Origin: an uncultured Candidatus Saccharibacteria bacterium
GTDB lineage: Bacteria > Patescibacteriota > Minisyncoccia > UBA6257 > 2-01-FULL-56-20
Direction of reading: 5' to 3'
Assembly (NCBI GenBank): GCA_964387675.1
Contig: CAYLWL010000002.1
Location: forward strand, 22,514-86,513
DNA length: 64,000 nucleotides
Shown: positions 1 through 64,000 of the stretch, piece after piece
Layout of the letters: the number at the start of each line of letters is the position of its first letter
How positions within the stretch are numbered: position 1 is the first letter of the stretch
Notes under the pieces: generated by a model
What the model was told of the DNA's origin: nothing
The model's database searches: none
What the model saw: only the letters and a program-made list of their open reading frames with translations
Translations under genes and position numbers: made by a program

Positions 1-377
1 AGCATGCCCAAACGTTTCATTTCCGCTTGGCCGAATTCACGGTCTTCTTCCAGGCGGTCGGTGTATGAGCTTCCGCCCACGACGGCCTTCCCGGCTTTTC
101 TCAATCTGTCGGCTTCGGCTCCGAAGCCGACATCGTCGAACACGATCACATCCGCCCAGTCGATATGGGATTTCCAGTCGGGTACTTTTTCAAGAACTCC
201 GTCATAGACATCGGCGTCGGCTGTCTCCTTGATGTAGGCCCTTACCTCGTGTCCTTCTTTTTTTATCTGCCACGCCAAGTCGCCGCTCAAACTTTCCCAA
301 CTGACGAATAAAAATTTATAAATTTTCTTCTGAACTCCGTTTCCGTTTTTCCCTTTTTCATTCGGCTGCAGCGCCAT
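1..377 (-). CDS. ATP-grasp-family enzyme, N-terminal portion (PurD-like pre-ATP-grasp region); CDS continues past window start
   Basis: Hand translation of the minus strand from ATG at 377 reads MALQPNEKGK...KFLFVSWESLSGDLAWQIKKEGHEV...VVGGSSYTDRLEEDREFGQAEMKRLGM with no stops to position 1. The GSS...LEEDR.FGK..MK..G stretch resembles the N-domain/ATP-grasp junction of PurD-type ligases. Confidence 0.4.
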   Translation of the reverse strand, partial: MALQPNEKGKNGNGVQKKIYKFLFVSWESLSGDLAWQIKKEGHEVRAYIKETADADVYDGVLEKVPDWKSHIDWADVIVFDDVGFGAEADRLRKAGKAVVGGSSYTDRLEEDREFGQAEMKRLGM

Positions 378-562
378 GCTTTGTATTATGCACCCAACAC
401 AGATGGAATAGCAACCCTTTTTTCTTTTACAACCCCGTAATCTCTCTCATTCGGGCAAGCATGAGGCAAAGAAGGTTTTATCAAAAGAAAACTTTTCCCG
501 CCAAACATCTTCTGCCTCCGCAAACAAACAGTCCAATATTTTAACGGGCTCGGTAAAATCAC

Positions 563-817
563 TTACGGACTCTTCGCAGAATGCTTTTCCACCATCAGCG
601 GCTTTCCGAATATATCCTCCAATGGGACGAACTCCCTTATTTGCCTCAACGCTAAAAGCGCCTCGTATTCTTTGCGGGGCATAACAACGAGATTATCTCT
701 TTTAGCTAGGTTTTTGGGGATGGTTATCGTATTCATCGTATTTTGACGATAGCATGCAAGCTGGCACATCGCAAATTTAAAAACTCTCCGGTCTGTCTCG
801 ACGATAAGAGAATCCAA
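563..817 (-). CDS. small hypothetical protein, possibly a SpoVT/AbrB-like antitoxin-type DNA-binding protein
   Basis: 84-aa ORF; inner segment NTITIPKNLAKRDNLVVMPRKEYEALLALRQIREF resembles the swapped-hairpin (vvIPkeiR) motif of AbrB/MazE. No partner toxin seen nearby. Confidence 0.3.
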   Translation of the reverse strand: MDSLIVETDRRVFKFAMCQLACYRQNTMNTITIPKNLAKRDNLVVMPRKEYEALLALRQIREFVPLEDIFGKPLMVEKHSAKSP

Positions 818-843
818 CTCGCCGCGGTTCGAAGATTCTTTAA

Positions 844-917
844 TGGCTCGGGGACAGGGAATCGAACCCCAGTTTCCACGTTCAGAGCGTGGCGTCCTAC
901 CGCTAGACGATCCCCGA
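844..917 (-). tRNA. tRNA-Gln (anticodon CTG), CCA encoded
   Basis: Reverse complement TCGGGGATCGTCTAGCGGTAGGACGCCACGCTCTGAACGTGGAAACTGGGGTTCGATTCCCTGTCCCCGAGCCA folds as a cloverleaf: 7-bp acceptor, 3-bp D stem, anticodon loop CTCTGAA, T loop TTCGATT. Confidence 0.85.
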
Positions 918-965
918 ATAAAGTAGAGAAGCTTTATGCTTCAGGATATATGATATAATGACTTT

Positions 966-2210
966 ATGCGCGATATCAAATCTCTCAAGTCCCTTATGGA
1001 AAATCAGCTCGGACAGCCGTTCGAGAAGATTTCCGTGATCAATCTGGTGGATTTGCTTGTGGAGTACGCCTACAGCACGAAGGCCTCGGATATCCATATT
1101 CCACCCACGAGGGCTGGCTCGAGAATTCGCTTTCGCATCGACGGCCTGCTTCAGGATATTTTCGACAAGTCCAAAATTTCCAACGATCTGCATCAAGAAA
1201 TCATCGCGAGGATCAAAGTGCTGTCCGGTTTGAGGACGGACGAGCACTTTTTGCCGCAGGACGGAAGATTCAGGGTCAAAATCGAAGAGTTCGGCGATGT
1301 GGACATAAGAGTTTCCATCATGCCGACGTACTACGGCGAGAACGTGATCATGAGGGTCTTGGCGGAGAGCCAGAATTTCAAATTGGAGGACATGGGTTTT
1401 TCCCCAAACGACATTAAAAAAGTGGAAAGCGCGATCAGCAAATCCTTCGGGATGATTCTCGCGAACGGCCCCACGGGTTCGGGAAAAACCACCACGCTCT
1501 ACACGATTTTGCGGCGGCTCAACAGCCCGGAGGTCTCCATCATCACCATCGAGGACCCGATAGAGTATTCTCTTGACGGCACCACGCAGATTCAAATCAA
1601 CGAGCAGGTGGGGCTCACCTTCGCGAACGGTCTGCGATCCATTTTGCGCCAGGACCCGAACATCATCATGGTCGGCGAAATCCGCGACGAAGACACCGCG
1701 GCCATCGCCGTGAACGCTGCCCTTACGGGGCACTTGGTGCTCTCCACGCTCCACACGAACGACGCCGCCACCACATTCCCGCGGCTCCTTGATATGGGCG
1801 TGCCGCCGTTCCTCGTTGCTTCCACCGTGAACATCGCGACCGGCCAGCGGCTCGTGAGAACATTGTGCCAGGACTGCAAAACGAAGAGGGCATTGAAAGA
1901 CGAAGAAGTCAAAAGCTTATCGGAGCTTTTGCCGGAAATAGCGAAGATGGGCGAGAAAAACTTTTTCGCTCCGAATCCGAAAGGGTGCGACGCGTGCGGC
2001 CAGAGCGGATATCGGGGAAGGATCGGCATCCGTGAAGTGATCGAGGTGAACGAAGAAATCAGGCAGCTTGTGATGAATCGCGCCAACGCGACTCAGATCA
2101 AAGAAGCGGCGATTCGGAACGGGATGACGACGATGATAGAAGATGGTTTGCAAAAGGCGGCCAAAGGGCTGACTTCGATCGAAGAGATCATACGGATTAT
2201 ACATGAATAA
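966..2210 (+). CDS. pilB: type IV pilus assembly / type II secretion ATPase, PilB/GspE family (short form)
   Basis: Walker A GPTGSGKTTT, Asp box IIMVGEIRDEDTA, His box LVLSTLHTNDA, C-terminal Cys pairs CQDCK...CDACG. Overlaps pilC start by 8 nt. Confidence 0.85.
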   Translation: MRDIKSLKSLMENQLGQPFEKISVINLVDLLVEYAYSTKASDIHIPPTRAGSRIRFRIDGLLQDIFDKSKISNDLHQEIIARIKVLSGLRTDEHFLPQDGRFRVKIEEFGDVDIRVSIMPTYYGENVIMRVLAESQNFKLEDMGFSPNDIKKVESAISKSFGMILANGPTGSGKTTTLYTILRRLNSPEVSIITIEDPIEYSLDGTTQIQINEQVGLTFANGLRSILRQDPNIIMVGEIRDEDTAAIAVNAALTGHLVLSTLHTNDAATTFPRLLDMGVPPFLVASTVNIATGQRLVRTLCQDCKTKRALKDEEVKSLSELLPEIAKMGEKNFFAPNPKGCDACGQSGYRGRIGIREVIEVNEEIRQLVMNRANATQIKEAAIRNGMTTMIEDGLQKAAKGLTSIEEIIRIIHE

Positions 2211-3285
2211 GCTCAAGCGCTTTCTCATCAGCACGTTCGGGATCGGAGGAGTGCCGATCCAGGAAAAAATCAATTTTGCCCGCCACCTCTCGATCGTCAT
2301 CAAGGCCGGGCTTCCCATCCTCGAGGGCCTGCGTCTCATCAAACGACAGACCGCTTCGCGCGCCGTGGTTTCCGTTATTGATCAGGTGATTGTGGATGTG
2401 GGCAACGGGCAATTCTTGGCAACCAGCTTGTCGAGGTATCCCCATATTTTCGACGACTTTTTCATCAGCATCGTCCGGGTGGGCGAGACGAGCGGAACGC
2501 TGGCGCAGAATTTGGTGTATCTTGCCGATGAACTCAAAAAATCTCATGACTTAAGGAACAAGGTGCGCTCGGCGATGATTTACCCCGTTATCATTATGAT
2601 CGTCACGTCCGGCCTCGTTTCTTTTTTGGTGTTTTTCGCCTTTCCGAAAATTCTGCCCCTGTTCGCGAGTTTGCGGGTTGAATTGCCTGTCACGACCCGC
2701 GTCCTGATCGCTACTACGGCATTTTTCCTCGCGCACGGCGTCTCTGTCGTTGCGGGACTGGTCGCTTTCTTTGTGGCCCTTAGAATTCTACTGATACTTC
2801 GTCCCACGAAAATGATTTCCGACCGCCTACTCATCGCCACGCCCATCTTTTCCAAGATCATCATTGACGTGAACATGGCAAATTTCACGAGGGTGCTTTC
2901 GGTTCTACTGAAGGGCGGGATCAAGATCGTGGAAGCGGTGACCATCACCTCGCAAACGTTCAATAATCTTGTGTATCGCAGGGAGCTTGCCCGGGCCGCG
3001 GAAGGCATTCAAAAAGGGGATCAGTTGGCGAAGTATCTTGCCCATGATAAAAACATTTTCCCGATGTTGCTTTCGGGTCTCATCGAGATCGGAGAAAATA
3101 CGGGGAACTTGGAGGACAACCTGACATATTTGTCCGATTACTATCGCGAAGAGGCGGAACAGAGCATCAATACTTTAACCGCGCTTATCGAGCCCCTGCT
3201 TTTGCTCCTTATGGGAATGGTGGTGGGATTCGTCGCCATTTCAATCATTTCTCCCATCTATCAGATTACCCAAGGAGTGAGATGA
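2203..3285 (+). CDS. pilC: type IV pilus platform protein PilC/GspF family
   Basis: 360-aa polytopic membrane protein with two GspF-like halves (GLPILEGLRLI..., GGIKIVEAVTI...). Directly follows pilB. Confidence 0.8.
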   Translation: MNKLKRFLISTFGIGGVPIQEKINFARHLSIVIKAGLPILEGLRLIKRQTASRAVVSVIDQVIVDVGNGQFLATSLSRYPHIFDDFFISIVRVGETSGTLAQNLVYLADELKKSHDLRNKVRSAMIYPVIIMIVTSGLVSFLVFFAFPKILPLFASLRVELPVTTRVLIATTAFFLAHGVSVVAGLVAFFVALRILLILRPTKMISDRLLIATPIFSKIIIDVNMANFTRVLSVLLKGGIKIVEAVTITSQTFNNLVYRRELARAAEGIQKGDQLAKYLAHDKNIFPMLLSGLIEIGENTGNLEDNLTYLSDYYREEAEQSINTLTALIEPLLLLLMGMVVGFVAISIISPIYQITQGVR

Positions 3286-3743
3286 CGTTCGCTCGAAATA
3301 TCGAAATTTCGAAATATCGAGATGGTTTCACTTTGACGGAGGTTTTGATCGTTGTCGGGATCCTCGCGGTTGTTTTTGCCTTTGCGATCGGCGTCGGCAT
3401 CAATTTCTACGGCGGCCAAGCCGTTGTTTCGGAACGCGACACGCTCGTGAACGTGCTCCGGGCCGCGCGCGGCCGCGCCTTGAACAATTTCGACGAATCG
3501 AGCCACGGCGTTTTTATTGCCGCCGCGCAATACGTCCTTTTCGAGGGCAATTCGTACGCCAGCCGCAACCAGGATTTCGACTCCGTATTTCCGAGAGGGA
3601 AGGGGCTCACGATGAGCGGATTGTCGGAAGTCGTTTTCAACGCGCCGCAAGGCGACGCGAACGCTTCCGGCACCATAACCCTGTCGAACGACCTTGGCAA
3701 TGCTAAAATTAATATCAACAATGAAGGAAGAATTGATTGGTAA
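3282..3743 (+). CDS. prepilin-type N-terminal cleavage/methylation domain protein (pilin/pseudopilin)
   Basis: N-terminus MTFARNIEISKYRDG|FTLTEVLIVVGILAVVFAFAIG is a class III signal with G|FTLxE and a hydrophobic helix. Overlaps pilC stop by 4 nt. Confidence 0.8.
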   Translation: MTFARNIEISKYRDGFTLTEVLIVVGILAVVFAFAIGVGINFYGGQAVVSERDTLVNVLRAARGRALNNFDESSHGVFIAAAQYVLFEGNSYASRNQDFDSVFPRGKGLTMSGLSEVVFNAPQGDANASGTITLSNDLGNAKININNEGRIDW

Positions 3744-3744
3744 A

Positions 3745-3783
3745 TTATTAGAATCTAGAATCTAGAAAATAGAAAGTAGAATT
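3745..3783. repeat. TAGAA-family hairpin arm (left arm flanking four-helix-bundle gene copy 1)
   Basis: ttattagaatctagaatctagaaaatagaaagtagaatt. The inverted partner is at 4147-4188. Confidence 0.7.
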
Positions 3784-4128
3784 ATGAGTAATACAAAATC
3801 TTTTAAAGATTTAATTGTATGGCAGAAAGCGCGGAGTTTGGCGGTTGCGGTATATAAACTTTCTGAACAATTTCCTAACGTAGAGCTATATGGCCTAACA
3901 AGTCAAATGCGTCGCGCGGCCATTTCCATTTCTTCCAACATCGCCGAAAGTTACCACCGTTTTCATAGAAAAGAAAAACAGCAGTTTCTTTCTATCGCTT
4001 TTGGCTCCGGCTCGGAACTAGAAAGCCAAATAGAAATCGCCAAAGTTTTATTTCCAAAGCTGGATTATCGAGAAAGTGAAGAATTATTGTTGGAGGTTAT
4101 GAAAATACTAAATAATTTTCTACAATGA
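3784..4128 (+). CDS. four-helix-bundle protein (23S rRNA intervening-sequence protein / DGR Avd-like family), copy 1
   Basis: 114 aa. WQKARSLAVAVYKLSEQFPNVELYGLTSQMRRAAISISSNIAESYHRF matches the S23-ribosomal/IVS four-helix-bundle family. Flanked by inverted TAGAA repeats. Confidence 0.8.
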   Translation: MSNTKSFKDLIVWQKARSLAVAVYKLSEQFPNVELYGLTSQMRRAAISISSNIAESYHRFHRKEKQQFLSIAFGSGSELESQIEIAKVLFPKLDYRESEELLLEVMKILNNFLQ

Positions 4129-5558
4129 TCAAAATCGAAAAATTAAAAATAGTTCTTCTACTTTCTATTTTCTATTTTCTACCTTCTCGTAAGCGGGGGC
4201 AGTCCACGATTGAGATTTTGATCGCGGTGACGATTCTGACCGCGGTTTTGACGAGCGCCGCCGCGCTCATTTTCGGCAGCCAATCGCTCTCGGTTGATTC
4301 CGCGGAAAGTAATCAGGCATTGCGTCTCGCCGAACAGGGCTTGGAGGGCGTCAAAAATCAGGCCAGATACGACTTCCTCAACATCGTTTCGAGCACCGTG
4401 ACGCAGGGTGAGTTCACGAAAAACATCATTGTCTCGAATGTAGGCGCGAACACGAAGCAAGTGGTAAGCCGCGTTACGTGGAGCACCGATCCGCAGAGAA
4501 CCCAGCAAGTCGAACTCGTGACGCTTGTGACGGATTGGCGCGGCGTGCAGGACACCGGCGGAGACACGGGGAGCGGCGGCGGTGGCGGCGGCGCTTCTGG
4601 CGACTGGTGCAATCCCGCAACCCTCGGCACGATCGATTTGGGATCGGGTGAGTCGGCGACGGGCATCGATGTGATCGCAACAACGACCTATATGACGGCA
4701 GTCGCTTCCTCCCCGAGCAAGAAGGACTTTTTCATCGTTGATGTTTCCAATTCCAGCACTCCTTCCATTATCGGGTCCATAGACACCGGGCCGGGACTCA
4801 ATGCTCTGGACGTGACGGCAAACTACGCTTATGTCGCGAGCGACGACAGCTCCAAGCAATTCCAAGCCATCGACGTCAGCAACAAGACCAGCCCGGTTCT
4901 CGTTGCATCCACCACTCTTACGAGCAATTCCGCCGTTGGACGGAGTATTTTTTACCATAATCAAAAAGTATATATCGGCACGGACGACAATAGTGGAAAC
5001 GAATTCCAGATTATCGACGTGGCCACTCCCGCAACCCCCGTGATTTTGGGAAGAGCTTCTTTGGATGAAGATGTGAATTCCATTTACGTGAGCGGGAACA
5101 AGGCATATCTTGCAACATCCGATACGTCGAAAGACGTGCAGATTTTCGATGTGTCGACTTCATCCGCGCCCGCGCTTCTTGGCACGTATGACATTTCGGG
5201 TGCCGGAGAAACGAAATGGCTGTATGTGGTTGGCACGAAAATGTATGTGGGCAGAGAAACCGGAGGAGATGAACTTTATGTATTGGATATTACGAATGCC
5301 ACTTCGGTGTCGGTGTTGGGCCATAAGGCGATCGGCAAAACGGTGAACGCGATTACAGTGCGCGGCAATTACGCGTTCCTTGCCACCTCCGACCCGAACA
5401 ACGAGCTCAAGATATTCGACGTTTCCAATCTTTCAAATATCACTTCCTGCAGTAACTTCAACTTTCCCAACATCGCGACCGCCGTCGATTTCGACGCCAA
5501 TCTGGTGTACACCGCCGTGCGATCGAACGACGGCCTGCGCATCGTGACATCGCAATAA
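4125..5558 (+). CDS. prepilin-like N-terminus fused to an LVIVD-repeat beta-propeller domain protein
   Basis: N-terminal KRGQSTIEILIAVTILTAVLTSAAALIFG is a pilin-type G/x-T-x-E plus TM. A Gly-rich linker (GGDTGSGGGGGGASGD) is followed by at least six repeats of the pattern xxIxDVSNxSxPxxxG (FIVDVSNSSTPSIIGS, QAIDVSNKTSPVLVAS, QIIDVATPATPVILGR, QIFDVSTSSAPALLGT, YVLDITNATSVSVLGH, KIFDVSNLSNITSCS). These are typical of LVIVD repeats. True start codon uncertain. Confidence 0.65.
   Translation: MIKIEKLKIVLLLSIFYFLPSRKRGQSTIEILIAVTILTAVLTSAAALIFGSQSLSVDSAESNQALRLAEQGLEGVKNQARYDFLNIVSSTVTQGEFTKNIIVSNVGANTKQVVSRVTWSTDPQRTQQVELVTLVTDWRGVQDTGGDTGSGGGGGGASGDWCNPATLGTIDLGSGESATGIDVIATTTYMTAVASSPSKKDFFIVDVSNSSTPSIIGSIDTGPGLNALDVTANYAYVASDDSSKQFQAIDVSNKTSPVLVASTTLTSNSAVGRSIFYHNQKVYIGTDDNSGNEFQIIDVATPATPVILGRASLDEDVNSIYVSGNKAYLATSDTSKDVQIFDVSTSSAPALLGTYDISGAGETKWLYVVGTKMYVGRETGGDELYVLDITNATSVSVLGHKAIGKTVNAITVRGNYAFLATSDPNNELKIFDVSNLSNITSCSNFNFPNIATAVDFDANLVYTAVRSNDGLRIVTSQ
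4147..4188. repeat. TAGAA-family hairpin arm (right arm); also encodes N-terminus of the following pilin-like ORF
   Basis: tagttcttctactttctattttctattttctaccttctcg is the reverse-complement partner of 3745-3783. It translates in frame as VLLLSIFYFLPSR preceding KRG|QSTIE. Confidence 0.7.
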
Positions 5559-5560
5559 AA

Positions 5561-5600
5561 TTAGAATTTAGTAGCTAGTATCTAGAAACTAGAATGCGAG
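5561..5600. repeat. TAGAA-family hairpin arm
   Basis: ttagaatttagtagctagtatctagaaactagaatgcgag. Partner at 5635-5668. Confidence 0.65.
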
Positions 5601-5624
5601 AAATAACCAACGCAAACGCAATTT

Positions 5625-6155
5625 ATGAATAAAATACTAGATTCTAGATTCCAGATTCTAGATTCTCGCAGAGGGTTTACCTTGATGGAGACCTTGATTT
5701 ACATCGCTCTTTTTTCCGTCATTACGAGCTATGTCCTTGGCGTGTTCTATCAACTCCTCGGCAGCCGCAACCAAAATCGCGACAGGACGGAAGTTGACGC
5801 GGAAGCGAACTTTCTCATGCAGAAACTGCGGTGGGCAATGAGCGGCGTCCAAACCGTCAACCAGCCGGCGACAGGCGCCACTTCGACGACGCTATCGGTC
5901 ACAAAGTACAATTTCGCGCAGAACCCGATCGTATTCGACCTTGATTCCAGTACCCTCCGAATGGCAAAGGGTGGGGGAGCGGCGGTAATTTTAAACAATA
6001 GCCGCGTGGGAGTGGGCCAGCTGACATTCGAGCGCCTGGCTCCGGTGAGTAACGCTCCGGAAGGAGTTACCATAACATTGTCGGTATCGTCCCTTGATGT
6101 TGAGCGGCCGGTCGTCGCTTCCACCACTATCGTGGACACCATTTATTTAAGGTAA
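5625..6155 (+). CDS. prepilin-type N-terminal cleavage/methylation domain protein (pseudopilin)
   Basis: MNKILDSRFQILDSRRG|FTLMETLIYIALFSVITSYVLG is a canonical class III signal peptide. Confidence 0.8.
   Translation: MNKILDSRFQILDSRRGFTLMETLIYIALFSVITSYVLGVFYQLLGSRNQNRDRTEVDAEANFLMQKLRWAMSGVQTVNQPATGATSTTLSVTKYNFAQNPIVFDLDSSTLRMAKGGGAAVILNNSRVGVGQLTFERLAPVSNAPEGVTITLSVSSLDVERPVVASTTIVDTIYLR
5635..5668. repeat. TAGAA-family hairpin arm that encodes the pilin leader peptide
   Basis: tactagattctagattccagattctagattctcg translates as ILDSRFQILDSR immediately before RG|FTLMETLI. Confidence 0.65.
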
Positions 6156-6207
6156 TAAGCTAGCTTTTAGGTGTTAGCTGTTAGGTTTTAGAAAACAAAT
6201 AAATAAA

Positions 6208-6648
6208 ATGAGAGAAAAGTTCTATCATATCGGCAACCTACTAAAAGCTATAAGCTATAAGCTAAAAGCCCGGGTTGGCTACATCGGCATCGTGTCGGCG
6301 CTTATCATATCGGCCGTTGTGGTTCTGATTATGGTCGCGGTGGGGCAGATTTCGTTCTTGAACCGCATCAACATTTCCGACACCCACTTAAAAAAGAAAA
6401 GCCGGGCGCTCGCGGAGGGGTGCGTCGACACAGCGCTCTTGAAGCTCGCGTCGAACGCTTCCTACGCCGGCAACGAAACCATCACTGTTGCGAGCGATAC
6501 ATGCAAAATCGTTTCCGTGGTTTCGTCGAGTACGGGAAAGATCATTTCTGCCCAGGGCAAGTTCCTCGGCGCGGTGACGGATGTCAAGGCGACCGTTGAC
6601 ACCAACACCTTCTCGATCGTGGGCTGGGAAGAGGTGAGGAGTTTTTGA
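6208..6648 (+). CDS. hypothetical membrane protein in pilus operon (possible minor pilin/PilX-like)
   Basis: 146 aa with one N-terminal TM helix (IGIVSALIISAVVVLIMVAVG). No recognisable motif. Confidence 0.4.
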   Translation: MREKFYHIGNLLKAISYKLKARVGYIGIVSALIISAVVVLIMVAVGQISFLNRINISDTHLKKKSRALAEGCVDTALLKLASNASYAGNETITVASDTCKIVSVVSSSTGKIISAQGKFLGAVTDVKATVDTNTFSIVGWEEVRSF

Positions 6649-6691
6649 TTAGAAAGTAGAATTTAGAAAATAGAAAGTAGAATCTGGAAAA
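6649..6691. repeat. TAGAA-family hairpin arm
   Basis: ttagaaagtagaatttagaaaatagaaagtagaatctggaaaa. Partner at 6710-6747. Confidence 0.65.
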
Positions 6692-6693
6692 CT

Positions 6694-7191
6694 ATGAAAA
6701 ATTTAAAAACAACTTCTATTTTCTATTTTCTAGATTCTAGATTCTCGAATAAGGGTTTCACTTTGATAGAGGTCGTCATATCGGTGGCAATCATTACGCT
6801 CCTTACGGTTGCTGCCATTGTTATTCTCGATCCCGCTCGGCAGTTTGCCAAATCGAGAAACACACAGCGCTGGTCGGATGTGAATGTGATTTTGAATGCG
6901 GTTGGGCAAAACACCGTTGACAACCGCGGAACTTTTTCGTGCAGTTCCGGCGGGATTCCCACGACTACGACGAGGATGGCGTCCAGCAGTCCGAACTACA
7001 ATATCGCGCCGTGCCTTGTAGCGACCTATTTAAGCGCCTTGCCGTTCGATCCGGCAACGAGCGGCGCGAAGTGGACGAGCGTAACCGATTACGACACCGC
7101 TTATAACATCCTGCGAAACGCCACAACCGGCCGCGTGACGATTTCCGCTCCGGCGGCCGAACTTGGGGAGAGCGTTACGGTCACGAGGTAG
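6694..7191 (+). CDS. prepilin-type N-terminal cleavage/methylation domain protein (pilin)
   Basis: MKNLKTTSIFYFLDSRFSNKG|FTLIEVVISVAIITLLTVAAIVIL. Confidence 0.8.
   Translation: MKNLKTTSIFYFLDSRFSNKGFTLIEVVISVAIITLLTVAAIVILDPARQFAKSRNTQRWSDVNVILNAVGQNTVDNRGTFSCSSGGIPTTTTRMASSSPNYNIAPCLVATYLSALPFDPATSGAKWTSVTDYDTAYNILRNATTGRVTISAPAAELGESVTVTR
6710..6747. repeat. TAGAA-family hairpin arm encoding pilin leader
   Basis: aacttctattttctattttctagattctagattctcg translates as TSIFYFLDSRFS before NKG|FTLIEV. Confidence 0.65.
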
Positions 7192-7195
7192 GGTC

Positions 7196-7356
7196 GGTGC
7201 GCTCCGCGCCGTCCTTTCGGAAACAGCATAATTTTCTTCCAGCGAGAAAATTTGCTTCGCTCTTGGTCCGCCAGGTCCGATTGTCCGATTACAATCGGAC
7301 CACCAAGCTGGCGGACCTCCGAGATGTTCCTCAAGAACGGCGCGGAGCGCACCATG
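7196..7356. repeat. nested inverted-repeat structured element between convergent genes (likely bidirectional terminator or structured RNA)
   Basis: Outer pair ggtgcgctccgcgccg (7196-7211) / cggcgcggagcgcacc (7341-7356). Inner pairs ggtccgccag/ctggcggacc and gtccgattgt..acaatcggac. Confidence 0.6.
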
Positions 7357-7411
7357 CCTATCGCTTACATGTGGATTGATTATTGAGGTCTAACAAAAAA
7401 TGAAATGTTTC

Positions 7412-9328
7412 TTAGACCGAGGCGTATTTGTCGCTCGGTGAGACCTCTATCGCGTCCCACTTATCTTTGAGCGCTGCCACCTTGCCGGGGTTTGCCAAAG
7501 TCACCGAGAGAAGGATTTTCGTAAGGTTGCTGTCTGTTCGCGTAAACTTTGAACTAAAATCATTTATTTCCTCGCTCAGGAGATGAGCAAGTTCGTGGAG
7601 ATAGGTTTTCGCTGCTTCTAAAAACGGCCCGGCAAGCAAACTTTGATTGATGAAAATATCGCTTCCGCCGATCGCCGTAAATCCGTGGAGTCCTATTTCT
7701 CCTTCTAGGCCCTTCAGTTTCAGAACTTTTCTGGCGGATACTTTCGGGGCGACTTCCTGAAGGCGGAGGATAAACTCCTCGGCTTCAAATACGCCCATGG
7801 CCTGTTCTAAAAGTTTTGGATCGATCGTTCGGCCGTCGAGGAGATGCCATATTTCTTCGAGCACTTTTATCCGCTCTTGTTCCGGAGCGTTTAATTCCAC
7901 GTTTTCTGCCGTATCGACAAGCCCCACTATTTTTTCCCGCGCGAGCGGCATACCAAGCTGGTTCAGTTCCGGTATACATATGGTAAACCCCGCACTCTTC
8001 AGAACCTCTTCATAGCCATTCAAGCGGCTCGAGTAAGCACCTGCCGCATCACGAGCAACGCACATTCCCCAGAATTTTTCAGGAATCCTTGGGGACGAGG
8101 AAGTTGCTCGCATTCCAAATAACAGCTTCTTTACGATTTTTTTGACGAGCAGTAAGGCCGGTTTTTTCGCTTCCTCATAAGGCACATCTTCCCAGTAATC
8201 TTTGAGTTTTTCTAATACATTCCTGGCTTGTTCGTCGGTCATTTCTTTAACAAGCGGCGCCAGCACGTTTTCATCAAATTCCCCGGCTTCGCAGTAACTT
8301 CGATCCCTTCGCTTTTGCAAGGCCTTTCTGTTTGTCCAGATAGTCATTCCTTCAACTTGGTGCGACCAGCCATCGTGCTTTCCGTATTCATATCTTTGTC
8401 CCGAGATATAAAGATTGCCCTTTCCTCCTTTCGGCAAAAGCTCAAATCCGCCGAAGTCAGATTCAAACGTGGGGTTTTGGAAATCTTCGTTCGTGGAGCT
8501 GTAAAAGAAATCTTTCATTAAAGAGAAGTCCTCATCAAGTTTCAAAATTTCCAACGCTTCATCCGGGAGATCATCTTCATACCAATGCCAAAAGGAAGAC
8601 GGAATCGCGAATTTTAAGTAGTTGCCGGGGAATGGTTCTCGCGTAAATTTCGCGCGGACGTGAAGTCCCTGAACTTTATCTGGATAATCTTCTTCTGGCA
8701 GAGAATCCAGATAATAAATCATTTTCCAGTGGCCTGAGCCGAGCTCCACGTTATCGGTTAACCTGTTTTGCAAAAGCAGGAAGGCGGCTATTTTTACCCC
8801 CTCGCCGAATTCACCGGCGGCTTCGGGGTCATCAAACTTTGTTGTTCCTCCATGATGGATCAAATAGCGGTGATCGTATTCTGCCGGAGAGGTGATTACA
8901 AACTCGCGATACTCCCTGCCGTCAATTTGCGCGGTTCTTTCTTCGGACTTAACACCGTCGAGTGTCGGTCTCCCGGCATAAGCCGCCATGCCGTCATAAA
9001 AGTTTTGAAAAATATCCCGGAGCAGTTTTGTGTTTGACCACCCGATCATCTGGGTCTCAAGAGGACCGATGTATCTGCCACCCTCCAGTGCCTTGAGAAG
9101 TGCCGCGATAACTTCGGGATTGGATTTTTTCCGGGTTACAATTCCATACTCTTTTGCCAGTTGGTATGCGGCGTCTATGTCTTCTTTGGAGTAATTGCTC
9201 GGCCACTTCGGGTCGTCCAAAAACTTTCTTACCCGCTCAATTTCTTCGAGCGCCTCGCTTTCGGTTAATGGCTCCTGGTATGGCCCCTCGTCAGGTATGG
9301 TGAAAGATTCTTTCCGTGGTTTAGGCAT
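7412..9328 (-). CDS. large hypothetical protein (638 aa) with C-terminal HExxH zinc-peptidase-like motif
   Basis: No Walker or other family motifs recognised. C-terminal TYLHELAHLLSEE is an HExxH motif as in SprT/ImmA-IrrE-type metallopeptidases. Acidic, Trp-rich central region. Confidence 0.6.
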   Translation of the reverse strand: MPKPRKESFTIPDEGPYQEPLTESEALEEIERVRKFLDDPKWPSNYSKEDIDAAYQLAKEYGIVTRKKSNPEVIAALLKALEGGRYIGPLETQMIGWSNTKLLRDIFQNFYDGMAAYAGRPTLDGVKSEERTAQIDGREYREFVITSPAEYDHRYLIHHGGTTKFDDPEAAGEFGEGVKIAAFLLLQNRLTDNVELGSGHWKMIYYLDSLPEEDYPDKVQGLHVRAKFTREPFPGNYLKFAIPSSFWHWYEDDLPDEALEILKLDEDFSLMKDFFYSSTNEDFQNPTFESDFGGFELLPKGGKGNLYISGQRYEYGKHDGWSHQVEGMTIWTNRKALQKRRDRSYCEAGEFDENVLAPLVKEMTDEQARNVLEKLKDYWEDVPYEEAKKPALLLVKKIVKKLLFGMRATSSSPRIPEKFWGMCVARDAAGAYSSRLNGYEEVLKSAGFTICIPELNQLGMPLAREKIVGLVDTAENVELNAPEQERIKVLEEIWHLLDGRTIDPKLLEQAMGVFEAEEFILRLQEVAPKVSARKVLKLKGLEGEIGLHGFTAIGGSDIFINQSLLAGPFLEAAKTYLHELAHLLSEEINDFSSKFTRTDSNLTKILLSVTLANPGKVAALKDKWDAIEVSPSDKYASV

Positions 9329-9398
9329 GGTATTGAAATTATTTTATCTCTAATTCTTCCACTAAGGCAACTTCTGATGGAACTGCCCTTCGACGGGC

Positions 9399-10502
9399 TT
9401 AGGACAAGTGTTCTATTATTGCTATTTCCAGAGGTACGCTTGCGAACGGCGAGTAGCGCATTTCCGAATATGCGCGGATGAGGGATTTTATCAGGCGAAT
9501 TGCCGATTCGGTTTCGAGCGAGGCGGACAGTTTTTTTATCTTTTCGATTTCGTCCGAAGTCATTTCGCCGCCGAACGATTTTTCGAGGGCGGGGTTCAAC
9601 TTAAGCGTAAGCACCTTTCTTAGATAGTGGATCAGGTCTTTGGTGAGTTGCACTACATTGTGTCCCTCTTCGTTTAGTTCTTCGAGAAAGCCCAAGGCGC
9701 CTTGCAAATCTTTTTTCACGATGAATTCCGAAAGTCCGTGCACTTTTTTGAGGCCCACCCGGCCGGTTGTCCGCTCGACGGTTTTGAGGTCGATCGTTCC
9801 GCCCAAAGATCGCATTTGATCGAGCAGGGACTCGGCGTCGCGTAAGCTTCCTTCTCCAGCCGCCGCGATGAGTTCCAGGGCCGCCGCATCGACATCGATC
9901 TTTTCCGCCTGCGCGATCATGGCAAGTTTCTCGATGATTTTGACCTTCGGGAGTTTCTTGAAAACGAATCGTTGCGTTCGGGACGTGATCGTGGGAGGCA
10001 ACTTTTCGTATTCGGTGGTGGCAAGCACGAGAACCGCGTGCGACGGCGGTTCTTCGAGCGTTTTGAGAAGCGCGTTGAAAGCCGGGCCGGTCAACATATG
10101 CGCCTCGTCGATGATGTAGACCTTGTAGTCGGCCGACGAAGGAGACGTTTTGATGCTGTCTTTGAGGTCGCGGATTTCGTCGATGCCGCGGTTCGAGGCG
10201 GCGTCTATCTCGATCACGTCGAAAGAGTTTTGGTTGTCGATCTCGGTGCAGTGCCGGCAGGCGTTGCAGGGTTCGCCTTGGGCTCTGAACTTTTCATCGT
10301 CGCGGCGTTTTTCGCAGTTTAAGAGTTTAGCAATCAGCCGCGCGGTGGTGGTTTTTCCGGTTCCGCGAGGACCATAAAACAAATAAGCATGGCCAATGCG
10401 GTTGTTCTTGGCCGCGTTCTTCAAAATCAGCGCGTTCGTTTCTTGTCCCAAAAGCTCGTCAAGTTTTTTGGGACGGTATTTGCGGTAAAGTGCGAGGGCC
10501 AT
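9399..10502 (-). CDS. dnaX: DNA polymerase III subunit gamma/tau (short form)
   Basis: YLFYGPRGTGKTTTARLIAKLLNC Walker A, zinc module CEKRRDDEKFRAQGEPCNACRHC, DEAH-like IIDEAHML, SRT sensor TSRTQRF. Confidence 0.9.
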   Translation of the reverse strand: MALALYRKYRPKKLDELLGQETNALILKNAAKNNRIGHAYLFYGPRGTGKTTTARLIAKLLNCEKRRDDEKFRAQGEPCNACRHCTEIDNQNSFDVIEIDAASNRGIDEIRDLKDSIKTSPSSADYKVYIIDEAHMLTGPAFNALLKTLEEPPSHAVLVLATTEYEKLPPTITSRTQRFVFKKLPKVKIIEKLAMIAQAEKIDVDAAALELIAAAGEGSLRDAESLLDQMRSLGGTIDLKTVERTTGRVGLKKVHGLSEFIVKKDLQGALGFLEELNEEGHNVVQLTKDLIHYLRKVLTLKLNPALEKSFGGEMTSDEIEKIKKLSASLETESAIRLIKSLIRAYSEMRYSPFASVPLEIAIIEHLS

Positions 10503-10560
10503 ATGTCTGAATTATAGGAAAAATTCTTGATATCTGCAAAATATCCGATATAATACTGAG

Positions 10561-11871
10561 ATGAGGTTGCGGGTTATTTTGGGAATAGTTGCTCTCGGCG
10601 CCATATTTTTTTTGGTTTTTGTGCCGCGCGTGGTTATTATCGCGCCCGTTGAACTTGCGAAAGTCGCCGTGAAATCGGCCGCTTCCGTTCTCCCCGGCAT
10701 TCCGGAAGCGATCGTTCCAGAGTCGAAACAAGGCCAGTCGAAAATATCGGGAACATCGGATTTGCCCAATCAGCCGCCGCTCGCAAACCCGCCGGATGTC
10801 GCAAAGGGGATCTATGTGACCGGTTGGTCGGCGGGTTCGCAGTCGAGAATAAGCTCGCTCATCGCGCTTGTGAAGCGCACGGAAGTAAACGCGATGGTGG
10901 TGGATATCAAGGATTATTCGGGCAATGTTTCGTACAGAACGGGGCTTCCGGAAGTTGTCGCGGCGGGCGCGGAAGGAGAAATCCGCGTCGCTCAGCCGAA
11001 TGCCCTCATCAAACGGCTTCACGACGAGCATATCTACATCATCGGGCGCATCACCGTGTTCCAGGATCCCATTTTGGCGAAGGCGCATCCCGAGTGGGCG
11101 CTTCAAAACAAAGTGACCGGCAAAACATGGACAGATAGCAAAAAACTTTCCTGGATGGATGCGGCCGCCAAGCCCGTTTGGGATTATACTATTGCTATCG
11201 CCAAGGATGCTTTCGCGCGCGGCTTCGACGAAATTCAATTCGATTATGTGCGGTTCGCCTCCGACGGCGCGCTCGGAGAGATCGATTATCCGTTTTGGGA
11301 CGCGAAAACGCCGCGGCACAAAGTCATCGCCGAGTTTTTCAAGTATCTGCGGGACAGCTTGCCGGGCAAGAAGATTTCCGCCGATCTTTTCGGTCTTGCG
11401 GCAGTTGATACCTGGGATGACCTGGGAATAGGCCAGGTTATTGAAGACGCCTACAAAAACTTCGATTACGTTTCGCCGATGGTGTATCCTTCGCACTTCG
11501 CCGCGGGAACGCTTGGCTATAAAAGCCCCGCCCAGCATCCGTACGAAATCGTAAAGTATTCGATGGAGCAGGCGCTCGCGAGGTTAGCAAAGAGCAAAGA
11601 GCAAAGAGCAAATAGTTCTTCTACTATTATTATCACAACATCATCCGATCAATTCGCTATCGGCCCTTTGCCCTTCGCTGCGAAGTTACGCCCGTGGCTT
11701 CAGGACTTCAATCTCGGAGCAACCTATAACGCGGAGATGGTGCGCAAGCAGATCCAGGCGACCTATGACGTTTTCCTGAACGGCACTTCGAGCGATCCTT
11801 CCAGATTCGGCGGCTGGATACTCTGGGATCCCGCGAATACGTACACGGAAGGAGCGTTGGAGCGAGGATGA
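10561..11871 (+). CDS. secreted/membrane-anchored hypothetical protein, possibly GH-like TIM-barrel (DUF4015/GHL10-type) family
   Basis: N-terminal TM/signal (ILGIVALGAIFFLVF). Motif block GIYVTGWSAGS...VNAMVVDIKDYSGNVSY recalls the COG1306 putative glycoside hydrolase family. Contains the in-frame repeat insertion LAKSKEQRANSSSTIIITTSS (11581-11640). Confidence 0.4.
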   Translation: MRLRVILGIVALGAIFFLVFVPRVVIIAPVELAKVAVKSAASVLPGIPEAIVPESKQGQSKISGTSDLPNQPPLANPPDVAKGIYVTGWSAGSQSRISSLIALVKRTEVNAMVVDIKDYSGNVSYRTGLPEVVAAGAEGEIRVAQPNALIKRLHDEHIYIIGRITVFQDPILAKAHPEWALQNKVTGKTWTDSKKLSWMDAAAKPVWDYTIAIAKDAFARGFDEIQFDYVRFASDGALGEIDYPFWDAKTPRHKVIAEFFKYLRDSLPGKKISADLFGLAAVDTWDDLGIGQVIEDAYKNFDYVSPMVYPSHFAAGTLGYKSPAQHPYEIVKYSMEQALARLAKSKEQRANSSSTIIITTSSDQFAIGPLPFAAKLRPWLQDFNLGATYNAEMVRKQIQATYDVFLNGTSSDPSRFGGWILWDPANTYTEGALERG

Positions 11872-11875
11872 TACT

Positions 11876-12619
11876 TTGAAACACATGACACAAACATACG
11901 AACTAAAGCTCGAAAAATTCAGCGGACCGCTTGAAAAACTCCTCGAATTGATCGAAGAGAAAAAGCTTCAGATTGCCGAAATCAGCTTGGCTCAAGTTAC
12001 GGATGATTTTTTGAAGTATTTTAAGGCGCTTACCGATCTCGAGCGGGATTTGCATCTTGTGGCGGATTTTATTTCTATCGCAAGCAAGCTGATCCTTATA
12101 AAGTCAAAGTTCTTACTGCCGGATTTGACGCTTACGCCGGATGAAGAGCAGGGCATCAAAGACCTTGAGAAGCGCCTCAAAATGTATCAAGAACTCAAGC
12201 CGGTGTTGAAGATTCTCGAGAAGCTTTGGCAGGGAGCGGAACGGGAATTCGGCCGGGAATACTTTTTGAGCAAGGGCTACGTATCGGGCGGAGATGCCCA
12301 TTTTGTTTTTTACCCGGGCAAGGGGCTGTATACGCAAGCTCTCTTCGAAGCGGCAAAAAAGCTTTTCGACGCGCTCCGCGTGGAGGAGCTCGAAACGAAA
12401 ACAATCAAAGAAAAGATCATCAGTATTGAAGAAAAGATTGGGGAGGTGATCAAAAGGATTGAGAACGAATTAGAGATGAACTTTTCCAATCTGTCGAGCA
12501 AAAAATCCCGATCGGAAATCGTAGTCATCTTCCTCGCTATTTTGCACCTGGCTCGCGAGCAGCTCATATATCTTGAGCAATCGGAGCATTTCTCTGATAT
12601 AATCGTTAGAAAGAAATGA
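11876..12619 (+). CDS. scpA: segregation and condensation protein A
   Basis: LEKFSGPLEKLLELIEEKKLQIAEISLAQVTDDFLKYF matches the ScpA N-terminal signature. Followed by scpB. Confidence 0.8.
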   Translation: MKHMTQTYELKLEKFSGPLEKLLELIEEKKLQIAEISLAQVTDDFLKYFKALTDLERDLHLVADFISIASKLILIKSKFLLPDLTLTPDEEQGIKDLEKRLKMYQELKPVLKILEKLWQGAEREFGREYFLSKGYVSGGDAHFVFYPGKGLYTQALFEAAKKLFDALRVEELETKTIKEKIISIEEKIGEVIKRIENELEMNFSNLSSKKSRSEIVVIFLAILHLAREQLIYLEQSEHFSDIIVRKK

Positions 12620-12650
12620 GATATGAGATATGAGAGATGAGGTCATAAAC
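12606..12650. repeat. ATGAGA-family hairpin arm (left arm flanking four-helix-bundle gene copy 2)
   Basis: agaaagaaatgagatatgagatatgagagatgaggtc. Provides the ATG of the 4HB ORF. Confidence 0.7.
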
Positions 12651-13004
12651 GAAGAAAAGTTTATTTTCGAGGATTTAAGGGTGTATCATAGAGCGTTGCA
12701 GCTTGCCGTTGAGCTTACTAAAATTGCAACAAAACTCCCCCACAGTTACTCGAGGATACGAGACCAGTTAATCGGGGCAGTTATTTCTATCCCATTAAAT
12801 CTTGCCGAAGGATCAGGTAGGTTGGGTGAAAAGGATAAAAAGAACTTCTATAAATTTAGTCGCTCTTCGGCATTTGAACTGATTCCAATTATTGATATAA
12901 TTTACCAATTAGAGCTTATCAACAAAGAGAAAAGAAATAATATTCGCCGCGAAGTTGTAGAACTTTCGCGTATCATTTCTGCTTTAATAAAAAAATCGTC
13001 CTAA
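12630..13004 (+). CDS. four-helix-bundle protein (23S rRNA IVS protein / Avd-like), copy 2
   Basis: KFIFEDLRVYHRALQLAVELTKIATKLPHSYSRIRDQLIGAVISIPLNLAEGSGR. Paralog of the 28266-28637 copy (about 60-65% identity by eye). Confidence 0.8.
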   Translation: MRDEVINEEKFIFEDLRVYHRALQLAVELTKIATKLPHSYSRIRDQLIGAVISIPLNLAEGSGRLGEKDKKNFYKFSRSSAFELIPIIDIIYQLELINKEKRNNIRREVVELSRIISALIKKSS

Positions 13005-13040
13005 TTTCTCATTTCTCATGTCTAATTTCTCAATAGAAAA
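13000..13040. repeat. ATGAGA-family hairpin arm (right arm); overlaps scpB start
   Basis: cctaatttctcatttctcatgtctaatttctcaatag. ATG TCT AAT TTC TCA = MSNFS of ScpB. Confidence 0.7.
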
Positions 13041-13623
13041 ACTTGCGGAACTCGAAGCCCTCTTATTTATCCACGGTGAGCCGTTGGCTTTGAAGAAAAT
13101 CAGGTCTCTTTTGGATGTCAAACCCGAGGAATTGGATTCGCTCATCGCCGAATTGAAAAAGTGCCTCGAAACCGAGAATAGGGGACTCGCGCTCGTCGAG
13201 GATGGCGAGAAAATACAGCTGGTAACCAAGCCGAAGTTCGGCAAAATCCTCGAGAGTTTTATAAAAGAGGAATTATCGGAAGACCTGACGCCGGCGAGTT
13301 TGGAGGCCATGGCGCTCATCACGTATTTCGGGCCTATTTCAAGAAGCCGGCTTGATTACCTTCGCGGCGTCAACTCCACGTTTATTTTAAGAAGTTTGCT
13401 TCTGCGGGGGCTCGTGGAGCGTTTTCCCGACCCCGAGCGGCAAAACGCTTTTTTGTATCGCCCAACTTTTGATTTGTTGAGGCACTTGGGGCTTGAAAAA
13501 AAAGAGGATCTGCCGGACTTCGAAAAGTTCCAGTCGCTCATCAAGGCATTTGAGGCCCAGCAGGAGGCGCCGCCCGCAGCAGATTCTGCCATCGGCATAG
13601 TTTCCGACGAACAGAACAAATGA
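13018..13623 (+). CDS. scpB: segregation and condensation protein B
   Basis: ELEALLFIHGEPLALKKIRSLL and the tandem winged-helix pattern of ScpB. Confidence 0.8.
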   Translation: MSNFSIEKLAELEALLFIHGEPLALKKIRSLLDVKPEELDSLIAELKKCLETENRGLALVEDGEKIQLVTKPKFGKILESFIKEELSEDLTPASLEAMALITYFGPISRSRLDYLRGVNSTFILRSLLLRGLVERFPDPERQNAFLYRPTFDLLRHLGLEKKEDLPDFEKFQSLIKAFEAQQEAPPAADSAIGIVSDEQNK

Positions 13624-14144
13624 CCTTAAAATCTTATATCTCTCCCGGGGTGAAAATAAAGAGAAGCAAAATTCAAGGCCTTGGGTTGGCCGCTGTAAAA
13701 AGTTTTAGAAAAGGAGACATCGTTGGCATAAAGAATGGCCATATTTTCGACAAGAAACAGTTTAAAAAACTCGGTGGATTTCAGAGTGATCTTGGCCGCG
13801 CGTTTTTACAAATAGCCGACAACTTTTTTATTGGACCCTCGCAACCTAAAGAATTGAAAAGAAGTAATATGTTTGTAAATCATTCTTGTGATCCCAACAT
13901 TGGGTTTCTGGGAAATATTGTTTCGGTTGCTATGCGTGACATAAGAACGGGGGAAGAACTAACCAACGATTACGCTACTTGGGTGAACTATCCATCTTAC
14001 GAATTAAGATGTAATTGTGGGAGTGGGACTTGTCGCAAAGTTATTACAGGTAGAGATTGGCGTCAGCCAAAACTTCAGAAAAAATACAAAGGATTTTTTT
14101 CGGCTTATATCCAAAAAAAGATTCACACGACACATGACACTTGA
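13620..14144 (+). CDS. SET-domain protein-lysine methyltransferase
   Basis: SET signature NHSCDPN and ELTNDY, plus Cys-rich post-SET CNCGSGTCRK. The 4-nt overlap with the scpB stop suggests translational coupling. Confidence 0.8.
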   Translation: MTLKSYISPGVKIKRSKIQGLGLAAVKSFRKGDIVGIKNGHIFDKKQFKKLGGFQSDLGRAFLQIADNFFIGPSQPKELKRSNMFVNHSCDPNIGFLGNIVSVAMRDIRTGEELTNDYATWVNYPSYELRCNCGSGTCRKVITGRDWRQPKLQKKYKGFFSAYIQKKIHTTHDT

Positions 14145-14158
14145 TACTTGATACGAAC
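14125..14158. repeat. GTGTCA/TGACAC-family tandem repeat at SET gene 3' end
   Basis: cacgacacatgacacttgatacttgatacg. Encodes the C-terminal HTTHDT* of the SET protein. Confidence 0.55.
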
Positions 14159-15227
14159 CATGACCGACGACTTTCATAAATTCATTTTTCTGGGCGCGAT
14201 GATCGTTCTCGCCGTTTTCTCGAACCGCGATTCATTGTATCGGCAGAAAGCGGTGGTGGCCGACGCGAAGCAGTTTGCCCAAAATCAAACATCCCCGCTT
14301 GCGGTGAGCCGAGTCGAACCGCCCATGTTCGTTTTGAATCCTCCGAAAAAACAAGCGACCGCTCCCGCGTACCTCGGCGAACCGCGCGCGGCTGTTTCGG
14401 AAGATGCGTTTCCGCCTCTTGCGGAGGAAAAGAAATCAAGCTCCGTTCTTCAATCGTCTCCGGACGCGCCCGTCACGAGTTTCAAAAAAGTCGGGAATGA
14501 GGATCCGTCGAACGTGGGAGCCAACGTGGTTTTGGTTGCCGATCTCGCGAGCGGCGACGAATTCTTTTCGAAGGGTCCCGAAAAACGGTGGCCCATTGCC
14601 TCTATTACGAAGTTGATGTCCGCCGCAGTTGTTTCGAAAGAATTGGCTTTTCATCAATCGACGACGTTGCTGGAGGCCGATTTTCCTCTTGAGAGTCCCG
14701 GAAAAAACCTGAAAATCGAAGACAGGTATTCTGTCGCGGATTTGATGCTCGCGATGCTTCTCGAATCAAGCAACGAATCGGCGGAAGCGTTGGCCCGTAT
14801 GTATGGTCGTGAAAACTTTCTATCGGCGATGAATCAAACGGCGGCGCTCTGGGGCATTCCGGGCACGCACTTCAGCGATCCGACGGGGTTGTCTCCTTCG
14901 AATCAATCCACGAGCGCCGATTTGCGGAAGCTCGCCTTGACGATATACGGGGAATACCCGGAGATTTTCAAAATAACGAAAAAAGCATCTGCCAGAATCA
15001 CCGAACTCAATTTCGGCAAAAGGCTGTCGCTCACGAACATCAATCTTCTCGCGTCCCGCGCGGACTTTTTAGGCGGCAAAACCGGCTACATCGACGAGGC
15101 GGGGGGCAACCTGCTTTCGATCTTCTCTTATGCCCGCCGACCGATTATCATTATCGTACTGGGAAGCGACGATCGCTTCGGCGAAACGGAAAAGCTTCTC
15201 ACTTGGTTCGAGAAAAACTATCGTTAA
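14148..15227 (+). CDS. dacA: D-alanyl-D-alanine carboxypeptidase (peptidase S11, PBP5/6-like)
   Basis: N-terminal TM. SxxK (ASITKLM), SxN (LLESSNESAEALA), KTG (GGKTGYIDEAG). Confidence 0.75.
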   Translation: MIRTMTDDFHKFIFLGAMIVLAVFSNRDSLYRQKAVVADAKQFAQNQTSPLAVSRVEPPMFVLNPPKKQATAPAYLGEPRAAVSEDAFPPLAEEKKSSSVLQSSPDAPVTSFKKVGNEDPSNVGANVVLVADLASGDEFFSKGPEKRWPIASITKLMSAAVVSKELAFHQSTTLLEADFPLESPGKNLKIEDRYSVADLMLAMLLESSNESAEALARMYGRENFLSAMNQTAALWGIPGTHFSDPTGLSPSNQSTSADLRKLALTIYGEYPEIFKITKKASARITELNFGKRLSLTNINLLASRADFLGGKTGYIDEAGGNLLSIFSYARRPIIIIVLGSDDRFGETEKLLTWFEKNYR

Positions 15228-15235
15228 AGAAAAAA

Positions 15236-15332
15236 GAAATGAGATATGAGAAACGAGGAACGAAAAGGAGTTCCCGATTGCACGAAACGTTCGTAGTTCC
15301 CAATCTCTCATTTCTAATTTCTCATCTCTAGA
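15236..15332. repeat. ATGAGA-family ORF-less hairpin element
   Basis: gaaatgagatatgagaaacgaggaacg ... caatctctcatttctaatttctcatctctag inverted arms around a 38-nt loop. Confidence 0.75.
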
Positions 15333-15335
15333 CAC

Positions 15336-16382
15336 ATGCTCATCTTCCAAACTATCCGCGTGATGATTCTTACGGCCATTGCGTTCCTCGTGGCGCTCGC
15401 CGTGACGCCGCTGTGGTTCGGTTTTTTGAAGAAGCATCAGGTATCGAAGCAGATTAGAGATGGCGCTCAAGCACCCGTGTTCCACAAGTTTCACGAGAAA
15501 AAGGCGGGCACGCCCACGGCGGGAGGAGTGATTATTTGGGCAACCGTTCTCGGCCTCGCTCTTTTATTTTTCGCGGTGTCGAGGATGTCTGACGGCGTGT
15601 GGACATACCTGAACTTCGTGAACCGGGCCGAAACCTACCTGCCGCTCGCGGCGCTCGCCCTCGCGGCGCTTTTCGGGCTTCTCGACGATTGGTTTGGAAT
15701 GCGCAAAATTGGAGGCGCTCCCGGCGGCGGCCTCAAAATTCGCCACAAGTTGATTCTCTACGCCGTTCTTGCCGGAATCGGGGCGTGGTGGTTTTACTTC
15801 CGCTTGGGTTGGGACGTGTTGTACATCCCCTTTTTTGGAAACCTCGTGATCGGAGCGTGGTATATCCCGCTTTTTATTTTTATCATCGTCGCGAGCGCCT
15901 TCTCCGCGAACGAAACCGACGGTCTCGACGGGCTTTTGGGGGGAGTTTCCCTGTTCGCTTTCTTGGCCCTCACCACAGTCGCGTTCTTTTTGCATCGGTA
16001 CGATCTCGCGGCGTTCGGCGGAATGATGGTGGGGGCGCTCCTCGCGTTTTTATGGTTCAACATTTATCCGGCGAAGTTTTTTATGGGAGATACCGGTTCA
16101 ATGTCTTTGGGAATCACGATAGGCGTTATTTCGATGCTCACGAATACCACGCTTCTCCTCCCGTTCTTCGCGATTATCCTTGTTATCGAATCCCTCTCGG
16201 TGATTATTCAGCTCGCGGCAAAGAGAGTCCTGCATAAAAAGATTTTTCTTTCCACCCCCATCCACCACCACTTCGAGGCGCTTGGTTGGCCGGAATCGCA
16301 AGTGACCATGCGTTTTTGGATCATCTCGGCTGTTTTTTGCGGACTGGGACTCGTGCTCTTCTTCGCGTCGAGGTTTTTGTAA
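15336..16382 (+). CDS. mraY: phospho-N-acetylmuramoyl-pentapeptide transferase
   Basis: KAGTPTAGGVIIW (the MraY motif KxGTPTMGG), NETDGLDGL, PIHHHFEALGW. 348 aa polytopic protein. Confidence 0.8.
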   Translation: MLIFQTIRVMILTAIAFLVALAVTPLWFGFLKKHQVSKQIRDGAQAPVFHKFHEKKAGTPTAGGVIIWATVLGLALLFFAVSRMSDGVWTYLNFVNRAETYLPLAALALAALFGLLDDWFGMRKIGGAPGGGLKIRHKLILYAVLAGIGAWWFYFRLGWDVLYIPFFGNLVIGAWYIPLFIFIIVASAFSANETDGLDGLLGGVSLFAFLALTTVAFFLHRYDLAAFGGMMVGALLAFLWFNIYPAKFFMGDTGSMSLGITIGVISMLTNTTLLLPFFAIILVIESLSVIIQLAAKRVLHKKIFLSTPIHHHFEALGWPESQVTMRFWIISAVFCGLGLVLFFASRFL

Positions 16383-16402
16383 TACAGATCACCGTCCCAT
16401 AG

Positions 16403-16467
16403 GAATCATTAAATTAAAATCATTTCCGTTATAACATAATATTATGTTATAACGGAAATGATTTTGT
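16403..16467. terminator. perfect long palindrome after mraY (putative terminator/regulatory hairpin)
   Basis: aatcatttccgttataacataat|attatgttataacggaaatgatt followed by ttgtgg. Confidence 0.55.
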
Positions 16468-16565
16468 GGCCTGTTGGACGAGTACATTTGTTGTTGTTGT
16501 TTGACAGTAGATAAAGATTGCGCTACCCTGCCTATTAGTAACCTTGACGTTTTTGGAGGTGCGTA

Positions 16566-17810
16566 GTGACGCATTTGAAATGGGAACAGGAATTAGCAGA
16601 GCTTCTGAAGGATCCGGACATGTTGTTGCGGTTGGCGAAGGATGTGTCGATAACGACAACCCAGGACTTCCGTTTCGTTTCGATGAGCGGCAACGGGCCG
16701 TTCATTTGGGATGCCAACGGAAAGCGATACTTCGATTTCCACTCCGCGGTGGGGTCTATGAATTTGGGCCACGCCGTACACAAAGTGGAAGAGGCCATTT
16801 TTAGGCAGGGATTTCTGCTCGACCAGTTTTCCGATCAGGACGTCCCGAACGCGGTGAGCACGCTCCTCAAACTGCGGCTGACGCAGATCACGCCGGGGCG
16901 GTTTCCCAAGAAGGTTTTCTTGTGCAACTCCGGAACGGAAGCGATCGAAGGAGCCATCAAGATGCTTTTGGCCGCGAGGCCCGAGCGCAGGTATTTCATT
17001 TCCTTTGTCGGGGCTTTTCACGGCAGAACGTTGGGATCTTTGGCGCTTCATGGATCAAAAGACATCAACCGCGAGCGCTTCCCGCAGAGCTTGGAGGTTA
17101 TTCGCTTGCCATTCCCCGAAGTCGGTAAATACGCTGACGAGAATGACTGGTGGCGAAAGTTCTTTATCTCCATGGGGGCCGGAAACATTCTTCGTCCCTG
17201 GGTCAACGGCGTTTTCATCGAGCTTGTTCAAGGCGAGGGTGGCATCAACGTTGCAGACCCGCGCATCGTGCAGTCGTTGTGCAGGTTTTTGAAAGGGCAC
17301 GGAATCAAACTGGTCGTTGATGAGATACAGACGGGATTCTACCGGACCGGAAAGCTTTTTGCGTGCGAGCACTACGGCATCGAGCCGGACATTATCTGTT
17401 TCGGCAAGGCCGCCGGAGGCAGTTTGCCTTTCGGAGCCGTTGTGGCGAATGCCGACCTCGATTTCGACAAGCCCGGCCGTTTGTCGAACACGTTCGGCGG
17501 CAGTCAGAAGGTCGCGGCCGCCGCGCTTACGGTGATTGAACTCATGCAGTCGTTGGACATGGACTTGCTCAAGAGAAACATAGAAATTCTCACCGACTTT
17601 GCGCCGGAGGGCCTCGGTCTTATGCGGCGGTGGAGGTTCGAATCGAAAGAACTGCGCGACGCGTTCGTCATGGAAGCCGAAAACAGAGGAGTGCATCTCT
17701 TGGGCGCCGGCAGGGCGAACGTGCGGTTCATGCCGCAGGTGAATATACCAACCGAGCTCTTGGAAGAAGCGCTCGCGATTCTCCGCTCGATAGATATCCC
17801 GCATCTCTAG
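16566..17810 (+). CDS. class III pyridoxal-phosphate-dependent aminotransferase (acetylornithine/GABA aminotransferase family)
   Basis: GTG start. LVVDEIQTGFYRTGKLFACEHYGIEPDIICFGKAAGG (PLP-lysine region) and N-terminal GSMNLGH. Confidence 0.8.
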   Translation: MTHLKWEQELAELLKDPDMLLRLAKDVSITTTQDFRFVSMSGNGPFIWDANGKRYFDFHSAVGSMNLGHAVHKVEEAIFRQGFLLDQFSDQDVPNAVSTLLKLRLTQITPGRFPKKVFLCNSGTEAIEGAIKMLLAARPERRYFISFVGAFHGRTLGSLALHGSKDINRERFPQSLEVIRLPFPEVGKYADENDWWRKFFISMGAGNILRPWVNGVFIELVQGEGGINVADPRIVQSLCRFLKGHGIKLVVDEIQTGFYRTGKLFACEHYGIEPDIICFGKAAGGSLPFGAVVANADLDFDKPGRLSNTFGGSQKVAAAALTVIELMQSLDMDLLKRNIEILTDFAPEGLGLMRRWRFESKELRDAFVMEAENRGVHLLGAGRANVRFMPQVNIPTELLEEALAILRSIDIPHL

Positions 17811-17861
17811 CATCTACGAAAAAAGATTTCCCCCGACCATGTGGTCGGGGGATCATTATTT

Positions 17862-18512
17862 TCACCACCTGAGCAAATCCATCCGGACAAGGGCTTTGTA
17901 GGCGCAAGCGACAGCGCTTTCTTCCACGAAAAGCCCGGAGTCCAGGACCTCTTTCCACTCGACAAGCGGAACCTTCAGGGTTCTCATAATCTTATTGGGC
18001 CTAGATTGTTTTCCTTCTTGCACTTCTTCGAGTCCCGAGGCAAGGAAGAGATGGGCTTTGAAACCATGATCGTCCGGACTCGCGCCACGATATTTGCCGG
18101 TTTCGATCAGTATGTGACCGAGGTACACCCAAATGCCGTGTCCGTAGCCGGTTTCGGCAAGATAGACCCTTCGGGTTTGCTCGGCGATCGCTCCGATTGT
18201 CGCATCGGGCGCGATCTTGCCGACGTCACCCGGAGGAAGCTCCCAGCTTGCTTGATTTACGCCGGGTTTCCACTGGCAAAGCGTCACGACGTCCATATCG
18301 ACCGTCAGTCCAAAGCACACCGCCCGCCCCGAGTTTCTCAAAATGGCCGTGTACGGTTCGACTCCGCCGTCGGTTTCGAGATGGTAGTCGAGCGTCCTGC
18401 CGAAGGAGGGGATTTCTGCCCCGATCTGCGGCTCGCCGACCACGGGCCATCCTCTGAAACAATCCTGGGAAGCCAACGCCTTGAATGCATCCACCGCCTT
18501 CATTTTTTCCAC
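17862..18512 (-). CDS. NUDIX-like hydrolase (low confidence)
   Basis: WELPPGDVGKIAPDATIGAIAEQTRRVYLAETGY approximates the Nudix box Gx5Ex7REVxEExG. Confidence 0.4.
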   Translation of the reverse strand: MEKMKAVDAFKALASQDCFRGWPVVGEPQIGAEIPSFGRTLDYHLETDGGVEPYTAILRNSGRAVCFGLTVDMDVVTLCQWKPGVNQASWELPPGDVGKIAPDATIGAIAEQTRRVYLAETGYGHGIWVYLGHILIETGKYRGASPDDHGFKAHLFLASGLEEVQEGKQSRPNKIMRTLKVPLVEWKEVLDSGLFVEESAVACAYKALVRMDLLRW

Positions 18513-18621
18513 TTTACACCCCTCTATATTACTTTTTGCGCTGCGTGTATTCTATGTGTTTGAAAATAATTTGTCAAACGTCGCGCGGAGATGGTATTAT
18601 GTTTGAGAAAATGCCCGGGAG

Positions 18622-18685
18622 TCCTGCCTGCCGGCAGGCAAGGCCTGTCTGCCGGCAGGCAGGCCTGCCTACCGGCAGACAGGGA
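18622..18685. repeat. GC-rich palindromic repeat (GCCTGCCGGCAGGCAGG units)
   Basis: cctgcctgccggcaggcaaggcctgtctgccggcaggcaggcctgcctaccggcagacaggg. Same family at 54726-54768. Confidence 0.75.
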
Positions 18686-18811
18686 AAACTCGATTTCGCT
18701 AGGGGCATTTCAATTAAAATTTCACCATTAGGTTGTTGCTTAAAAAGCAACAAAGTCAGTAAATCAAAATTATCATCGAGTCTCTACTACTTTCTATTAC
18801 CTATTACCGGG

Positions 18812-20038
18812 ATGCTCCAGTCCAAACTTTTCACCAAAGTACAGCGCACTCCGCCCAAAGACGAAGTGGCCTTGAACGCCCAACTTCTCGAGCGGGCCGG
18901 TTTCGTTTTTAAGAATTCCGCGGGAATTTATTCGTATCTGCCGCTCGGCTGGCGGGTTCTGCGGAAGATCGTCTCTATCATCAGGGAAGAGATGGATGTC
19001 ATCGGCGGGCAGGAACTTTTGATGCCGGCTTTGGTCGAGAAGAAGTATTGGGATGCCACGGGCCGTTGGGATGTAGAAGTGGGCTTCGAAGTGCGCGGTA
19101 AAAAAGAAGAAAAAGCCAATTTTGTGCTCGGATGGTCGCACGAAGACCTCTTGACCGCGATCATCGCCCGATACGTGAGTTCTTATAAAGACCTGCCATT
19201 CGCGGCATATCAGATACAAACAAAGTTCAGAAACGAACCGCGCGCGAAATCTGGCCTTCTCCGCGGCCGGGAATTTATGATGAAGGACTTATACAGCTTC
19301 CACACCTCCGAGGAGGACTTAATGGATTACTACAAAACGGTTGCCGAGGCGTATCACAGGATTTTCCGGAAATGCGGCTTGAAAGCGATTTACACGCTTG
19401 CGGCCGGCGGGGATTTTACAATCAGCAACACGCACGAATTCCAGGTTGTGGCCGATGTGGGCGAAGATACGATTTTTGTTTGTGAGAAATGCGAGTACGC
19501 CGAAAACAACGAAATATCAAAACTAAAAAATGTCAATACATGCCCTCAATGTGGCGGTGAAGTGAAAGAAGAAAAATCCATAGAAATCGGAAACATTTTT
19601 CCCTTGGGCACAAAGTATTCCAACGCGCTCAAGCTCCAATTTACGAACGAAGACGGCGCGAAAAAGCCGGTGGTGATGGGTTCATACGGCATAGGTCTTG
19701 ACCGCTTAATGGCCACCGTCGTCGAGATTCATCATGACAAAGACGGCATTGTCTGGCCGGAATCGGTTGCGCCGTTTCGGGTGCATTTGGTGGCCTTGAA
19801 CGGAGCCGATGGCCGCGACGTTTACGAGTCATTGCAAAAAGCATCGGTCGAAGTTCTGTACGACGACAGGGATATGTCTGCCGGAGAAAAATTCGCCGAG
19901 GCGGATCTTTTGGGAATCCCGTGGCGGGTGATAGTGAGTCCCAAACTCGGCGATAAGGTGGAGGTCAAGAGAAGAGACGAAAAAGAAGCCAAGATTATGA
20001 GCAAGGACGAATTGCTTAAAATCTTAAATGGAAGATAA
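18812..20038 (+). CDS. proS: proline--tRNA ligase (short form)
   Basis: LLERAGFVFKNSAGIYSYLPLGWRVLRKIVSIIREEMDVIGGQELLMPAL (class II motif region), FRNEPRAKSGLLRGREFMMKDLYSF (motif 2), C-terminal zinc CEKCEY...CPQCGG. Start at ATG 18812 chosen over the tracked 18485 start, which reads through the GC repeat. Confidence 0.75.
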   Translation: MLQSKLFTKVQRTPPKDEVALNAQLLERAGFVFKNSAGIYSYLPLGWRVLRKIVSIIREEMDVIGGQELLMPALVEKKYWDATGRWDVEVGFEVRGKKEEKANFVLGWSHEDLLTAIIARYVSSYKDLPFAAYQIQTKFRNEPRAKSGLLRGREFMMKDLYSFHTSEEDLMDYYKTVAEAYHRIFRKCGLKAIYTLAAGGDFTISNTHEFQVVADVGEDTIFVCEKCEYAENNEISKLKNVNTCPQCGGEVKEEKSIEIGNIFPLGTKYSNALKLQFTNEDGAKKPVVMGSYGIGLDRLMATVVEIHHDKDGIVWPESVAPFRVHLVALNGADGRDVYESLQKASVEVLYDDRDMSAGEKFAEADLLGIPWRVIVSPKLGDKVEVKRRDEKEAKIMSKDELLKILNGR

Positions 20039-20471
20039 TACCAAAACCAAAACCGGGAAGATAAAGGCGCTGATAGATCAGAACAATCTGGCCGTGTTGT
20101 CCACCGTAACTTCAGAAAACACATCAGAATCAGCCGTGGTGGAGATTTCAGCACGTGAGAATCTCGAACTGATATTCGACACACTGCCGACCTTCCGGAA
20201 GTATAATAACCTCAAGAGTAACCAGAATGTCTCGGTGGTGATCGGATGGGAACCCGCAACGATACAATACGAAGGAGTTGCGATGGAATTAGGCGGCAAG
20301 GAGCTTGAGGAATATAAGCAAGTACACTTCGCGAAGTTTCCCGAGGCGGTGAAATTTGAGAAACTGGGGATTAAATTTTTCAAAATAATCCCAAAGTGGA
20401 TACGTTACACAGATGTTTTTCGGCAGCCATGGGAAGTTTTTGAAATAAGCACCCCGCAACTTAACGAATAA
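20028..20471 (+). CDS. pyridoxamine 5'-phosphate oxidase-like FMN-binding split-barrel protein
   Basis: 147 aa; LIDQNNLAVLSTV...ELIFDT...VSVVIGWEP pattern typical of the PNPOx-like family. Confidence 0.55.
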   Translation: MEDNTKTKTGKIKALIDQNNLAVLSTVTSENTSESAVVEISARENLELIFDTLPTFRKYNNLKSNQNVSVVIGWEPATIQYEGVAMELGGKELEEYKQVHFAKFPEAVKFEKLGIKFFKIIPKWIRYTDVFRQPWEVFEISTPQLNE

Positions 20472-20492
20472 GTAGCATAAGTTTTTTTGTTA

Positions 20493-20528
20493 CCACATTC
20501 TCACATCCTTAAGAATGTGAGAATGTGG
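20493..20528. terminator. hairpin after PNPOx-like gene
   Basis: ccacattctcacat ccttaaga atgtgagaatgtgg (14-bp perfect stem). Confidence 0.5.
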
Positions 20529-20620
20529 TGCGTGCAAAAAGGGTTGGGTTGGGGCCGATGACCTTGTTCGGCCCCCTTGCCCAAAACCTCCTTATCTGGT
20601 AAGGTATTGGCATCAATCCT

Positions 20621-21664
20621 ATGCGTTTTTTAGCATCTATTTTTAAAGACATCGCCGTCGATCTTGGGACGGCGAACTCTCTTGTGTACCTGAAGGGCCG
20701 CGGGCTTGTGGTGAACGAGCCGACGGTTGCGGCGGTGAACAGCAAGACCAACAAAATTCTGGCGGTGGGAGAAGAAGCCAAGAAGATGCTCGGGCGAACC
20801 CCCGCGCACATCAATGTTATCCGTCCGCTCGTGAACGGCGTGATTTCCGATTTCGAAATGACGAGGGAATTCTTGCGCGAGCTTCTCGGCCGTTTGAGAA
20901 CGAATCCAGTCGTGAGTTACAAGAAAGCGATCCTTGCCATCCCGAGTAATTTGACGGAAGTCGAGAGAAAATCCGTGGAAGACGCCGCGCTTTCGGCGGG
21001 ATGTTCTCGGGTATATCTTGCGGAATCCATTATTGCCGCCGCCCTGGGGGCGGATCTTCCCATTACGGCGCCCGTTGGGAGCTTAATCGTCGATATCGGC
21101 GGCGGAACGACGGATATCGCCGTCATATCTCTCGGCGGCACGGTTGTTTCGAAAACGCTGAAGATCGCCGGAGACAGGTTTAACGAAGATATCATAAGAT
21201 TCGTGCGGGATGAATTCCGCCTGGCAATCGGAGAACCGACAGCGGAGTACGCGAAAATCGCCGTTGGTTCCGCCGTGCCGATCGACGAGAGGATGGAGGT
21301 TTCGATACGGGGAAGGGACTTTGCAACGGGTCTTCCCCGGGAAGTAACGATCAAAAGCAATCAGGTGCGGACCGCTCTCGGCAAATCTTTGCATTCAATC
21401 ACCGAATCATTGCGGGAAGCGATCGAAGAAACGCCGGCTGAACTGGTGGGTGATATGCTGAACGAAGGGATTTACGTGTGCGGCGGCGGCGCCCTTTTGC
21501 GAGGGCTTGATCAGATGATCAGCAAGGAGGTCGGCGTTTCGGTGAAAATCGTGGATGACCCTTTGACCTGCGCCGCGAGGGGTTTGGGCCGGATGATTGA
21601 CGGTTTTGAGTCCCAGAGGCATTTTCTCGATAATCCCCCGAAGCCCTTTTCGATCAATCTCTAA
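20621..21664 (+). CDS. mreB: rod shape-determining protein MreB
   Basis: DIAVDLGTANSLVY, actin-fold phosphate motifs (DIGGGTTDIAVIS, GIYVCGGGALLRGL). Confidence 0.9.
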   Translation: MRFLASIFKDIAVDLGTANSLVYLKGRGLVVNEPTVAAVNSKTNKILAVGEEAKKMLGRTPAHINVIRPLVNGVISDFEMTREFLRELLGRLRTNPVVSYKKAILAIPSNLTEVERKSVEDAALSAGCSRVYLAESIIAAALGADLPITAPVGSLIVDIGGGTTDIAVISLGGTVVSKTLKIAGDRFNEDIIRFVRDEFRLAIGEPTAEYAKIAVGSAVPIDERMEVSIRGRDFATGLPREVTIKSNQVRTALGKSLHSITESLREAIEETPAELVGDMLNEGIYVCGGGALLRGLDQMISKEVGVSVKIVDDPLTCAARGLGRMIDGFESQRHFLDNPPKPFSINL

Positions 21665-21672
21665 ACGCGGAT

Positions 21673-22332
21673 ATGAGAAAAGATGCCGCAGTTCCGGTCG
21701 TACTCATCGCCTTTTTATTATTTCTTATTCTTTTCAAACCGTTTTACGGCTGGTGGTTGAGGAATTTTTTCGCGCCGAACCCGGGAGAGGGGGTCAATCT
21801 CGACGCGCGTTTGGAGAACGAAGCATTGAAAGCGGAAATTGCGAAGCTTAATGTGCTCTCTCAAAATCCAACAAGGCGCCCAGGGTATGTATCGGCGATC
21901 GTTTACTCGCGCTATCCCTTTAATTTTAAAAACGAAATTCTGATCAACAAAGGAAAGAACGACGGCGTTCTCGTGGGTAGCCCCGTTTTCTTTGGCGCCG
22001 TTTTACTCGGCCGAATCGAAAAAGTGTTCAATGACGACGCGTTGGTCCAAACCGTTTTCGACGACAGGTTCCAGCTTTCGGCGGGAATCGGAAATTCGGG
22101 AGTGAAGGCGCTTTTCAAAGGGGGCTCCTTGCCAAAATTATCTTTGATTCCTCTTGCTCCGCCGATTGCGGAAGGAGACATCGTGTATTCTGTTTCGCCG
22201 GATTTTCCGTATGGCGCGCCGATTGGCGAGGTGCGTAACCCCGCGTTTTCATCGGATCGCCTTTTTCGAGAGGCCTCTCTGCGTTTTTCTTATGACCTCG
22301 GCGAAGTAAAAACTGTTTTGGTGAAAAAATGA
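21673..22332 (+). CDS. mreC: rod shape-determining protein MreC
   Basis: N-terminal TM, coiled-coil (LENEALKAEIAKLNVL), then a beta-rich domain. Follows mreB. Confidence 0.7.
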   Translation: MRKDAAVPVVLIAFLLFLILFKPFYGWWLRNFFAPNPGEGVNLDARLENEALKAEIAKLNVLSQNPTRRPGYVSAIVYSRYPFNFKNEILINKGKNDGVLVGSPVFFGAVLLGRIEKVFNDDALVQTVFDDRFQLSAGIGNSGVKALFKGGSLPKLSLIPLAPPIAEGDIVYSVSPDFPYGAPIGEVRNPAFSSDRLFREASLRFSYDLGEVKTVLVKK

Positions 22333-22766
22333 TGACCTCCAGATTGTTGATTGCCATTGCTATTTTGCTCACCGCGTTGTTTTTGCAGATTGCTTTCGGG
22401 GACGTCTTGAATATATGGACTGGTCTTGTTTTGGCCGCGTTGATCGCGGGAGTATTCTTTTTGAGTATTCCCGAACTCATATGCGTCATCTTGGCGGCCG
22501 TTTTGATTTTGAACTGGCAGCCGGCATGGAGTTCGGAGATTTTTGTTTTTTCCGTTATTCCGATAACGGCATATTTCGTAAAAACCATTATCCCTTTTCA
22601 GCCGTTCTTGAGCAATCTCTTATTGATTGGTGCCGCCGTCGTATTCTTCTACGCGCTCTTTGATCCCGGCGTGATTTTGCACCGGTTTGGTTTGTTGGCG
22701 TTAGATGCCGGGGCAAGCATGATATACGGCGGAGCGGCATTCTGGATCCTAAAAATGCAAAGTTGA
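22329..22766 (+). CDS. mreD: rod shape-determining protein MreD-like membrane protein
   Basis: 145-aa polytopic membrane protein. 4-nt overlap with mreC and sits before mrdA. Confidence 0.5.
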   Translation: MMTSRLLIAIAILLTALFLQIAFGDVLNIWTGLVLAALIAGVFFLSIPELICVILAAVLILNWQPAWSSEIFVFSVIPITAYFVKTIIPFQPFLSNLLLIGAAVVFFYALFDPGVILHRFGLLALDAGASMIYGGAAFWILKMQS

Positions 22767-22862
22767 AATATCAAAATAGGAAATGACAATGTAAAATGTT
22801 CCAATTGACCTTTTTAACCCGTTCATTTTTTAACTTTGCGCTGTCATTTTGAACTTTGATTT

Positions 22863-24773
22863 TTGCATTTTGAACTTTTGATTATGTTTTCCAAAAAAGG
22901 AGAAAAAGATGTCGCTTTTGAGGACTCTTTGGGCGATGATTGGTCGAGCGACCTCGACGTGGTGGAGGTGCCGATTGATAACCGTTCGCTGTGGTATCTC
23001 GGGATCGTTCTTTTTTCGGTGGGAGCGGTGTTTCTTGGGAGGGTGTTCTATCTCAACTTTCTCCTTAGCGATGCGTATCGGACGAGGTCTGAATTCAACG
23101 CTCACGCGTATGAATTGACGGTGGCGCCGCGAGGCCTGATTTCGGACAGGAGCGGCAGAACGCTGGCCGATAACGTCGGAAGCTTCTCCTTGTTTTTGAA
23201 TGCCAAGGAATTCTTGAAGGGCGGTGCATTGCAAGAGAAAACGCTCCAGGCGCTTGAGAATGTGCTGTATCTTCCGAGAAGCGAGGTTTTGGGTTTGATA
23301 CAGGCCGCGAGTGACGAAGATTTCGTGAGGCCGGTGGTGCTCTCCGAAGACTTGACCCAAGACCAGCTTGTCGGGCTTGAAGGATTGAATCTGGCATCTC
23401 TTGCCATCGAGAGTTCCTTTAAGAGGCGATACGCGAGCGGCCCCGTTTTCGCGCCGATTCTCGGGTACGTGGGAAGAACCAACTCGAAAGATTTGAAGAG
23501 CGCCGCCAATCTGAGTAGCCGTGACGTTGTCGGCCGTTCGGGAATCGAGGAGTTTTACGACAAGGAACTGCGAGGGGAATCCGGCACGATCGTCAAGCTG
23601 AAAAATGCCAAGGGCTCGACCCTGCTCCAAAGCAAGATGAACGAGCCGCGTATCGGAAAATCTTTGCGCCTCACGATAGACGGAGAGTTCCAGGAATATT
23701 TCTATGCGCGATTGAGGGACGCTTTGCGGTCTTTGGGAAGAAACGTCGGCGTGGGTATGGCTATGAATCCGCAAAACGGAGAAATTCTCGCCATGGTCAG
23801 CTTGCCGAGTTTTGATAACAACGTTTTAAGCGTTGCCGGCCACCGGAGCGAGAAAGAGCAGGTTCTGAATTCGGAGCACAAGCCGCTCTTTAACCGGTTC
23901 GTGAGCGGCCTGTATACCCCGGGTTCGACGATAAAACCGCTCGTGGGGGTCGCGGCCCTCCATGAAAAAGTAATAGACCCGAAGAAAGAAATCTTTTCTC
24001 CCGGATACCTTGACGTGCCGAATCCGTACGACCCGGAACATCCGACGCGCTTCCTCGACTGGCGTTACCAGGGGAATGTCGATATGTCTTCCGCGATCGC
24101 GCAGTCATCGAACGTTTACTTTTACACGGTCGGCGGCGGCGCCCTCGACGTGAAGGGCTTGGGAATTTCGAAGCTCGAAGAATGGTGGCAAAGATTCGGT
24201 TTGGGCAAGATCACGGGGATCGACTTGCCAAGGGAAGAAAGCGGGTTTCTGCCCTCTCCGGACTGGAAGGAGCGGAGAACAAAAAAACCGTGGCTTTTGG
24301 GCGATACCTATAACGTTTCCATCGGACAAGGCGATCTTTTATTGACCCCTATCCAGCTTTTGAACTATATAACTGCCTTCGCGAATGGCGGGAAAATGTA
24401 TCAGCCGGTTGTCAATCTCGACGCGGCGCATCCGAACGTACTCGCGGATTTGTCCTCGCTCAAGAAAGAAATCGACGAAGTGAGGAAGGGAATGCGGGAA
24501 GCGGTCACCTCCCCTATGGGTACGGCTTACAAACTGAACGACCTCGGTTTTACGATCGGAGCAAAGACAGGAAGCGCCCAGGTGAAAAACAACGCGCAAG
24601 AGAACGCTCTCTTTGTCGGTTTCGCGCCGTTCGATCCGTCGCCTCACGGGCGGCAGATAGCGATTCTGGTTCTCATCGAAAACTCTCTGGAGGGCAGTTT
24701 GAATGCCGTTCCGGTGGCGAAAGATGTTTTAAATTGGTATTATTGGAACAGGATAAGTAGTAATCGCGAATAA
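22863..24773 (+). CDS. mrdA: penicillin-binding protein 2 (peptidoglycan D,D-transpeptidase)
   Basis: N-terminal TM. STIKPLVGVAAL (SxxK), SSN (AQSSNVYF), KTGSAQV (KTG). Confidence 0.85.
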   Translation: MHFELLIMFSKKGEKDVAFEDSLGDDWSSDLDVVEVPIDNRSLWYLGIVLFSVGAVFLGRVFYLNFLLSDAYRTRSEFNAHAYELTVAPRGLISDRSGRTLADNVGSFSLFLNAKEFLKGGALQEKTLQALENVLYLPRSEVLGLIQAASDEDFVRPVVLSEDLTQDQLVGLEGLNLASLAIESSFKRRYASGPVFAPILGYVGRTNSKDLKSAANLSSRDVVGRSGIEEFYDKELRGESGTIVKLKNAKGSTLLQSKMNEPRIGKSLRLTIDGEFQEYFYARLRDALRSLGRNVGVGMAMNPQNGEILAMVSLPSFDNNVLSVAGHRSEKEQVLNSEHKPLFNRFVSGLYTPGSTIKPLVGVAALHEKVIDPKKEIFSPGYLDVPNPYDPEHPTRFLDWRYQGNVDMSSAIAQSSNVYFYTVGGGALDVKGLGISKLEEWWQRFGLGKITGIDLPREESGFLPSPDWKERRTKKPWLLGDTYNVSIGQGDLLLTPIQLLNYITAFANGGKMYQPVVNLDAAHPNVLADLSSLKKEIDEVRKGMREAVTSPMGTAYKLNDLGFTIGAKTGSAQVKNNAQENALFVGFAPFDPSPHGRQIAILVLIENSLEGSLNAVPVAKDVLNWYYWNRISSNRE

Positions 24774-24775
24774 CG

Positions 24776-24862
24776 CGAATGAACTAACCGCTAATAACGC
24801 GAATATACAAAATTTAAATAACGCCAATCATTCGCGTTATTAATTTAAAGATTCGAGTTATT
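24776..24862. terminator. AT-rich inverted-repeat hairpin after mrdA
   Basis: taacgcgaatga...ataacgcgaatat...attcgcgttattaat...gttattcgcgaa (complementary arms). Confidence 0.5.
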
Positions 24863-24875
24863 CGCGAACACTCCC

Positions 24876-25862
24876 ATGTCTGAACTTCGTCAAGACCCGG
24901 TTTCCGGCGATTGGATTATCGTCGCGCCGGATAGAATAAAAAGGCCGCATGAACTTTTTAAGAAGAGGACTCCGCGTCGGCCGTCGTCGATACGAACGTG
25001 CCCTTTTGAAGACGCGCGCATCAGGAAGTCGAGCCAGTGGCCGCCGATGGTAAGCTCTCCGAGCGAGGAAAACTGGCGTGTTATCATTACGCAGAATAAA
25101 TATCCGGCGCTCACTCATATCGCGGGTTGCGCGTCTCTCGGAAGACTTGGCCCCCACAACTCGATGACCGGCACGGGAGAGCATGACTTGGTGATCACTC
25201 GTGATCATAAGAAAAATTTTGCCGATTTGTCTCCGGCCGGAGCGCTCGAGGTTCTTAAAATCATTCAAGAACGGTACAAAATGTTGGCGCGCGACAGGTG
25301 CAACCTCTATGCCTCGACTTTTTTCAACTGGGGAGTTGCGGCGGGGGCATCGGTGTATCATCCTCATTATCAGATTCTGACATTGCCGATCGTGCCGCCC
25401 GACGTTTCACACTCTTTGAATGGTTCAAGGCGTTATTTCCAAAAACACAAGAGATGCGTCCATTGCGTTCTGCTCGCGTTCGACCTCAAAGAGAAAAAGA
25501 GAATTGTCGATGAGGACGCATTGGCTGTTTCCGTTGCGCCTCGTGTTTCGAGAGTACCGTTCGAGATGAGGGTTTTTCCGAAAAAGCATTTGCCCTATTT
25601 CGAGCGGACGTCCGATCGCGATTTGAAAGACGTGGCCGCGGTTTTGCAAAAAACGTTGCGGCGCATCAAGAGGTACCTCAAAGACCCCGATTTGAACTTT
25701 TTCATCCACACCGCCCCCTTCGAAAGCCGCTATGATTATTATCATTGGCACATAGAGATTACTCCCAAGATTTCCATTTGGGGCGGATTTGAGCTCGGTA
25801 CGGGTATCGATATCAACGTAGTGGATCCCGCGACGGCCGCCGCGATGCTCAAAGGAAAGTAA
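24876..25862 (+). CDS. galT: galactose-1-phosphate uridylyltransferase-like (HIT superfamily, GalT family)
   Basis: CPFEDARI (zinc Cys), QNKYPAL, HPHYQI (active-site His-Pro-His), second half-barrel FPKKHLPYFE. Confidence 0.65.
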   Translation: MSELRQDPVSGDWIIVAPDRIKRPHELFKKRTPRRPSSIRTCPFEDARIRKSSQWPPMVSSPSEENWRVIITQNKYPALTHIAGCASLGRLGPHNSMTGTGEHDLVITRDHKKNFADLSPAGALEVLKIIQERYKMLARDRCNLYASTFFNWGVAAGASVYHPHYQILTLPIVPPDVSHSLNGSRRYFQKHKRCVHCVLLAFDLKEKKRIVDEDALAVSVAPRVSRVPFEMRVFPKKHLPYFERTSDRDLKDVAAVLQKTLRRIKRYLKDPDLNFFIHTAPFESRYDYYHWHIEITPKISIWGGFELGTGIDINVVDPATAAAMLKGK

Positions 25863-25874
25863 TCATCAAGAAGT

Positions 25875-26228
25875 ATGAACATGTTGAGCAAGGACGGCAT
25901 TTTGAAATTCAGGATCGTTTACTCAATGTTTCTTTTTGATTTCGCTTTGGTTCTCGGCGGTGTGCTGTGGGCTTATTTCTCTCTACGAAACGCGAGCGGG
26001 CCGGTGGTCATCCACTTTAACGACATTGCCGGCATCAACCGTATCGGAAGTTTCTGGGACGTGGTTGGAATCGGCGTAACGGGCCTTGCCATAGTCGTTC
26101 TTAACTTATTTATAGCTCTCGAGTTCGAAAAAAGAGACCGATTTTGGGGGAAGCTGGCGGCCGCTTTCACGGTCGTTGTGAGCATCTTGATTTTTATAGC
26201 GTTAGCGGCTATCATATCTGTAAACTAA
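25875..26228 (+). CDS. hypothetical small membrane protein
   Basis: 117 aa with 3 predicted TM helices. Confidence 0.4.
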   Translation: MNMLSKDGILKFRIVYSMFLFDFALVLGGVLWAYFSLRNASGPVVIHFNDIAGINRIGSFWDVVGIGVTGLAIVVLNLFIALEFEKRDRFWGKLAAAFTVVVSILIFIALAAIISVN

Positions 26229-26309
26229 GAAAGTAGAAATGAGATATGAGAAATGAGGAACGCGTGCCCCTAGCCCCTAATCTCTCATTTCTAATTTCTC
26301 GTCTCTAAA
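26226..26309. repeat. ATGAGA-family ORF-less hairpin element
   Basis: aagaaagtagaaatgagatatgagaaatgaggaacg cgtgcccctagcccc taatctctcatttctaatttctcgtctctaaac. Confidence 0.75.
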
Positions 26310-26312
26310 CCA

Positions 26313-26618
26313 ATGTTTGCCATCATCGAGACCGGAGGGAAACAATATAAAGTTTCTCCCGGCAGTAAAATTAAGGTTGAGAAATTAGCGGCCGACGCGG
26401 GTGCGAGTTTTTCGTTCGACAAGGTGCTTTTGGTGGCTGATGGGGATGCCGTGAAAATCGGCGCGCCGTACGTGAGCGGCGCGAAAGTAGAAGCCAAAGT
26501 TTTGCGCCAGGCCCGCGACAGAAAAAAAATCGTTTTCAAGTATCATTCCAAAACCCGTTATCGCAAGATGAAGGGGCATCGGCAGCCGTTCACGGAACTC
26601 GAGGTGCTTCGGTTTTAA
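26313..26618 (+). CDS. rplU: 50S ribosomal protein L21
   Basis: MFAIIETGGKQYKVSPGSKIKVEKL...RKMKGHRQPFTELEV. Start codon lies 4 nt after the hairpin. Confidence 0.9.
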   Translation: MFAIIETGGKQYKVSPGSKIKVEKLAADAGASFSFDKVLLVADGDAVKIGAPYVSGAKVEAKVLRQARDRKKIVFKYHSKTRYRKMKGHRQPFTELEVLRF

Positions 26619-26636
26619 CTAATGGAAACAATAAGA

Positions 26637-26665
26637 GGGCGCCACGGTGGCGCCCCATTTTTATT
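26637..26665 (+). terminator. rho-independent terminator after rplU
   Basis: gggcgccacggtggcgcccc followed by atttttatt. Confidence 0.75.
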
Positions 26666-27023
26666 CTCCTCGTGCCGGTTTATCGGATGTTGTTCGGCAC
26701 CTTAACGCTGAATTGATTAAGGAAACCGTAAGTCAACGTTGTGCCCCGGATCTTTGCAACGAATTTTCCTCTAGCCTCTTTGCGGGTTTTCCCGGCAGAC
26801 GAAAGCAATGTGCCGCCAACAGAGTTGTCTATCCCCGATAGTGCCCTACCACGCTTGTAAGAAATAGAGCCTTCAAAGAACGGAGAAAGTAAATCGCAAG
26901 CCCATTCCTGTTCTCTTGTGCGGTTTCTACCACGCCGCGAAATAATGCATTTCTCCCTAATCGTCTGTGTAAACACGAGGCGAAATCCATTTCTCCTGGC
27001 GAACGTCTCCAATTTTTGCGCCA

Positions 27024-27635
27024 TCATCGTCCTCCGTGCTCGTGGCGGTGGCTGAAAACGACATAGACCCTGAATGCGTTTTGTTCGGAGCGCCTGAACT
27101 GGTACGCCGCCGCGGTTGCCACCTTGAATTTCCCCAAGATTCCGAGTGGCAAACTTACGCGCGGTCCGGCGCCGAGAGAATCCAAGCCCCCTTTGTGCAC
27201 GTTTTCGGTTTCGGCACCGATATTGACCTTGCGCCAAACTCCCTCTTCGACGATGACCATATCGTACATGGCCCTTCTGTCAAGGAACGGAGCGGCCTCG
27301 ACATACAAAGACGTTCTCCCGGACTGATACTGGAAACGGTTATCGAGCAGGATCTTTTCGCCTTTGGCGCTCCATTGCCGTTGCACCATTGATTCCAGCC
27401 ACCATTTTTTGTTGTCGCTTCTGTAGCCAATTCCTCCAAAGAGGTTGATATTGTCGGTTCCGTATACTTGGGCGTTGCCAATAACCCATCCCGCGAGAAA
27501 CCAGTTTTGAGCGACATCCGCTTGTTCGTGGAGAATCGTTCGGTTTTGCCAATCCGTAATCTCTTGGGCCTCCAAGCGCGAAGTTGAAAATACAAGCACA
27601 ACTGCGAAAGGCAGTAACCGGAGAAACGATTTCAT
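27024..27635 (-). CDS. hypothetical secreted beta-rich protein with signal peptide
   Basis: MKSFLRLLPFAVVLVFSTSRLEAQE signal peptide. Alternating aromatic/polar pattern. No family motif recognised. Confidence 0.45.
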   Translation of the reverse strand: MKSFLRLLPFAVVLVFSTSRLEAQEITDWQNRTILHEQADVAQNWFLAGWVIGNAQVYGTDNINLFGGIGYRSDNKKWWLESMVQRQWSAKGEKILLDNRFQYQSGRTSLYVEAAPFLDRRAMYDMVIVEEGVWRKVNIGAETENVHKGGLDSLGAGPRVSLPLGILGKFKVATAAAYQFRRSEQNAFRVYVVFSHRHEHGGR

Positions 27636-27817
27636 GAATCACCTCTTGGTTATCAAGCGAAGCTGGGTGGATTATAGACGGTCTCAATGATTTTGTCAAC
27701 GACCAAATGAGTTGTTCTGTTTCAATTCGAGGGAATTGGTATAATAAACTAGCAAAGTGCTAAGAGCTAATAGCTGGGGGTTTATCGTCAGCGTTAAAAC
27801 GATTTGCCCTTTGCTCT

Positions 27818-28234
27818 TTGCCATTAGCCGCAACTATGGACCAACCCTCTCAATCATTTGAACATGAAGCCCTCGAGGCCGATATTAAAGCCCTTGCGCA
27901 GGAAGTCGAGAAACATCGCGAACTTCCGGAGAATAAAGGCGTGAGCGGGCAGGAGTTGTTAAAGAAAGCAATCCGTGCCTTGCCGCCGGTTTCAACCGCG
28001 ACAGAGCCCGTCTCAAAACCCTCACGGCCGAGTCCGCTCCCGCAGTACGCGCAAAGCGCCTCGCCGGAAGTCCGTCTTGAAATCGAGTACTTGATTGACT
28101 TGGCTTTCCACGCCGGTATCGGTAAGGCCTCGGCGGAAGCGAAGAAATCCCCCGATTTCGTGCAAGACGCTTTTCATGACGCCTTGGCCGGAAAACTGTA
28201 CCCGATGTTTCAGGAGAGGGGAATACTTAAATAG
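27818..28234 (+). CDS. hypothetical protein
   Basis: 138-aa ORF, acidic helical. Preceded by a ctttgctctttgcc repeat. Confidence 0.35.
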   Translation: MPLAATMDQPSQSFEHEALEADIKALAQEVEKHRELPENKGVSGQELLKKAIRALPPVSTATEPVSKPSRPSPLPQYAQSASPEVRLEIEYLIDLAFHAGIGKASAEAKKSPDFVQDAFHDALAGKLYPMFQERGILK

Positions 28235-28265
28235 AGATTAGAGATGAGAAATGAGATATTAGGAT
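28222..28265. repeat. ATGAGA-family hairpin arm (left arm flanking four-helix-bundle copy 3)
   Basis: tagagattagagatgagaaatgagatattaggatatgagc. Confidence 0.7.
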
Positions 28266-28637
28266 ATGAGCAATGAAAAATTTATTTTTGAAGATTTAAG
28301 GGTTTATCACGGGGCATTAAAACTTTCAGTGGAGCTTACTAAGCTGGCTACGAAATTTCCACACGACTATTCGAGAATACAAAATCAATTAATTGGAGCA
28401 GCTATTTCTGTTCCCTTGAATCTCGCCGAGGGTTCTGGAAGGGAAAGCGATAAGGATAAAAAGAATTTTTATAGAATTAGTAGATCATCTATTTTTGAAC
28501 TCGTGCCTCTTATTGATATAATTTACGAACTAGGACTCATAGGAAGCGACAAGCGAGATGAAATTCGTCACGAAGTTGCGGAACTTTCGCGAATTGTTTC
28601 CACCTTAATGAAAAACAAAGTTTCTCAAAAGTCCTAA
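28266..28637 (+). CDS. four-helix-bundle protein (23S rRNA IVS protein / Avd-like), copy 3
   Basis: MSNEKFIFEDLRVYHGALKLSVELTKLATKFPHDYSRIQNQLIGAAISVPLNLAEGSGR. Confidence 0.8.
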   Translation: MSNEKFIFEDLRVYHGALKLSVELTKLATKFPHDYSRIQNQLIGAAISVPLNLAEGSGRESDKDKKNFYRISRSSIFELVPLIDIIYELGLIGSDKRDEIRHEVAELSRIVSTLMKNKVSQKS

Positions 28638-28662
28638 TTTCTCATTTCTAATATCTCATCTC
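28625..28662. repeat. ATGAGA-family hairpin arm (right arm)
   Basis: cctaatttctcatttctaatatctcatctctaaat. The same right arm recurs at 59630-59665 and 36765-36780. Confidence 0.7.
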
Positions 28663-28667
28663 TAAAT

Positions 28668-31040
28668 ATGTTTATTTACTTCCTTATGGGTTTTATCGTA
28701 AGCGCCGTTTTGGGCGTGAGTATTTATTTTTTGGCACGGCACATCGTTCGAGGCAAGCTTTTCGCGTCTTTGGGAATGACGCTCTTGCTCATCAAGATTC
28801 CCCGCGAAACCTCCGCCCAAAACGCGCCGGAAAAAGATTTCAAAACGGAGATTAATCGATTCGAGCAGCTTTTGGGCGGGCTCGCTTCTTTGAAGAAGCC
28901 GGTTGTGTTTGAGGCGGCGGTGCCCCACGTCGGCGAGGAAATCCATTTTTATCTCGCGGTGCCCAAAAAAATGATGGAGGTAGCCATAAAACAAGTCCAG
29001 GGTTTGTGGAACGGAGCGAGCGTCGACATCGCCCCTGATGACTTCAATATCTTTAACGCCAATGGCGCGACCTCGGCCGCCTATATTATGCAGAAAGAAA
29101 ACTATGCCTTGCCGATTCGGAGTTACTTGGAACTTGGGCTCGATTCGTTCGCGTCCGTTATCGGCGGCTTTTCGAAGGTTGCCGAAATTGGCGAAGGCGC
29201 GGCGCTGCAAATTGTTCTGCGGCCCGGCCCGAAAGACGCCAAGAAAAAAATCCACGGTTTCATCCAATCCCTCAAAAAGGGCGAGCCGCTCAAAAAAGTG
29301 TTCGGCCACGAATTTCCGGTGAGTTTCTCGGAGATCGGCCAGGCCCTGAATCCCAAGAAAGAGGAAGAGAAGAAAGAGAAGATCGTCGACGAAGAGGCGG
29401 TGAAGGCGCTCGAAATGAAAATAACAAAGCCCTTATTTGAGGTGAACGTGAGGGTGGTATGCTCGGCGGGTTCCAAATTCCAGTCGGATGATATTTTGGA
29501 CGGTATCACCGCGGGTTTCAATCAATTCGGCAGTCCGAGGAGGAATGAGTTCAGGGTGGTAAAACCGAGAAACCCAAACACGGTGGCTCGCCAGTTCATA
29601 TTCCGGAATTTTGAGTCCTCGCAAAGAATGCTACTCTCTGCCGAGGAAATCGCGAGCTTCTATCATTTTCCGACGGCGCTCACCGAAACGCCTCGAATCA
29701 AATGGCTCAAGTCCAAAGAAGCCCCGCCGCCCGCAAACTTGCCCGCGAGCGGCATCCAGATAGGAGAGAGTTTATTCCGCGGCCAGACGAAGCCCGTATA
29801 TATAACACACGAGGATAGGCGGCGGCATGTGTATACCATCGGTCAGACGGGTACGGGAAAATCCACGCTTTTGGGCAATATGATTATCGAAGACATCAAG
29901 CAGGGGAGGGGCGTGGCAATCATCGATCCTCACGGCGATCTGGTGGGCAACGCCTTGGGTTTTATTCCGAAAGACCGGATTGACGACTTGATTTATTTCG
30001 ACCCCGCGGATCTTGAAAGGCCGCTTGGACTCAACATGCTGGATTATAATTTTGATCGTCCCGAAGAGAAGACATTCATCGTGAACGAGATGCAGAGTAT
30101 CTTTAACAAACTGTTCCCACCGGAGACGATGGGCCCGATGTTCGAGCAGTATATGAGGAACGCGCTTTTGCTTTTAATGGAAGACATGCCCAACGAACCG
30201 GCGACGCTCATTGAGGTCCCCAGGGTTTTTACGGACGCAGAGTACCGCGCGCGCAAACTCGAGCGGATTCAGAATCCCGTGGTCATCGATTTTTGGGAAA
30301 AAGAAGCGGTGAAGGCGGGAGGCGAAGCGTCTCTTGCCAATATGACGCCGTATATCACCTCTAAATTCAACAACTTCATTTCGAACGACTATATGCGGCC
30401 GATTATCGGCCAGGCGAAGTCGGCGTTCAATTTCAGAAAGGTGATGGATGAAGGAAAGATTTTACTCATCAATCTTTCCAAGGGAAGGATTGGAGACATC
30501 AACGCCGGACTTCTCGGCATGGTGTTCACCGGAAAGATTTTGATGGCCGCTTTGTCGAGAGTGGACATAGCCGAGGTTGAGAGGCGGCGTGACTTTAATC
30601 TCTACATAGACGAATTCCAAAACTTCACGACGGATTCCATCGCCACGATTCTCTCTGAGGCAAGAAAATACAAATTGAATCTGACGATGGCGCACCAGTT
30701 CATTGCCCAGCTCACGGAAAAAATCCGCGACGCGGTTTTCGGCAACGTCGGTTCGCAGATTGTGTTTCGCGTCGGCGTGCAGGATGCGGAGTTTTTGGTG
30801 AAGCAGTTCGAGCCGGTGTTTAGTCAGAACGATTTATTGAATATCGACAACTTGAACGCCTACGCGAAGATTTTAATCAACGGCGAAACGTCAAAACCCT
30901 TTAACATTAAAATTCTTACCACTTCCTGGGGAGCGGGCGACAAAGACATGGCCCAAAAGCTAAGGGAATACTCAAGGATGAAATACGGCATGGATCGGCA
31001 GGGGATCGAGGCGGAGATTTATAGGAGGTTGCGAGAGTAA
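28668..31040 (+). CDS. membrane-anchored P-loop ATPase of the VirD4/TraD/TraG type IV coupling-protein-like family
   Basis: N-terminal TM (FIYFLMGFIVSAVLGVSIYFL). HVYTIGQTGTGKSTLLGNMI (Walker A), then AIIDPHGDLVGNALGFIPKDRIDDLIYFDPAD, which parallels the TrwB/VirD4 block (vIvDPnGD...ilnP.d), and LYIDEFQNF (Walker B). Confidence 0.55.
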   Translation: MFIYFLMGFIVSAVLGVSIYFLARHIVRGKLFASLGMTLLLIKIPRETSAQNAPEKDFKTEINRFEQLLGGLASLKKPVVFEAAVPHVGEEIHFYLAVPKKMMEVAIKQVQGLWNGASVDIAPDDFNIFNANGATSAAYIMQKENYALPIRSYLELGLDSFASVIGGFSKVAEIGEGAALQIVLRPGPKDAKKKIHGFIQSLKKGEPLKKVFGHEFPVSFSEIGQALNPKKEEEKKEKIVDEEAVKALEMKITKPLFEVNVRVVCSAGSKFQSDDILDGITAGFNQFGSPRRNEFRVVKPRNPNTVARQFIFRNFESSQRMLLSAEEIASFYHFPTALTETPRIKWLKSKEAPPPANLPASGIQIGESLFRGQTKPVYITHEDRRRHVYTIGQTGTGKSTLLGNMIIEDIKQGRGVAIIDPHGDLVGNALGFIPKDRIDDLIYFDPADLERPLGLNMLDYNFDRPEEKTFIVNEMQSIFNKLFPPETMGPMFEQYMRNALLLLMEDMPNEPATLIEVPRVFTDAEYRARKLERIQNPVVIDFWEKEAVKAGGEASLANMTPYITSKFNNFISNDYMRPIIGQAKSAFNFRKVMDEGKILLINLSKGRIGDINAGLLGMVFTGKILMAALSRVDIAEVERRRDFNLYIDEFQNFTTDSIATILSEARKYKLNLTMAHQFIAQLTEKIRDAVFGNVGSQIVFRVGVQDAEFLVKQFEPVFSQNDLLNIDNLNAYAKILINGETSKPFNIKILTTSWGAGDKDMAQKLREYSRMKYGMDRQGIEAEIYRRLRE

Positions 31041-31077
31041 AATGGATAAGGGACGCTTGAGTGAGCGTCCCTTGTTG

Positions 31078-32013
31078 TTATCTGATGAGAGCAAGTAGCC
31101 GGTTTTTGGTAGCTTCCACTGCTTCCATATCTTCCTTGTGGTGGTAGAAATAGGGGAGGAGTTTCGCGGCAAAGAGCGCATGGAGCGCTTTTTCGATTTC
31201 GTCTGTTTCCGCGAGCGTGAAGTTTCCAAGACCGTGGGTTTCGAGAAACGGAGTTCGCACTTTTTCTCGGCCGCCTTTTTTCCAATACGTGAGGACGGCG
31301 TAGTCCTGAATCCAGATATGCGATTGCGCGTTGTCCCAATCCACGAGCACCAATTCGCCGTCCGGCCTCAAGACGCAATTTTCCGGCCCGGCGTCCCAAT
31401 GCACAAGCACCGGCTCGAACTTCTGAACATGCGGTTGGAGCGTGCCTTGGACGAGCTCATAAACGCTCATCCGCGCGCCGGAATCCAACAGTTTCAATTG
31501 CTCCATTGCATCAAGACAGTTTTCTATGTCTCGTAGCATATACGTTACGAAATCGGAGGAAACTTTTTTGTGTTCGCCCATGTCTCCGTATACGGGGAAC
31601 TTGATCCGGTGAACTTTCTTAAGCAGTCTTCCTAACCTCCCATAAAATTCAGCGGAGCTGATTTTTGTTCCGATGGCCTCGGAGCATGTCGTGCCCTCGA
31701 CGAATTCCGTAATCATAAAGCCGTACGGAAAATGCCGGTTGTCTCTCGTGTGGTGGAGAATTCGTGCATGGGCTATTTCGTGCTCATCAAGCATCCTCTC
31801 GACCAACGCCAGTTTTCCGTTCGGCGGCCAAAACTCTTCTCCGAAGACCCGCACCGCAACTACGGAGCCATCTTGAAGGCAAACTCGGTAAACGTGATTT
31901 ACGGAGCCGTTCATGATTTTTGCGGCATTCAAAACCGATATTTTCAGCGCTTCTTCCGCGGCTTGAATGACGGCGCCGTCGAGCTGTTTTGAGTACTTAA
32001 GCGGTTTTGACAC
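31078..32013 (-). CDS. phosphotransferase-family kinase (APH/choline-kinase-like fold)
   Basis: LVHWDAGPENCVLRPDGELVLVDWDNA is the HxDxxxxN...D catalytic/Mg motif pair of the APH family. Confidence 0.65.
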   Translation of the reverse strand: MSKPLKYSKQLDGAVIQAAEEALKISVLNAAKIMNGSVNHVYRVCLQDGSVVAVRVFGEEFWPPNGKLALVERMLDEHEIAHARILHHTRDNRHFPYGFMITEFVEGTTCSEAIGTKISSAEFYGRLGRLLKKVHRIKFPVYGDMGEHKKVSSDFVTYMLRDIENCLDAMEQLKLLDSGARMSVYELVQGTLQPHVQKFEPVLVHWDAGPENCVLRPDGELVLVDWDNAQSHIWIQDYAVLTYWKKGGREKVRTPFLETHGLGNFTLAETDEIEKALHALFAAKLLPYFYHHKEDMEAVEATKNRLLALIR

Positions 32014-32218
32014 GCTACCTCCTCTGTCTGTTGTCTGTGATTCTTCAATGCACTAAGGGATATTTTGCAATAGAGCTAACTATCTGTCAAGTTTTCCCCA
32101 ACCGGTCGTTCTGCGCAAAAATCCAGAGCTCTAACCCAAGAATGTTGACATCATAAATGACTATTCACTTATAGTGTCAACATTTGCTTTTGGGTGAAGA
32201 TCTAAAAACCCGAGGAAG

Positions 32219-33508
32219 CTAGCCCAATCTATCGTTTTGAATAAATATCCATAATCCTCGGAGCCAAATTCTTATGGCCCTCCAAAACGGCATAATCGAA
32301 AGGAGATAATTTAATTCAACAAGTCCCTTGATGACCCAGCCGTCGAAGCCGGGGATGATCCACGACCCGATTTTCGCGATCGCGTATTTTCCGCCGACTG
32401 GCACAATGTAGGGATATTCGCGCGGCGCGTAGTTCGTGATTCTTGCTTCATACTTCCTGCTTCCTGCTTCTTGTTTCTTAATCTCCTCGATTACATTGTG
32501 TGCCACCACGTCTGCCTGCACAATCGCGGCTCGGGCAACTGCTGGAGTTGGCTTGCCAGTCGCGGAATCGTAAAAGCAGACACCGTCTCCCAATCCGTAA
32601 ACCATCGAGCGCAATTTAAGATCCGGCGTTTGCGGGAGGCATTCCATTCCTCCGCCAACGACCGGTTTGCCGTGCGCTTCGGTGTGCAGGGGCAGTTTCG
32701 TAAGTACCCGAGGCGATTGTATGCCTCCTGCCCAGACAAGCACGTCAAAAGCGATTTTCTTGCCGCTTTCTAATGCCACTTCGTTTTTGCCTGCCGATAC
32801 GATCTTTTCACCGGGCATAATTTCCACACCGAGCTTCCGTAATCTTTTTTCCGCGAGTGAAATTACTTTGGGGTGCAATCCTCCGAGAATCGAGGGTTGG
32901 GCCTCTACAATTAAAATATTAAGTTGGCATTCGGTTTTGAGCTGACCCTCTAATTCTCTGCGCCAGGATTTTAACTCGCCGGCCAGCTCCACACCAGTCG
33001 GGCCGCCGCCGCCAATCACAATTTTTACCGGCCCCCCTTTGCTTTCCGCCAGATTGCGGATGGCGTCTCTCATCATGATCGCATCCCGAAATGTTTTGAG
33101 CGGCAAAGAATTCTCTTCAAGTCCCGGTATGCCGAAATAATTGGTTTCCGAGCCAAGCGCTATCACGAGAAAGTCGGCGCATAACTCCTGACCATTATTC
33201 AGGTGGATGTCTCCCTCAAGCGGATCCATCGAAAGAACTTCGGCTTGGACAAAACGAACCCCTGTATTTTTTATGAGAGATTCGATGCGGTATGTCGCAA
33301 CTTCGTGGAGGCGGCACAAATTGGCCGTTTCCTGGGACGTGGTCGCGACTTCGTAGAGGAGGGGGGTGTAGGTTTGGTGCTCATTTTTATCCACCAAGAT
33401 CACCTCGTACTTGTTGAGGAGTTTCAGGGATTTCAACTTTTTCGATATCAGAGACGCCGCTCTTAATCCGCCAAAGCCGGCGCCCAAGACGACAACTTTT
33501 TTTGTCAT
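32219..33508 (-). CDS. ndh: type II NADH dehydrogenase (NDH-2) / pyridine nucleotide-disulfide oxidoreductase
   Basis: KKVVVLGAGFGGLRAA (FAD Rossmann), a second Rossmann KIVIGGGGPTGVELAGEL, C-terminal membrane-anchor-like tail. Confidence 0.75.
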   Translation of the reverse strand: MTKKVVVLGAGFGGLRAASLISKKLKSLKLLNKYEVILVDKNEHQTYTPLLYEVATTSQETANLCRLHEVATYRIESLIKNTGVRFVQAEVLSMDPLEGDIHLNNGQELCADFLVIALGSETNYFGIPGLEENSLPLKTFRDAIMMRDAIRNLAESKGGPVKIVIGGGGPTGVELAGELKSWRRELEGQLKTECQLNILIVEAQPSILGGLHPKVISLAEKRLRKLGVEIMPGEKIVSAGKNEVALESGKKIAFDVLVWAGGIQSPRVLTKLPLHTEAHGKPVVGGGMECLPQTPDLKLRSMVYGLGDGVCFYDSATGKPTPAVARAAIVQADVVAHNVIEEIKKQEAGSRKYEARITNYAPREYPYIVPVGGKYAIAKIGSWIIPGFDGWVIKGLVELNYLLSIMPFWRAIRIWLRGLWIFIQNDRLG

Positions 33509-33552
33509 ATTTCTTCATTATACAGGAGTATTCGGTTATAATTAAAACTGCT

Positions 33553-34689
33553 ATGATCCGCTATTTGAGCAAAACCAGCCCGAGGGCGCTCAAGGGGGTT
33601 GCCCTTCTGCGCCTTGATTTCAACACCGAAGACAATTGGCGGATGAGGGCGGCAACGCCGACGATAAAGTTTCTGCTTCGTTACGCCTCAAAAATTCTCA
33701 TTGTAAGCCACAAAGGCCGCCCGCTTCACACCCTAATTCGCGCGAATGGTAGAATAGTTGGCGCAGAGAAAAAGCTTGGTTTGTTAGAAGATGCGAAAAC
33801 GCTTGAGCGGCTGCTGCGCAAGAAAGTCAATTTTATTCCGCGTTTTAATTTCAAGAGAATTGACGACGTTATTTCTCGGGCCAGAGAGAAATCTATTTTT
33901 GTTTTGGAAAATATCAGATTTTTGAAAAGTGAGTCCACGAAGAAACCGGAGCTTGCAAAACAACTCGCCCAACTTGTCGACTATTACGTGAACGACGCCT
34001 TCGCCGTATCTCACAGAAGCAGCGATTCCGTAGCCAAAATAGAAAAGTTTTTGCCAAGCTATGCTGGATTGGAACTGGAGGCAGAGCTGAAGTCCCTGAC
34101 GCATATTCTCGCAAAACCAAAACAGCCGCTGGTCTTGATTCTTGGGGGAAGCAAGGCGTCGGACAAGCTCGGCATCATTAAAAATCTGAAGGGAAAAGTT
34201 GATTTGTTCATTTTGGGGGGAGCGCCGGCAAACACCATTTTTTTTCTGAAAGGTATGGATGTGAAAAAATCGCTGAGAGACAGGGATAGAAAAGACCTGA
34301 AAAACTTGAAGGCAATTTTGAATTACCCCAATCTGTGCCTGCCCGCGGATTTTAAGTGGAAAGACGGCGCGATTCTCGACATAGGCGAAAAGACCATCAA
34401 GGTTTTTGAGGAAAAAATAAAAAATGCGAGAACCATATTTTGGAACGGGCCGATGGGCCTTATGGAAAAAAAGCCATATGACAAAGGGACGCTGGCGTTG
34501 GCACGGGCGATCGTAAAAAATCGCAAAGCATTTACCATTGCGGGCGGAGGCGAAACCGTAATGTTCCTCAAAAAACACAAACTTGATACAAAGTTCAGCT
34601 TCATTTCAACCGGCGGCGGAGCGATGCTCGATTTTCTCGCCGGAAAAAAATTGCCCGGGATCGAAGCTCTTAAATATGGCAAAAGATAA
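33553..34689 (+). CDS. pgk: phosphoglycerate kinase
   Basis: LLRLDFNTEDNWRMRAATPTIKFLL, ILGGSKASDKLGII, AGGGETV, ISTGGGAMLDFLAGKKLPGIEAL. Start moved to ATG 33553. Confidence 0.8.
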   Translation: MIRYLSKTSPRALKGVALLRLDFNTEDNWRMRAATPTIKFLLRYASKILIVSHKGRPLHTLIRANGRIVGAEKKLGLLEDAKTLERLLRKKVNFIPRFNFKRIDDVISRAREKSIFVLENIRFLKSESTKKPELAKQLAQLVDYYVNDAFAVSHRSSDSVAKIEKFLPSYAGLELEAELKSLTHILAKPKQPLVLILGGSKASDKLGIIKNLKGKVDLFILGGAPANTIFFLKGMDVKKSLRDRDRKDLKNLKAILNYPNLCLPADFKWKDGAILDIGEKTIKVFEEKIKNARTIFWNGPMGLMEKKPYDKGTLALARAIVKNRKAFTIAGGGETVMFLKKHKLDTKFSFISTGGGAMLDFLAGKKLPGIEALKYGKR

Positions 34690-35527
34690 GAAGATCGTCA
34701 TTATCTATCACGGGGGCTGTAGAGATGGATTTGGTGGCGCTTGGGCTGCATGGAAAAAGTTTGGAAATAAAGCGGTGTATCTTCCCGCGCACGATCGATT
34801 TGTGTTGCCCCGAGAGATCAAGAATAAAGAGGTCTATCTCATTGATTACACCTACGAGCCGGATTTGGTGAAAAAGTTGTTACGGGATAATAAGCGTGTT
34901 ACGGCTATAGATCATCACATTACGGCGCAAAAGGCGGCGAGGTTAACGAAAGAGTATTCTTTCTCTTTGCGCAATTCTGGCGCCGTGCTTGCGTGGAATT
35001 ATTTCCATCCTGGCAGAAAAACCCCGATGCTTTTACGATATATCGAAGACGGGGATTTGTGGAAGTGGAAAATCCCACGCTCAAGAGAGATTTTAACTTC
35101 CACCATTGACTTAACCGACTTCGATTTTATGGAGTGGAGTCGTCTTGCGAGAGAATTGGAAACACCCGCGAAAAGTAAAAAATACGCCGAATATGGAAAG
35201 TTGATTTTGAGATACGAACGCTCGATTATCGAAGAGTTGCTACCGGGCGCCGAACTTGTGAAATTTGCGAATCACAAGGTGTTCGCGGTGAATGCTCCTC
35301 ATCGGTTTGCTTCTGATCTGGGACATATTCTAGCCAGAAAATCACACTCGTTGGCGATCGTTTGGAGAAAAGAAAGCGGAAAAATCAAAGTATCTTTGCG
35401 TTCGAATGGCAGTATTAATGTCGGCGCTATTGCCAAAAAATATGGCGGAGGCGGCGGACATAAGGCCGCGGCGGGGTTCGAGTGGTCATCAAACGTTTCG
35501 CTTCCTTGGAAGCCGATAAAAAAATGA
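34676..35527 (+). CDS. nrnA: DHH-family phosphoesterase (NrnA-like oligoribonuclease/pAp phosphatase)
   Basis: VTAIDHHITAQ (DHH motif), GGGGHKAAAGF (DHHA1 GGGH). Start at ATG 34676 (MAKDKKIVIIYHGGCRDGFGGAW). Confidence 0.7.
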   Translation: MAKDKKIVIIYHGGCRDGFGGAWAAWKKFGNKAVYLPAHDRFVLPREIKNKEVYLIDYTYEPDLVKKLLRDNKRVTAIDHHITAQKAARLTKEYSFSLRNSGAVLAWNYFHPGRKTPMLLRYIEDGDLWKWKIPRSREILTSTIDLTDFDFMEWSRLARELETPAKSKKYAEYGKLILRYERSIIEELLPGAELVKFANHKVFAVNAPHRFASDLGHILARKSHSLAIVWRKESGKIKVSLRSNGSINVGAIAKKYGGGGGHKAAAGFEWSSNVSLPWKPIKK

Positions 35528-35952
35528 CAAAGAAAAACTTGTTTGCGGCCGGGAAAGTAGTCGTTTATACCGACGGCGGCGCAAGGGGAAACCCCGGGCC
35601 GGCGGCGATCGGCGTGGTGATAAATGGACGCGAGTATGGTGAGTATCTTGGAGAGCGCACCAACAATCAGGCGGAGTACGAGGCGCTGATTTTCGCGTTG
35701 AAAAAAGTAAAACAGCTTGTCGGAAAAGCGAAATCAAAGGAAGCGGAGATAGAGGCGCGGATGGACTCCGAACTCGTGGCGAAACAGCTCAACGGGAAAT
35801 ATAAAATTCTGGAGCCGGAACTTCAGCCGCTTTTCGTAAAAGTTTGGAATCTAAAACTCGATTTCAAGAAAGTTTCGTTTGTTCACGTGCCGCGCGAAGA
35901 AAACAAGAAAGCGGACAGGATGGTGAATAAGGTTTTGGACGAGCACGCTTGA
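35524..35952 (+). CDS. rnhA: ribonuclease HI
   Basis: VYTDGGARGNPGPAAIG, NNQAEYEALI, C-terminal VPREENKKAD. Confidence 0.85.
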   Translation: MTKKNLFAAGKVVVYTDGGARGNPGPAAIGVVINGREYGEYLGERTNNQAEYEALIFALKKVKQLVGKAKSKEAEIEARMDSELVAKQLNGKYKILEPELQPLFVKVWNLKLDFKKVSFVHVPREENKKADRMVNKVLDEHA

Positions 35953-35999
35953 AAATTAAGCCGCCACGTTATGAGACGTGGCGGGCGACGTGGCCGACT

Positions 36000-36602
36000 C
36001 TACGCGGCTTGGCGGAACCGCGCTTTCCTCGATTGTGTCGAGAGGACTGCGATACTGCCGTGCGCGATGATGAGCACGATGGGTGTGACGAGCGCGATGA
36101 GCTTGTCGTCTCGCAGAACGACGTTCGTCGTCGTAACGAGGAGTGCTAGTGTCCAGAGCGCCCACGACCGAGGCGTCTCCTTGAATGGGTCTCGCCATAC
36201 TCCCTCGAAAGTTGGAATGAACGAGATGAGAAAGGCGACGAGAACGATCATGTTGGCTCCGGTTGCGCTCCGGAATTTCCACCACACCAGCGTTGCGAGT
36301 AGGCCAAGGGCGAACAGTCCCCACTCCTTCGGCTTCAACTTCGAGAACTTCCCGATGGTGAGCACGTAGAGGAATGTGAGAATGCACGCAACCGAGCCGG
36401 TGAAGAACTGGAGCGCCACCACCATGTCGCCGCTCATCTCACGATATGAGAGAGCATTGAGAGTGGCGAGAAACGCCCAGACACTCCAACTCGCAGCGTT
36501 GGGGCTGGATTTCCCCATTTTGGTCTGCACGTTGTACAGAACGTAAGCGACGCCGTGCAAGAGCGCCGCCGTTAGACCGAGAGCAATGGTTAGCTCTTGC
36601 AT
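36000..36602 (-). CDS. hypothetical polytopic membrane protein
   Basis: About 200 aa, 6 predicted TM helices. GGAGG RBS 7 nt before ATG 36602. Confidence 0.45.
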   Translation of the reverse strand: MQELTIALGLTAALLHGVAYVLYNVQTKMGKSSPNAASWSVWAFLATLNALSYREMSGDMVVALQFFTGSVACILTFLYVLTIGKFSKLKPKEWGLFALGLLATLVWWKFRSATGANMIVLVAFLISFIPTFEGVWRDPFKETPRSWALWTLALLVTTTNVVLRDDKLIALVTPIVLIIAHGSIAVLSTQSRKARFRQAA

Positions 36603-36680
36603 GACGCACCTCCGTATTGTTGATACTATTGAAAGTATAACAAAATTCCAAACACTTGTCAAGCTCAAAACAATAGTTTA

Positions 36681-37305
36681 TAATACAAACAGTTGGTAAT
36701 TCAGGCGATCGCTCTTGCGTGCGTAGCACGCAGAAAATGAGGTATGAGATATGAGAAATTAGGAACGACCTAATATCTCAAGGGAGAAGCCCGTTCTCAT
36801 TTCTTGTTTCTTGCGCGCTGCGCGCGCAGGGGAGGAAAGTCCGGACACCGGCGTGCGTGGCACGCAGCACGGGGCAAAGGGCAAATCGCAAAGGGCAGTC
36901 GGTTTAACCGAACTCTTTGCTCTTGGCTCTAAGCTATTTGCTGCGCGCTGCGCGCGCAAGCGTAGCGGCTAACAGCCGTCGTCCGCAAGGATAGAGGTGC
37001 GAGCAGAGACGCCGCGTGGCGAAAGCTTTACGCGGGGACCCAATCCTAAGCTCGTTGGTCTAGTCCTGCCATAGGGATAAAAAAGCAGGAGTGAAACGGC
37101 TAAATCCTTACAGGGTGTAAGGCCGTACTCCGATGTTACGCATCGGTTTGTGCCGCATTGAGCCAAAGAGTAATCGATGGCCCAGATAAATGATCGTCAG
37201 AGTGTTCCCGAATCCCGAATTACTTACGAATATACGAATTCGTATATTCGTGTAGATTCGTAATTAGCGAATACTCCACAGAATCCGGCTTACGAATTGC
37301 CAACG
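36681..37305 (+). ncRNA. rnpB: RNase P RNA (bacterial type), unusually long because of inserted repeat hairpins
   Basis: P4 5' strand GGAGGAAAGTCCGGAC at 36831-36846. P4 3' strand ACAGAATCCGGCTTA at 37278-37292. P1 pairing gttggtaattc (36681-36691) with gaattgccaac (37295-37305). Terminator immediately 3'. Confidence 0.75.
36733..36811. repeat. ATGAGA-family hairpin located inside rnpB at the P3 position
   Basis: gaaaatgaggtatgagatatgagaaattaggaacgacctaat...gttctcatttcttgtttc lies between the P1/P2 5' strands and the P4 5' strand. Confidence 0.65.
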
Positions 37306-37308
37306 AAT

Positions 37309-37345
37309 GAAAAATCCCTCCGACTGCGGTCGGAGGGATTTTCTT
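37309..37345. terminator. bidirectional rho-independent terminator (rnpB on +, mgtC on -)
   Basis: aaaaatccctccgac tgcg gtcggagggattttctt, with T/A runs on both sides. Confidence 0.75.
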
Positions 37346-37826
37346 AGTCAACATGATTGTCATCTCCAGATTCCACTTTCTTGCCGGGCCGGATTATTTC
37401 ATATAACCCGACTTTCCTTAAGAAATAGAGCAATCCTGTTATGATTAACGCCGTAGTGAAGGCAAATTTGATAAGACCAAGACCAACGAGCGTACCTATG
37501 GCCGCTGTGGCCCACACAACCGCAGCCGTTGTAAGGCCGCGTACGTGTTCGCCGGACTTAAGGATAATGCCGCCGCCGAGAAATCCAACACCGACCACGA
37601 TGTTGGAAACAACCCTGTCCGAGATAGTATTCAGGTTTTCGGGGTCTAAATTGAACACCTCCGGCATAACCAGAGAGATCATTGCGAACAAGCCGGCGCC
37701 GCCGGAAACAAGCATGGACGTTCTTATGCCGGCATCTTTGCCCAAAAGCTCTCTTTCAAGGCCTATTAACGCGCCCAAAGCAAGAGAGACCACCAGCCGC
37801 AAAACCATTTGTTCGAATGAAAGCAT
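37344..37826 (-). CDS. mgtC: MgtC/SapB family membrane protein
   Basis: LVVSLALGALIGLERELLGKDAGIRTSMLVSGGAGLFAMIS matches the MgtC signature. Confidence 0.75.
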   Translation of the reverse strand: MLSFEQMVLRLVVSLALGALIGLERELLGKDAGIRTSMLVSGGAGLFAMISLVMPEVFNLDPENLNTISDRVVSNIVVGVGFLGGGIILKSGEHVRGLTTAAVVWATAAIGTLVGLGLIKFAFTTALIITGLLYFLRKVGLYEIIRPGKKVESGDDNHVD

Positions 37827-37915
37827 TGGTTTATAATGTTGATTATAGCATAATCAACAATTTCCAATTTTACAACTCGAAATTTTCAATGATTTATTGA
37901 GAGTTTCAACAAAAT

Positions 37916-39229
37916 ATGGACAGAACTTATATCGGCAAAATCAAAGAAAAAATTGGAGAGAAAATAACGATCGAGGGTTTTGTGCAGACCGTCCGTGACC
38001 AGGGGAGTATTAAGTTTTTCATCGTGCGCGACGTGTCCGGCACCGTTCAGGTGGTGATCACGAAAAACAGCGCGGAGGCAATGAATGTCGCGAAGTTCGT
38101 AAGTTTGGAATCTGTTGTCAAAATTGAGGGGTTAGCTAAAGAAGAGGCTCAAGCTCCAGGCGGGTTCGAAGTTGCTGCAGAAAGCGTAGAAATTTTATCT
38201 CGCGCGAACCCCGAATTGCCGATCCCTGTTGTCGAAAAAGGAGCCGAAGAAACCGATCAACAGATCCGTTTGGATTGGAGGTGGATTGATTTGCGAAAAC
38301 CGGAGAAAGCCTTGATTTTCAAAGTGTGGACGACAATGGAGCAGGCGTTTAGAAACTTTTTTATTGAAAACGGATTTATCGAAATTCATTCGCCAAAATT
38401 GACGGCAACCGCCACGGAGTCCGGTGCTGAATTATTCGAGGTTAAATATTTTGATCGCAAGGCGCATCTTGCCCAATCGCCGCAGTTATACAAGCAAATG
38501 GCCATGGCGGCGGGGTTCGAAAAAGTTTTCGAGGTTGGGCCGGTTTTCCGGGCGAATCCTTCATTTACATCCCGGCATGATACGGAGTTCACTATGTACG
38601 ATATCGAAATGTCTTTTGTTTCTTCGCATCATGACCTGATGGACGTTGAAGAAAAAATGGTTGTCGCGATGCTTGCGGCGGTAAAAGAAAAGTACGGCGA
38701 CGAAATACAAAAAGCATATAACCGCGAAGTTATCGTGCCCAAAACCCCATTCCCTCGATTAACCATAAAAGAGGCAAAAGAAATTCTAGGGCGTTTGGGC
38801 ACTCCGAGCGAGCGTGGCGGCGACATGAGCCCGGAAGAAGAACGAGCTATCTCGGAACATGTGCGAAAAGAAACCGGAAACGAGTTTTTATTCCTTCACG
38901 AATTTCCGACTAAGGTCCGCGCCTTTTACAGTATGAGAAAAGATGATGACCCGACCGTAACCAAGAGTTTTGACCTGCTCTGGAACGGCATGGAAATTAC
39001 GAGTGGCGCCCAGAGAGAGCACAGGGTTGAACAATTGGAGAAGCAAATTAAGGAGCAGGGACTCAATCCGGCATCGTTCGAAACATATCTTAACTTTTTC
39101 CGATACGGGTGTCCTCCTCACGGCGGTTTTGCGCCCGGCCCTACGCGGATGCTGATGAAACTCTTTGATATAGCAAATGTCCGCGAGGTCACGTATCTCT
39201 ATCGTGGAGTAAAGAGATTAGAGCCATAA
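37916..39229 (+). CDS. aspS: aspartate--tRNA ligase, class IIb archaeal/eukaryotic-type (AspRS/AsnRS family)
   Basis: N-terminal OB fold, QSPQLYKQMAMAAGFEKVFEVGPVFRANPSFTSRHDTEFTMYD (motif 2), C-terminal GGFAPGPTRMLM (motif 3). Asp versus Asn specificity not resolvable by eye. Confidence 0.65.
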   Translation: MDRTYIGKIKEKIGEKITIEGFVQTVRDQGSIKFFIVRDVSGTVQVVITKNSAEAMNVAKFVSLESVVKIEGLAKEEAQAPGGFEVAAESVEILSRANPELPIPVVEKGAEETDQQIRLDWRWIDLRKPEKALIFKVWTTMEQAFRNFFIENGFIEIHSPKLTATATESGAELFEVKYFDRKAHLAQSPQLYKQMAMAAGFEKVFEVGPVFRANPSFTSRHDTEFTMYDIEMSFVSSHHDLMDVEEKMVVAMLAAVKEKYGDEIQKAYNREVIVPKTPFPRLTIKEAKEILGRLGTPSERGGDMSPEEERAISEHVRKETGNEFLFLHEFPTKVRAFYSMRKDDDPTVTKSFDLLWNGMEITSGAQREHRVEQLEKQIKEQGLNPASFETYLNFFRYGCPPHGGFAPGPTRMLMKLFDIANVREVTYLYRGVKRLEP

Positions 39230-39233
39230 TACC

Positions 39234-40307
39234 ATGCAAGGAATTGATTTCCCTCTGTCAAAAACTAAACAAGAATCAGGCCGCAAGTTCAACTTAAACG
39301 ATCCTCGCGATCGGCAGAGGTATTTTTCGTCGAAAGTTGGAGCGGAGATCGAAAAGCTCAAAAAGTATCTTGCGAGCGGAAAAACGTTTGTCGGCTATCT
39401 TTTGGGTAAAAAGAATTCGGGGAAAGGGACGTATTCGAAACTTTTTATGGAAGCGTTAGGAACGGATCGCGTGGGCCACGTCGCGGTGGGGGATATTGTG
39501 CGCGACGTGCACTCCGGCCTTGCCGACCCCGCGACGAAAAAAGAACTCTCTGATTTTTTGAGCAAGAACTATCGGGGGTTCCACAGTTTGGAAGAAATTG
39601 AGCAGGTTATCGAAGGGCGGAGCCAGTCGACCCTAGTCCCCACGGAGCTTATCCTTGCTCTCTTAAAGTTTGAAATCAGCAAACGCCCCCGACAAGCGCT
39701 TTTTATCGACGGCTTTCCTCGCGGCCTCGATCAGATCGGTTATTCGCTCTATTTGAAAGAGCTTTTGGGATACCGCGATGACCCGGACTTTTTCGTTTTT
39801 ATCAGTTTGCCGAATACCGTCCTCGACGAGAGGATCAAGTACCGCGTGATCTGCCCGATCTGCAAAACTCCGAGGAGCACCAAGCTGTTGGCGACGAGCG
39901 GAGCCGGCTACGACGAGGCGGCAAGAAAGTTCTATCTGATATGCGATAATCCGCCCTGCAACAAAGCGCGTATGGTTCCCAAAGAAGGAGACGAGCTGGG
40001 GATCGAGCCCATCCGCGCCCGGCTTGAAACCGACGACCAGATTTTCCGAAAGTTGCTCGAGCTCCAAGGCGTGCCGAAGGTGTATCTCCGCAACGCGGTG
40101 CCCTCCGCCGAAGCAAAAGAATACGTGGATGATTACGAACTTACTCCGGCGTACGGCTACGAGCTTGACCAAGCAACGAAGAACGTAAAGATTCTCGAGT
40201 CCCCGTGGGTCGTTGAGGATGACGACGGCATCCCGTCATACAGTTTATTACCGCCGGCGGTTGTGGTGTCGTTAATCCGGCAAGTAGTCCACGTGCTCAA
40301 ACTTTAG
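39234..40307 (+). CDS. divergent adenylate-kinase-family protein with N- and C-terminal extensions
   Basis: GYLLGKKNSGKGTYSKLF (P-loop like Adk GxPGxGKGT), FIDGFPRGLDQ (Adk NMP-binding motif), zinc LID ICPICKT...CDNPPC. 357 aa versus about 215 for canonical Adk. Confidence 0.55.
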   Translation: MQGIDFPLSKTKQESGRKFNLNDPRDRQRYFSSKVGAEIEKLKKYLASGKTFVGYLLGKKNSGKGTYSKLFMEALGTDRVGHVAVGDIVRDVHSGLADPATKKELSDFLSKNYRGFHSLEEIEQVIEGRSQSTLVPTELILALLKFEISKRPRQALFIDGFPRGLDQIGYSLYLKELLGYRDDPDFFVFISLPNTVLDERIKYRVICPICKTPRSTKLLATSGAGYDEAARKFYLICDNPPCNKARMVPKEGDELGIEPIRARLETDDQIFRKLLELQGVPKVYLRNAVPSAEAKEYVDDYELTPAYGYELDQATKNVKILESPWVVEDDDGIPSYSLLPPAVVVSLIRQVVHVLKL

Positions 40308-40315
40308 TTTTTATT

Positions 40316-40897
40316 ATGGCCGATCTTGACCCGCGTTTACATTTCGTAGTGCCGACCGCGATCGTCGTGAAAAACGGGAAATTTTTGATCGCCAAACGTG
40401 CCGCCCACGAAAAGGCGTTTCCGGATAAATGGACGGTGCCCGGAGGCAAGCTGGTGCTCCATGAATATGAGCACCTGCCACGGGGTTTTCGTGGTCGTCA
40501 TGATGACGACCACGGCGAAGGAGGGGTCGGGAGGAAAGTACAAGGTTCCTCCCGTGTAGGAGATTATTCAGAACTGAGGGTTCTGAAGGAGGAGCGAAGC
40601 GACGACCCGCAATGGTACAACGTCGTGGAGTGGGTGCTTCGAAAAGAAGTTCGCGAAGAAGTCGATTTGGAGATCGAGAAGCCGCGGTATCTTTGCGATC
40701 TGGTTTTCGTGCGGCCGGACGGCTATCCGGTGGTAACACTCTCGTACTGGGCTTTCTACAAAAGCGGAGAAGTGAAACTTTGCAAGGACTTGACCGATTA
40801 CGCCTGGGTGACGGTTGAAGAGGCGAAGCAATACGATCTCATCGACGGCATCTGGGACGAAATCAAAGAAGTGGCAGATATCGTAAAAAAAGTATAA
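40316..40897 (+). CDS. NUDIX hydrolase with about 50-aa insertion inside the Nudix box
   Basis: WTVPGGKLV...[insert]...LRKEVREEVDL. The Nudix box GGx5E...REVxEE is split by a palindrome-rich insert at 40470-40625. Confidence 0.65.
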   Translation: MADLDPRLHFVVPTAIVVKNGKFLIAKRAAHEKAFPDKWTVPGGKLVLHEYEHLPRGFRGRHDDDHGEGGVGRKVQGSSRVGDYSELRVLKEERSDDPQWYNVVEWVLRKEVREEVDLEIEKPRYLCDLVFVRPDGYPVVTLSYWAFYKSGEVKLCKDLTDYAWVTVEEAKQYDLIDGIWDEIKEVADIVKKV

Positions 40898-40911
40898 GGA
40901 ACAGCTAAGAG

Positions 40912-41628
40912 TTATTCTTTGAATGCTTTGATTATCGGATCGAGGTCGCCATCCAAGATTCGTACTATATTATGAAACTTTTTCCCAAGGCGGTGATCGG
41001 TGATCCGGTCGTCGGGGAAGTTGTAGGTTCTGATTTTTTCCGAGCGGTCGCCGGTGCCCACCTGTTCCCTGCGCGTTGCGCCGAGTTTTCGAGCATCCGT
41101 TTCTTTTTGGAGGTCGTAGAGTTTCGCTCGTAACACCGCCATCGCCCGCTCGCGGTTCGCGTGCTGGGCTCGTTCCACGCGCGAGGAAACGACGATGCCG
41201 GTCGGTTTGTGGAGAATTCGCACCGCGCTCTCTATCTTGTTGACGTTTTGCCCGCCGGGGCCTCCGGCGCGCGAAAAAGTTACCTCAAGGTCATTCGGGT
41301 TTATAGTTACTTCTTTCGGTTCGACTTCCGGGATAATGGCAACGGTTGCGGTTGAGGTGTGAACCCGGCCGGACTTCTCGGTGTCCGGTATCCTCTGGAT
41401 TCGGTGAACGCCGGACTCATGCCGAAGCGCCTCCAATATTCCGGCGCCGCCAACCTCGGCCACAAAAGTTTTGTACCCGTTGAGCGACGTTTGATTCGAG
41501 TCGAGAACCGCGAACGACCAGCCCCGCTTCGCGGCGTAGCGCTGGTACATTCTCGCGAGATCGCCGGCGAAGATCGCGGCTTCATCGCCGCCGACCCCTG
41601 CTCTAATTTCTAAGATAATTTTTTCCAT
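40912..41628 (-). CDS. prfA: class I peptide chain release factor, RF1-like (PDT motif), lacking N-terminal domain 1
   Basis: [26 protein letters not shown] (PxT codon-recognition motif), [22 protein letters not shown] (GGQ). Only 239 aa from MEKIIL. The 250 nt upstream is non-coding. Confidence 0.7.
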
Positions 41629-41924
41629 AATGTAGAGTATGTACGGAAATTCGCTGTTTGTCCAAATGAATAACCGCACCGCAGAGCGGTGCGGTGTCAC
41701 CGCTTAAGGATTGCGGTTATTCACCCATCCCCATTTGCTGTAAAATCTATGCATATGTACTATTTGAAGACGAAGTCGCCTTGCGGCTCTGATTGTGTAA
41801 TAGCTCAATCTCTGCCACAAATGGGGAGGGGTTTATTATTCACGCGTCGCAATTCATCCCGCCCGGGCTTCGACTGAACTCAGCCGAATGTCCAAGCGGG
41901 CGGGTATTCTTGCGAGTGAATAAT

Positions 41925-41958
41925 AAAAAATCCCCGTTTCCGGGCGGAAAGGGGGATT
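41925..41958 (-). terminator. rho-independent terminator for the membrane-protein gene at 41957-42469
   Basis: Minus strand reads aatcccccttt ccgcccgg aaacggggatttttt. Confidence 0.65.
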
Positions 41959-42469
41959 ACTTTGCGAGTTGAATCAGCTCCTGGAGTCCCAGTGCGACCA
42001 GGTACATCTTGAGGGCGCTGCCGGCGACCATCAGCACGATACACAAAATTCTATTGAGTTTGAGCGCCTTGCTTGATGCCGGTCCGAGCCACAGGAGATA
42101 CGGCACAAATCCGAAGAGCGGCATGGCGTAGTAGGGGATTTTCTTGATATAAGGGAAGTACCACTTTTCTTCCAGTTCCGATACTTCTTCTTCGTCGCGT
42201 TTTGAGGGCCAAAATCGCGTGAGGACGGGGAGGGATTTATCGGTAATCCAAAACCATAAGTAGATGTGCATGCAGTCGCAAGCGATCGCTATGCAGATCG
42301 CGGTGAACACGGGAACTTCAAGAATCAGCCACAATCCTATGCCGGTTTCTCCCTGAATCATGGTCCACACGAGCGCGCCGGCATATGCCTTGTTAAAGTA
42401 TCCGACTGCGAGCGGAAGAAGAAGCAAGAACGAAAAAAAGGCGACCCAAGCCCTTAGTTGTTTTAACAA
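41957..42469 (-). CDS. hypothetical membrane protein
   Basis: 170 aa, 4-5 TM helices. Confidence 0.4.
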   Translation of the reverse strand: MLKQLRAWVAFFSFLLLLPLAVGYFNKAYAGALVWTMIQGETGIGLWLILEVPVFTAICIAIACDCMHIYLWFWITDKSLPVLTRFWPSKRDEEEVSELEEKWYFPYIKKIPYYAMPLFGFVPYLLWLGPASSKALKLNRILCIVLMVAGSALKMYLVALGLQELIQLAK

Positions 42470-42528
42470 GCACTCCTCCTATTCGGACACGGAGAACTCC
42501 CTCTAGTATGCCTCAAGTACCGCAAAAA

Positions 42529-43101
42529 TCAAGCGTGTTTATCGATTCTTTCAACATAATCCCCGGTTTCGGTGTTGATTCGTATGACATCCCCTTGATT
42601 TATGAAAAGGGGAGCCGAGACCTTCGCGCCGCCCTCGAGCGTAACCACTTTCGTTCCGCCCTGGGCGGTGTTGCCGCGTATCGCCGGCGGCGCTTCGGCA
42701 ACTTCAAAATCCATTTTGATCGGAAGTTTGACGTTGATTATTTTTTCACCGAACATCAGCAACTCCACTTTTGTGTTCGGTTTCAGAAATTGTCTCGGTT
42801 CGCCCAATGTCTCTGCGGGTATGGAAAATCTGTTTTTGGGATTATGTTCTTCGGTAAACCAATATTGGTCGCGATGGGCGTAGATGAATATGGCCGGCTT
42901 TTTTTCTGTCTCCGTTTCTTCAAAATAATCGCTCTGCTGGAAGTTGCGGTCCAACACTTTTCCGGTGACGAGATTTCGGATCTTCGTTTGCACCACCGCT
43001 TTGCGCTGTTGCATCCGCAAAAAATGGGACTCCAAGACCTCGTACGGGTCGCCGTCCATGACGAACATTATTCCTTTGGTGAGGTCGGTGTAGGAAAGCA
43101 T
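42529..43101 (-). CDS. efp: elongation factor P
   Basis: MLSYTDLTKGIMFVMDGDPYEVLESHFLRMQQRKAVVQTKIRNLVTGKV... matches EF-P domain I-III architecture. Confidence 0.85.
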   Translation of the reverse strand: MLSYTDLTKGIMFVMDGDPYEVLESHFLRMQQRKAVVQTKIRNLVTGKVLDRNFQQSDYFEETETEKKPAIFIYAHRDQYWFTEEHNPKNRFSIPAETLGEPRQFLKPNTKVELLMFGEKIINVKLPIKMDFEVAEAPPAIRGNTAQGGTKVVTLEGGAKVSAPLFINQGDVIRINTETGDYVERIDKHA

Positions 43102-43110
43102 TGTTTAATA

Positions 43111-43140
43111 AGTGTCAGGTGTCAGGTGTCAGGTGTCAAG
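43111..43140. repeat. GTGTCAG tandem heptamer repeat
   Basis: gtgtcaggtgtcaggtgtcaggtgtcaag directly upstream of the efp start. Confidence 0.8.
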
Positions 43141-43252
43141 CACGACCCCTCCCAAAAAGCTGTTGCAATCAAAAACCGCGCCGATTTCTCGGAGCGGTTT
43201 TTGCGGCGAATGTCGGCTGCTAAAAGCTAATAGCTAAAACCTATCACCTCGT

Positions 43253-43555
43253 TTAGTACTCTTCCCTGCGGGGCGGTCGTTCGCCTCGGGTGCTTCCTTC
43301 CGGCTCTTCAATCTTGAGATTGACGCGGGCATTGTTCTTAATGCCTACGATCCTCAAAAGAGAACGGATGGACTTGGCGGTGGCTCCTTGTCTTCCGACA
43401 ACTTGCCCCATATCCATCGGATGTACTTTTAAGGAAAGCAGCACTCCCATCTCATCGACTTTCCGGTCGACTTTCACGTCATCCGGATGATCAACGAGGG
43501 ATTTAATCAGGTATTCAAGAAATTCCTGATCCGTCGCTGTTGCTTTGCTGGACAT
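43253..43555 (-). CDS. KH-domain RNA-binding protein (YlqC/UPF0109-like)
   Basis: GVLLSLKVHPMDMGQVVGRQGATAKSIRSLLRIVG matches the KH GxxG loop. Gene order rpsP-KH is conserved. Confidence 0.65.
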   Translation of the reverse strand: MSSKATATDQEFLEYLIKSLVDHPDDVKVDRKVDEMGVLLSLKVHPMDMGQVVGRQGATAKSIRSLLRIVGIKNNARVNLKIEEPEGSTRGERPPRREEY

Positions 43556-43572
43556 AATCTTTTTCTGATTCA

Positions 43573-43934
43573 GACCCCATCTCAAAAATAATCATCATAG
43601 TGCTTCAAGTGCTTATTTTTGAGATAGGGTCTCCCTTCGACCTTTCTTTTCTTTCGGTCCATTGACTTCGTTGAGGAGGCGATGCCGAGAATGAATCTAG
43701 GCATCGCCTGAAGTGAGTGGGGGATGGGAGGACTAACCTCCATTGCCGGGTGTTGCCGATCGAAGTTCTGCCAGAGTTTCCGGATTAAGAGTCCGGGCTT
43801 GTGACAGCACCGCCGTTCACCCAAGCACCGCAACCGTGGCCTTTGGTCACGGGGGACGCGCGATTTTTATCAAGGACAGCGCTTATTGTCCCTCACACCC
43901 CACACATTATGAGGATTTCTCCTCAACGAAGTCA
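43573..43934. other. non-coding structured element between rpsP and KH gene: local hairpin plus a 273-bp unit bounded by 17-bp inverted repeats
   Basis: Hairpin accccatctcaaaaata...tatttttgagatagggt (43573-43632). Terminal inverted repeat ttgacttcgttgaggag (43662-43678) / ctcctcaacgaagtcaa (43918-43934). Several internal hairpins. Confidence 0.5.
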
Positions 43935-43997
43935 ACGAGCTTCCTTCTGGATTATTACCGAGTAATTATAATCCCATTTCAAAACCTTGTCAAGCGA

Positions 43998-44387
43998 TTA
44001 CTCGGTTGCTGGTTTTTCGGTTGGCGCGGCTGTTTCCGTGGTCGGGGTCCCCGAAACTTCGGCTGTCGGAGCAACCGTTTCGGGAGTCGCTGCGGTTGCG
44101 GCAGGCGCTTCAACCTTTTCCGGTTTATTTATTTTGATCGCGATTTTCGGGCCGCTCACGGCGCCCGCTTTTACCAAGAGATTCCACACCGTTGGCGTGG
44201 GCTTGGCTCCCGATTTTATCCAGTACGCGACTCTCTCTTTCTCCGCGCTCACGGCTTTCGTGAAGGGGTTGTAGGAGCCCACGTCCTCAACCGGCGGCGC
44301 GATAAGCCGGGACCGTTTTTCGGCCACCACGATTCGGAAATGCGGCTGGTGTTTTTTGCCTATCCTTTGCAGTTTGATAGCAAGCAT
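43998..44387 (-). CDS. rpsP: 30S ribosomal protein S16 with Pro/Ala/Thr-rich C-terminal extension
   Basis: MLAIKLQRIGKKHQPHFRIVVAEKRSRLIAPPVEDVGSYNP. Confidence 0.85.
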   Translation of the reverse strand: MLAIKLQRIGKKHQPHFRIVVAEKRSRLIAPPVEDVGSYNPFTKAVSAEKERVAYWIKSGAKPTPTVWNLLVKAGAVSGPKIAIKINKPEKVEAPAATAATPETVAPTAEVSGTPTTETAAPTEKPATE

Positions 44388-44434
44388 TTTTGTAATAGTT
44401 TAGGGGATAAGGGGCTTTTCGTCAAATGGGGATT

Positions 44435-44980
44435 TTAGAACGAAACGAAAGCGAAAAAGACGAGCGCGAATATCACCATAAACATCTCCGCGTAAGACGT
44501 CTTGGTTTTCGCGTACGCCTTTGTCATATTCCAATAGAACCCGACAAGCGACCCGTCTTGGGGAAAGTCCAACACCAGCCCCGGTTCGAGCGCGTAGAGT
44601 TTTTTGCCGAAGGGCCAGCGCCACATGATTCCGTACTCGATGGAATCCAATAGCATATGGCTCATCGAACCAAGAAGCATAACAAACGTGAAGGTGTGGC
44701 CGTATGGTGAGTTCGCGAAAAGATACGCGATGCCGCAGAGCGCAAGCCACACGAGCGGCGCGTGAGACGGGCTCCGGCGATGGTTGAATTTGTTCACGCG
44801 GAGCCGGAGCGATTTGCCCACAACGAGTGTGATGACCTGATCCCAATCTACGATGACGGCCCAAAATATTCCCCAAAAAATCAGCGAGGTAATCTGCTGA
44901 TCCGGAAGCGGCTTGTTTGCGATTTCGAGCGCGGCATAGGTTACTGCGTATCCTGCCGCGGCATGTCCGATGGGGGTCAT
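44435..44980 (-). CDS. membrane-bound metal-dependent hydrolase-like protein (YdjM/DUF457-type)
   Basis: MTPIGHAAAGYAV N-terminus, His-rich polytopic membrane protein. Confidence 0.4.
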   Translation of the reverse strand: MTPIGHAAAGYAVTYAALEIANKPLPDQQITSLIFWGIFWAVIVDWDQVITLVVGKSLRLRVNKFNHRRSPSHAPLVWLALCGIAYLFANSPYGHTFTFVMLLGSMSHMLLDSIEYGIMWRWPFGKKLYALEPGLVLDFPQDGSLVGFYWNMTKAYAKTKTSYAEMFMVIFALVFFAFVSF

Positions 44981-44983
44981 ACA

Positions 44984-45022
44984 TTAGAATCCAGAATCTA
45001 GTGGCTAGAATCTAGAATTTTA
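44984..45022. repeat. TAGAA-family repeat
   Basis: cattagaatccagaatctagtggctagaatctagaattt. Confidence 0.65.
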
Positions 45023-45147
45023 GTGTAAAGAATATGGGGCGCCTTTGTGGGATTTTAGTGAACTTCGGGTCCTACGGCAAATTCCTTTTCACCGCGCCAC
45101 AAGCCATTTAGGCCCGCTTCGCCGGAGCTTCAGCGAGGCGAATGTTT

Positions 45148-45459
45148 TTATCTTCGCTTTTCGAGAAGCAAAACTCTCCGTTCCAAAGCCGCGAACTCAT
45201 CCACGTCAACTTTTCTCTTGAAACCGGCTTTGATAAATTCAATATCCTCTTTGACTATTTCCACGTCAATGGTCAACTTGCCCATCATTTCAGTATGAGT
45301 GTTCAAGGTTTCAGTATGGGCGCTCAAAGTCTTTTTTATGTCGCCGTACTGCTCGGCGACTAAGGAAACTTTATCGTCGACGTGTTCAATCATCACGCCG
45401 AGGTGGCGTAATTCCTGATGCAAGTTGGGCTGCCTTTTCGATTTTTTATGTTTAGCCAT
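45148..45459 (-). CDS. hypothetical coiled-coil protein
   Basis: 103 aa, heptad-like repeats (LNTHTEMMGKLTIDVEIVKEDIEFIK). Confidence 0.35.
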   Translation of the reverse strand: MAKHKKSKRQPNLHQELRHLGVMIEHVDDKVSLVAEQYGDIKKTLSAHTETLNTHTEMMGKLTIDVEIVKEDIEFIKAGFKRKVDVDEFAALERRVLLLEKRR

Positions 45460-45504
45460 TTATATGTTTATATGTAGGATATCTTTTCACGTAGAAACGT
45501 CAAG

Positions 45505-45585
45505 TGCCCGGGGAGAGAGTCGAACTCTCATGAGTTTCCTCACACGATTTTGAGTCGTGCGCGTCTGCCATTCCGCCACCCGGGC
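45505..45585 (-). tRNA. tRNA-Leu (anticodon CAA), no encoded CCA
   Basis: Reverse complement GCCCGGGTGGCGGAATGGCAGACGCGCACGACTCAAAATCGTGTGAGGAAACTCATGAGAGTTCGACTCTCTCCCCGGGCA. Long variable arm, T loop TTCGACT. Confidence 0.85.
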
Positions 45586-45637
45586 CATCTTTCTTATATT
45601 GGTTGATTATATATGGGTTTTTGCTAAAATCAATTCG

Positions 45638-46465
45638 ATGGCAAGAGTAATCGCAATTTGTAATGCCAAAGGCGGAGTCGGGAAAACCACGACCGCAGTG
45701 AACCTCGGCGCTTATCTCGCCTATATGGGCAGGCGCGCGCTGCTTTTGGATTTCGATCCGCAGGCGAACGCGAGTTCCGCTTTGGGCCACGATCATAAGG
45801 CCGGGCACCCGACGGTTTACCACGGAATTATGGGCCAGGTCGATCCGGAGCACGCAGTGCGGCCCACCGCGATTTATAACTTCAGTTACGTTCCGGCGGC
45901 GCCGCATTTGGCCGGGGCCCTCATCGAACTCGTGAACGTCATCGGCCGGGAATATTTCCTCCGCAAGTTTTTGAACAACATCCGCCACACGTACGATTAT
46001 ATTCTCATCGACTTGCCGCCGAGTTTGAGCTTGCTCACGGTGAATGGTCTTATCGCGAGCGACGAAGTGCTGATTCCGGTGCAGGCGGAATATTACAGCT
46101 TAGAGGGCCTGGGGCAGCTGCTCGAGACCATCAATCTTGTGAGGAATAACCTGAAGCATCCGCTCAAGGTTGCAGGCGCGGTGGTCACCATGCACGATAA
46201 GAGAGAGCACTTGAGCCGGGAAATCGCTAAAAACGTACGCAGGCATTTCCCTTATCATGTTTTTGAAACGGAAATTCCCAGAAGTATCGCGTTGGCCGAG
46301 GCGCCCAGTTTTTCCAAACCCGTCATACTTTACCGGCCGGATTCTCCGGGAGCGCTCGCGTATCAGCGTCTTGCGGACGAAGTTATCAGACAAGAAAAAG
46401 AACCGCAGACGCCGCAGGCGACAGTTGCGAGCGCCGACTTCGGGGATTTTAATATAAACCTTTAG
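45638..46465 (+). CDS. parA: chromosome partitioning ATPase ParA/Soj
   Basis: MARVIAICNAKGGVGKTTTAVNLGAYLA deviant Walker A. Confidence 0.9.
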   Translation: MARVIAICNAKGGVGKTTTAVNLGAYLAYMGRRALLLDFDPQANASSALGHDHKAGHPTVYHGIMGQVDPEHAVRPTAIYNFSYVPAAPHLAGALIELVNVIGREYFLRKFLNNIRHTYDYILIDLPPSLSLLTVNGLIASDEVLIPVQAEYYSLEGLGQLLETINLVRNNLKHPLKVAGAVVTMHDKREHLSREIAKNVRRHFPYHVFETEIPRSIALAEAPSFSKPVILYRPDSPGALAYQRLADEVIRQEKEPQTPQATVASADFGDFNINL

Positions 46466-46572
46466 TAAGCGAAATACTAATATACTAATTCGTGCGAATG
46501 ATACTAATGGATACTAATTCGTATTATTTGTATCATTAGCATGCATTCGTATATTGGTATCACACTTTATTC

Positions 46573-47577
46573 ATGTTAGGCAAAGGCCTCGAGTCATTAA
46601 TACCTCCGTCGCAAGGAGATGACGGCGTCGGGCAACCCGCGGCGCCAAGGACAATACCGGAGGACGCTGTAAAAAGTAATGCGGATGATCTCAAACCGCA
46701 CGATTTTGTTTTTCATATCGAGGTCGCTAAAATTTCACCGAATCCGAATCAGCCTCGCCGAAACTTCGATGAAGCCGGAATACGGGAACTCGCGAATTCT
46801 ATCCGCGAATTCGGCTTTTTACAGCCGCTTGTGATTACGCGCCGCGAAAAAGAGACGCCGAACGGCGTTGAGGTGAGCTACGAACTGATTGCCGGAGAGC
46901 GCCGGCTGATGGCCGCGAAGATGCTGGGACTCGAAGTGGTGCCGGCGATCATCAAGGGAGTCGATCGGGAGCGCGAAAAACTCGAACTCGCGATCGTAGA
47001 AAACATCCAGCGCGAGAACTTGAATCCGATCGAATCAGCCCGCGCCTTCCAGCAACTCCAAGAAGAATTCAGGTTAACGCAAAGAGAAATCGCCTCAAAG
47101 CTTGGGAAAAGCAGAGAATCGGTGGCGAATACGATGCGACTTCTCGATCTCCCGCCTTACGTTCAAGAAGCGCTTGAGAAAGGATACATTACGGAAAGCC
47201 ATGGCAGGTTTTTGCTGTCGGTTGCGAACCCCGGGAATCAGAGAAGGTTGTTCGATGAAATTATGATGAAGGGGCTGACCACGAGAGAGGTGAAAGAGAG
47301 AATACGCAGCGAAAACGCCGCCTCCGGGACGCCGGCCGCGGCCGAGTCGCCCAAAGAGACACATATTGGTTCGGCGCCGCTCACCACAAGAGAACTTCCT
47401 CCCGAGTTCAAAATGGCGGAAGAAAAATTGAGTTCCGAACTCGGCACGCCGGTGAAAATCGAGAAAAAAGGAGATCCGCCGGCTGGCGGAGGAAAGATTA
47501 CCATTACGTTCTACTCGGAAGAAGAACTGGAGAGTATTTTACGCAAAATCGGCGGCGGCGATCAAACAAGCTTATAG
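46573..47577 (+). CDS. parB: chromosome partitioning protein ParB/Spo0J
   Basis: GFLQPLVITRRE...YELIAGERRLMAAKMLGL, HTH block, C-terminal dimerisation region. Confidence 0.85.
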   Translation: MLGKGLESLIPPSQGDDGVGQPAAPRTIPEDAVKSNADDLKPHDFVFHIEVAKISPNPNQPRRNFDEAGIRELANSIREFGFLQPLVITRREKETPNGVEVSYELIAGERRLMAAKMLGLEVVPAIIKGVDREREKLELAIVENIQRENLNPIESARAFQQLQEEFRLTQREIASKLGKSRESVANTMRLLDLPPYVQEALEKGYITESHGRFLLSVANPGNQRRLFDEIMMKGLTTREVKERIRSENAASGTPAAAESPKETHIGSAPLTTRELPPEFKMAEEKLSSELGTPVKIEKKGDPPAGGGKITITFYSEEELESILRKIGGGDQTSL

Positions 47578-49262
47578 CTCACCTCCCGCACGCCTTTTAC
47601 TTTTTTTAGTTTGACAATGAGTTTTTGCAGGGTCTTCTTATCGGTAGTATCAACCTCCACTTTGTTTATCAAAAATTTCCCGGGCTGATGGGGGGCATGG
47701 AAGCTTAGAATTTTTATGTGCGATTGGGCAATAGCGGCTGATATGTCTTTGATCAAACCGACGCGGTCCTCGACGGTGATCTTCAGTTCGGTTTTGGTTG
47801 GCAGGTTGGCGCGCCTCGCGAAATCTCCCCGATTGCGCAACGCGTTTTTGATGTGATCCCGCGCGAGCGCGGTTTTCACGAATTTCAGCCAGTCCTCGGC
47901 CGGCTTTTTATTTTTTTGCGTGATGATTTCGACGAGTTCGCCGGAATGAAGCTCGTGATCCAGGGGGACGAGGGTGTTGTTCACTTTGGCGCCGACACAC
48001 GAGTCGCCGACTTCGCTGTGGATTTGGTACGCAAAATCGACCGGCGTCGATCCGACCGGCAAGTCAATGACGTCTCCCTTCGGGGTGATCGCGAAAATCC
48101 TGTCCTTGAAAAAATCAATTTTCATCGCTTGCATGAATTCATCGGGTTCGTAATCCTTGCTCCGGAACTTTTCCTGCCAGTTTTTGAGCTGTTGCACCCA
48201 GCGCAGTTCTTCGGCCATCTTTTTTGCCGCGCCGCCGGCCGCGACGCCCTTTTTCGATTGTTCATATATCCAATGAGCCGCGACGCCATGCTCGTTTTCC
48301 TCGTGCATCGATTTGGTCCGTATCTGGAACTCGACCATCTTGCCTTCGGGGCCGATGACCGTGGTGTGCAAACTTCGGTAATTATTCGGCTTGGGCATGG
48401 CAATGTAGTCCTTGATGCGTCCCGGGAGCGGCGGCCACTTTTCGTGAATGATGCCGAGCACGGCGTAGCACTCGGGAATCGTTTCCACAATAATCCTCAT
48501 GGCCACGATGTCGTATATCTTTTCCATATCCATATTGTGCCGCAGAAGTTTGTGGTATAAGCTCGACCGGCGTTTGGCCCGGAAGTCTATCTGAATCGGT
48601 TTCAATTTGTGCTGATGCAGGGTTTCTTCGAGCGCGGGTTTTATGTGCTCCAGATATCGGTACCTGTTTTCGTAGAGTTCCACGGCGATTTTTTCGAGCC
48701 ATTTGTCTTCTTTGTGATAGAGATAAGGGAAGGCGAGGTCGTGCAGTTCTCCGCTCAAATTTTGCATACCCAGGCGATAGGCGAGCGGGGCGTAAATTTC
48801 GTCGGTTTCGAGCGCGATCCTTTTCTGCTTGACGGGCGGGAGCGCCGCGAGCGTTTTCATGTTATGGAGCCGGTCGGCGAGTTTGATGAAAACCACCCGC
48901 AGATCGTGGCTTAGGGCGAGTATCATTTTTCTCATGTTCTCGACTTTGCTTTCCACGCCGCGATATTTTATCCTGCCGAGCTTGGTGACCCCATCCACCA
49001 AAAACGCCACTTCCTCGCCGAATTGTTCTTTAATCTGCGCGATCGGCACGCCCGTATCCTCCACGATGTCGTGGAGCAGGCCGGCCGCGATAGTATCTTC
49101 ATCCAGGTGCCACTCATTCAAAATTTCCGCGGTGGCGAGGACATGCTTGAAGTACGGCTCGCCGTTTTCTCTCTTCTGGCCGGCGTGCGCTTTCTCCGCG
49201 AAAGCGAATGCTCTTCCGGTGACGCTATTCGGTTTTATTTTGACGAATTCCGCTATGGTCAT
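47562..49262 (-). CDS. rsh: bifunctional (p)ppGpp synthetase/hydrolase RelA/SpoT homolog (short)
   Basis: HD domain (HLDEDTIAAGLLHDIVEDT), synthetase (RSLHTTVIGPEGKMVEFQIRT), TGS and ACT-like C-terminus. Confidence 0.85.
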   Translation of the reverse strand: MTIAEFVKIKPNSVTGRAFAFAEKAHAGQKRENGEPYFKHVLATAEILNEWHLDEDTIAAGLLHDIVEDTGVPIAQIKEQFGEEVAFLVDGVTKLGRIKYRGVESKVENMRKMILALSHDLRVVFIKLADRLHNMKTLAALPPVKQKRIALETDEIYAPLAYRLGMQNLSGELHDLAFPYLYHKEDKWLEKIAVELYENRYRYLEHIKPALEETLHQHKLKPIQIDFRAKRRSSLYHKLLRHNMDMEKIYDIVAMRIIVETIPECYAVLGIIHEKWPPLPGRIKDYIAMPKPNNYRSLHTTVIGPEGKMVEFQIRTKSMHEENEHGVAAHWIYEQSKKGVAAGGAAKKMAEELRWVQQLKNWQEKFRSKDYEPDEFMQAMKIDFFKDRIFAITPKGDVIDLPVGSTPVDFAYQIHSEVGDSCVGAKVNNTLVPLDHELHSGELVEIITQKNKKPAEDWLKFVKTALARDHIKNALRNRGDFARRANLPTKTELKITVEDRVGLIKDISAAIAQSHIKILSFHAPHQPGKFLINKVEVDTTDKKTLQKLIVKLKKVKGVREVSYKLV

Positions 49263-49269
49263 CCATTTA

Positions 49270-49299
49270 AGTGTCAGGTGTCAAGTGTCAGGTGTCAAG
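49270..49299. repeat. GTGTCAG tandem heptamer repeat
   Basis: gtgtcaggtgtcaagtgtcaggtgtcaag directly upstream of the rsh start. Confidence 0.8.
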
Positions 49300-49420
49300 A
49301 AAAACGAAGAGAAAACGAAATAACCGTCCGGAAAACCCGAATGGCTATCATCGCTAAATCTCCCGCTTCGCCAACGAAGCGAGGCGAGTCGGCGAAGCGA
49401 GTGATAATTTAAAGTTTTTC

Positions 49421-50002
49421 TTAACTTTTTCTTGCAACGACAACGGCAACCATAGTAAGGATGCTGACGAAAAGAGGAAACCAAACTTGTGAAAACCATG
49501 GAACCGGAATCAAGAAAAGGACGTCGGGGGTAAGGAGCGATGAAGGCCAACGAACCGTTGCCCACAAGCCGACGTAGTAAAAAATGTCCCACGCGGCGAA
49601 CGTCCAGAGAAATATCGCCCACCGCTCCCGTAAAGACGCAGTCGCGAGAAGAGCAACGACAAGTAGCATAATCATCGTGGCGGCTTCCCGAAAGAATTCC
49701 AGCACCAGCAAGCTCCTGGGCAGTTCGCCGAGAATTTGGGATTGCTGGTAGATGCCGGCAGAAAGCCGGGCCACATCGGAAAGCGTGCCGCCGTATCCGG
49801 GAAGGAGTCCTACCGCCGCGCGGAGATATACCACAACCGATGCTTCCACGAATCCGAAAGCGATTCCGAACAAACCGGCAAAGGTGAGCGTCCATATTGA
49901 TATGCCGAGTCCTTCCTTTCGCCATAAAGCGTACGCGACAAAGGGAACGGCAAAAAGGAGATTTACCCACCACGGTTTGGCGAAAAGTACGAGTTCGTTC
50001 AT
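49421..50002 (-). CDS. hypothetical polytopic membrane protein
   Basis: About 190 aa from MNELVLF, 6 TM helices. Abuts the topA stop. Confidence 0.4.
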   Translation of the reverse strand: MNELVLFAKPWWVNLLFAVPFVAYALWRKEGLGISIWTLTFAGLFGIAFGFVEASVVVYLRAAVGLLPGYGGTLSDVARLSAGIYQQSQILGELPRSLLVLEFFREAATMIMLLVVALLATASLRERWAIFLWTFAAWDIFYYVGLWATVRWPSSLLTPDVLFLIPVPWFSQVWFPLFVSILTMVAVVVARKS

Positions 50003-52383
50003 CTTTTTGGTTTCGGGGGATTCTCCCCGGCACCAGAAGACTTTTTGTCTTCGGTGCGGCCCGCTTCGCTGGAGCTTAAGCGAGGCGAGGGCTTCGCTCT
50101 CCATTCTTTATATGCGGCGTTGAGTTCATCCTCATTCTCGGGCCGCTTGTTCATCACGAAGGCGCAGTCCGGGAATCTGGTGCAGGCCCAGAACGGCTTG
50201 CCCCGCCCGCGGGATTTTTTCTCGACGATGTCGCCGATTAACTGCTTATCGCTTATCGCTAACTGCTTATCGTCTTTTGCATCGGGCTCTTTGCTCTTTG
50301 CTCTTTGCTCTTTGCAGTTAGGACACTTGAAGCCGGTTTTGTTCCAGATTCTCGAAACGCCTTTGCATTTCGGGTAATCGCTGCATCCCAAAAAGAATCC
50401 AAATCGTCCTCGTTTCACATCCATCGGTTTTCCACACAGCGGGCATCGTTCATCTTTTGTTTTTTCCTGAAGTTCTTTGATTTTTGCCGCTTCTTCGGGC
50501 ATCGGCAGTGTTACTTTGCTTTCGGGATCGGGACAGACCAAAAACTTCCCCATCCGGCCAAACTTCATGATCATCGGCTTGCCGCAATGGGGGCAGGGAG
50601 TGTCGGAAACTTCAGTGTGTTTCAACACACTTTCTTCTTTTTCGGCAAGATGTTTTTTGAACGGAGTGTAAAATTCGCGCATCACCTCCGTCCACTTTAT
50701 TTTTCCTTCGGCTATCGAATCGAACTCTTCTTCGACGTGAGAAGTGAACTTGATGTCCACGATTTCGGGGAAGTGCTCTACCAGGAGATCGTTTACCACC
50801 ATGCCGATTTCTGTGGGGTGATACTTTTTTTCAATCTTCTCAACGTATTCCCGCGCTTGGATAGTGGAGAGTGTCGGGGCATAGGTCGAAGGGCGGCCGA
50901 TGCCTTCCGCCTCGAGTACTTTAATGAGCGTCGCGTCCGTGTATCTCGGCAGGGGCTCCGTGAAGTGTCGGAGAGGATCGATTTTTTTTATCGTGAGCGC
51001 GTCTCCCTCGGCAAGCTTAGGGAGAGATGCTTGGTAGTCCTCGTCGGCTCCGCCAGCCGGCTGATCGTCGCGGCCTTCGGTGTACACTCTTATAAAGCCA
51101 TCGAAGACAACTCTTTGGCCGTTCGCCCGAAACGTTCCGCTCTTGTCGTCGGCGATGACGTCGACCGCCGTCTGTTCCATCTCCGCGGATCGCATCTGCG
51201 AGGCGAGCGTCCGTTTCCAGATGAGGCCATAAAGTCGATTTTGTCCACGGTCTTGAAAAAGGTCACCGCGGCGCGAAAGGTCCGTCGGTCGGATGGCTTC
51301 GTGCGCTTCCTGCGCGCCTTTGGATTTGGCGGTATAGACGCGAGGAACGTCGAGCGCGTATTGCGCGCCGAATTCGTCCGCGATGACGCTTTTTGCTTGG
51401 GCGAGCGCGGACGAGGCGAGGGAAACGCTGTCTGTTCTCATATACGTTATGTGGCCGTTTTCATAAAGTTGTTGCGCGATCACCATGGTCTGCTTCGCCG
51501 AGAATCCTAATTTTCTCGCCGCTTCCTGCTGGAGAGTAGAGGTGGTGAACGGCGGCGCCGGGTTGCGAAGTACGTCTTTGACAGTGACCGATTGGACGGC
51601 ATATTTTTTGTTTTTGAGACGGGATACGATCTTGTCGGCCGAGTCGCCGTCTTTGATATCCATTTTGCCGAGAGATTTTCCGTCGAGCGCCACGAGCCGC
51701 GTCCGGAACGGATTACCTTTCACTCCTTTCGCAAAGTCCGCTTCGACGGACCAATATTCTTCACTCTTGAACTTTTGGATTTCCCGCTCGCGTTCTACGA
51801 TGAGCCGCACGGCAACGGACTGAACGCGGCCGGCAGATAATCCATAGCGAATTTTTCTCCACAAGAAAGGAGAGAGCTCGTAACCCACCATTCTGTCGAG
51901 CACTCTTCGCGCTTGTTGGGCATCAACAAGGTTCATGTCGATCTCCCGCGGGTTTTTAAGGGCCTCCTCGATAGCGGGTTTTGTGATTTCATGGAAGGCG
52001 ATGCGCTCAATCGGCAAAGGGCCGATAGCCGATGGCAAAGGGGCGGACCTTTTGCTCTTTGCTCTTTGCTCTTTGCCGTTCAAGCCAAGGGCTTGAACAA
52101 GGTGCCAGGCGATTGCTTCTCCTTCCCGGTCCTCATCGGTTGCGAGGATAACCCCCTCGGCCTTCTCCATTCTGTTTTGCAAGTTCTTGATGACGTCCTT
52201 CGCCTTCACGGGAATCGTATACGTCGGCGCAAAATCGTGTTCGACATCTATGCCGAACTTGCTTTTTGGCAGGTCGCGAACGTGGCCGTAAGACGATTCG
52301 ACTTCAAAGTTTTTTCCAAGGAACTTGCCGATTGTCTTGGCCTTGGTGGGGGATTCTACGATTACTAATTTCATTTCTTTGCT
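49999..52383 (-). CDS. topA: DNA topoisomerase I with C-terminal zinc ribbons and in-frame repeat-derived insertions
   Basis: MKLVIVESPTKAKTIGKFLG (TOPRIM), YMRTDS active-site Tyr, Cys4 ribbons (CPHCGK...CPLCGK...CPNCKE). Inserts KEQRAKSKRSAP (52048-52075) and KEQRAKSKEPDAKDDKQLAISDKQL (50236-50315). Confidence 0.85.
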   Translation of the reverse strand, partial: SKEMKLVIVESPTKAKTIGKFLGKNFEVESSYGHVRDLPKSKFGIDVEHDFAPTYTIPVKAKDVIKNLQNRMEKAEGVILATDEDREGEAIAWHLVQALGLNGKEQRAKSKRSAPLPSAIGPLPIERIAFHEITKPAIEEALKNPREIDMNLVDAQQARRVLDRMVGYELSPFLWRKIRYGLSAGRVQSVAVRLIVEREREIQKFKSEEYWSVEADFAKGVKGNPFRTRLVALDGKSLGKMDIKDGDSADKIVSRLKNKKYAVQSVTVKDVLRNPAPPFTTSTLQQEAARKLGFSAKQTMVIAQQLYENGHITYMRTDSVSLASSALAQAKSVIADEFGAQYALDVPRVYTAKSKGAQEAHEAIRPTDLSRRGDLFQDRGQNRLYGLIWKRTLASQMRSAEMEQTAVDVIADDKSGTFRANGQRVVFDGFIRVYTEGRDDQPAGGADEDYQASLPKLAEGDALTIKKIDPLRHFTEPLPRYTDATLIKVLEAEGIGRPSTYAPTLSTIQAREYVEKIEKKYHPTEIGMVVNDLLVEHFPEIVDIKFTSHVEEEFDSIAEGKIKWTEVMREFYTPFKKHLAEKEESVLKHTEVSDTPCPHCGKPMIMKFGRMGKFLVCPDPESKVTLPMPEEAAKIKELQEKTKDERCPLCGKPMDVKRGRFGFFLGCSDYPKCKGVSRIWNKTGFKCPNCKEQRAKSKEPDAKDDKQLAISDKQLIGDIVEKKSRGRGKPFWACTRFPDCAFVMNKRPENEDELNAAYKEWRAKPSPRLSSSEAGRTEDKKSSGAGENPPKPKR

Positions 52384-52814
52384 ATTTTTAAGTATTTTTG
52401 GACCCCTTCGAGCCAACCGCCCGAAAAGTACTTTTCCGGTTTGAAGTTTTTCACGGAAATCCACAAATACCGAGAGTGTCTTTTGGAAAGCCGGATAGTG
52501 CCGCCAATATATTTTGCCCGATAGCCGACGGCAAAAATTCTCGCCTTTTTGCGTCCGCCTGGCATTCTTTCCTTTCTTTCGTGCCTCATAAAAACCACGG
52601 GTTTTCCAAGGTCGTATTTAATACGAGAACCGAGTTCCTCCTTTACTTTTCTTTGCAAGATTTTCTCTAATGGAGTATTAAATTCGTTGGGTAAGATTCT
52701 CCCGCCCGGTATGTCCCAATGTTTAAAACTATCTTCAAAAATAAAGAGTTTGCCCCCTTTTCTTAAGAAAACTTTGACCGCGACATAATAAACATCTTTC
52801 GCGTTATTTTTCAT
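52371..52814 (-). CDS. NUDIX hydrolase
   Basis: WDIPGGRILPNEFNTPLEKILQRKVKEELG is a canonical Nudix box. Confidence 0.75.
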   Translation of the reverse strand: MKNNAKDVYYVAVKVFLRKGGKLFIFEDSFKHWDIPGGRILPNEFNTPLEKILQRKVKEELGSRIKYDLGKPVVFMRHERKERMPGGRKKARIFAVGYRAKYIGGTIRLSKRHSRYLWISVKNFKPEKYFSGGWLEGVQKYLKIAKK

Positions 52815-53887
52815 ACTGATTGCGCATTGGTTGCGTAGCCCTGGGCCGTTTCTCTCACGACATCTTTCATTATAAGGAATGTGAGGGCCTTGTTTATGTC
52901 CGAAGTATTGAGATTAGTCAATTCCGTGAGTTTGTCAACATCGGCCGGCGCGCCGATCTTCGCGAGCGCCGCAAAAACCCGCTTTTCTTCTTCGGTTTCG
53001 AGGTGCGCCAAACTGCCTTTCGTCGAAGCGGTTTCGATGCCGAATGCCTGCAGGATTTCTTCTGATTTGGTGACAAGCTCGGCGCCGGCGCGGATAAGCT
53101 GGTTCGAGCCGTAGAAATTCGGATGGTTGACCGGCCCGGGGACGACGAACACTTCCCGATTTTGTTCCAGCGCCAGACGGGCGGTGACGAGCGATCCGGA
53201 ATGTTTAGGCGCTTCAATGACGAGCGTGCCGCGCGAGAGGCCGCTCACAATTCTGTTGCGTTCCAGGAATCGATATTGGAATACTTCCGAGCCGAGCGGA
53301 TATTCAGAAATCACCGCGCCGCCCGACTCGATGATTTTTTTAGCCAATCGCTCATTTGTTCTGGGGCAAATTTGGTCGAGTCCGTTTGCGAGAACGGCGA
53401 CCGCTTTTCCTCCACCATTGAGGCATCCTTCGTGCGCCGCGGCATCAAGGCCCAAAGCCAAACCGCTTACGATCGCAAAACCGTTTCTTGCGAGTTCCGA
53501 GGCGAACTGTTTTGCCAGGGCCTTGCCGTCATACGTCGCTTTTCTCGTGCCGACGATCGCTACCGGCGGCAAGGAATCATCCGGTATGGTTCCGAGGACA
53601 TATATTCCGAACGGTGATTGAGGTATTTCTCGAAGCAGTTTTGGATACGCCGCATCTTCTTGGATCAGTAATCGTACTCCTCCTTTTTCGAGTTTTTTCC
53701 ATTCCCGCTCAACTTCAATGCCCGTGCCGCCACCGAGGGCGTTCCATGCTTTTTCCCAATCCCCGAACCGATCTTTGATTTTCGCGTTTTTTCGGTAATC
53801 TCCCTGATTGAGCAGGTTGATGGCGTTGTAAAATACTACTCCAGGATTCATTTTGTAAGAATAGCCCATACCGGGATTATGATACAA
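52811..53887 (-). CDS. dprA: DNA processing protein DprA (Smf)
   Basis: VAIVGTRKATYDGKALAKQFASELARNGFAIVSGLALGLDAAAHEGCL, C-terminal winged helix. Confidence 0.8.
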   Translation of the reverse strand: MYHNPGMGYSYKMNPGVVFYNAINLLNQGDYRKNAKIKDRFGDWEKAWNALGGGTGIEVEREWKKLEKGGVRLLIQEDAAYPKLLREIPQSPFGIYVLGTIPDDSLPPVAIVGTRKATYDGKALAKQFASELARNGFAIVSGLALGLDAAAHEGCLNGGGKAVAVLANGLDQICPRTNERLAKKIIESGGAVISEYPLGSEVFQYRFLERNRIVSGLSRGTLVIEAPKHSGSLVTARLALEQNREVFVVPGPVNHPNFYGSNQLIRAGAELVTKSEEILQAFGIETASTKGSLAHLETEEEKRVFAALAKIGAPADVDKLTELTNLNTSDINKALTFLIMKDVVRETAQGYATNAQSV

Positions 53888-53891
53888 ATGG

Positions 53892-54449
53892 GTGTTATTT
53901 GCTACAATAGTAAAGATGGGACCAGATTATTTTAGGCGAGAACTGACCGTCAATTTTTCGATTATCATCGGGAGCATGGTTGTGTTCGCGGGGATATTGT
54001 ATTTCTTTTCACAGGAGCTGTCTTCCGAAGCGGAAAAAATCGTTGCTCGTCGGCTGCTGATCAACCAGCGCGTCAGCGCCATCGGGACGCTCGCCGCGTT
54101 GAAAAAAGACGCGCCGCAAGCTGATGCGTATCTCCATGCGATGAATTGGCTTCTTGTTGCTCAAGATCAGCTCCTCGAGTTCCCGCGCTGGCTTGACGGG
54201 CTTGCGCGAGTAAGACAAACAGGGATCAAGTTTTCTTTTCACGGCAACCAGGTTGCTCCGCGGGAAAATTCGCCGGGATATATTCCATTCTCGCTTGATC
54301 TGCAAGGGGGGTTGCAAAACCTCACGGATTTTTTGAAAGATGTGGAGTTTCAGTCGCCGCGATTTCTCGCGGAGATAGATAATTTCGATATTACGAAGAA
54401 CGAGTCCGGATACCGGCTTTCGGCAAACGGCAGAGTATTCTTCCAATAA
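53892..54449 (+). CDS. hypothetical single-pass membrane protein (PilO/PilN-like topology)
   Basis: 185 aa, N-terminal TM then coiled coil. No diagnostic motif. Confidence 0.3.
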   Translation: MLFATIVKMGPDYFRRELTVNFSIIIGSMVVFAGILYFFSQELSSEAEKIVARRLLINQRVSAIGTLAALKKDAPQADAYLHAMNWLLVAQDQLLEFPRWLDGLARVRQTGIKFSFHGNQVAPRENSPGYIPFSLDLQGGLQNLTDFLKDVEFQSPRFLAEIDNFDITKNESGYRLSANGRVFFQ

Positions 54450-54452
54450 AAA

Positions 54453-54668
54453 ATGAAAGACCTTTTTAAAAAACGCCCCGAATTTGTTTTTGCCGGCATT
54501 ACGATCTTGTTTCTGACAATCTTGATCGGGTATTTCGCGTGGGGGATGCGAATGATTATGACAAATCTCGGTACCGCGATCGGATCCGGGACCAGAAATG
54601 GCCAAGCAGGCGCGGGATTTGATTTGGAAGGAGCGAAGAGGTTAGACTTGAAAGGATTGATTCAATAG
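54453..54668 (+). CDS. hypothetical small membrane protein
   Basis: 71 aa, one TM (FVFAGITILFLTILIGYFAWG). Confidence 0.3.
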   Translation: MKDLFKKRPEFVFAGITILFLTILIGYFAWGMRMIMTNLGTAIGSGTRNGQAGAGFDLEGAKRLDLKGLIQ

Positions 54669-54703
54669 GTTCGCAACCGATAATGCTTTATCTGCCGGGG
54701 GAA

Positions 54704-54725
54704 GTGAGTGAATGCGCGATTAGCT
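54704..54725 (+). pseudogene. tRNA 5'-half-like fragment (acceptor plus D arm)
   Basis: GCGCGATTAGCTCAGTGGCAGA, immediately followed by a GC palindromic repeat. Matching 3' half at 54961-54985. Confidence 0.4.
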
Positions 54726-54768
54726 CAGTGGCAGACCTGCCTGCCGGCAGGCAGGTCTGCCTGCCGGC
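54726..54768. repeat. GC-rich palindromic repeat (same family as 18622-18685)
   Basis: cctgcctgccggcaggcaggtctgcctgccggcaggcagggcg. Confidence 0.75.
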
Positions 54769-54828
54769 AGGCAGGGCGCTTGTTGACCCCGCACCTTCGG
54801 AGGCGTATTATTTTAGGAATCGATGCAA

Positions 54829-54901
54829 GCGCGTGTAGCTCAGTGGTTAGAGCGCGTCGTTGACATCGACGAGGCCCGTGGTCCGATTCCACGCACGCGC
54901 A
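54829..54901 (+). tRNA. tRNA-Val (anticodon GAC)
   Basis: GCGCGTG TA GCTC AGTGGTTA GAGC G CGTCG TTGACAT CGACG AGGCC CGTGG TCCGATT CCACG CACGCGC A. All stems Watson-Crick. Confidence 0.85.
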
Positions 54902-54960
54902 CGGTTTTTAATTGGAACATACACGCCTCCAAAGTTGACGGGGCAAGCACGCAAGAGGCC

Positions 54961-54985
54961 GCAGGTCCGATCCCTGCATCGCGCA
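54961..54985 (+). pseudogene. tRNA 3'-half-like fragment (T arm plus acceptor 3' strand)
   Basis: GCAGG TCCGATC CCTGC ATCGCGC A. The acceptor strand is complementary to GCGCGAT at 54704-54710. Confidence 0.4.
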
Positions 54986-55106
54986 CAAAACTTATGAGGA
55001 GAGAATTGATAAATTAGGGAGTTGCTTTTTCTCGGTTTTTTGGTATTATCTTTTTAGCCAAAGACGCCTTGCAAGCGCGCTTTTTTCTCAACAAAAGAGG
55101 TGGCGA

Positions 55107-55751
55107 ATGATCCAGGGTCTTCCTGCGCCACGGGTGATTATCTGCGATATGGGGAATGTTCTCGTGAACGTAACTCCTCCGGATCAAACCGCTTTTTTTG
55201 CCAAGTGCGCCGTTTCGGCCGAAGAGATCAAAAGGTTTTTTACCGCCGATGAAGAGTTTTTCGAGTACGAGCGAGGGCATACTCCAAGGGAGAGATTTTT
55301 CGAGATCGTTCAAGAGAAACTCGGATACCGCGGGGATTTTCGGCAATGGGTCGATGATTTCTGCGACATCTTCAGCTTGAACCGAGAAGTGTACGACTTG
55401 CTTTTGGGAGACGTGAAAATCAATAACCAAGTGGAGATTTGGCTATTGTCGAACCTGAACGAGCTTCACTACGAGTTCCTGTTAAAGCGCTGGCCAGGAG
55501 TTTTCTCGAGTTGTCGAAGGGTTTTTCTTTCTTTCGAGCTTGGGATGAGAAAGCCGGAACCGGCGATTTGGGAATTGATTTTGCGAACCGAGGGCGCCAA
55601 GAGAGAGCGGTGTCTGCTGATAGATGACCTGGAAGCGAACTGCCGCGGCGCGTTCGATGCCGGCATGTCAAGCGTCATGTTCCTCGGCATCCTCAAATTG
55701 CGCGAACAGCTTGAGAAATTCGGACTCAATCTTGAAAACCGCGAGGAATAG
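55107..55751 (+). CDS. HAD-superfamily hydrolase-like protein (variant motif I)
   Basis: VIICDMGNVLV (DxG variant of DxD motif I), LIDDLEANCRGAFDAGMSSVMF (motifs III/IV). Confidence 0.5.
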   Translation: MIQGLPAPRVIICDMGNVLVNVTPPDQTAFFAKCAVSAEEIKRFFTADEEFFEYERGHTPRERFFEIVQEKLGYRGDFRQWVDDFCDIFSLNREVYDLLLGDVKINNQVEIWLLSNLNELHYEFLLKRWPGVFSSCRRVFLSFELGMRKPEPAIWELILRTEGAKRERCLLIDDLEANCRGAFDAGMSSVMFLGILKLREQLEKFGLNLENREE

Positions 55752-55765
55752 AAAGGGCAACTGCT

Positions 55766-55797
55766 CCGGGCTTTCGACCCGGAGCTTTCTTTTTTCA
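55766..55797 (+). terminator. rho-independent terminator after HAD-like gene
   Basis: ccgggctttcgacccgg followed by agctttcttttttc. Confidence 0.65.
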
Positions 55798-55806
55798 ATC
55801 AATTTA

Positions 55807-56082
55807 TTCTAGAACCCATCTCAAAATACCGCGAGCCGCGATAGAGGCCAATGTCCGCGAGGCCGCGGAGCGAGGACGAAGGTGTACCTTGTGGTACTCC
55901 GAGTCCGAAGCGACAATGGCCTAGTGGAAATTGGTCCTATCCCGAAGGGTTTTCGCTATTTTCTCCGCCCGCTGCGTTACGGCTCGGTCGCGGTGCATAA
56001 AGCACGGCTCTCTCGCCAAGCCTTGCGGATCGGAGAAAATAGCTGAAAACGCGACTTCGTGGTATTTTGAGATGGGTTCTAG
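55807..56082. mobile_element. 276-bp non-coding MITE-like element with 22-bp perfect terminal inverted repeats, next to tRNA-Ile
   Basis: tctagaacccatctcaaaatacc (55808-55830) / ggtattttgagatgggttctag (56061-56082). Nested IR cgctattttctcc/ggagaaaatagc inside. No ORF. Confidence 0.55.
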
Positions 56083-56105
56083 TAAGGAACGGAAGCAAAG
56101 TTTTT

Positions 56106-56177
56106 GGGTGTGTAGTTCAGTGGTAGAACGCTGTCCTGATAAGACAGAGGTCGATGGTTCGATTCCATCCACACCCA
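56106..56177 (+). tRNA. tRNA-Ile (anticodon GAT)
   Basis: GGGTGTG TA GTTC AGTGGTA GAAC G CTGTC CTGATAA GACAG AGGTC GATGG TTCGATT CCATC CACACCC A. Confidence 0.85.
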
Positions 56178-56224
56178 CAAAATCAAACCCAAATTTTACT
56201 GCGGGGCGCAATAATAACGAGGAG

Positions 56225-56698
56225 ATGAAAAAATACATAAATTGGTTTTGGAGATGGTACGAAGGCAACTTGCGTCTCAATATCGGGATTGCCGCCGGTA
56301 TTTTTGTGTGGCAGTTGATACATTTGTTCTGGCTCACTCTCGACGTCGTCACCGCGCGATTATTTTCAGTCGCGCTTTTCCACATAACGGGAGTATTGCA
56401 ATACGCGATTATTGCCGTTGATTATGCGGAGATGCCGGCAATCATTACCGTGTCGCTGGTGTATATAAACGAACTGCGGAAAGGTAAAGACGTAAAAAGA
56501 AATATATTATTTCTCGTTCTTCTCAATTCCCAGTGGCTTCACTTGTTTTGGATAACAGACGAGTTTGTGCTGGAGATTTTGAGGGGCGGCGGAGCTGTTT
56601 TGCCGTTGTGGCTGGCGTGGATCGCGATACTGATAGATTACCTTGAACTGCCGGTGATTTACGACACGATAAGGAAGCTTCTTAAGTCCCGCGGTTAA
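56225..56698 (+). CDS. hypothetical polytopic membrane protein
   Basis: 157 aa from MKKYINWFWRWY, Trp-rich, 4 TM helices. The upstream part of the tracked ORF overlaps tRNA-Ile and is rejected. Confidence 0.4.
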   Translation: MKKYINWFWRWYEGNLRLNIGIAAGIFVWQLIHLFWLTLDVVTARLFSVALFHITGVLQYAIIAVDYAEMPAIITVSLVYINELRKGKDVKRNILFLVLLNSQWLHLFWITDEFVLEILRGGGAVLPLWLAWIAILIDYLELPVIYDTIRKLLKSRG

Positions 56699-56772
56699 GT
56701 TTTACGTTTGCGTAATTTGAGAGAGGGTTTATACTATAAAGTAGCTATCTTAAGTATTCAACGGGGGGTTGT

Positions 56773-57732
56773 ATGAGGGGATTGATCCTGCTTGTCGCCT
56801 TGTTTCTATCCGCGTTCTTTCCAGGCCCGATCCTGGCGCAGCAGCCCTTCAAATCTAGTGTCGATTTGGTGGTTTTAAACGTAACCGTGATAGACGGCAG
56901 CGCGAGAGGAGACAAGCCGCGTTTTGTGCGGGGACTCGCCGAGAAAGATTTTGTTGTCTACGAAAACGGCATCGGACAAGACATTGCGTTTTTCACGCAA
57001 AGCGACGTGCCGATCGAAATCGCGCTTATCATAGATACGAGCGCGAGCATGACAGATAAAATGCAGATGGCGAAAGAGGCCGCCATCGGCTTCATTCGCA
57101 ATTTACGACCGCAGGACTCCGCCGAAATTTTGGGATGTGACGCGAGAATCAGAATATTCCAAACATTTACGAACGACAAAGACAAACTCGAAAAGTCCAT
57201 CGAGCTGATTTCTGCCGGAGGATCGACTTCTTTATATAACGCCATCTACGTCGCGGTGAATGAGTTCAAGAAAAATCGGGGGTCTTCGAACGATATTCGC
57301 CGCCAGGCCATTGTTGTTTTGTCCGACGGAGAAGACACCTCGAGTCTCATTACGTTTGATGAGTCCCTCCAAACGGCGCAAAAAGCGAATATCGCGATAT
57401 ACGCGATTTCGTTGAAATCTGGGCCCATTACTACCACCAGCCGCCGTTATTTCAATCAATCGGATTTTGTGATGACCCGATTCGCGAGCGAAACCGGCGG
57501 ACGCTCGATTTCCGCGATCCGCCCGGAAGACCTGCGTGATATTTACAGCAACATCCTCGACGAGATCATGAGCCAGTACACGATCGGTTACGAATCCAGC
57601 AACAAAATTGCCGACGGTAAATGGCGCGCGGTCATTGTCCAGGCCCTGAAGCCGAACGTAACCGTTCGCACGAGAAAAGGGTACGAAGGGCCGACACCGT
57701 CCGGTGTTCGCGACAAAGAGAAAAGTAAATAA
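56773..57732 (+). CDS. secreted von Willebrand factor type A domain protein (VWFA-related, TIGR03436-like N-terminus)
   Basis: Signal peptide. VDLVVLNVTVIDGSARGDKPRFVRGLAEKDFVVYENGIGQDIAFF. MIDAS DTSASM...S...T, VVLSDGEDTSS. Confidence 0.7.
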   Translation: MRGLILLVALFLSAFFPGPILAQQPFKSSVDLVVLNVTVIDGSARGDKPRFVRGLAEKDFVVYENGIGQDIAFFTQSDVPIEIALIIDTSASMTDKMQMAKEAAIGFIRNLRPQDSAEILGCDARIRIFQTFTNDKDKLEKSIELISAGGSTSLYNAIYVAVNEFKKNRGSSNDIRRQAIVVLSDGEDTSSLITFDESLQTAQKANIAIYAISLKSGPITTTSRRYFNQSDFVMTRFASETGGRSISAIRPEDLRDIYSNILDEIMSQYTIGYESSNKIADGKWRAVIVQALKPNVTVRTRKGYEGPTPSGVRDKEKSK

Positions 57733-58158
57733 CAATTGGGCAGAGTATAGCGCCTCTATACACCGCCCAGTTTTTTTGAGCCAATTTAATAACCGAATAA
57801 CCGACACGCAACACGTGAACAACCTGTGCATATCTCGCAGGCCTTTTTTATTTTTATGCTGAAAAATCAATGCTTTCCGGGCCGCAAAAAGCCAAAACTC
57901 CGGCTTTTTGACGGCATAATGCGGTGGTGTAGTATTAAATGTAAGTGGTGGGTTGTGGATAACTATGGGGATAAACCACTGTTTCTGGGGATAACTCGCT
58001 CGCACCTTTACTTTTAGGAACCGGCGTCCAATTTGCTCCAGCGGCAAATTGTCGCCTGCATCTCGCTCTTGCGGCTCCGACCGCGGTCGGAGACCAAGCC
58101 CGCAAGAGCTCCGATAGCTTCCTAAAAGCAAAGCTGCTCGCTTTAGAGAAAACAAACA

Positions 58159-58590
58159 ATGCTATTGGGCGAATATCAACACAATTTAGACAACAAAGGT
58201 CGAGTGGCGATCCCGGCGAAGTTCAAAGATCGGCTCGCACCGGGGGCTATTATCACGCGCGGTTTAGACAACTGCCTTTTCGTTTTTGCGAGCAAGGAGT
58301 GGGAGGCGTTGGCCCAAAAATTGGTGGCATTGCCCCTCGCTCAGGCCAATTCGCGCGCCTTCGTGCGTTTGATGCTTGCCGGAGCGTGCGACGTCAATCT
58401 CGACAATCAATCGAGGATTCTGATTCCCGATTATTTGAGACAATACGCCGGACTCGAGAAGTCGCTCACCATCGCCGGCTTGTATAATCGGGTGGAAATT
58501 TGGGATTCGTTCCGCTGGGCCGAGTACAAGAAAAAAACGGAAGGAGCATCGGAGGAAATAGCGGAGAAGCTCGGCGAACTCGGAATTTAG
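58159..58590 (+). CDS. mraZ: transcriptional regulator MraZ
   Basis: MLLGEYQHNLDNKGRVAIPAKFKDRL; duplicated DXXXR MraZ halves. Confidence 0.85.
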   Translation: MLLGEYQHNLDNKGRVAIPAKFKDRLAPGAIITRGLDNCLFVFASKEWEALAQKLVALPLAQANSRAFVRLMLAGACDVNLDNQSRILIPDYLRQYAGLEKSLTIAGLYNRVEIWDSFRWAEYKKKTEGASEEIAEKLGELGI

Positions 58591-58668
58591 TATCAAGTGT
58601 CAAGTATCACGTATCAAGCGGTAAAAAATCTTGACACATGACACCTGATACATGACACATCAACCCGT
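58591..58668. repeat. GTGTCA/TGACAC-family inverted-repeat hairpin between mraZ and rsmH
   Basis: tatcaagtgtcaagtatcacgtatcaag...cttgacacatgacacctgatacatgacacatca. The right arm encodes MTHQ of RsmH. Confidence 0.7.
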
Positions 58669-59566
58669 TCTCTTAAAAGAAGTCATAGAAGTTTTACATC
58701 CTCGTCCGGGTTCGTTTGTGATCGATGGCACGATAGACGGCGGAGGGCACGCGGCCGCAATCCTTGAAAGAATTGTGCCGGGCGGCAGATTCTTGGGAGT
58801 AGATTGGGATGGTGAAGCCGTGAAAGAAACCAAAAGAAGAATTGCGGCAATTCCTAATCACCAATTTCTAATTTCTAAACCTCTTTTGGTTCATGGAAAT
58901 TACGCCGACCTCCCCGCGATTTTGAAAAAGAAGGGGATGGGAAAGGCCGACGGTTTGCTTCTTGATCTCGGTTTCTCTTCGGAACAGCTGGAGTCCGCCG
59001 GTGGCCGGATGGGGAAGGGATTCAGCTTCGCGAAAAAAGACGAGCCGTTGCTCATGACATACGACGCGGAACGCAAGCCGGTGAAAAAGCTCCTTCGGGA
59101 ACTGAGCGTTCGGGAGCTCGCGCGCATCATTCACGACTTGAGCGGAGAAAGATTTGCCATGCGCGTTGCCGAAGCGATCAAGGAGAAGATGAAGGCAAAA
59201 CCGATCGAAACCACCCGAGATCTCCGAGACATCGTGCACGCCGCTGTTCCAAGAAATTACGAGCACGGACGAATCGACCCGGCCACCCGTACGTTCCAGG
59301 CCTTGAGAATCTACGCGAACGATGAGCTTGGAAATCTCAGAAAACTTATTGACCGTCTTCCCGAGATACTGAAGCCCGGCGGACGCGCGGCAATCATAAG
59401 TTTCCACTCTCTGGAAGATAAGATCGTGAAGGACTTATTTCGGGATTTTGCCAAGAGGGGAATCGTGGAGATTTTGACCAAAAAGCCAATCGTCCCGTCG
59501 CGAGAAGAGATTTACTCCAATCGCCGGAGCCGGTCGGCCAAATTGAGAGCGGCGCAGTTAGTTTAG
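58652..59566 (+). CDS. rsmH: 16S rRNA (cytosine1402-N4)-methyltransferase
   Basis: HQPVLLKEVIEVL, VIDGTIDGGGHAAAIL, SAM-MTase motifs. Confidence 0.85.
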   Translation: MTHQPVLLKEVIEVLHPRPGSFVIDGTIDGGGHAAAILERIVPGGRFLGVDWDGEAVKETKRRIAAIPNHQFLISKPLLVHGNYADLPAILKKKGMGKADGLLLDLGFSSEQLESAGGRMGKGFSFAKKDEPLLMTYDAERKPVKKLLRELSVRELARIIHDLSGERFAMRVAEAIKEKMKAKPIETTRDLRDIVHAAVPRNYEHGRIDPATRTFQALRIYANDELGNLRKLIDRLPEILKPGGRAAIISFHSLEDKIVKDLFRDFAKRGIVEILTKKPIVPSREEIYSNRRSRSAKLRAAQLV

Positions 59567-59665
59567 TTAGAAATGAGAAATGAGACATGAGACATGAGGA
59601 GCAAGAAACGAGACGTTGGCGATGCTGAACGACCTAATTTCTCATTTCTAATATCTCATCTCTAT
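59567..59665. repeat. ATGAGA-family ORF-less hairpin element between rsmH and ftsL
   Basis: ttagaaatgagaaatgagacatgagacatgagg...gaacgacctaatttctcatttctaatatctcatctcta. Confidence 0.75.
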
Positions 59666-59670
59666 TTATT

Positions 59671-59982
59671 ATGACTTTTATCCAACCCAACAAAAATAGC
59701 AATATCATCAATATCACGGTCTTGTTTTTTCTTTCGGCATTGCTCATTGCGGGCGCCATTCTTTTGGTTATTCTTTATAATAGATTCGTGAATTTCGAAC
59801 ACGGAGTTTCAGGCATCAAACTTCAACTGAAAGAAATTCAAGCTCAAAATGTGGAAATTGAAGATAAGATTTTCACGCTGATTGACTCGTCGAAATCGGA
59901 AAGTGTGTCGCTCGGAAAACTGATCCCCGATAAAAACCCTAAATACTTCGAAGCAAAATGGTCATACGCCTCTCAATACTGA
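59671..59982 (+). CDS. ftsL: cell division protein FtsL-like
   Basis: 103 aa, single TM (ITVLFFLSALLIAGAILLVIL) then coiled coil. Sits between rsmH and ftsI. Confidence 0.5.
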   Translation: MTFIQPNKNSNIINITVLFFLSALLIAGAILLVILYNRFVNFEHGVSGIKLQLKEIQAQNVEIEDKIFTLIDSSKSESVSLGKLIPDKNPKYFEAKWSYASQY

Positions 59983-61607
59983 CGATTTGTCTCGCGCTGG
60001 CATATTCGTTTTTGCTTTTTCATTTATACGATCTGCAAATCGTAAAAGGCGGTTACTATTTGGCTCGATCCGGCGCGGAATACCTTGCCCAGGAGTATCT
60101 CGACGCGAACCGCGGAGCGATATATTTTACCGGCAGGAACGGAAGTTTTTTGCCCGCCGTTTTGAACAAGGACTTCCCGATCGTCTACGCCGTTCCGAAA
60201 GAGATCGAGGATGTTTCGGAGGCGGCTCACGCGCTTGCTCCCATTCTTGAAAGGCCCGCGGAGGAATTAAAAACCCTTTTTTCGAAAAAGAACGATCTGT
60301 ACGAAATGCTGGTGAAAAAAGCCGACCCGGCTCTTGCGAGCCAAATTGCCGACTTAAAAATAAAAGGCATCTCCGTTGACAAGCAAGCAGGCCGTTTTTA
60401 TCCGCTTGGCTCCTTGGCCTCCCATGCTCTCGGTTTTGTCGGACCCACGGCTCAAAGCGCGGCAGATGCCGGGCACTATGGACTCGAGGAGTTTTATAAT
60501 AAAGACCTGAGTGGCGAAAGAGGCTCGGTGTCGGGATCGAAAATCAAGAAAACTGTTCCGGGAAAAGACGTGGTGACCACGCTCGATCCCAATATTCAAA
60601 TCGAGGCAGAGAGGATTTTGGAAAATCTTGTAAAAACCTATAAGGCGCGGGGCGGGAGCGTGATCGTGGAAGATCCGCGCACGGGAAGAATTTTGGCGAT
60701 GGGGTCATATCCCGATTTCGATCCGAATCAGTACGGCGAGTTCCCGATTGCTTCTTTTTTAAACCCGAACGTCCAGCAAGTCTACGAACCCGGTTCCGTT
60801 TTTAAGGCGATCACCATGGCCACGGGCATCGATTCGGGAAAGATCACGCCCGACACCACGTATTACGATACGGGCACGCTCACCATAAACGGCCGAACGA
60901 TTTCGAACTACGATCTCAAAAAACACGGACCCTACGGAAAGGCGACGATGACCAACGTGATTGAGCATTCGATCAACACCGGCGCCGTTTTTGCCGAGCG
61001 GCAAATCGGCAGAGAAATTTTCACCGCGTACCTCAAGGATTTCGGATTTTCGGAAAAAACGGGGATTGATTTGCCCGGCGAACTCAAAGGAGACCTGCGG
61101 CGGCTGAATCCCAAAGAACGGGACGTGGCTTTTGCTACGGCTTCGTATGGGCAGGGAGTTGCCGTTACCCCCATAGAGCTCATCACCGCCATGGCGGCGC
61201 TTGCGAATGGCGGGAACTTGATGAGGCCGTATCTTAACGCCGAGCTTGAGCCGCGGATTATACGGAGGGTGGTGAGCGAAGAAACGGCGAGGCAAGTGAC
61301 CAATATGATGATTTCAGCGGTGGATAACGCGGAAATAGCGAAGATCAACGGCTTCACGATCGCCGGCAAAACCGGCACTGCCTATGTTCCGGATTTCAAA
61401 AAAGGAGGGTACACTGATAACGTGATCAATACCTACGTCGGTTTCGGCCCCGCGAGCGACCCGAAGTTTATTGCTTTGATCAAACTGAATGAGCCGCAAG
61501 GAGCCCCCGTCGCGGGACTTTCCGTCGTGCCCGCCTTCCGCGACCTCGCTCAATTTATTTTGAATTATTACCGTGTATCACCCGACAGATTGGAAACTAG
61601 AAACTAA
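59958..61607 (+). CDS. ftsI: peptidoglycan D,D-transpeptidase FtsI (PBP3-like)
   Basis: SVFKAITMATGI (SxxK), HSINTGAVF (SxN), GKTGTAYV (KTG). Confidence 0.8.
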   Translation: MVIRLSILTICLALAYSFLLFHLYDLQIVKGGYYLARSGAEYLAQEYLDANRGAIYFTGRNGSFLPAVLNKDFPIVYAVPKEIEDVSEAAHALAPILERPAEELKTLFSKKNDLYEMLVKKADPALASQIADLKIKGISVDKQAGRFYPLGSLASHALGFVGPTAQSAADAGHYGLEEFYNKDLSGERGSVSGSKIKKTVPGKDVVTTLDPNIQIEAERILENLVKTYKARGGSVIVEDPRTGRILAMGSYPDFDPNQYGEFPIASFLNPNVQQVYEPGSVFKAITMATGIDSGKITPDTTYYDTGTLTINGRTISNYDLKKHGPYGKATMTNVIEHSINTGAVFAERQIGREIFTAYLKDFGFSEKTGIDLPGELKGDLRRLNPKERDVAFATASYGQGVAVTPIELITAMAALANGGNLMRPYLNAELEPRIIRRVVSEETARQVTNMMISAVDNAEIAKINGFTIAGKTGTAYVPDFKKGGYTDNVINTYVGFGPASDPKFIALIKLNEPQGAPVAGLSVVPAFRDLAQFILNYYRVSPDRLETRN

Positions 61608-61609
61608 GG

Positions 61610-61646
61610 ATCAGTAATCAGTCATTAGTCATCAGTAATCAGTATA
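61610..61646. repeat. CAGTAATCAGT-type tandem repeat
   Basis: tcagtaatcagtcattagtcatcagtaatcagtat, immediately upstream of murF. Confidence 0.6.
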
Positions 61647-62945
61647 ATGAACTTTTTTACAAAAACTTTGCGGTGGATGGTCAAGCGCTTGGCCCAGCTT
61701 GCGGTCTGGCGCTATCGGCCGGGAATCATCGGCATCACCGGAAGCGTGGGGAAGACCTCCACAAAGCTCGCCGTGCAGGCGGTGCTCGGCGGAGAGCGGA
61801 GAGTCAGGGCTTCGGCCGGGAACCTGAACAGCGACCTGGGCCTCCCGCTCACTATTTTGGGTGACTGGAGCGAAAAAGAGCTTGCGCTCGTGAGTCGCGA
61901 TCAACCGCCGCACACGGCGAGGATCAGGAAGCTGTTCTTTTGGGCAAAAGTGATACTCTCTTCTTTCTGGAGAGTTCTCTTTGCCGCGAGATCGAGCTAC
62001 CCTGATATTCTGGTGTTGGAATACGGCGCGGATAGACCGGGGGATTTGAAGTACTTGCTCGGCATCGCGCGGCCCAATATAAGCGTCATTACCGCGATAG
62101 GCGACATACCGGTTCATGTGGAGTTTTTCGCCGGACCGGACGACGTGGCTCGCGAGAAGGCGCGACTTATCGAATATCTGCCGTCGGCGGGCTTCGCGGT
62201 CTTAAACCGCGACGATGATTCGGTGATGAACCTGAAAGACAGGACGCGGGCGCACGTGATCACGTTCGGTTTCGCCTCCGATGCCGACGTGCGCATTTCA
62301 CGGTTTGAGAATCGCACAGAAGGAGACGTGCCGGCGGGAATTTCTTTTAAGCTGGAATACGGAGGGAGTTTGGTGCCGGTGCGGCTTGACGGTGTCTTCG
62401 GCAAGGCCCAAAGTTACGCGTCCGCCGCGGCCGCGGCGATCGGTTTGGTGTTTGGGTTAAATCTGGTGAAAATTTCGGAGGCATTGAAGAAATACGTGCC
62501 GGCGGATTCGAGAATGAAACTTGTGCCCGGCATCAAGCACACCCATCTCATTGATGATTCGTACAACGCGAGCCCCTTATCGATGCACGCGGCGCTCGAT
62601 ACGCTCAAAAGTTTGCCTGCCAAGCGCAAAATGGCCGTGTTGGGAGATATGCTTGAGATAGGAAAGTACGCGATTGAAGCCCATGAACGCGCGGGCCGCC
62701 TGGCCGGAAAATTCTTGGATGTTCTGATTACGGTCGGGCCCCGGGCGAAGTTTATCGCGGAGGAAGCGCGCAAATCCGGCATGAGGAGAAACAAAATCTA
62801 TTCGTTCGACACCGCGGATGCCGCCAAACGAGAAGTGCAAAACTTGATGAAAAAAGGCGATCTTGTTTTAATCAAGGGGTCGCACGCGATGGAACTCAAT
62901 AAGGTGGTGGAGGAAGTAAAACAGTATCTAGTATCTAGTATCTAG
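61647..62945 (+). CDS. murF: UDP-N-acetylmuramoyl-tripeptide--D-alanyl-D-alanine ligase
   Basis: IIGITGSVGKTSTK, NLNSDLGLPLTIL (MurF signature). murE is not present between ftsI and murF. Confidence 0.8.
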   Translation: MNFFTKTLRWMVKRLAQLAVWRYRPGIIGITGSVGKTSTKLAVQAVLGGERRVRASAGNLNSDLGLPLTILGDWSEKELALVSRDQPPHTARIRKLFFWAKVILSSFWRVLFAARSSYPDILVLEYGADRPGDLKYLLGIARPNISVITAIGDIPVHVEFFAGPDDVAREKARLIEYLPSAGFAVLNRDDDSVMNLKDRTRAHVITFGFASDADVRISRFENRTEGDVPAGISFKLEYGGSLVPVRLDGVFGKAQSYASAAAAAIGLVFGLNLVKISEALKKYVPADSRMKLVPGIKHTHLIDDSYNASPLSMHAALDTLKSLPAKRKMAVLGDMLEIGKYAIEAHERAGRLAGKFLDVLITVGPRAKFIAEEARKSGMRRNKIYSFDTADAAKREVQNLMKKGDLVLIKGSHAMELNKVVEEVKQYLVSSI

Positions 62946-63003
62946 TATCTAGAAACTAGAATCTAGAATTTCGGTCATTTTAACTACTAAATTCTAGATT
63001 CTG
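62924..63003. repeat. TAGAA/CTAGTAT-family repeat cluster; first units encode MurF C-terminus
   Basis: cagtatctagtatctagtatctagtatctagaaactagaatctagaatttcgg...aaattctagattctg. Translates to ...KQYLVSSI*. Confidence 0.7.
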
Positions 63004-63044
63004 CGATGATGGCCTATCGTTCCCGATTTATACAAAAATTTGTT

Positions 63045-63122
63045 GCCCCTATCGTCTAGCCTGGTCTAGGACACATGGTTCTCAGCCATGGAACTGGGGT
63101 TCGAATCCCCATGGGGGCACCA
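63045..63122 (+). tRNA. tRNA-Glu (anticodon CTC), CCA encoded
   Basis: GCCCCTATCGTCTAGCCTGGTCTAGGACACATGGTTCTCAGCCATGGAACTGGGGTTCGAATCCCCATGGGGGCACCA. Confidence 0.8.
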
Positions 63123-63182
63123 AATTTTTGTAAATAAATCGAGGATCCTCGATTTTGTACAGTGTTTCACGCTAACAAAATC

Positions 63183-63236
63183 GGGAGACGTATGGTTCTT
63201 ATCCATGTAACTCGGGTTCAAATCCCAACGAGAGCA
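63183..63236 (+). pseudogene. degenerate partial copy of the 3' two-thirds of tRNA-Glu (tRNA pseudogene fragment)
   Basis: GGGAGACGTATGGTTCTTATCCATGTAACTCGGGTTCAAATCCCAACGAGAGCA aligns to the tRNA-Glu anticodon and T arms. No complementary 5' acceptor strand. Confidence 0.45.
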
Positions 63237-63324
63237 ACAATTTTTATACGGGGTCAACGCCGGAACAGGGATTCTCGACAAATCAACTTTAAAAGTCGAT
63301 AACTATGATACAATAAAGAATACA

Positions 63325-63555
63325 ATGCACGAGAATTTGAGGAAATACGAACACGGGCAGGTTTCGTTTTTGCCGGAAGATGAAAAAAGGGTTCGCGACA
63401 AGGCCCTTGCGGAGGGCAAAAATCCCGATGAAGCGGTAAAGGTGGAAAGAGAGAAAATGGCTCGCGCCACCGAGCGAATTCAAGAAGCCCACAAAGAGGC
63501 CCAGCCGCGAAAGGCGAGAGTTTTACTGGGGAATTTCGAGCAGAAAGAGAAATAA
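63325..63555 (+). CDS. hypothetical small charged protein
   Basis: 76-aa Lys/Glu-rich ORF. Confidence 0.3.
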   Translation: MHENLRKYEHGQVSFLPEDEKRVRDKALAEGKNPDEAVKVEREKMARATERIQEAHKEAQPRKARVLLGNFEQKEK

Positions 63556-63765
63556 GGGGAAGCCACGGGTGTGCATAACCTCGACGCCCCGGAGTATTCT
63601 CCGCGATACCATGCCTCGTTGGCGGTGTTTTTTGTCAATGAAATCATTGTTTCACGGCTGGAATCGGATTCGTCGAAGGACAATCAGGACGCGTAGTTGA
63701 CGGCTAATCCTCGAGTTTTATCATTAAGAGTAGACACGTTTTTACATACGAATAAGGAGATGCAA

Positions 63766-64000
63766 TGAAAGCGAAAGCGAAGAAGAGTATGCTTCTTGCC
63801 CTTGTTGCTTTGTTCGCGCTCAGCACCCCTGTTTTTGCCCAGCCCGTAAAAGAATTGCCGTGGTACTTCCCGCACGGGATTACTCCCCAGCCGGGAGACC
63901 CGTTCCAGATGAAGAATTACCTGAGGTATCTTGCCTCGGAGTGGAACTGTTTCCAGGGCAATGCGCATGGATTAACTTGGTTGATTCCGGGGAACGACAG
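63766..64000 (+). CDS. hypothetical secreted protein (partial; continues past window end)
   Basis: AAGGAG RBS at 63753-63758. MKAKAKKSMLLALVALFALSTPVFAQP signal peptide. Confidence 0.5.

What the first reader, a model, noticed from the sequence alone, without database searches (positions are those of the whole stretch)
28222..28665. Second ATGAGA-arm-flanked four-helix-bundle cassette, immediately upstream of a VirD4/TraD-like ATPase
A paralog of the scpA/scpB-embedded copy (shared FIFEDLRVYH, IPLNLAEGSGR, RSSxFELxPxIDIIY blocks) is flanked by tagagattagagatgagaaatgagatattagg (left) and cctaatttctcatttctaatatctcatctctaaat (right). The right arm is nearly identical to the arms at 59630-59665 and in rnpB. 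It sits 30 nt upstream of a 790-aa membrane-anchored coupling-protein-like ATPase. The element family is therefore multi-copy within 64 kb, pointing to recent mobility.
Basis: seen in the sequence. Interest (0 to 1): 0.7.

Follow-up and report, generated by a model that had tools for sequence, protein, structure and literature searches.

The report
Four-helix-bundle gene inside heptad-repeat palindrome
[quoted passage not shown] It is one member of a family of such hairpins, most without the gene, that fill this genome's operon spacers, its RNase P RNA gene and even some protein-coding genes.

Summary
ORF 28266-28637 encodes a PF05635/TIGR02436 four-helix-bundle (4HB) protein. It is flanked by 40-nt inverted arms (83% complementary) built of ATGAGAN/NTCTCAT heptads.

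A paralogous cassette lies between scpA and scpB. A third, distant 4HB at 3784-4128 has different heptad arms (TAGAAWN). Each arm type also occurs as ORF-less hairpins in the window.

The cassette is a lineage-specific insertion. In 80 related contigs the 138-aa upstream gene and the ATPase are adjacent, with a 2-21 nt spacer in the closest relatives measured. None has a 4HB gene within the fetched flanks (up to 3 kb), so there is no link to the coupling-protein-like ATPase.

'Recent mobility' is not supported. The two paralogs have saturated synonymous sites (dN/dS 0.075), yet the arms stay about 86-97% identical.

Close 4HB homologues in other genomes carry the same arms at other insertion sites. 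Across 80 4HB loci from several phyla, 6-8 nt periodic arrays cluster at the gene ends (p=3e-21).

Best reading: an rRNA-IVS-type palindromic cassette living in mRNA spacers, with REPIN/RPE-like ORF-less derivatives. RNase III processing and a role of the 4HB protein in spreading the hairpins are inferred, not shown.

The parts
28225..28264 (+). Left arm of the cassette: about five heptads (AGATTAG AGATGAG AAATGAG ATATTAG G). It contains the TAG stop codon of the upstream gene (28232-28234).
   Evidence: Inverted repeat I1. Period-7 segment 28228-28263. Pairs with the right arm in the MFE fold.
28266..28637 (+). 4HB gene (123 aa), family PF05635 / TIGR02436 ('23S rRNA intervening sequence protein', Avd-like).
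   Evidence: Purifying selection against the paralog, dN/dS 0.075.
28632..28671 (+). Right arm (CCTAAT-T-TCTCAT-T-TCTAAT-A-TCTCAT-C-TCTAA). It overlaps the 4HB stop codon and ends 2 nt before the ATG of the ATPase.
27818..28234 (+). Conserved 138-aa gene with no Pfam hit. It is the ancestral immediate upstream neighbour of the ATPase.
   Evidence: Ortholog detected upstream of the ATPase in 69 of 80 related loci, directly adjacent in most of them. Spacer 2-21 nt in the closest relatives measured.
28668..31040 (+). 790-aa membrane-anchored coupling-protein/HerA-like P-loop ATPase. It is a conserved CPR gene and not part of the element.
   Evidence: At least 541 relatives at 58-79% identity among the 80 kept.
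12605..13034 (+). Paralogous A-type cassette (arms 12605-12642 and 12998-13034, ORF 12630-13004). It fills the scpA stop to scpB start interval; the scpB ATG lies inside the right arm.
3745..4192 (+). B-type cassette: a distant 4HB (3784-4128, 38% identity) with arms of a different heptad, TAGAAWN / NWTTCTA.
   Evidence: Inverted repeat I4.
15228..15331 (+). ORF-less A-type hairpin between the D-Ala-D-Ala carboxypeptidase gene and the glycosyltransferase-4 gene.
26226..26308 (+). ORF-less A-type hairpin ending 4 nt before the rplU start codon.
   Evidence: z -3.65.
59563..59665 (+). ORF-less A-type hairpin between rsmH and ftsL. Its right arm matches the 28.6 kb right arm at 32 of 33 positions.
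36731..36815 (+). A-type-like hairpin inside the RNase P RNA gene (about 36693-37308), 5' of the GAGGAAAGUCCGG P4 strand. Two further heptad hairpins of other unit types lie at 36870-36950 and 37200-37285.
   Evidence: RNaseP_bact_a, E 6e-9, 34 bits, below the gathering score; z -6.7 and -7.0.
5558..5670 (+). ORF-less B-type (TAGAAWN) hairpin in the pilin gene cluster.
   Evidence: (I8).
6648..6751 (+). ORF-less B-type hairpin with 32-nt arms, 88% complementary.
   Evidence: (I6).

Best explanation
**What it is.** The region is a roughly 430-nt palindromic cassette of the same kind as the ORF-bearing intervening sequences (IVS) of 23S rRNA. It consists of a PF05635 four-helix-bundle gene nested between two inverted arms made of tandem heptads. 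Here it sits in an mRNA rather than in rRNA.

**Shown.**
- It was inserted into a spacer that is 2-21 nt long in the closest relatives measured, between the stop codon of a conserved 138-aa gene and the start codon of a conserved coupling-protein-like ATPase. It now spans stop to start exactly.
- ORF and arms travel together. 4HB homologues 55-74% identical to the window's two A-type copies, in other genomes, carry the same ATGAGA/TCTCAT arms at different insertion sites.
- The protein is under strong purifying selection.
- The arms are far better conserved than neutral sites.
- ORF-less hairpins with the same arms are scattered through the genome. A second 4HB type in the same window has its own arm type and its own ORF-less hairpins.

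**Inferred.**
- The cassette is co-transcribed with the flanking genes and the arms pair into an imperfect stem of about 35 bp.
- As in Coxiella, Leptospira and Salmonella IVSs, RNase III would cut this stem and release the 4HB message. This would make the insertion tolerable to the host.
- The ORF-less hairpins would be non-autonomous derivatives, like MITEs, REPINs or Rickettsia palindromic elements.
- The 4HB protein may act in trans on its cognate arms. This is the least secure step.
For: - **Family and fold:**
- **Arms pair and are non-random:**. Shifted-window controls reach a maximum score of 13.5, against 14-23 for real cassettes.
- **Insertion against an empty site:**
- **Same arms with diverged ORFs at other sites:** L006, L167 (T4SS-like cluster), L169 (scpA|scpB) and L170.
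- **Selection:** dN/dS 0.075 with saturated dS, while the right arms are 32/37 to 32/33 identical.
- **Cognate ORF-less hairpins** for both 4HB types in the window. The same holds in Saccharibacteria-like tRNA operons, arranged tRNA-Met | 4HB | tRNA-Met | ORF-less hairpin | tRNA-Asp.
- **Family-wide link:** 41 of 94 periodic arrays (6-8 nt) lie within 200 nt of 4HB gene ends, against 7.7% expected, p=2.6e-21.
- **Published IVS precedent:** the Coxiella 23S IVS has an S23p (4HB) ORF, a 28-bp terminal stem, tandem heptameric repeats (GACAGAT) in its 5' arm, and is excised by RNase III (PMC4990558).
- **Other operon insertions:** 4HB genes wedged between cas genes have been reported (PMC3936711).
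- **Stop-to-start fit:** all five A-type elements flanked by protein genes span stop to start exactly.
Against: - No RNase III gene, transposase or reverse transcriptase lies in the 64 kb window (Pfam), so no processing or mobility enzyme is identified.
- Stem mismatches show no excess of G:U over A:C (32 vs 35 in 34 stems). An RNA-level constraint on pairing is therefore not demonstrated.
- A regular mismatch at the seventh position, and arm sequence conserved beyond what pairing requires, fit protein-binding repeats as well as they fit a stem.
- No presence/absence polymorphism was found among near-identical contigs.
- No target-site duplication could be defined.
- For Coxiella, the authors argue that S23p is not translated.
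Confidence: 0.6

Rival explanations
1. A DNA-level transposon-like element. The arms would be inverted arrays of 6-bp protein-binding sites spaced at 7 bp (an iteron-like terminal inverted repeat), recognised as DNA by the pentameric 4HB protein or an unlinked enzyme. The hairpin-forming potential would then be a by-product or a single-stranded-DNA intermediate, as in REP/RAYT systems or IS200/IS605 elements. RNA processing would be irrelevant.
For: - G:U is not favoured over A:C in the stems.
- Mismatches fall regularly at the variable seventh position, and the core hexamer is conserved across ORFs with saturated synonymous sites.
- Solo arrays exist without a partner arm, at 14122-14157 and 49266-49301, and in the L087 spacer.
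- An arm holds about five heptads, and the known relatives XCC0516 and Avd are pentamers (PMC4990558 citing Lin 2006).
- In Bacteroidota the 4HB gene is flanked by two copies of a complete hairpin, as a RAYT gene is flanked by REPs (L070).
Against: - The 4HB fold has no known nuclease or recombinase chemistry. From my own knowledge, bAvd binds nucleic acids without sequence specificity.
- The period differs between lineages (6, 7 and 8 nt), which argues against a fixed double-stranded-DNA geometry.
- All A-type elements have the same orientation relative to transcription. The C-type hairpin in minus-strand topA is flipped along with its gene.
- The rRNA members of the family are demonstrably RNA stems cut by RNase III.
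Confidence: 0.2
2. Host-serving operon punctuation. The heptad hairpins would be recruited regulatory structures, acting in mRNA processing or stability, or in translational coupling. The upstream stop codon lies in the left arm and the downstream ATG follows the right arm, so a terminating ribosome would melt the stem. The 4HB protein would be an RNA-binding regulator or chaperone of these structures. On this reading the system is no longer selfish.
For: - Hairpins occupy most junctions of conserved operons: parA|parB, mraZ|rsmH|ftsL, ftsI|murE, and upstream of rplU.
- All five protein-gene-flanked A-type elements span stop to start exactly.
- The right arms, which cover the downstream translation-initiation region, are the best conserved part.
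- The 4HB protein is under purifying selection.
- Period-7 arrays are common across 563 kb of related CPR contigs, at 13 per 100 kb against about 1 for other periods.
Against: - The same gene pair works without any hairpin in most relatives.
- Different relatives carry unrelated insertions in the same spacer.
- Hairpins also sit inside rnpB and in frame inside topA and DUF4015. That is what indiscriminate insertion filtered by selection would produce, and not what a regulatory design would.
Confidence: 0.15
3. The 4HB gene is the accessory protein (Avd) of a diversity-generating retroelement.
For: PF05635 is the family that matches Avd (PMC10053308). From my own knowledge, diversity-generating retroelements are common in CPR bacteria.
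Against: - No reverse transcriptase lies in the 64 kb window or in 9 kb further upstream; the only RVT_3/RNase_H hit is a 156-aa RNase HI.
- The window holds three 4HB genes, each alone between unrelated housekeeping genes.
Confidence: 0.03
4. The flanks are chance low-complexity AT-rich sequence.
For: Heptad arrays are abundant genome-wide.
Against: - Shuffles give 0 matches to the arm.
- The arms are mutually complementary over 40 nt.
- The same arms accompany diverged homologues in other genomes.
Confidence: 0.01

Closest known systems
ORF-bearing intervening sequences of 23S rRNA (Leptospira; Coxiella burnetii IVS with S23p)
   Same: Same protein family (PF05635) and the same size (about 430 nt). 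The ORF sits in the loop of a long terminal stem. Tandem heptameric repeats lie in the arm next to the start codon (GACAGAT in Coxiella; PMC4990558).
   Different: This copy is not in rRNA. It lies in a spacer between two protein-coding genes. Here the protein is clearly under purifying selection. Cognate ORF-less copies are dispersed through the genome. RNase III cleavage has not been tested.
REP/REPIN elements and their RAYT genes (my own knowledge: Nunvar 2010; Bertels and Rainey 2011)
   Same: A single small gene is flanked by inverted copies of a short repeat. That repeat also occurs as many ORF-less palindromes in intergenic spacers. Distinct gene subtypes in one genome each have their own repeat type.
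   Different: The gene is a four-helix bundle with no HUH/Y1 transposase motifs. The arms are tandem 6-8 nt periodic arrays rather than a single REP.
Rickettsia palindromic elements (my own knowledge: Ogata 2000; papers listed)
   Same: Palindromic repeats in a reduced genome that insert in frame into protein-coding genes and into RNA genes. Here the GCAAAGR hairpins lie in topA, DUF4015 and rnpB.
   Different: Rickettsia palindromic elements have no associated ORF and no heptad periodicity. The cassette under review is intergenic and carries an ORF.
Correia/NEMIS elements of Neisseria (my own knowledge: De Gregorio 2002-2003)
   Same: MITE-like inverted repeats co-transcribed with neighbouring genes, whose RNA hairpins are cut by RNase III.
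   Different: Correia elements have defined terminal inverted repeats with a TA target duplication and no ORF. No target duplication could be defined here.
Avd of diversity-generating retroelements (bAvd, PDB 4DWL)
   Same: Homologous pentameric four-helix-bundle family that binds nucleic acids.
   Different: No reverse transcriptase, template repeat or variable repeat lies nearby.

Membership tests
PF05635 / TIGR02436 four-helix-bundle protein (23S rRNA IVS protein, S23p) | Scores above the curated HMM cutoffs over the full domain | tested here: met
   PF05635 80.3 bits (cutoff 33.8), residues 9-111 on profile positions 1-104 of 106. TIGR02436 78 bits (cutoff 24)..
PF05635 / TIGR02436 four-helix-bundle protein (23S rRNA IVS protein, S23p) | Conserved motif GxxRxxxSxxxNxxE (PMC3936711) | tested here: inconclusive
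   S48, N52 and E55 are invariant in alignment A1. In the A-type copies the Arg position is Gly (LIGAAISVPLNLAEG). The B-type copy keeps Arg (MRRAAISISSNIAES).
PF05635 / TIGR02436 four-helix-bundle protein (23S rRNA IVS protein, S23p) | Homopentameric toroid of four-helix bundles | not tested
   Only sequence homology to 2GSC was obtained (E 1e-8). No structure or oligomer prediction was run.
23S rRNA intervening sequence (IVS) | Located in helix 25 or helix 45 of the 23S rRNA gene | tested here: not met
   The cassette lies between two protein-coding genes. No rRNA gene is in the window.
23S rRNA intervening sequence (IVS) | Terminal inverted repeats forming a long stem with the ORF in the loop | tested here: met
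   40-nt arms, 83% complementary, paired in the MFE fold.
23S rRNA intervening sequence (IVS) | Excision from the transcript by RNase III without re-ligation | not testable with these tools
   No transcript data are available, and no rnc gene is in the window.
DGR accessory protein Avd | Adjacent reverse transcriptase and template-repeat/variable-repeat pair | tested here: not met
   No RVT_1-type protein among the window ORFs of 70 aa or more that were scanned (a few ORFs under 120 aa were not). Only an RNase HI is present.
REPIN/RAYT system | The flanked gene is a Y1 (HUH) transposase | tested here: not met
   The only Pfam and NCBIfam hits are four-helix-bundle families.
REPIN/RAYT system | Gene flanked by inverted repeats that also occur as dispersed ORF-less palindromes, with a subtype-specific repeat | tested here: met
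   A-type: 2 cassettes and 4 ORF-less hairpins. B-type: 1 cassette and at least 2 ORF-less hairpins.
MITE (for example Correia) | Terminal inverted repeats plus a target-site duplication | tested here: inconclusive
   Terminal inverted repeats are present. The comparison with empty sites leaves the ancestral spacer too short and too diverged to define a duplication.
Type IV coupling protein (VirD4/TraD/TraG), for the downstream gene | Membership in equivalog models and linkage to a relaxase or T4SS | tested here: not met
   Pfam domain cutoffs are passed weakly. NCBIfam scores are 21-54 bits against cutoffs of 250-970. The neighbours are housekeeping genes, and the conserved partner is a 138-aa protein of unknown function.

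The most novel reading that the evidence does not exclude
PF05635 four-helix-bundle proteins are the trans-acting partners of a large, unrecognised class of short-period palindromic repeats with 6-8 nt units. The ORF-bearing rRNA intervening sequences known since 1993 would then be only the first-noticed members. The same elements colonise tRNA operons, mRNA spacers, RNase P RNA and, for stop-free repeat units, protein-coding genes. This happens in CPR bacteria and in other phyla. Each 4HB subtype would recognise its own repeat unit, with about five units per arm for a pentamer, and would promote its spread or maintenance. The arrangement would be analogous to RAYT and REPIN but based on an unrelated fold.
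Probability: 0.3. Interest if true: 0.85.

Novelty: new variant of a known kind. Interest (0 to 1): 0.62.

Why it matters

These data tie the family to a specific sequence partner: periodic inverted arms. They also tie it to dispersed ORF-less hairpins that carry the same arms. This yields a directly testable hypothesis of cognate arm binding, with two natural specificity pairs (ATGAGAN and TAGAAWN) in a single genome.

The data also explain practical annotation problems in CPR genomes:
- RNase P RNA falling below Rfam thresholds because of helix 'extensions' (PMC8172020);
- assemblies breaking or joining wrongly at arms;
- odd insertions in conserved proteins such as TopA.

Tried and rejected
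1. **Co-occurrence with the coupling-protein-like ATPase.** I fetched 80 related loci and none had a 4HB gene. Rejected. Homologous cassettes do occur inside T4SS-like clusters elsewhere, which I treat as coincidence.
2. **Polymorphic insertion.** Logan contig L005 joins 28136-28664 to 59633-60181 exactly through the 32-nt shared arm. I read this as an assembly chimera and not as evidence of mobility.
3. **RNA-specific wobble signature.** G:U versus A:C mismatches in 34 stems came to 32 vs 35, p=0.69. This gives no support for RNA-level pairing, and I report it as a negative result.
4. **DGR context.** A Pfam scan of nearly all window ORFs of 70 aa or more found no reverse transcriptase.
5. 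**Extending the contig to find cognate 4HB genes for the other hairpin families.** 9 kb upstream held none. The downstream look-ups returned only short contigs.
6. **Rfam at gathering threshold for rnpB.** It found nothing. The gene appears only at the E-value threshold, with a distorted alignment.
7. **Literature.** No paper in the library links four-helix-bundle proteins to intergenic inverted repeats.
8. **Target-site duplication.** Not definable from the empty-site comparison.
Full report
**Source.** The window comes from a Candidatus Liptonbacteria (CPR/Patescibacteria) metagenome-assembled genome, contig JACQKV010000013.1 of 98,590 nt. Its genes are ordinary chromosomal ones:
- pilB/pilC and pilins, dnaX, scpA/scpB, mreB/mreC and PBP2;
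- rplU, pgk, RNase HI, rnpB and aminoacyl-tRNA synthetases;
- parA/parB, relA/spoT, topA, dprA and the mraZ-rsmH-ftsL-ftsI-murE cluster.

I found no transposase, reverse transcriptase or RNase III gene.

**Check of the observation.**
- ORF 28266-28637 (123 aa) is a confident member of PF05635/TIGR02436 (E about 1e-22). It is homologous to the pentameric four-helix-bundle protein XCC0516, PDB 2GSC.
- It is bracketed by arms 28225-28264 and 28632-28671, which are 40 nt long and 83% complementary. They pair in the minimum-free-energy fold of the 466-nt transcript.
- The right arm recurs at 59633-59665 with 1 mismatch and at 26276-26308 with 3 mismatches. Shuffled sequence gives no such match.
- The paralog at 12630-13004 lies between ScpA and ScpB. 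It is 72% identical in protein and 73% in DNA.
- A third 4HB gene at 3784-4128 is only 38% identical.

**Seven-base periodicity of the arms.**
- Both arms are tandem heptads: ATGAGAN on the left and NTCTCAT on the right, giving six paired bases and one variable base.
- The window holds 31 period-7 tandem segments, against 0-1 for periods 5, 6, 8 and 9.
- The segments fall into several unit families: ATGAGAN (A), TAGAAWN (B), GCAAAGR (C), GTGTCAR/YTGACAC (D), GTTAGCT (E) and others.
- Most form hairpins in the spacers of conserved operons.
- The distant 4HB gene at 3784-4128 is flanked by B-type arms. ORF-less B-type hairpins lie at 5558-5670 and 6648-6751.
- ORF-less A-type hairpins lie at 15228-15331, 26226-26308 and 59563-59665. 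A looser one lies inside the RNase P RNA gene at 36731-36815.
- So each 4HB subtype in this genome has a cognate population of ORF-less hairpins.

**The cassette is an insertion.**
- The downstream ATPase has at least 541 relatives in metagenomes.
- In 80 fetched loci (58-79% identity) no 4HB gene lies within the fetched flanks of up to 3 kb. An ortholog of the 138-aa upstream gene was found in 69 of them, directly adjacent to the ATPase in most.
- In the closest relatives measured, the stop and start codons are 2-21 nt apart, or overlap.
- In the window the native TAG stop codon is retained. The cassette fills the interval to the ATG exactly.
- Other relatives carry unrelated insertions at the same spacer: an E-type heptad hairpin in L115, other hairpins in L098 and L152, and short ORFs in L086 and L122.
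- The proposed association with the coupling-protein-like gene is therefore not supported.
- That gene passes Pfam domain cutoffs only weakly and fails every NCBIfam equivalog cutoff.

**Age and selection.**
- Between the two A-type ORFs, synonymous sites are saturated: pS 0.72, dS about 2.3, dN 0.18, dN/dS 0.075. The duplication is old and the protein is functional.
- The arms are much better conserved. Right arms match at 32 of 37 positions between the two cassettes, and at 32 of 33 between 28.6 kb and 59.6 kb.
- The scpA|scpB insertion is shared with another organism (L169). Its 4HB is 72% identical to the window's scpA|scpB copy and 71% to the 28.2 kb copy.
- The one apparent polymorphism, L005, is a join through the 32-nt shared arm. 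It is most simply an assembly artefact.
- 'Recent mobility' is thus not shown.

**ORF and arms form one unit.** 4HB homologues 55-74% identical to the window's two A-type copies, from other genomes, carry ATGAGA/TCTCAT heptad arms at different sites:
- L006;
- L167, in a TrbL-PrgI-TraC/VirB4-like cluster;
- L169, at scpA|scpB;
- L170.

A 58-61% identical copy in L166, between a histidine kinase gene and pyrG, has a variant unit, AATAGAN. A 24% identical copy in the same contig has GTAATKA arms.

**Generality across phyla.**
- In 80 4HB loci drawn from GTDB genomes, flanking inverted repeats exceed every shifted-window control in 14 of the 74 loci that could be scored.
- Periodic arrays of 6-8 nt are concentrated within 200 nt of the 4HB gene ends: 41 of 94, against 7.7% expected, p=2.6e-21.
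- The period depends on lineage. It is 7 in Parcubacteria and some Proteobacteria, 8 (ATGAGTNN) in Saccharibacteria-like genomes, and 6 in Bacteroidota.
- Many cassettes sit in stable-RNA or highly expressed operons. Examples are tRNA-Met | 4HB | tRNA-Met | cognate ORF-less hairpin | tRNA-Asp, tmRNA | 4HB | tRNA-Glu, and a copy immediately upstream of rplK.
- In 563 kb of related CPR contigs, period-7 arrays occur at 13 per 100 kb, against about 1 for neighbouring periods.

**Published context.**
- The Coxiella burnetii 23S IVS is 428 nt long and encodes an S23p (4HB) ORF. It has a 28-bp terminal stem and tandem heptameric repeats (GACAGAT) in its 5' arm that vary in number between strains. 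RNase III excises it (PMC4990558).
- PF05635 ORFs occur in CPR 16S and 23S rRNA insertions (PMC11270868).
- They also occur between cas genes (PMC3936711).
- PF05635 is the Avd-like family (PMC10053308).
- I found no paper linking 4HB genes to dispersed intergenic palindromes.

**Mechanism.**
- Shown: the anatomy, the insertion, joint inheritance of ORF and arms, purifying selection, and the cognate ORF-less copies.
- Inferred by analogy with rRNA IVSs: co-transcription, and RNase III cleavage of the stem.
- Against a purely RNA-level reading, G:U mismatches are not favoured over A:C (32 vs 35). The arm cores are also conserved beyond what pairing needs. This keeps alive a DNA-level or protein-binding reading of the arms.
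- For all five A-type elements flanked by protein genes, the upstream stop codon lies in or at the left arm. The downstream ATG follows the right arm within 5 nt, or lies inside it for scpB. This is compatible with translational coupling by stem melting.
- Whether the 4HB protein mobilises or maintains the hairpins is unknown.

**Related observations.**
- C-type (GCAAAGR) hairpins have no stop codon in any of the six frames, as direct reading of the repeat shows. They occur in frame inside topA. The copy at 52012-52078 is a 19-residue insertion relative to PDB 6ozw, and a second copy lies at 50279-50324.
- They also occur inside DUF4015, where the Pfam match is about 33 residues longer than the profile, and inside rnpB.
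- Families whose units contain stop codons were seen only outside ORFs. Indiscriminate insertion followed by selection would produce this pattern. It resembles the Rickettsia palindromic elements.
- The rnpB gene (about 36693-37308) scores only 34 bits against a gathering score of 100, because of three heptad hairpins. This matches the report of diverged CPR RNase P RNAs with extended helices (PMC8172020).

**Verdict.** The feature is real. It is a new variant of a known kind: an IVS-type 4HB cassette outside rRNA, embedded in a REPIN- or RPE-like family of heptad palindromes.

Noticed in passing
window 52012-52078 and 50279-50324 (topA, minus strand); 11580-11690 (DUF4015 gene): GCAAAGR heptad hairpins lie in frame inside protein-coding genes. 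In TopA one encodes a 19-residue insertion (EQRAKSKRSAPLPSAIGPLP) absent from solved homologues. This unit has no stop codon in any of the six frames.
   Followed up: partly
window 36693-37308: The RNase P RNA gene carries three heptad hairpins (36731-36815, 36870-36950, 37200-37285). It is missed at the Rfam gathering score (34 bits against 100).
   Followed up: partly
window 55809-56082: A 26-nt inverted repeat (96% complementary) closes a 275-nt GC-rich, extremely structured element just upstream of tRNA-Ile. The RNA fold gives -154.5 kcal/mol with z -12, and there is no Rfam match. The same CCCATCTCAAAA motif forms a short hairpin at 43572-43632.
   Followed up: partly
window 18623-18683 and 54736-54775: Tandem copies of the 20-nt palindrome CCTGCCTGCCGGCAGGCAGG occur three times at the first site and twice at the second. 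None is expected by chance.
   Followed up: no
window 16416-16465: A perfect 25+25 nt palindrome with no loop lies between the glycosyltransferase-4 gene and the aminotransferase gene.
   Followed up: no
window 28495-28522 (also about 12874-12901; L169): A sigma-70-like promoter with an extended -10 (TTGAAC, 16 nt, TGATATAAT) lies inside the 4HB ORF and points at the downstream gene. The TTG-N3 ... TTGATATAAT core is kept in the three closest copies despite saturated synonymous sites. It is absent from more distant homologues.
   Followed up: partly
window 14122-14157, 49266-49301; L087 2982-3000: Solo heptad arrays with no partner arm fill very short stop-to-start spacers. With period 7, their TGA or TAG falls in all three reading frames.
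   Followed up: no
L166 1663-2043 and L167 8001-8372: In other CPR contigs, 4HB cassettes sit inside T4SS-like gene clusters (PrgI | 4HB | TraC/VirB4-like, and 404-aa gene | 4HB | PrgI). This is a curious echo of the window's ATPase neighbour, but it is not reproduced in 80 loci of that ATPase.
   Followed up: partly
L005 (Logan contig SRR12113418_1845027): The contig joins window 28136-28664 to 59633-60181 through the 32-nt identical arm. Several other Logan contigs end inside the same arm. These arms break or mis-join short-read assemblies.
   Followed up: yes
window 27818-28234 with 28668-31040: A 138-aa protein with no Pfam family is the conserved immediate upstream partner of the coupling-protein-like ATPase across many CPR contigs. 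The pair may form a two-gene module of unknown function.
   Followed up: partly
L171 7040-9412 (about 1.6-4 kb upstream of the window start): The PurD (GARS) gene is 790 aa long and has a faint LAGLIDADG_3 hit, which suggests an intein.
   Followed up: no

What the first reader, a model, noticed from the sequence alone, without database searches (positions are those of the whole stretch)
36681..37345. RNase P RNA expanded to about 625 nt by repeat-family hairpins, including an ATGAGA element at P3
Conserved P4 strands (GGAGGAAAGTCCGGAC; ACAGAATCCGGCTTA) and a P1 pairing (gttggtaattc/gaattgccaac) define rnpB. The RNA is about 250 nt longer than typical type A RNase P RNA. The extra sequence comprises an ATGAGA-family hairpin (36733-36811) exactly where P3 lies, GC palindromes (tgcgcgctgcgcgcgcag twice), the CTTTGCT/GCAAAGG motif (36875-36930), and AT-rich palindromes (cgaatatacgaattcgtatattcg, 37210-37277) before the P4 3' strand. 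The same hairpin element that carries 4HB ORFs elsewhere is thus tolerated inside an essential structural RNA, paralleling how 23S IVS elements behave in rRNA.
Basis: partly seen in the sequence, partly recalled or inferred. Interest (0 to 1): 0.75.

Follow-up and report, generated by a model that had tools for sequence, protein, structure and literature searches.

The report
Repeat-expanded RNase P RNA gene
This is the real gene for the RNA subunit of RNase P in an uncultured Liptonbacteria (CPR) bacterium, nearly doubled to 613 nt by three long hairpins built from the genome's own 7-base repeats; it is unusually large and escapes standard annotation, but it extends phenomena already described.

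Summary
Observation confirmed; interpretation supported. Window 36692-37304 (+) is rnpB, 613 nt from P1 to P1, with a near-consensus promoter that places the start at the first P1 base and a hairpin terminator just downstream. Rfam's class A model misses it at gathering threshold (34 bits, E 5e-9) and misplaces the 5' half. A profile built only from four relatives places all conserved blocks in order (222 bits). Five related rnpB genes share a core of about 340 nt, and 95% of 71 core pairs form, 30 of them with compensatory changes. The extra ~270 nt are three rod hairpins: P3 (121 nt), the P5-P7 hairpin (107 nt) and the P2-P4 junction or P19 site (77 nt). Relatives are short at these sites or carry unrelated expansions at these or other peripheral sites. 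All three rods contain heptamer repeats paired with their complements, part of a bloom specific to this genome (0.67 arrays per kb against about 0.07). The ATGAGA family in P3 also brackets ORFs for the 23S rRNA intervening-sequence protein. Divergent, expanded CPR RNase P RNAs and heptamer repeats in cyanobacterial rnpB are both published. This is therefore a new variant of a known kind. Whether RNase III excises the rods is untested.

The parts
36656..36684 (+). Promoter-like site: TTGTCA, 17-nt spacer, TATAAT (11 of 12 matches). It puts the transcription start at about 36691-36692, the first base of P1.
36692..37304 (+). rnpB, the RNase P RNA (class A-derived), 613 nt from the P1 5' strand to the P1 3' strand.
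36692..36710 (+). P1 5' strand (36692-36702) and P2 5' strand (36704-36710). They pair with 37294-37304 and 37192-37198.
   Evidence: P1 100% and P2 97% of cells paired, 9 pairs with compensatory changes
36712..36832 (+). P3 rod, a 121-nt hairpin. It has a 16-bp GC-rich basal stem (36712-36727 with 36817-36832) and a distal hairpin of the ATGAGA heptamer family (36733-36811).
   Evidence: -66.3 kcal/mol, z -7.9. P3 is about 20 nt in L073, L076 and L078
36831..36849 (+). Conserved block GGAGGAAAGTCCGGAC, with the P4 5' strand at 36837-36844, followed by the P5 5' strand CACC at 36846-36849.
   Evidence: identical to the relatives' consensus; P4 7 of 7 pairs, invariant
36851..36957 (+). Rod at the hairpin between P5 and P7 (the position of P5.1 in type B RNAs), 107 nt. 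Its basal stem is nearly identical to that of the P3 rod. Its distal part is built from the GCAAAGR / YCTTTGC heptamer family.
   Evidence: -63.2 kcal/mol, z -5.5. The hairpin is 18-21 nt in L068, L073, L076 and L079 and about 105 nt of unrelated sequence in L078
36962..37117 (+). Specificity domain and P5/P7 closure: P7, P8 (UAACA loop), P9 (GCAA loop), P10, P12 (GAAA loop), two further hairpins with a covarying loop-loop pairing (37044-37047 with 37074-37077), then the 3' strands of P10, P7 and P5.
37121..37198 (+). P15 with its inner hairpin, P18 (GUAA loop), the J18/2 stretch CCCAGATAAATGAT, and the P2 3' strand at 37192-37198.
37200..37276 (+). Rod at the junction between the P2 3' strand and the P4 3' strand (the P19 position), 77 nt, AT-rich. 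It contains CCGAAT-type heptamers and the palindrome CGAATATACGAATTCGTATATTCG.
   Evidence: -30.9 kcal/mol, z -6.8; shown as a clean insert. The segment is 8 nt in L078, 23 in L068, 35 in L079 and 121 in L073
37278..37304 (+). ACAGAATCCGGCTTA, with the P4 3' strand at 37285-37291, followed by the P1 3' strand at 37294-37304.
37311..37342 (.). Perfect 14-bp hairpin (AAAATCCCTCCGAC / GTCGGAGGGATTTT) followed by T-rich sequence. It is probably a bidirectional terminator shared with the convergent mgtC gene (37344-37826, minus strand).
   Evidence: inverted repeat I3. The simple terminator scan did not call it

Best explanation
The locus is the functional rnpB of a Candidatus Liptonbacteria (Patescibacteria/CPR) genome.

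An intact core of about 340 nt carries three long rod-like hairpins at peripheral positions. The core comprises P1, P2, P4, P5, P7-P10, P12, a lineage-specific specificity domain, P15 and P18. The rods replace or extend P3, extend the small hairpin this lineage has between P5 and P7, and extend the hairpin between P2 and P4 on the 3' side (the P19 site).

All three rods contain tandem heptanucleotide repeats paired with complementary repeats. These are copies of hairpin elements that have proliferated throughout this particular genome. One family (ATGAGAN) also forms the stems around S23p / four-helix-bundle 'IVS protein' ORFs.

Shown here: the identity of the gene, the integrity of the core, the position and fold of the rods, their repeat-family membership, and that relatives lack them or carry different expansions.

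Inferred: the rods arose by insertion or slippage of selfish or neutral repeat hairpins. They persist because these helices point away from the catalytic centre, so the ribozyme works with the rods retained as passive helical extensions. The cyanobacterial STRR-expanded P12 is the model for this.
For: Identity of the gene:
- RF00010 hits the locus at E 5e-9 with the 3' half well aligned.
- Related rnpB genes with matching conserved strands score 63-153 bits: L068, L073, L076, L078, L079 and the more distant L005. In L068, L073, L076, L078 and L079 rnpB lies in the same neighbourhood, next to or within about 1.3 kb of mgtC.
- A relatives-only profile gives a single hit in 64 kb, 222 bits, with the conserved blocks in the expected order.

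Integrity of the core:
- 95.1% of 348 pair cells form, against 31-46% when partners are slid.
- 30 of 71 pairs show compensatory changes; P4 is invariant and fully paired.
- A promoter sits at the right distance and a terminator hairpin follows the gene.

The rods:
- Each folds alone as one hairpin (z -7.9, -5.5, -6.8), and all three persist in the full-length fold (z -14.7).
- Segment lengths in the window against relatives are 142 against 39-124, 121 against 31-127, and 83 against 8-121.

Repeat origin:
- The ATGAGA and GCAAAGR families are strongly over-represented.
- Four period-7 arrays lie inside rnpB.
- Period-7 arrays run at 0.67 per kb in the window against about 0.07 per kb in 24 other CPR loci.
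- Stand-alone copies fold with the same pattern of 6-bp blocks separated by single mismatches.

Background:
- CPR RNase P RNAs with large helix extensions below Rfam thresholds are published (PMC8172020).
Against: - There are no expression or activity data.
- The middle of the gene (36828-37080, including the P5-P7 rod) is not covered by the independent Logan contigs I could fetch; they stop at 36754 or 36827 and at 37081.
- Long near-perfect duplexes are potential RNase III substrates, so retention of the rods is an assumption.
- The covariation test used only 5 sequences, with a structure derived from the window's own RNA.
- The P19-site rod has no second copy in the window, so its membership of a repeat family rests only on its heptamer periodicity.
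Confidence: 0.6

Rival explanations
1. The gene is the same, but the rods behave like rRNA intervening sequences. RNase III cuts the long duplexes and removes the distal parts. The mature RNase P RNA is then a non-covalent assembly of two to four fragments held together by P1, P2, P4 and the remaining stem bases.
For: - The hairpin in P3 belongs to the family whose arms enclose S23p / 23S_rRNA_IVP ORFs.
- The classical Coxiella 23S IVS has the same build: tandem heptamers before the S23p ORF and a 28-bp terminal stem. RNase III excises it at the first heptamer (PMC4990558).
- The P3 rod offers 16 uninterrupted base pairs plus 5 more across one mismatch.
- One Logan contig joins the rnpB GC stem directly to 23S domain V sequence, which hints at a sister copy in the 23S gene.
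Against: - No RNA data are available.
- The distal heptamer stems have a mismatch every 7 nt.
- From my own knowledge, the STRR-expanded P12 of cyanobacterial RNase P RNA is retained in the mature RNA.
- The L072 junction may be a chimeric unitig.
- I did not check whether the genome encodes RNase III.
Confidence: 0.22
2. The rods are functional additions, not passengers. They could stabilise the fold of an RNA that lacks P13/P14 and P6/P16/P17 tertiary contacts, or they could recruit a protein, as extended P3 does in eukaryotic RNase P/MRP.
For: - The lineage lacks the standard P13/P14 and P16/P17 layout and has conserved small hairpins at the P5-P7 and P19 sites. All six lineage members have a P5-P7 hairpin, with covarying sequences.
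- Two rods share an almost identical 16-bp basal stem flanking the P4 5' strand.
Against: - Close relatives manage with hairpins of 18-21 nt or no expansion at the same sites.
- The expansions in relatives are unrelated in sequence and sit at different helices.
- The rod sequences are generic genome repeats.
Confidence: 0.1
3. The locus is a decaying pseudogene invaded by repeats, or a mis-assembly produced by repeats. The true RNase P function lies elsewhere.
For: - The Rfam score is far below gathering.
- Short-read unitigs break inside the gene, and one is chimeric with 23S sequence.
Against: - Every conserved block matches the relatives' consensus or lies in the correct order, and inserts occur only at peripheral helices.
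- P1, P2, P4 and P5 all pair.
- The promoter and terminator are intact.
- Independent contigs from at least 7 samples are 100% identical over 36001-36827 and 37081-38000, so they confirm the P3 rod and the P19-site rod.
- A mis-join between the two GC repeats would delete the P4 5' strand, which is present.
Confidence: 0.05

Closest known systems
Divergent RNase P RNAs of Candidate Phyla Radiation bacteria (Lui, Nielsen and Arkin 2021, PMC8172020)
   Same: - Same superphylum.
- RF00010 scores fall below the curated thresholds.
- 'Large extensions of helices' that need manual refolding.
- Standard P13/P14/P16/P17 are missing.
   Different: - The passages of that paper I read do not link the extensions to repeat families, and its one figured example is an extended P15.
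- Here three sites are expanded in one RNA (P3, P5-P7, P19 site), and the material is traced to genome-wide heptamer hairpins.
STRR heptamer repeats inside rnpB of heterocyst-forming cyanobacteria (Vioque 1997, Nucleic Acids Res 25:3471; title seen, details from my own knowledge)
   Same: Short tandem heptanucleotide repeats that are dispersed through the genome also lie inside the RNase P RNA gene. There they lengthen a peripheral helix without destroying function.
   Different: - Different phylum and different repeat units.
- In cyanobacteria the site is P12 (own knowledge). Here P12 is unexpanded, and the sites are P3, the P5-P7 hairpin and the P19 site, adding about 270 nt in total.
23S rRNA intervening sequences carrying an S23p / four-helix-bundle ORF (for example Coxiella burnetii; PMC4990558)
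   Same: - Terminal inverted repeats form a long stem.
- Tandem heptamers lie in the 5' arm.
- The same ORF family (PF05635) sits in the loop of the long copies in this window.
   Different: - The host RNA is RNase P RNA, not 23S rRNA.
- The copy in P3 has no ORF.
- Excision by RNase III is shown for the 23S IVS and is untested here.
Type B (Bacillus-type) RNase P RNA elements P5.1 and P19 (own knowledge)
   Same: The hairpins are at the same two topological positions: between P5 and P7, and between the 3' strands of P2 and P4.
   Different: Rfam's class A model is the best match for all lineage members. Homology of these hairpins to the type B elements was not tested.

Membership tests
Bacterial RNase P RNA, class A (Rfam RF00010) | Score at or above the curated gathering threshold (100 bits). 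| tested here: not met
   The window scores 34.4 bits, E 5e-9, and the 5' half is misaligned. Relatives score 62.6-152.9 bits; only L005 and L078 pass. The shortfall grows with the number of large inserts.
Bacterial RNase P RNA, class A (Rfam RF00010) | Universally conserved P4 strands (GGAAAGUCCGG and ACAGAAnCCGGCUUA) that can pair with a bulged U. | tested here: met
   36831-36846 and 37278-37292; 7 of 7 pairs, invariant in 5 lineage members.
Bacterial RNase P RNA, class A (Rfam RF00010) | P1 and P2 close the molecule; P5, P7, P8, P9 and P10 form the junction; P12, P15 and P18 are present. | tested here: met
   These helices pair in 80-100% of cells, with compensatory changes in P1, P2, P5, P8, P9 and P12. 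P8 has a UAACA loop and P18 a GUAA loop.
Bacterial RNase P RNA, class A (Rfam RF00010) | P6/P16/P17 pseudoknot and P13/P14 in the standard arrangement. | tested here: inconclusive
   The P15 region is only 35 nt, with one inner hairpin and no evident P6 partner. The specificity domain has two hairpins with a covarying loop-loop pairing in place of a recognisable P13/P14. Loss of these helices is reported as common in CPR.
Bacterial RNase P RNA, class A (Rfam RF00010) | Catalytic activity on pre-tRNA. | not testable with these tools
   No expression or biochemical data are available.
STRR-like heptanucleotide repeat hairpins | Tandem 7-nt units, dispersed in many copies through the genome. | tested here: met
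   43 period-7 TRF rows in 64 kb, 4 of them inside rnpB. This is about 10-fold above 24 other CPR loci. The ATGAGA and GCAAAGR families give 23 and 14 matches against 1.0 and 0.2 expected.
IVS-type element (S23p ORF, inverted heptamer arms, RNase III excision) | Inverted terminal arms forming a long stem, with heptamer repeats. | tested here: met
   compared with the Coxiella IVS description.
IVS-type element (S23p ORF, inverted heptamer arms, RNase III excision) | S23p / four-helix-bundle ORF between the arms. | tested here: not met
   The copy in P3 has only about 13 nt plus a small side hairpin between its arms. The ORF is present in the sister copies at 12630-13004 and 28266-28637.
IVS-type element (S23p ORF, inverted heptamer arms, RNase III excision) | Excision from the host RNA by RNase III. 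| not testable with these tools
   Needs RNA-end mapping or an in vitro cleavage assay.

The most novel reading that the evidence does not exclude
The heptamer-armed S23p/IVS element is a mobile hairpin that colonises structured RNA genes in general, not only 23S rRNA. In this organism RNase III trims the rods, so the essential RNase P ribozyme exists in the cell as a naturally fragmented, multi-piece RNA.
Probability: 0.2. Interest if true: 0.8.

Novelty: new variant of a known kind. Interest (0 to 1): 0.45.

Why it matters
- **Annotation.** This is an essential gene that the standard Rfam cut-off misses. Genome-completeness checks on CPR genomes that rely on rnpB would wrongly flag it as absent. 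A lineage profile or an insert-tolerant search recovers it.
- **Evolution of the RNA.** Six related genomes show independent expansions of 60-120 nt at five different peripheral helices on a constant core of about 340 nt. This gives a natural map of where the ribozyme tolerates extra sequence.
- **Link between repeats and IVS elements.** A genome-wide bloom of heptamer hairpins is tied to the long-puzzling S23p-bearing intervening sequences of 23S rRNA. It yields a concrete test: are IVS-type stems in a non-ribosomal RNA also excised by RNase III?

Tried and rejected
- **Rfam at gathering threshold on the whole window:** no RNase P hit.
- **Rfam on the sub-region:** the hit is sub-threshold and the global alignment skips the true P1-P4 5' strands. 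It cannot be used to map the 5' inserts.
- **Full-length covariance model of the lineage:** not feasible, because about 350 positions exceed the calibration limit. I used an nhmmer profile from relatives plus a pair count instead.
- **RNAalifold on the relatives:** it recovered P1, P2, P3, P8, P9, P12 and P18 but mispaired P5 and P10/P11. I replaced it with a curated structure.
- **AspRS-based synteny in genome contigs:** 60 loci, of which only L003 and L005 held rnpB within 10 kb. mgtC adjacency worked better. L075, L077, L080 and L081 had no rnpB nearby.
- **Independent contigs for the middle of the gene:** look-ups through two spurious ORFs found nothing on record.
- **Vioque 1997:** the full text is not held.
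- **Literature searches:** 'RNase P RNA' with 'Patescibacteria' found nothing, and I found no paper on heptamer repeats in CPR.
- **Idea rejected:** that the GC palindromes are free-standing hairpins. In every fold they pair with the GCGTGCGTRGCACGCAG strands to form the basal stems.

Full report

Yes. The conserved strands are present:
- GGAGGAAAGTCCGGAC lies at 36831-36846.
- ACAGAATCCGGCTTA lies at 37278-37292.
- GTTGGTAATTC (36692-36702) is perfectly complementary to GAATTGCCAAC (37294-37304).

From P1 to P1 the RNA is 613 nt. The named motifs are there and are far from chance:

| Motif | Matches in window | Expected by chance |
|---|---|---|
| TGCGCGCTGCGCGCGCA | 2, both inside the gene | 0.04 |
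| ATGAGATATGAGA (up to 2 mismatches) | 23 | 1.0 |
| GCAAAGRGCAAAG (up to 1 mismatch) | 14 | 0.22 |

The AT-rich palindrome is unique in the window.

**2. Is it RNase P RNA?**

Rfam's class A model does not report the locus at its gathering score. Run on the sub-region with permissive filters, it gives 34.4 bits and E 5e-9. P8, P9, P15, P18, the P4 3' strand and the P1 3' strand are well aligned. The alignment begins at 36872, however, and omits the true 5' strands. I therefore brought in relatives.

NCBI names the identical mgtC product next door as coming from a Candidatus Liptonbacteria bacterium. The AspRS neighbour is at most 81% identical to other Patescibacteria MAGs.

Through mgtC and AspRS neighbours I recovered these related rnpB genes:

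| Locus | Length | RF00010 score |
|---|---|---|
| L068 | 465 nt | 88 bits |
| L073 / L074 | 566 nt | 67.5 bits |
| L076 | 3'-truncated | 71.8 bits |
| L078 | 444 nt | 105.7 bits |
| L079 | 475 nt | 62.6 bits |
| L005 (more distant) | 450 nt | 152.9 bits |
| L003 (more distant) | about 337 nt | 78 bits |

L068, L076 and L078 share the window's P1/P2 5' strand almost letter for letter.

An nhmmer profile built only from four complete relatives, with their own idiosyncratic expansions trimmed, finds one hit in the 64-kb window. It spans 36959-37303 at 222 bits and E 2e-67, with a clean insert of about 75 nt between the P2 3' and P4 3' strands. On the upstream stretch the same profile places model positions 1-25 at 36692-36716 and 36-57 at 36828-36849, both identical to the consensus.

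I then counted a curated structure on an alignment of the window's RNA (rods trimmed to stubs) plus the four relatives. The structure includes P1, P2, P4 as a pseudoknot, P5, P7-P10, P12, two specificity-domain hairpins and their loop-loop pairing, P15 and P18. The results:
- 95.1% of 348 cells pair, against 31-46% when partners are slid by 1-3 columns.
- 30 of 71 pairs show compensatory changes.
- No shuffle out of 500 reaches the observed values.

The caveats are that there are only five sequences and that the structure was derived from one of them.

A TTGTCA-17-TATAAT promoter (11 of 12 matches) ends at 36684. That places the start at the first base of P1. A perfect 14-bp hairpin at 37311-37342 follows the gene.

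**3. Where is the extra sequence, and what is it?**

Segment lengths between conserved anchors give a lineage core of about 340 nt:

| Segment | Window | Relatives |
|---|---|---|
| 5' end to P4 | 142 nt | 39, 41, 47, 73, 124 |
| P4 to the P8 loop | 121 nt | 31, 32, 33, 41, 127 |
| P2 3' strand to P4 3' strand | 83 nt | 8, 23, 35, 121 |
| P15-17 | 35 nt (unexpanded) | L073 86, L076 58, L079 54 |
| P18 | 18 nt (unexpanded) | L068 81, L073 77 |

Expansion at peripheral helices is therefore a lineage habit. Each genome has its own set, and the window has three.

Each extra segment folds on its own into one long rod:

| Rod | Coordinates | Free energy | z-score |
|---|---|---|---|
| P3 | 36712-36832 | -66.3 kcal/mol | -7.9 |
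| P5-P7 hairpin | 36851-36957 | -63.2 kcal/mol | -5.5 |
| P19 site | 37200-37276 | -30.9 kcal/mol | -6.8 |

All three rods persist in the fold of the full 613-nt RNA (z -14.7).

The two rods that flank the P4 5' strand share an almost identical basal stem. Its strands are 5' GCGTGCGT(A/G)GCACGCAG and 3' TGCGCGCTGCGCGCGCA. These sequences occur nowhere else in the window.

**4. Repeat origin**

- The distal P3 rod aligns with five other ATGAGA elements in the window.
- The distal P5-P7 rod is built from a second family, (GCAAAGR)n paired with (YCTTTGC)n. That family also occurs at 11587, 27802, 50289 and 52050.
- Tandem Repeats Finder reports four period-7 arrays inside rnpB, at 36737, 36872, 36940 and 37206. 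It reports 43 period-7 rows in the window, with many different units.
- That is 0.67 per kb, against 0-0.37 per kb (mean about 0.07) in 24 other CPR loci. The heptamer bloom is a trait of this genome.
- Stand-alone copies fold like the rods: 6-bp blocks separated by single mismatches.

**5. Link to intervening sequences**

Two long ATGAGA elements (12612-13032 and 28232-28663) enclose ORFs that match PF05635 '23S rRNA-intervening sequence protein' and TIGR02436 'four helix bundle protein' at E about 1e-22. A third such ORF (3784-4128, E 1e-32) is bracketed by a different heptamer unit.

The Coxiella 23S IVS, which carries the same ORF family, is described as having three tandem heptamers before the ORF and a 28-bp terminal stem. 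RNase III cleaves it at the first heptamer (PMC4990558).

One Logan contig (L072) follows the window exactly to 36827 and then runs into 23S domain V sequence. This is either a chimera or a hint that a sister copy sits in the 23S gene.

**6. Mechanism**

The gene, its core, the rods and their origin are shown here. The rest is inferred. The rods are selfish or neutral repeat hairpins that landed in, or grew by slippage at, helices that project away from the active site. I judge it most likely that they are retained as passive extensions (about 0.6), by analogy with STRR-expanded P12 in cyanobacterial rnpB (title seen; details from my own knowledge).

The main rival (about 0.2) is RNase III excision, which would give a fragmented ribozyme. 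A structural or protein-binding role (about 0.1) and a pseudogene or artefact (about 0.05) are less likely. The reasons are:
- relatives do without these rods;
- the conserved blocks are intact and in order;
- independent contigs from at least 7 samples match 36001-36827 and 37081-38000 exactly.

The middle 250 nt lack such independent confirmation.

**7. Novelty**

Three things are already in the literature:
- divergent CPR RNase P RNAs with large helix extensions that evade Rfam thresholds (PMC8172020);
- heptamer repeats inside cyanobacterial rnpB;
- S23p-bearing IVS elements.

What is new here:
- three repeat-derived rods at P3, the P5-P7 hairpin and the P19 site in one bacterial RNase P RNA of 613 nt;
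- the duplicated basal stem around the P4 5' strand;
- the tie between these rods and IVS-type heptamer elements in a CPR genome.

I rate it a new variant of a known kind, with interest 0.45.

Noticed in passing
L072:1-59 (Logan SRR12113426), junction at window 36827: This contig is identical to window 36001-36827. Directly after TTGCGCGCTGCGCGCGC it continues with 23S rRNA domain V sequence (...CTACTCCGGGGATAACAGGCTGATC). It is either a chimeric unitig or evidence that the same GC-stem/ATGAGA element sits in this organism's 23S gene.
   Followed up: partly
window 36754 and 37081: Short-read (Logan) contigs from several samples all stop at the same two points inside rnpB: in the ATGAGA repeat, and in the A-run of the conserved specificity domain. 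The extra tail on one contig (L065) is a Nextera adapter.
   Followed up: partly
window 1-64000 (for example 3749, 5637, 6650, 43112, 49271, 50244, 58589, 61610, 62923): There are 43 period-7 tandem-repeat rows with many different units (TAGAATC, GTGTCAG, AGTATCA, GCTTATC and others). This is about ten times the density in 24 other CPR loci. It is an STRR-like heptamer bloom in a CPR genome.
   Followed up: partly
window 3749-4187, 12612-13032, 28232-28663: Three ORFs of the S23p / four-helix-bundle / 23S rRNA IVS protein family (PF05635) are each bracketed by inverted heptamer-repeat arms and lie between ordinary protein genes rather than in rRNA. The one at 12630-13004 sits between the ORFs at 11876-12619 and 13018-13623, which look like scpA and scpB (not checked).
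   Followed up: partly
window 18623-18683 and 54737-54775: A 20-nt palindromic GC-rich unit (CCTGCCTGCCGGCAGGCAGG) is repeated in tandem at two distant sites. The second site lies just upstream of a tRNA gene (54829).
   Followed up: no
window 37044-37047 with 37074-37077: A loop-loop pairing (UCCU with GGGA) between two specificity-domain hairpins covaries across lineage members (3 of 4 pairs show compensatory changes). It may be a lineage-specific substitute for the standard P13/P14 contacts.
   Followed up: partly
window 36634-36684: Two near-consensus promoters (11 of 12 matches each) lie back to back and overlap. One serves rnpB on the plus strand and the other serves the 200-aa membrane-protein gene on the minus strand.
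   Followed up: no
L073:3264-3829; L078:4184-4627; L079:3032-3505 (minus strand); L068:4554-5017 (minus strand): Related rnpB genes carry their own unrelated expansions. L073 has P15-17, P18 and a 121-nt P19-site segment. L078 has a P5-P7 rod of about 105 nt. L079 has a P3 of about 115 nt. L068 has 63 extra nt at P18. Only L078 passes Rfam's gathering score.
   Followed up: yes
L007:8651-8849: There is a group I intron hit (62 bits) in the locus of a Candidatus Amesbacteria relative.
   Followed up: no

What the first reader, a model, noticed from the sequence alone, without database searches (positions are those of the whole stretch)
39234..40307. Adenylate-kinase-like protein extended to 357 aa
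A P-loop (GKKNSGKGT), NMP-binding motif (IDGFPRGLDQ) and zinc LID (CPICKT...CDNPPC) are recognisable, but there are about 50 extra N-terminal and about 100 extra C-terminal residues. It is either a highly divergent Adk or an NMP kinase recruited to a new function.
Basis: partly seen in the sequence, partly recalled or inferred. Interest (0 to 1): 0.5.

Follow-up and report, generated by a model that had tools for sequence, protein, structure and literature searches.

The report
Oversized second adenylate-kinase paralogue in Patescibacteria
The ORF is a real, strongly conserved 357-residue member of the adenylate kinase family, found only in ultra-small Patescibacteria; it keeps nearly all the catalytic residues, carries about 140 extra residues in four inserted modules of unknown role, and in at least three related organisms sits alongside a separate short adenylate kinase.

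Summary
The ORF at 39234-40307(+) is real and identical to an NCBI protein from a Candidatus Liptonbacteria MAG, named 'nucleoside monophosphate kinase'. It passes Pfam ADK (40.6 bits, cut-off 26.8) but fails every curated adk equivalog (56 against 168 bits). The P-loop, the AMP-site Arg/Arg/Gln and most LID residues are invariant, and four cysteines form a zinc-type LID. One LID arginine is an invariant lysine.

The extra length is not a 100-residue tail. It is four insertions: an N-terminal arm plus helix (1-52), an NMP-domain helix (107-129), a LID hairpin (228-241), and a beta-meander (288-339) placed where ordinary Adk has its ATP-adenine loop. These modules are conserved almost as well as the core, modelled with confidence (pLDDT 92), and match no solved structure.

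The family ('adkL') covers over 3,900 sequence clusters and 391 species representatives; every informatively named record is Patescibacteria. In three organisms a short 196-residue Adk ('adkS') holds the canonical secY-adk-map slot and adkL follows map. So adkL is an old paralogue, not the positional adk.

The usual neighbours are aspS (4-nt gap here) and a split ComEC.

Most likely it is an active NTP:NMP phosphotransferase, probably acting on AMP. Substrate, the function of the modules, and whether this genome also has adkS were not settled.

The parts
39234..40307 (+). adkL: 357-aa ORF of the adenylate kinase family (stop TAG at 40305-40307)
   Evidence: ORF listing. Identical to the NCBI 'nucleoside monophosphate kinase', Ca. 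Liptonbacteria. Pfam ADK 40.6 bits. AF2 model pLDDT 91.9, pTM 0.89.
39234..39389 (+). Family-specific N-terminal extension, aa 1-52: an ordered arm (1-23) plus a long helix (24-47)
   Evidence: Absent from B. subtilis and E. coli Adk in alignment A1. Helix 24-47 with block pLDDT 86-97. R27, Y30, F31 and K34 are invariant. Mean column identity 0.67, against 0.76-0.80 for the core.
39405..39431 (+). P-loop GKKNSGKGT (aa 58-66)
   Evidence: G63 and K64 are invariant down to relatives of 22% identity; K60 is nearly invariant.
39552..39620 (+). Insertion in the NMP-binding domain, aa 107-129 (extra helix 119-127)
   Evidence: Gap opposite both canonical Adks in A1. Helix in the model. Mean column identity 0.76.
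39708..39734 (+). DGFPRGLDQ (aa 159-167): R163 = E. coli R88 and Q167 = E. coli Q92, the residues that bind the AMP phosphate and the adenine
   Evidence: D159, G160, F161, P162, R163 and Q167 are invariant, canonical Adks included. Q167 is invariant and R163 nearly so in distant relatives.
39843..40001 (+). Enlarged zinc-type LID, aa 204-256: R204, C207-x2-C210, a 13-aa hairpin insert (228-241), C237-x4-C242, K250, D253
   Evidence: R204, C207, C210, C237, C242 and K250 are invariant in 17 sequences spanning 22-51% identity. Strands at 204-206, 213-215, 223-227 and 232-236. Aligns with the B. subtilis Zn LID.
40095..40250 (+). C-terminal insertion, aa 288-339: a short strand and helix followed by a four-stranded beta-meander, between the last core strand (282-286) and the terminal helix
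40251..40304 (+). C-terminal helix, aa 340-357, equivalent to the last helix of ordinary Adk
   Evidence: Helix 340-354. Aligned with the C-terminal helices of B. subtilis and E. coli Adk.
37916..39229 (+). aspS (non-discriminating, archaeal-type AspRS, 437 aa), immediately upstream; 4-nt gap to adkL
   Evidence: NF003483 519.7 bits, above its cut-off. Pfam tRNA-synt_2. Junction sequence. aspS lies directly upstream of adkL in 35 of 80 related loci, median gap 13 nt.
40316..40897 (+). Nudix hydrolase gene, 8 nt downstream of adkL on the same strand; probably the third gene of the aspS-adkL-nudix unit
   Evidence: Pfam NUDIX 31.6 bits. Junction sequence. A nudix gene follows adkL in about 20 of 80 loci.

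Best explanation
The ORF encodes a cytoplasmic, catalytically competent phosphotransferase of the adenylate kinase family (NTP + NMP <-> NDP + NDP). It is built on a long-type Adk core with a four-cysteine zinc LID. I call the family adkL. It is an ancient paralogue restricted to Patescibacteria.

It is not the positional adk. Where the region can be read, a separate short Adk (adkS, 196 aa) occupies the secY-adk-map slot.

Because adkL keeps the AMP-site signature (R90, R163, Q167, L134), AMP is the most likely phosphate acceptor. Its role would be nucleotide salvage and adenylate balance in organisms that mostly cannot make nucleotides de novo.

In this genome it is co-transcribed with aspS and a Nudix gene.

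Four conserved extra modules decorate the enzyme. One replaces the loop that normally cradles the adenine of ATP, so the donor site is probably remodelled.

What is shown: the fold, the conserved residues, the paralogy, and the gene order. What is inferred: the activity, the acceptor, the donor, and the role of the modules.
For: Family assignment:
- Pfam ADK is above its gathering score.
- All PDB sequence hits are Adk or UMP-CMP kinases.
- The top 50 Foldseek hits are all adenylate kinases.

Catalytic residues. These are invariant in an alignment with E. coli and B. subtilis Adk: G58, G63-K64-G65-T66, G86-D87, R90 (=R36), D159-R163 (=R88), Q167 (=Q92), R200 (=R119), R204 (=R123), D253 (=D159), R263 (=R167). 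The key ones remain invariant down to 22% identity.

The modules are real. The model has pLDDT 91.9 and pTM 0.89. The extensions are conserved at 0.67-0.76 mean column identity, against 0.76-0.80 for the core.

Distribution:
- more than 3,977 clusters;
- 391 GTDB species representatives, where every informative name is a Patescibacteria lineage and five generic TPA labels read 'uncultured Gammaproteobacteria';
- distant relatives that carry names are also Patescibacteria;
- none found on viral contigs.

Paralogy:
- S5-L15-secY-adkS-map-adkL in L069 and L070 and in L095;
- adkS lies next to secY in 46 of 80 metagenome loci and next to map in 57;
- adkL and adkS profiles share only 20% identity.

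Operon: the gap to aspS is 4 nt here. The median gap is 13 nt in 35 loci.

Context from the literature: Patescibacteria largely lack de novo nucleotide synthesis and rely on Adk-type interconversion (bioRxiv 10.64898/2026.06.21.733656; PMC4508563).
Against: - No enzymology exists for any member.
- E. coli R156, a catalytic LID arginine, is an invariant Lys (K250), and D158 is an invariant Gly (G252). In ordinary Adks, Arg-to-Lys changes at LID arginines greatly reduce turnover (my knowledge of the Adk mutagenesis literature, not checked here).
- T31 is Val or Ile.
- The P-loop lacks the usual Pro-Gly (KKNSGKGT).
- Scores are far below every curated adk equivalog cut-off.
- The donor-site loop is replaced by a 50-residue module, so ATP use is assumed, not shown.
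- Whether this particular MAG also carries adkS was not determined.
Confidence: 0.55

Rival explanations
1. adkL is an NMP (or NDP) kinase with a changed or broadened specificity. It would supply an activity these genomes otherwise lack: GMP, CMP or dNMP phosphorylation, or Ndk-like NDP phosphorylation. adkS would remain the adenylate kinase.
For: - Two Adk-family paralogues coexist in at least three organisms.
- Nelson & Stegen 2015 found cmk, gmk and tmk poorly represented in Parcubacteria while adk is well represented, and proposed relaxed specificity (PMC4508563).
- The ATP-adenine loop is replaced by a novel module.
- T31 is Val and R156 is Lys.
- In the three organisms where adkL is linked to the spc operon, it sits directly after map. 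That is the slot ndk occupies in 20 other spc loci and in L172-L175.
- A split ComEC (DNA uptake) lies upstream on the same strand in 41 of 80 loci.
Against: - adkL keeps Gln167 at the position that specifies adenine in AMP kinases, and keeps both AMP-phosphate arginines. It is adkS that has changed this Gln to an invariant Glu.
- The shared slot and the ComEC synteny may reflect only the conserved order of housekeeping genes.
- The MBL partner of ComEC carries an N-terminal membrane anchor, so its products may be extracellular.
- The phyletic complementarity with ndk, gmk, cmk and tmk could not be tested.
Confidence: 0.25
2. adkL is the physiological (possibly the only) adenylate kinase of this Liptonbacteria genome. 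It would be a divergent functional replacement for canonical adk, with adkS lost or re-specialised.
For: - No other Adk-like ORF lies in the 64-kb window, and none was called in the 10 kb upstream of it (L087).
- adkL retains the AMP-specific Gln, while adkS carries Glu there.
- adkL's closest solved relatives are bona fide long Zn-LID Adks.
- adkL appears in at least as many sequence clusters as adkS.
Against: - Only about 74 kb of the genome was read, and that stretch contains no spc operon, which is where adkS would be expected.
- adkS has the complete catalytic set of a short Adk and holds the canonical slot across many lineages.
- Wherever both regions are visible, both genes are present.
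Confidence: 0.25
3. adkL is not primarily a metabolic kinase. It would be an Adk-fold NTPase that acts on a macromolecular partner in translation, like Fap7/AK6 in ribosome biogenesis, with the extra modules mediating binding.
For: - The neighbours are mostly translation genes: aspS, hisS, a truncated RF1, efp, map, and rpsG-fusA downstream.
- About 140 conserved extra residues suggest an interaction surface.
Against: - The full NMP-binding signature (R90, R163, Q167) and the LID are conserved to 22% identity, which such a role would not require.
- The extra modules match no known RNA- or protein-binding fold.
- Housekeeping gene order is broadly conserved in these small genomes, so the neighbours are weak evidence.
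Confidence: 0.08

Closest known systems
Long-type bacterial adenylate kinase with a zinc LID (e.g. Bacillus subtilis Adk, PDB 1P3J; Geobacillus 1ZIN)
   Same: - Same fold (Foldseek probability 1.00, TM-score normalised to the target about 0.6).
- Best sequence hits in the PDB.
- P-loop GK(G)T, xGDxxR, DGFPRxxxQ, and the LID arginines R123 and R167.
- Four metal-type ligands in the LID.
   Different: - 357 aa against about 215, with four insertions.
- Cys spacing is C-x2-C...C-x4-C with a 13-aa hairpin, in place of C-x2-C-x16-C-x2-C/D.
- R156 is Lys, D158 is Gly, T31 is Val.
- PF05191 does not hit.
- 56 bits against the 168 cut-off of TIGR01351.
- Not encoded between secY and map.
adkS: the short (196 aa) Adk-family protein in the Patescibacteria spc operon (also annotated 'nucleoside monophosphate kinase')
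   Same: - Same superfamily, and both fall below all curated adk cut-offs.
- Both are largely confined to Patescibacteria.
- They are present together in L069, L070 and L095.
   Different: - adkS has a short LID (RGRxDD) and no cysteines, none of the four modules, and sits at the canonical secY-adk-map position.
- It carries Glu where adkL and AMP kinases have Gln.
- Only 20% identity between the two profiles.
UMP-CMP kinase / eukaryotic short adenylate kinases (yeast Ura6 1UKZ, AK1, AK5)
   Different: adkL has a long zinc LID. TIGR01359 scores 30.4 bits against a cut-off of 207.6. adkL keeps Gln at the base-specifying position.
Extended or multidomain eukaryotic adenylate kinases (AK7, AK8, AK9 of axonemes)
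   Different: There the extra mass is tandem Adk domains or docking domains. Here it is four insertions inside a single Adk domain. No homology beyond the core.
AK6 / Fap7 / hCINAP
   Different: AK6-type proteins lack the canonical Adk NMP-binding and LID signatures that adkL conserves (my knowledge for AK6; for adkL). The structural score is lower than for Adk.

Membership tests
Adenylate kinase family (Pfam PF00406, EC 2.7.4.3-like NMP kinases) | Match to the family profile above the curated threshold | tested here: met
   PF00406 scores 40.6 bits against a gathering score of 26.8, E = 3.5e-10, in two stretches.
Adenylate kinase family (Pfam PF00406, EC 2.7.4.3-like NMP kinases) | P-loop GxxxxGK(G)T | tested here: met
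   GKKNSGKGT at aa 58-66. G63 and K64 are invariant to 22% identity. The usual Pro-Gly is replaced by Lys-Asn.
Adenylate kinase family (Pfam PF00406, EC 2.7.4.3-like NMP kinases) | NMP-site residues: R36, R88 and Q92 (E. coli numbering) | tested here: met
   R90, R163 and Q167 are invariant in A1 and A2. In distant relatives Q167 is invariant and R163 nearly so. T31 is Val/Ile.
Adenylate kinase family (Pfam PF00406, EC 2.7.4.3-like NMP kinases) | LID and core catalytic residues: R119, R123, R156, D158, D159, R167 | tested here: inconclusive
   R200, R204, D253 and R263 are conserved. R156 is an invariant K250 and D158 is an invariant G252. The effect on catalysis is unknown.
Adenylate kinase family (Pfam PF00406, EC 2.7.4.3-like NMP kinases) | Adk three-domain fold (CORE, NMPbind, LID) | tested here: met
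Adenylate kinase family (Pfam PF00406, EC 2.7.4.3-like NMP kinases) | ATP:AMP phosphotransferase activity | not testable with these tools
   No biochemical data for any member were found in four of the five literature searches, those on adenylate kinase or ComEC in CPR/Patescibacteria/Parcubacteria.
Housekeeping bacterial adk (NCBIfam TIGR01351 and the PRK00279-type equivalogs; positional orthologue in the spc operon) | Score above the curated equivalog or subfamily cut-off | tested here: not met
   The best score is TIGR01351 at 56 bits against a cut-off of 168. All 17 adk and UMP-CMP models are far below their cut-offs.
Housekeeping bacterial adk (NCBIfam TIGR01351 and the PRK00279-type equivalogs; positional orthologue in the spc operon) | Gene located between secY and map | tested here: not met
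   Here the order is mgtC(-), aspS, adkL, nudix. In L069, L070 and L095 the secY-map slot holds adkS and adkL follows map. None of the 80 loci has adkL between secY and map.
Housekeeping bacterial adk (NCBIfam TIGR01351 and the PRK00279-type equivalogs; positional orthologue in the spc operon) | Single compact domain of about 180-230 aa | tested here: not met
   357 aa with four conserved insertions.
Zinc-LID subtype of long Adk (Pfam PF05191 ADK_lid) | Four metal ligands, C-x2-C ... C-x2-C/D, and a match to PF05191 | tested here: inconclusive
   Four invariant Cys (207, 210, 237, 242), but with spacing C-x2-C-x26-C-x4-C. PF05191 is not reported even at E <= 10. Metal binding is not testable here.
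UMP-CMP kinase family (TIGR01359) | Score above the cut-off; short LID | tested here: not met
   30.4 bits against 207.6. The LID is long and Cys-rich.

The most novel reading that the evidence does not exclude
adkL is not a redundant AMP kinase. It would be the enzyme that supplies a nucleotide-phosphorylating activity these reduced genomes appear to lack: GMP, CMP or dNMP kinase, or Ndk-like NDP kinase.

The beta-meander replacing the ATP-adenine loop would redefine donor or acceptor specificity.

That would explain the old puzzle of why Parcubacteria keep 'adk' but often lack gmk, cmk and tmk. It would also explain why adkL sits in the slot that ndk occupies in related spc operons.
Probability: 0.25. 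Interest if true: 0.6.

Novelty: new variant of a known kind. Interest (0 to 1): 0.42.

Why it matters
Patescibacteria (CPR) make up a large share of bacterial diversity, and most cannot make nucleotides. They depend on phosphotransfer among salvaged nucleotides. Genome surveys count 'adk' as present and have puzzled over missing gmk, cmk and tmk (PMC4508563).

This work shows that 'adk' in these organisms is in fact two very different and very divergent paralogues. One is a short enzyme in the canonical operon slot whose adenine-specifying Gln has become Glu. The other is a 357-residue zinc-LID enzyme that keeps the Gln but has a rebuilt donor site.

That changes how metabolic reconstructions should be read, and it gives two concrete proteins to assay.

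For enzymologists, adkL is a natural Adk with enlarged LID and NMP domains and an inserted module at the ATP site. Adk is a classic model for conformational dynamics, so this variant is of interest.

The finding is still a member of a very well-known superfamily, already auto-annotated as an NMP kinase, and no new chemistry has been demonstrated.

Tried and rejected

2. Reading the rest of the contig or MAG. The look-up of encoding contigs reached 10 kb upstream (L087, GCA_016204365.1, contig JACQKV010000013.1). It showed no spc operon. Look-ups at the other end and in the middle returned only short Logan contigs.

3. Finding a Liptonbacteria adkS.
- I tried matching contig lengths between the adkL and adkS hit lists. 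No match.
- The third protein search used a high-GC adkS-like query. It turned out to be a clade with one Chthoniobacterales label, not Liptonbacteria.

4. A fold for the extra modules.
- The afdb50 library was unavailable.

5. Phage origin or auxiliary metabolic gene. No relatives on IMG/VR contigs. PHROGs gave only a 17-bit hit.

6. Chance ORF or pseudogene. Rejected because of conservation and the exact database match.

7. The overlapping minus-strand ORFs inside the gene (39663-40172 and 39835-40116). Disregarded as frame shadows of a conserved gene.

8. RNA features nearby. None; only tRNAs elsewhere in the window.

9. A recent duplication giving adkS and adkL. Rejected: 20% profile identity.

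Full report
**Observation.** The window carries an ORF at 39234-40307 on the + strand: ATG start, TAG stop, 357 aa.
- GKKNSGKGT at aa 58-66;
- IDGFPRGLDQ at aa 158-167;
- CPICKT at aa 207-212;
- CDNPPC at aa 237-242.

The protein is identical to an NCBI entry named 'MAG: nucleoside monophosphate kinase [Candidatus Liptonbacteria bacterium]' (P0001). The window is the reverse complement of part of contig JACQKV010000013.1 (98,590 bp) of assembly GCA_016204365.1.

**Family assignment.** Pfam ADK (PF00406) matches at 40.6 bits, above its gathering score of 26.8.
- ADK_lid (PF05191) does not appear even at E <= 10.
- In NCBIfam the best model is TIGR01351 (adk) at 56 bits against a cut-off of 168. 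All adk equivalogs and the UMP-CMP kinase model are far below threshold.
- All PDB sequence hits are adenylate or UMP-CMP kinases, led by the zinc-LID Adk of Bacillus.
- An AlphaFold2 model built on 49 relatives is confident: pLDDT 91.9, pTM 0.89.
- The top 50 Foldseek hits are all adenylate kinases.

**Anatomy.** The surplus of about 140 residues is not a 100-residue tail. It is four insertions:
- an N-terminal arm (1-23) and long helix (24-47);
- a roughly 23-residue insert with an extra helix in the NMP-binding domain (107-129);
- a roughly 13-residue hairpin in the LID (228-241);
- a roughly 50-residue module, mostly a beta-meander (288-339), between the last core strand (282-286) and the C-terminal helix (340-354).

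In ordinary Adk that last position is the short loop that packs against the adenine of ATP (E. coli residues 198-201). This rests on my knowledge of the 1AKE complex, not on a test here. The donor site is therefore probably remodelled.

**Catalytic residues.** These are invariant across the family and the two canonical Adks: G63-K64-G65-T66, G86-D87, R90 (E. coli R36), D159-G-F-P-R163 (R88), Q167 (Q92), R200 (R119), R204 (R123), D253 (D159) and R263 (R167).

In a wider set reaching 22% identity, G63, K64, G86, D159, G160, Q167, R204, the four cysteines and K250 stay invariant.

There are departures from the Adk consensus:
- R156 is an invariant Lys (K250);
- D158 is an invariant Gly (G252);
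- T31 is Val or Ile;
- the P-loop Pro-Gly is Lys-Asn.

The protein therefore looks like an active phosphotransferase with an AMP-type acceptor site, though one LID arginine is replaced.

**Distribution.**
- The word-indexed search found more than 3,977 clusters. The top 120 are all 340-391 aa and 63-74% identical.
- A scan of one genome per GTDB species found 391 species with a relative. The best 80 are labelled Liptonbacteria, Doudnabacteria, Komeilibacteria, Jorgensenbacteria, Colwellbacteria, Sungiibacteriota, Parcubacteria, Paceibacterota, Minisyncoccia or generic Patescibacteria. Some carry placeholder TPA labels, five of which read 'uncultured Gammaproteobacteria'.
- The exhaustive HMMER search of 1.84 billion representatives gave only 693 hits at E <= 0.001. 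Most ordinary Adks are not reached.
- The distant full-length relatives (320-346 aa) that carry a name are again Patescibacteria.
- Nothing was found on viral contigs.

**Is there another adk?** The 64-kb window has none, and none was called in the 10 kb upstream of it. Related genomes do have one.

In L069 (Parcubacteria GW2011_GWA2_40_14) and L070 the order is S5-L15-secY-[196-aa Adk]-map-adkL. A third organism, L095, shows the same order.

This short protein, which I call adkS, lies next to secY in 46 of 80 metagenome loci and next to map in 57. It is the positional orthologue of bacterial adk.
- It has a short LID with the full R-G-R-x-D-D set and no cysteines.
- It is also below all curated adk cut-offs.
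- It has an invariant Glu where AMP kinases and adkL have Gln.
- The adkL and adkS profiles share only 20% identity over 131 columns, so the two are old paralogues.

Whether the Liptonbacteria MAG itself has adkS could not be determined. The spc operon is not in the readable 74 kb, and my attempts to retrieve a Liptonbacteria adkS failed.

**Gene neighbourhood.** Here aspS (non-discriminating AspRS) ends 4 nt before adkL, and a Nudix gene starts 8 nt after it.

Across the 80 species-representative loci:
- aspS lies directly upstream in 35, with a median gap of 13 nt and several overlaps;
- a ComEC gene followed by a separate membrane-anchored metallo-beta-lactamase gene lies upstream on the same strand in 41, and that gene directly abuts adkL in 16;
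- a cyclophilin gene intervenes in the Doudnabacteria-type loci;
- an M50 protease gene and then rpsG-fusA often follow downstream.

In spc operons of related genomes, ndk directly follows map in 20 loci and in L172-L175. That is the slot adkL occupies in L069, L070 and L095. These links fit a role in nucleotide phosphorylation or translation-coupled AMP recycling. They could also reflect nothing more than the conserved order of housekeeping genes in small genomes.

**Interpretation.** The best-supported reading is that adkL is an active NTP:NMP phosphotransferase, an ancient Patescibacteria-specific paralogue of Adk, with AMP as the most likely acceptor because the AMP-site residues are retained. 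I put this at 0.55.

The rivals are:
- a changed or broadened specificity that fills the gaps noted by Nelson & Stegen 2015 (cmk, gmk and tmk poorly represented, adk well represented; PMC4508563), or an Ndk-like role (0.25);
- adkL as the main or sole adenylate kinase in this genome (0.25, overlapping with the best reading);
- a Fap7-like non-metabolic role in translation (0.08).

A recent preprint stresses how central Adk-type phosphotransfer is to RNA-fed nucleotide metabolism in this phylum (10.64898/2026.06.21.733656). Neither that preprint nor four of the five literature searches, those on adenylate kinase or ComEC in these lineages, turned up any mention of the two-paralogue situation or of the long form.

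**Novelty and verdict.** The protein is a member of a very well-known superfamily and is already auto-annotated as an NMP kinase, so it is not categorically new. What is new:
- the four-insertion architecture;
- the invariant Arg-to-Lys change in the LID;
- the rebuilt donor loop;
- coexistence with a separate positional Adk;
- no curated family model for it: in Pfam and NCBIfam it reaches only the generic ADK model, with nothing covering the extra modules.

I rate it a new variant of a known kind, interest 0.42.

Noticed in passing
window 40912-41700 (-); related loci L005-L060; L087 2336-3382: An N-terminally truncated RF1 paralogue (238-262 aa). It matches only positions 105-338 of the RF1 model (363 bits, below the 400 cut-off) and so lacks domain 1. 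It lies downstream of adkL on the opposite strand here and in about 22 of 80 related loci. A full-length prfA (348 aa) lies upstream of the window on the same contig.
   Followed up: partly
window 40316-40897 (+): The Nudix gene after adkL has its Nudix box split. GGKLVLHE and REVREEVDL are separated by a charged, low-complexity insert of about 50 residues. Pfam NUDIX scores only 31.6 bits, and only on the C-terminal part.
   Followed up: no
L029 7681-9944, L025, L059, L066 and about 40 other loci upstream of adkL: ComEC is split in these Patescibacteria. A DUF4131+Competence gene is followed by a separate metallo-beta-lactamase gene with an N-terminal membrane anchor. Meheust et al. 2019 (PMC6744442) reported the fused ComEC-MBL form as essentially absent from CPR; the domain appears to be kept as its own gene.
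   Followed up: partly
L069 7488-8078; L070 2014-2610; alignment A3: The short Adk in the spc operon of Patescibacteria (adkS) has an invariant Glu at the position of the adenine-specifying Gln92 (motif DGxxRSLPEA) and an unusual RQPDF segment in the NMP site. Its acceptor specificity may therefore differ from AMP.
   Followed up: partly
L142-L148, L152-L157, L161-L171 (metagenome contigs, GC 0.50-0.56): A tight clade of adkS-like proteins, about 50% identical to CPR adkS, sits outside any spc-operon context in high-GC soil contigs. One member is labelled Chthoniobacterales (Verrucomicrobiota). This could be horizontal transfer or mis-binning.
   Followed up: partly
L172-L175 and 20 metagenome loci (e.g. 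L113 11376-11996): In many Paceibacteria-type spc operons ndk directly follows map (L15-secY-adkS-map-ndk). In the three organisms with spc-linked adkL, adkL takes that slot and no ndk is seen within 10 kb.
   Followed up: partly
L087 7040-9412 (-), which runs into window 1-377: A 790-aa purD (GARS_A ... GARS_C) with a faint LAGLIDADG hit between the two halves. This may be an intein-containing purine-synthesis gene, in a lineage that mostly lacks de novo nucleotide synthesis.
   Followed up: no
window about 3784-4128 (+) and 12630-13004 (+): Two genes for '23S rRNA intervening sequence' proteins (PF05635). One is inside the type IV pilus cluster and one lies between scpA and scpB.
   Followed up: no
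window 47562-49262 (-) and 28668-31040 (+): A full-length RelA/SpoT homologue (HD, RelA_SpoT, TGS and ACT domains) and a 790-aa VirD4/TraG-like coupling ATPase are encoded in this small genome.
   Followed up: no
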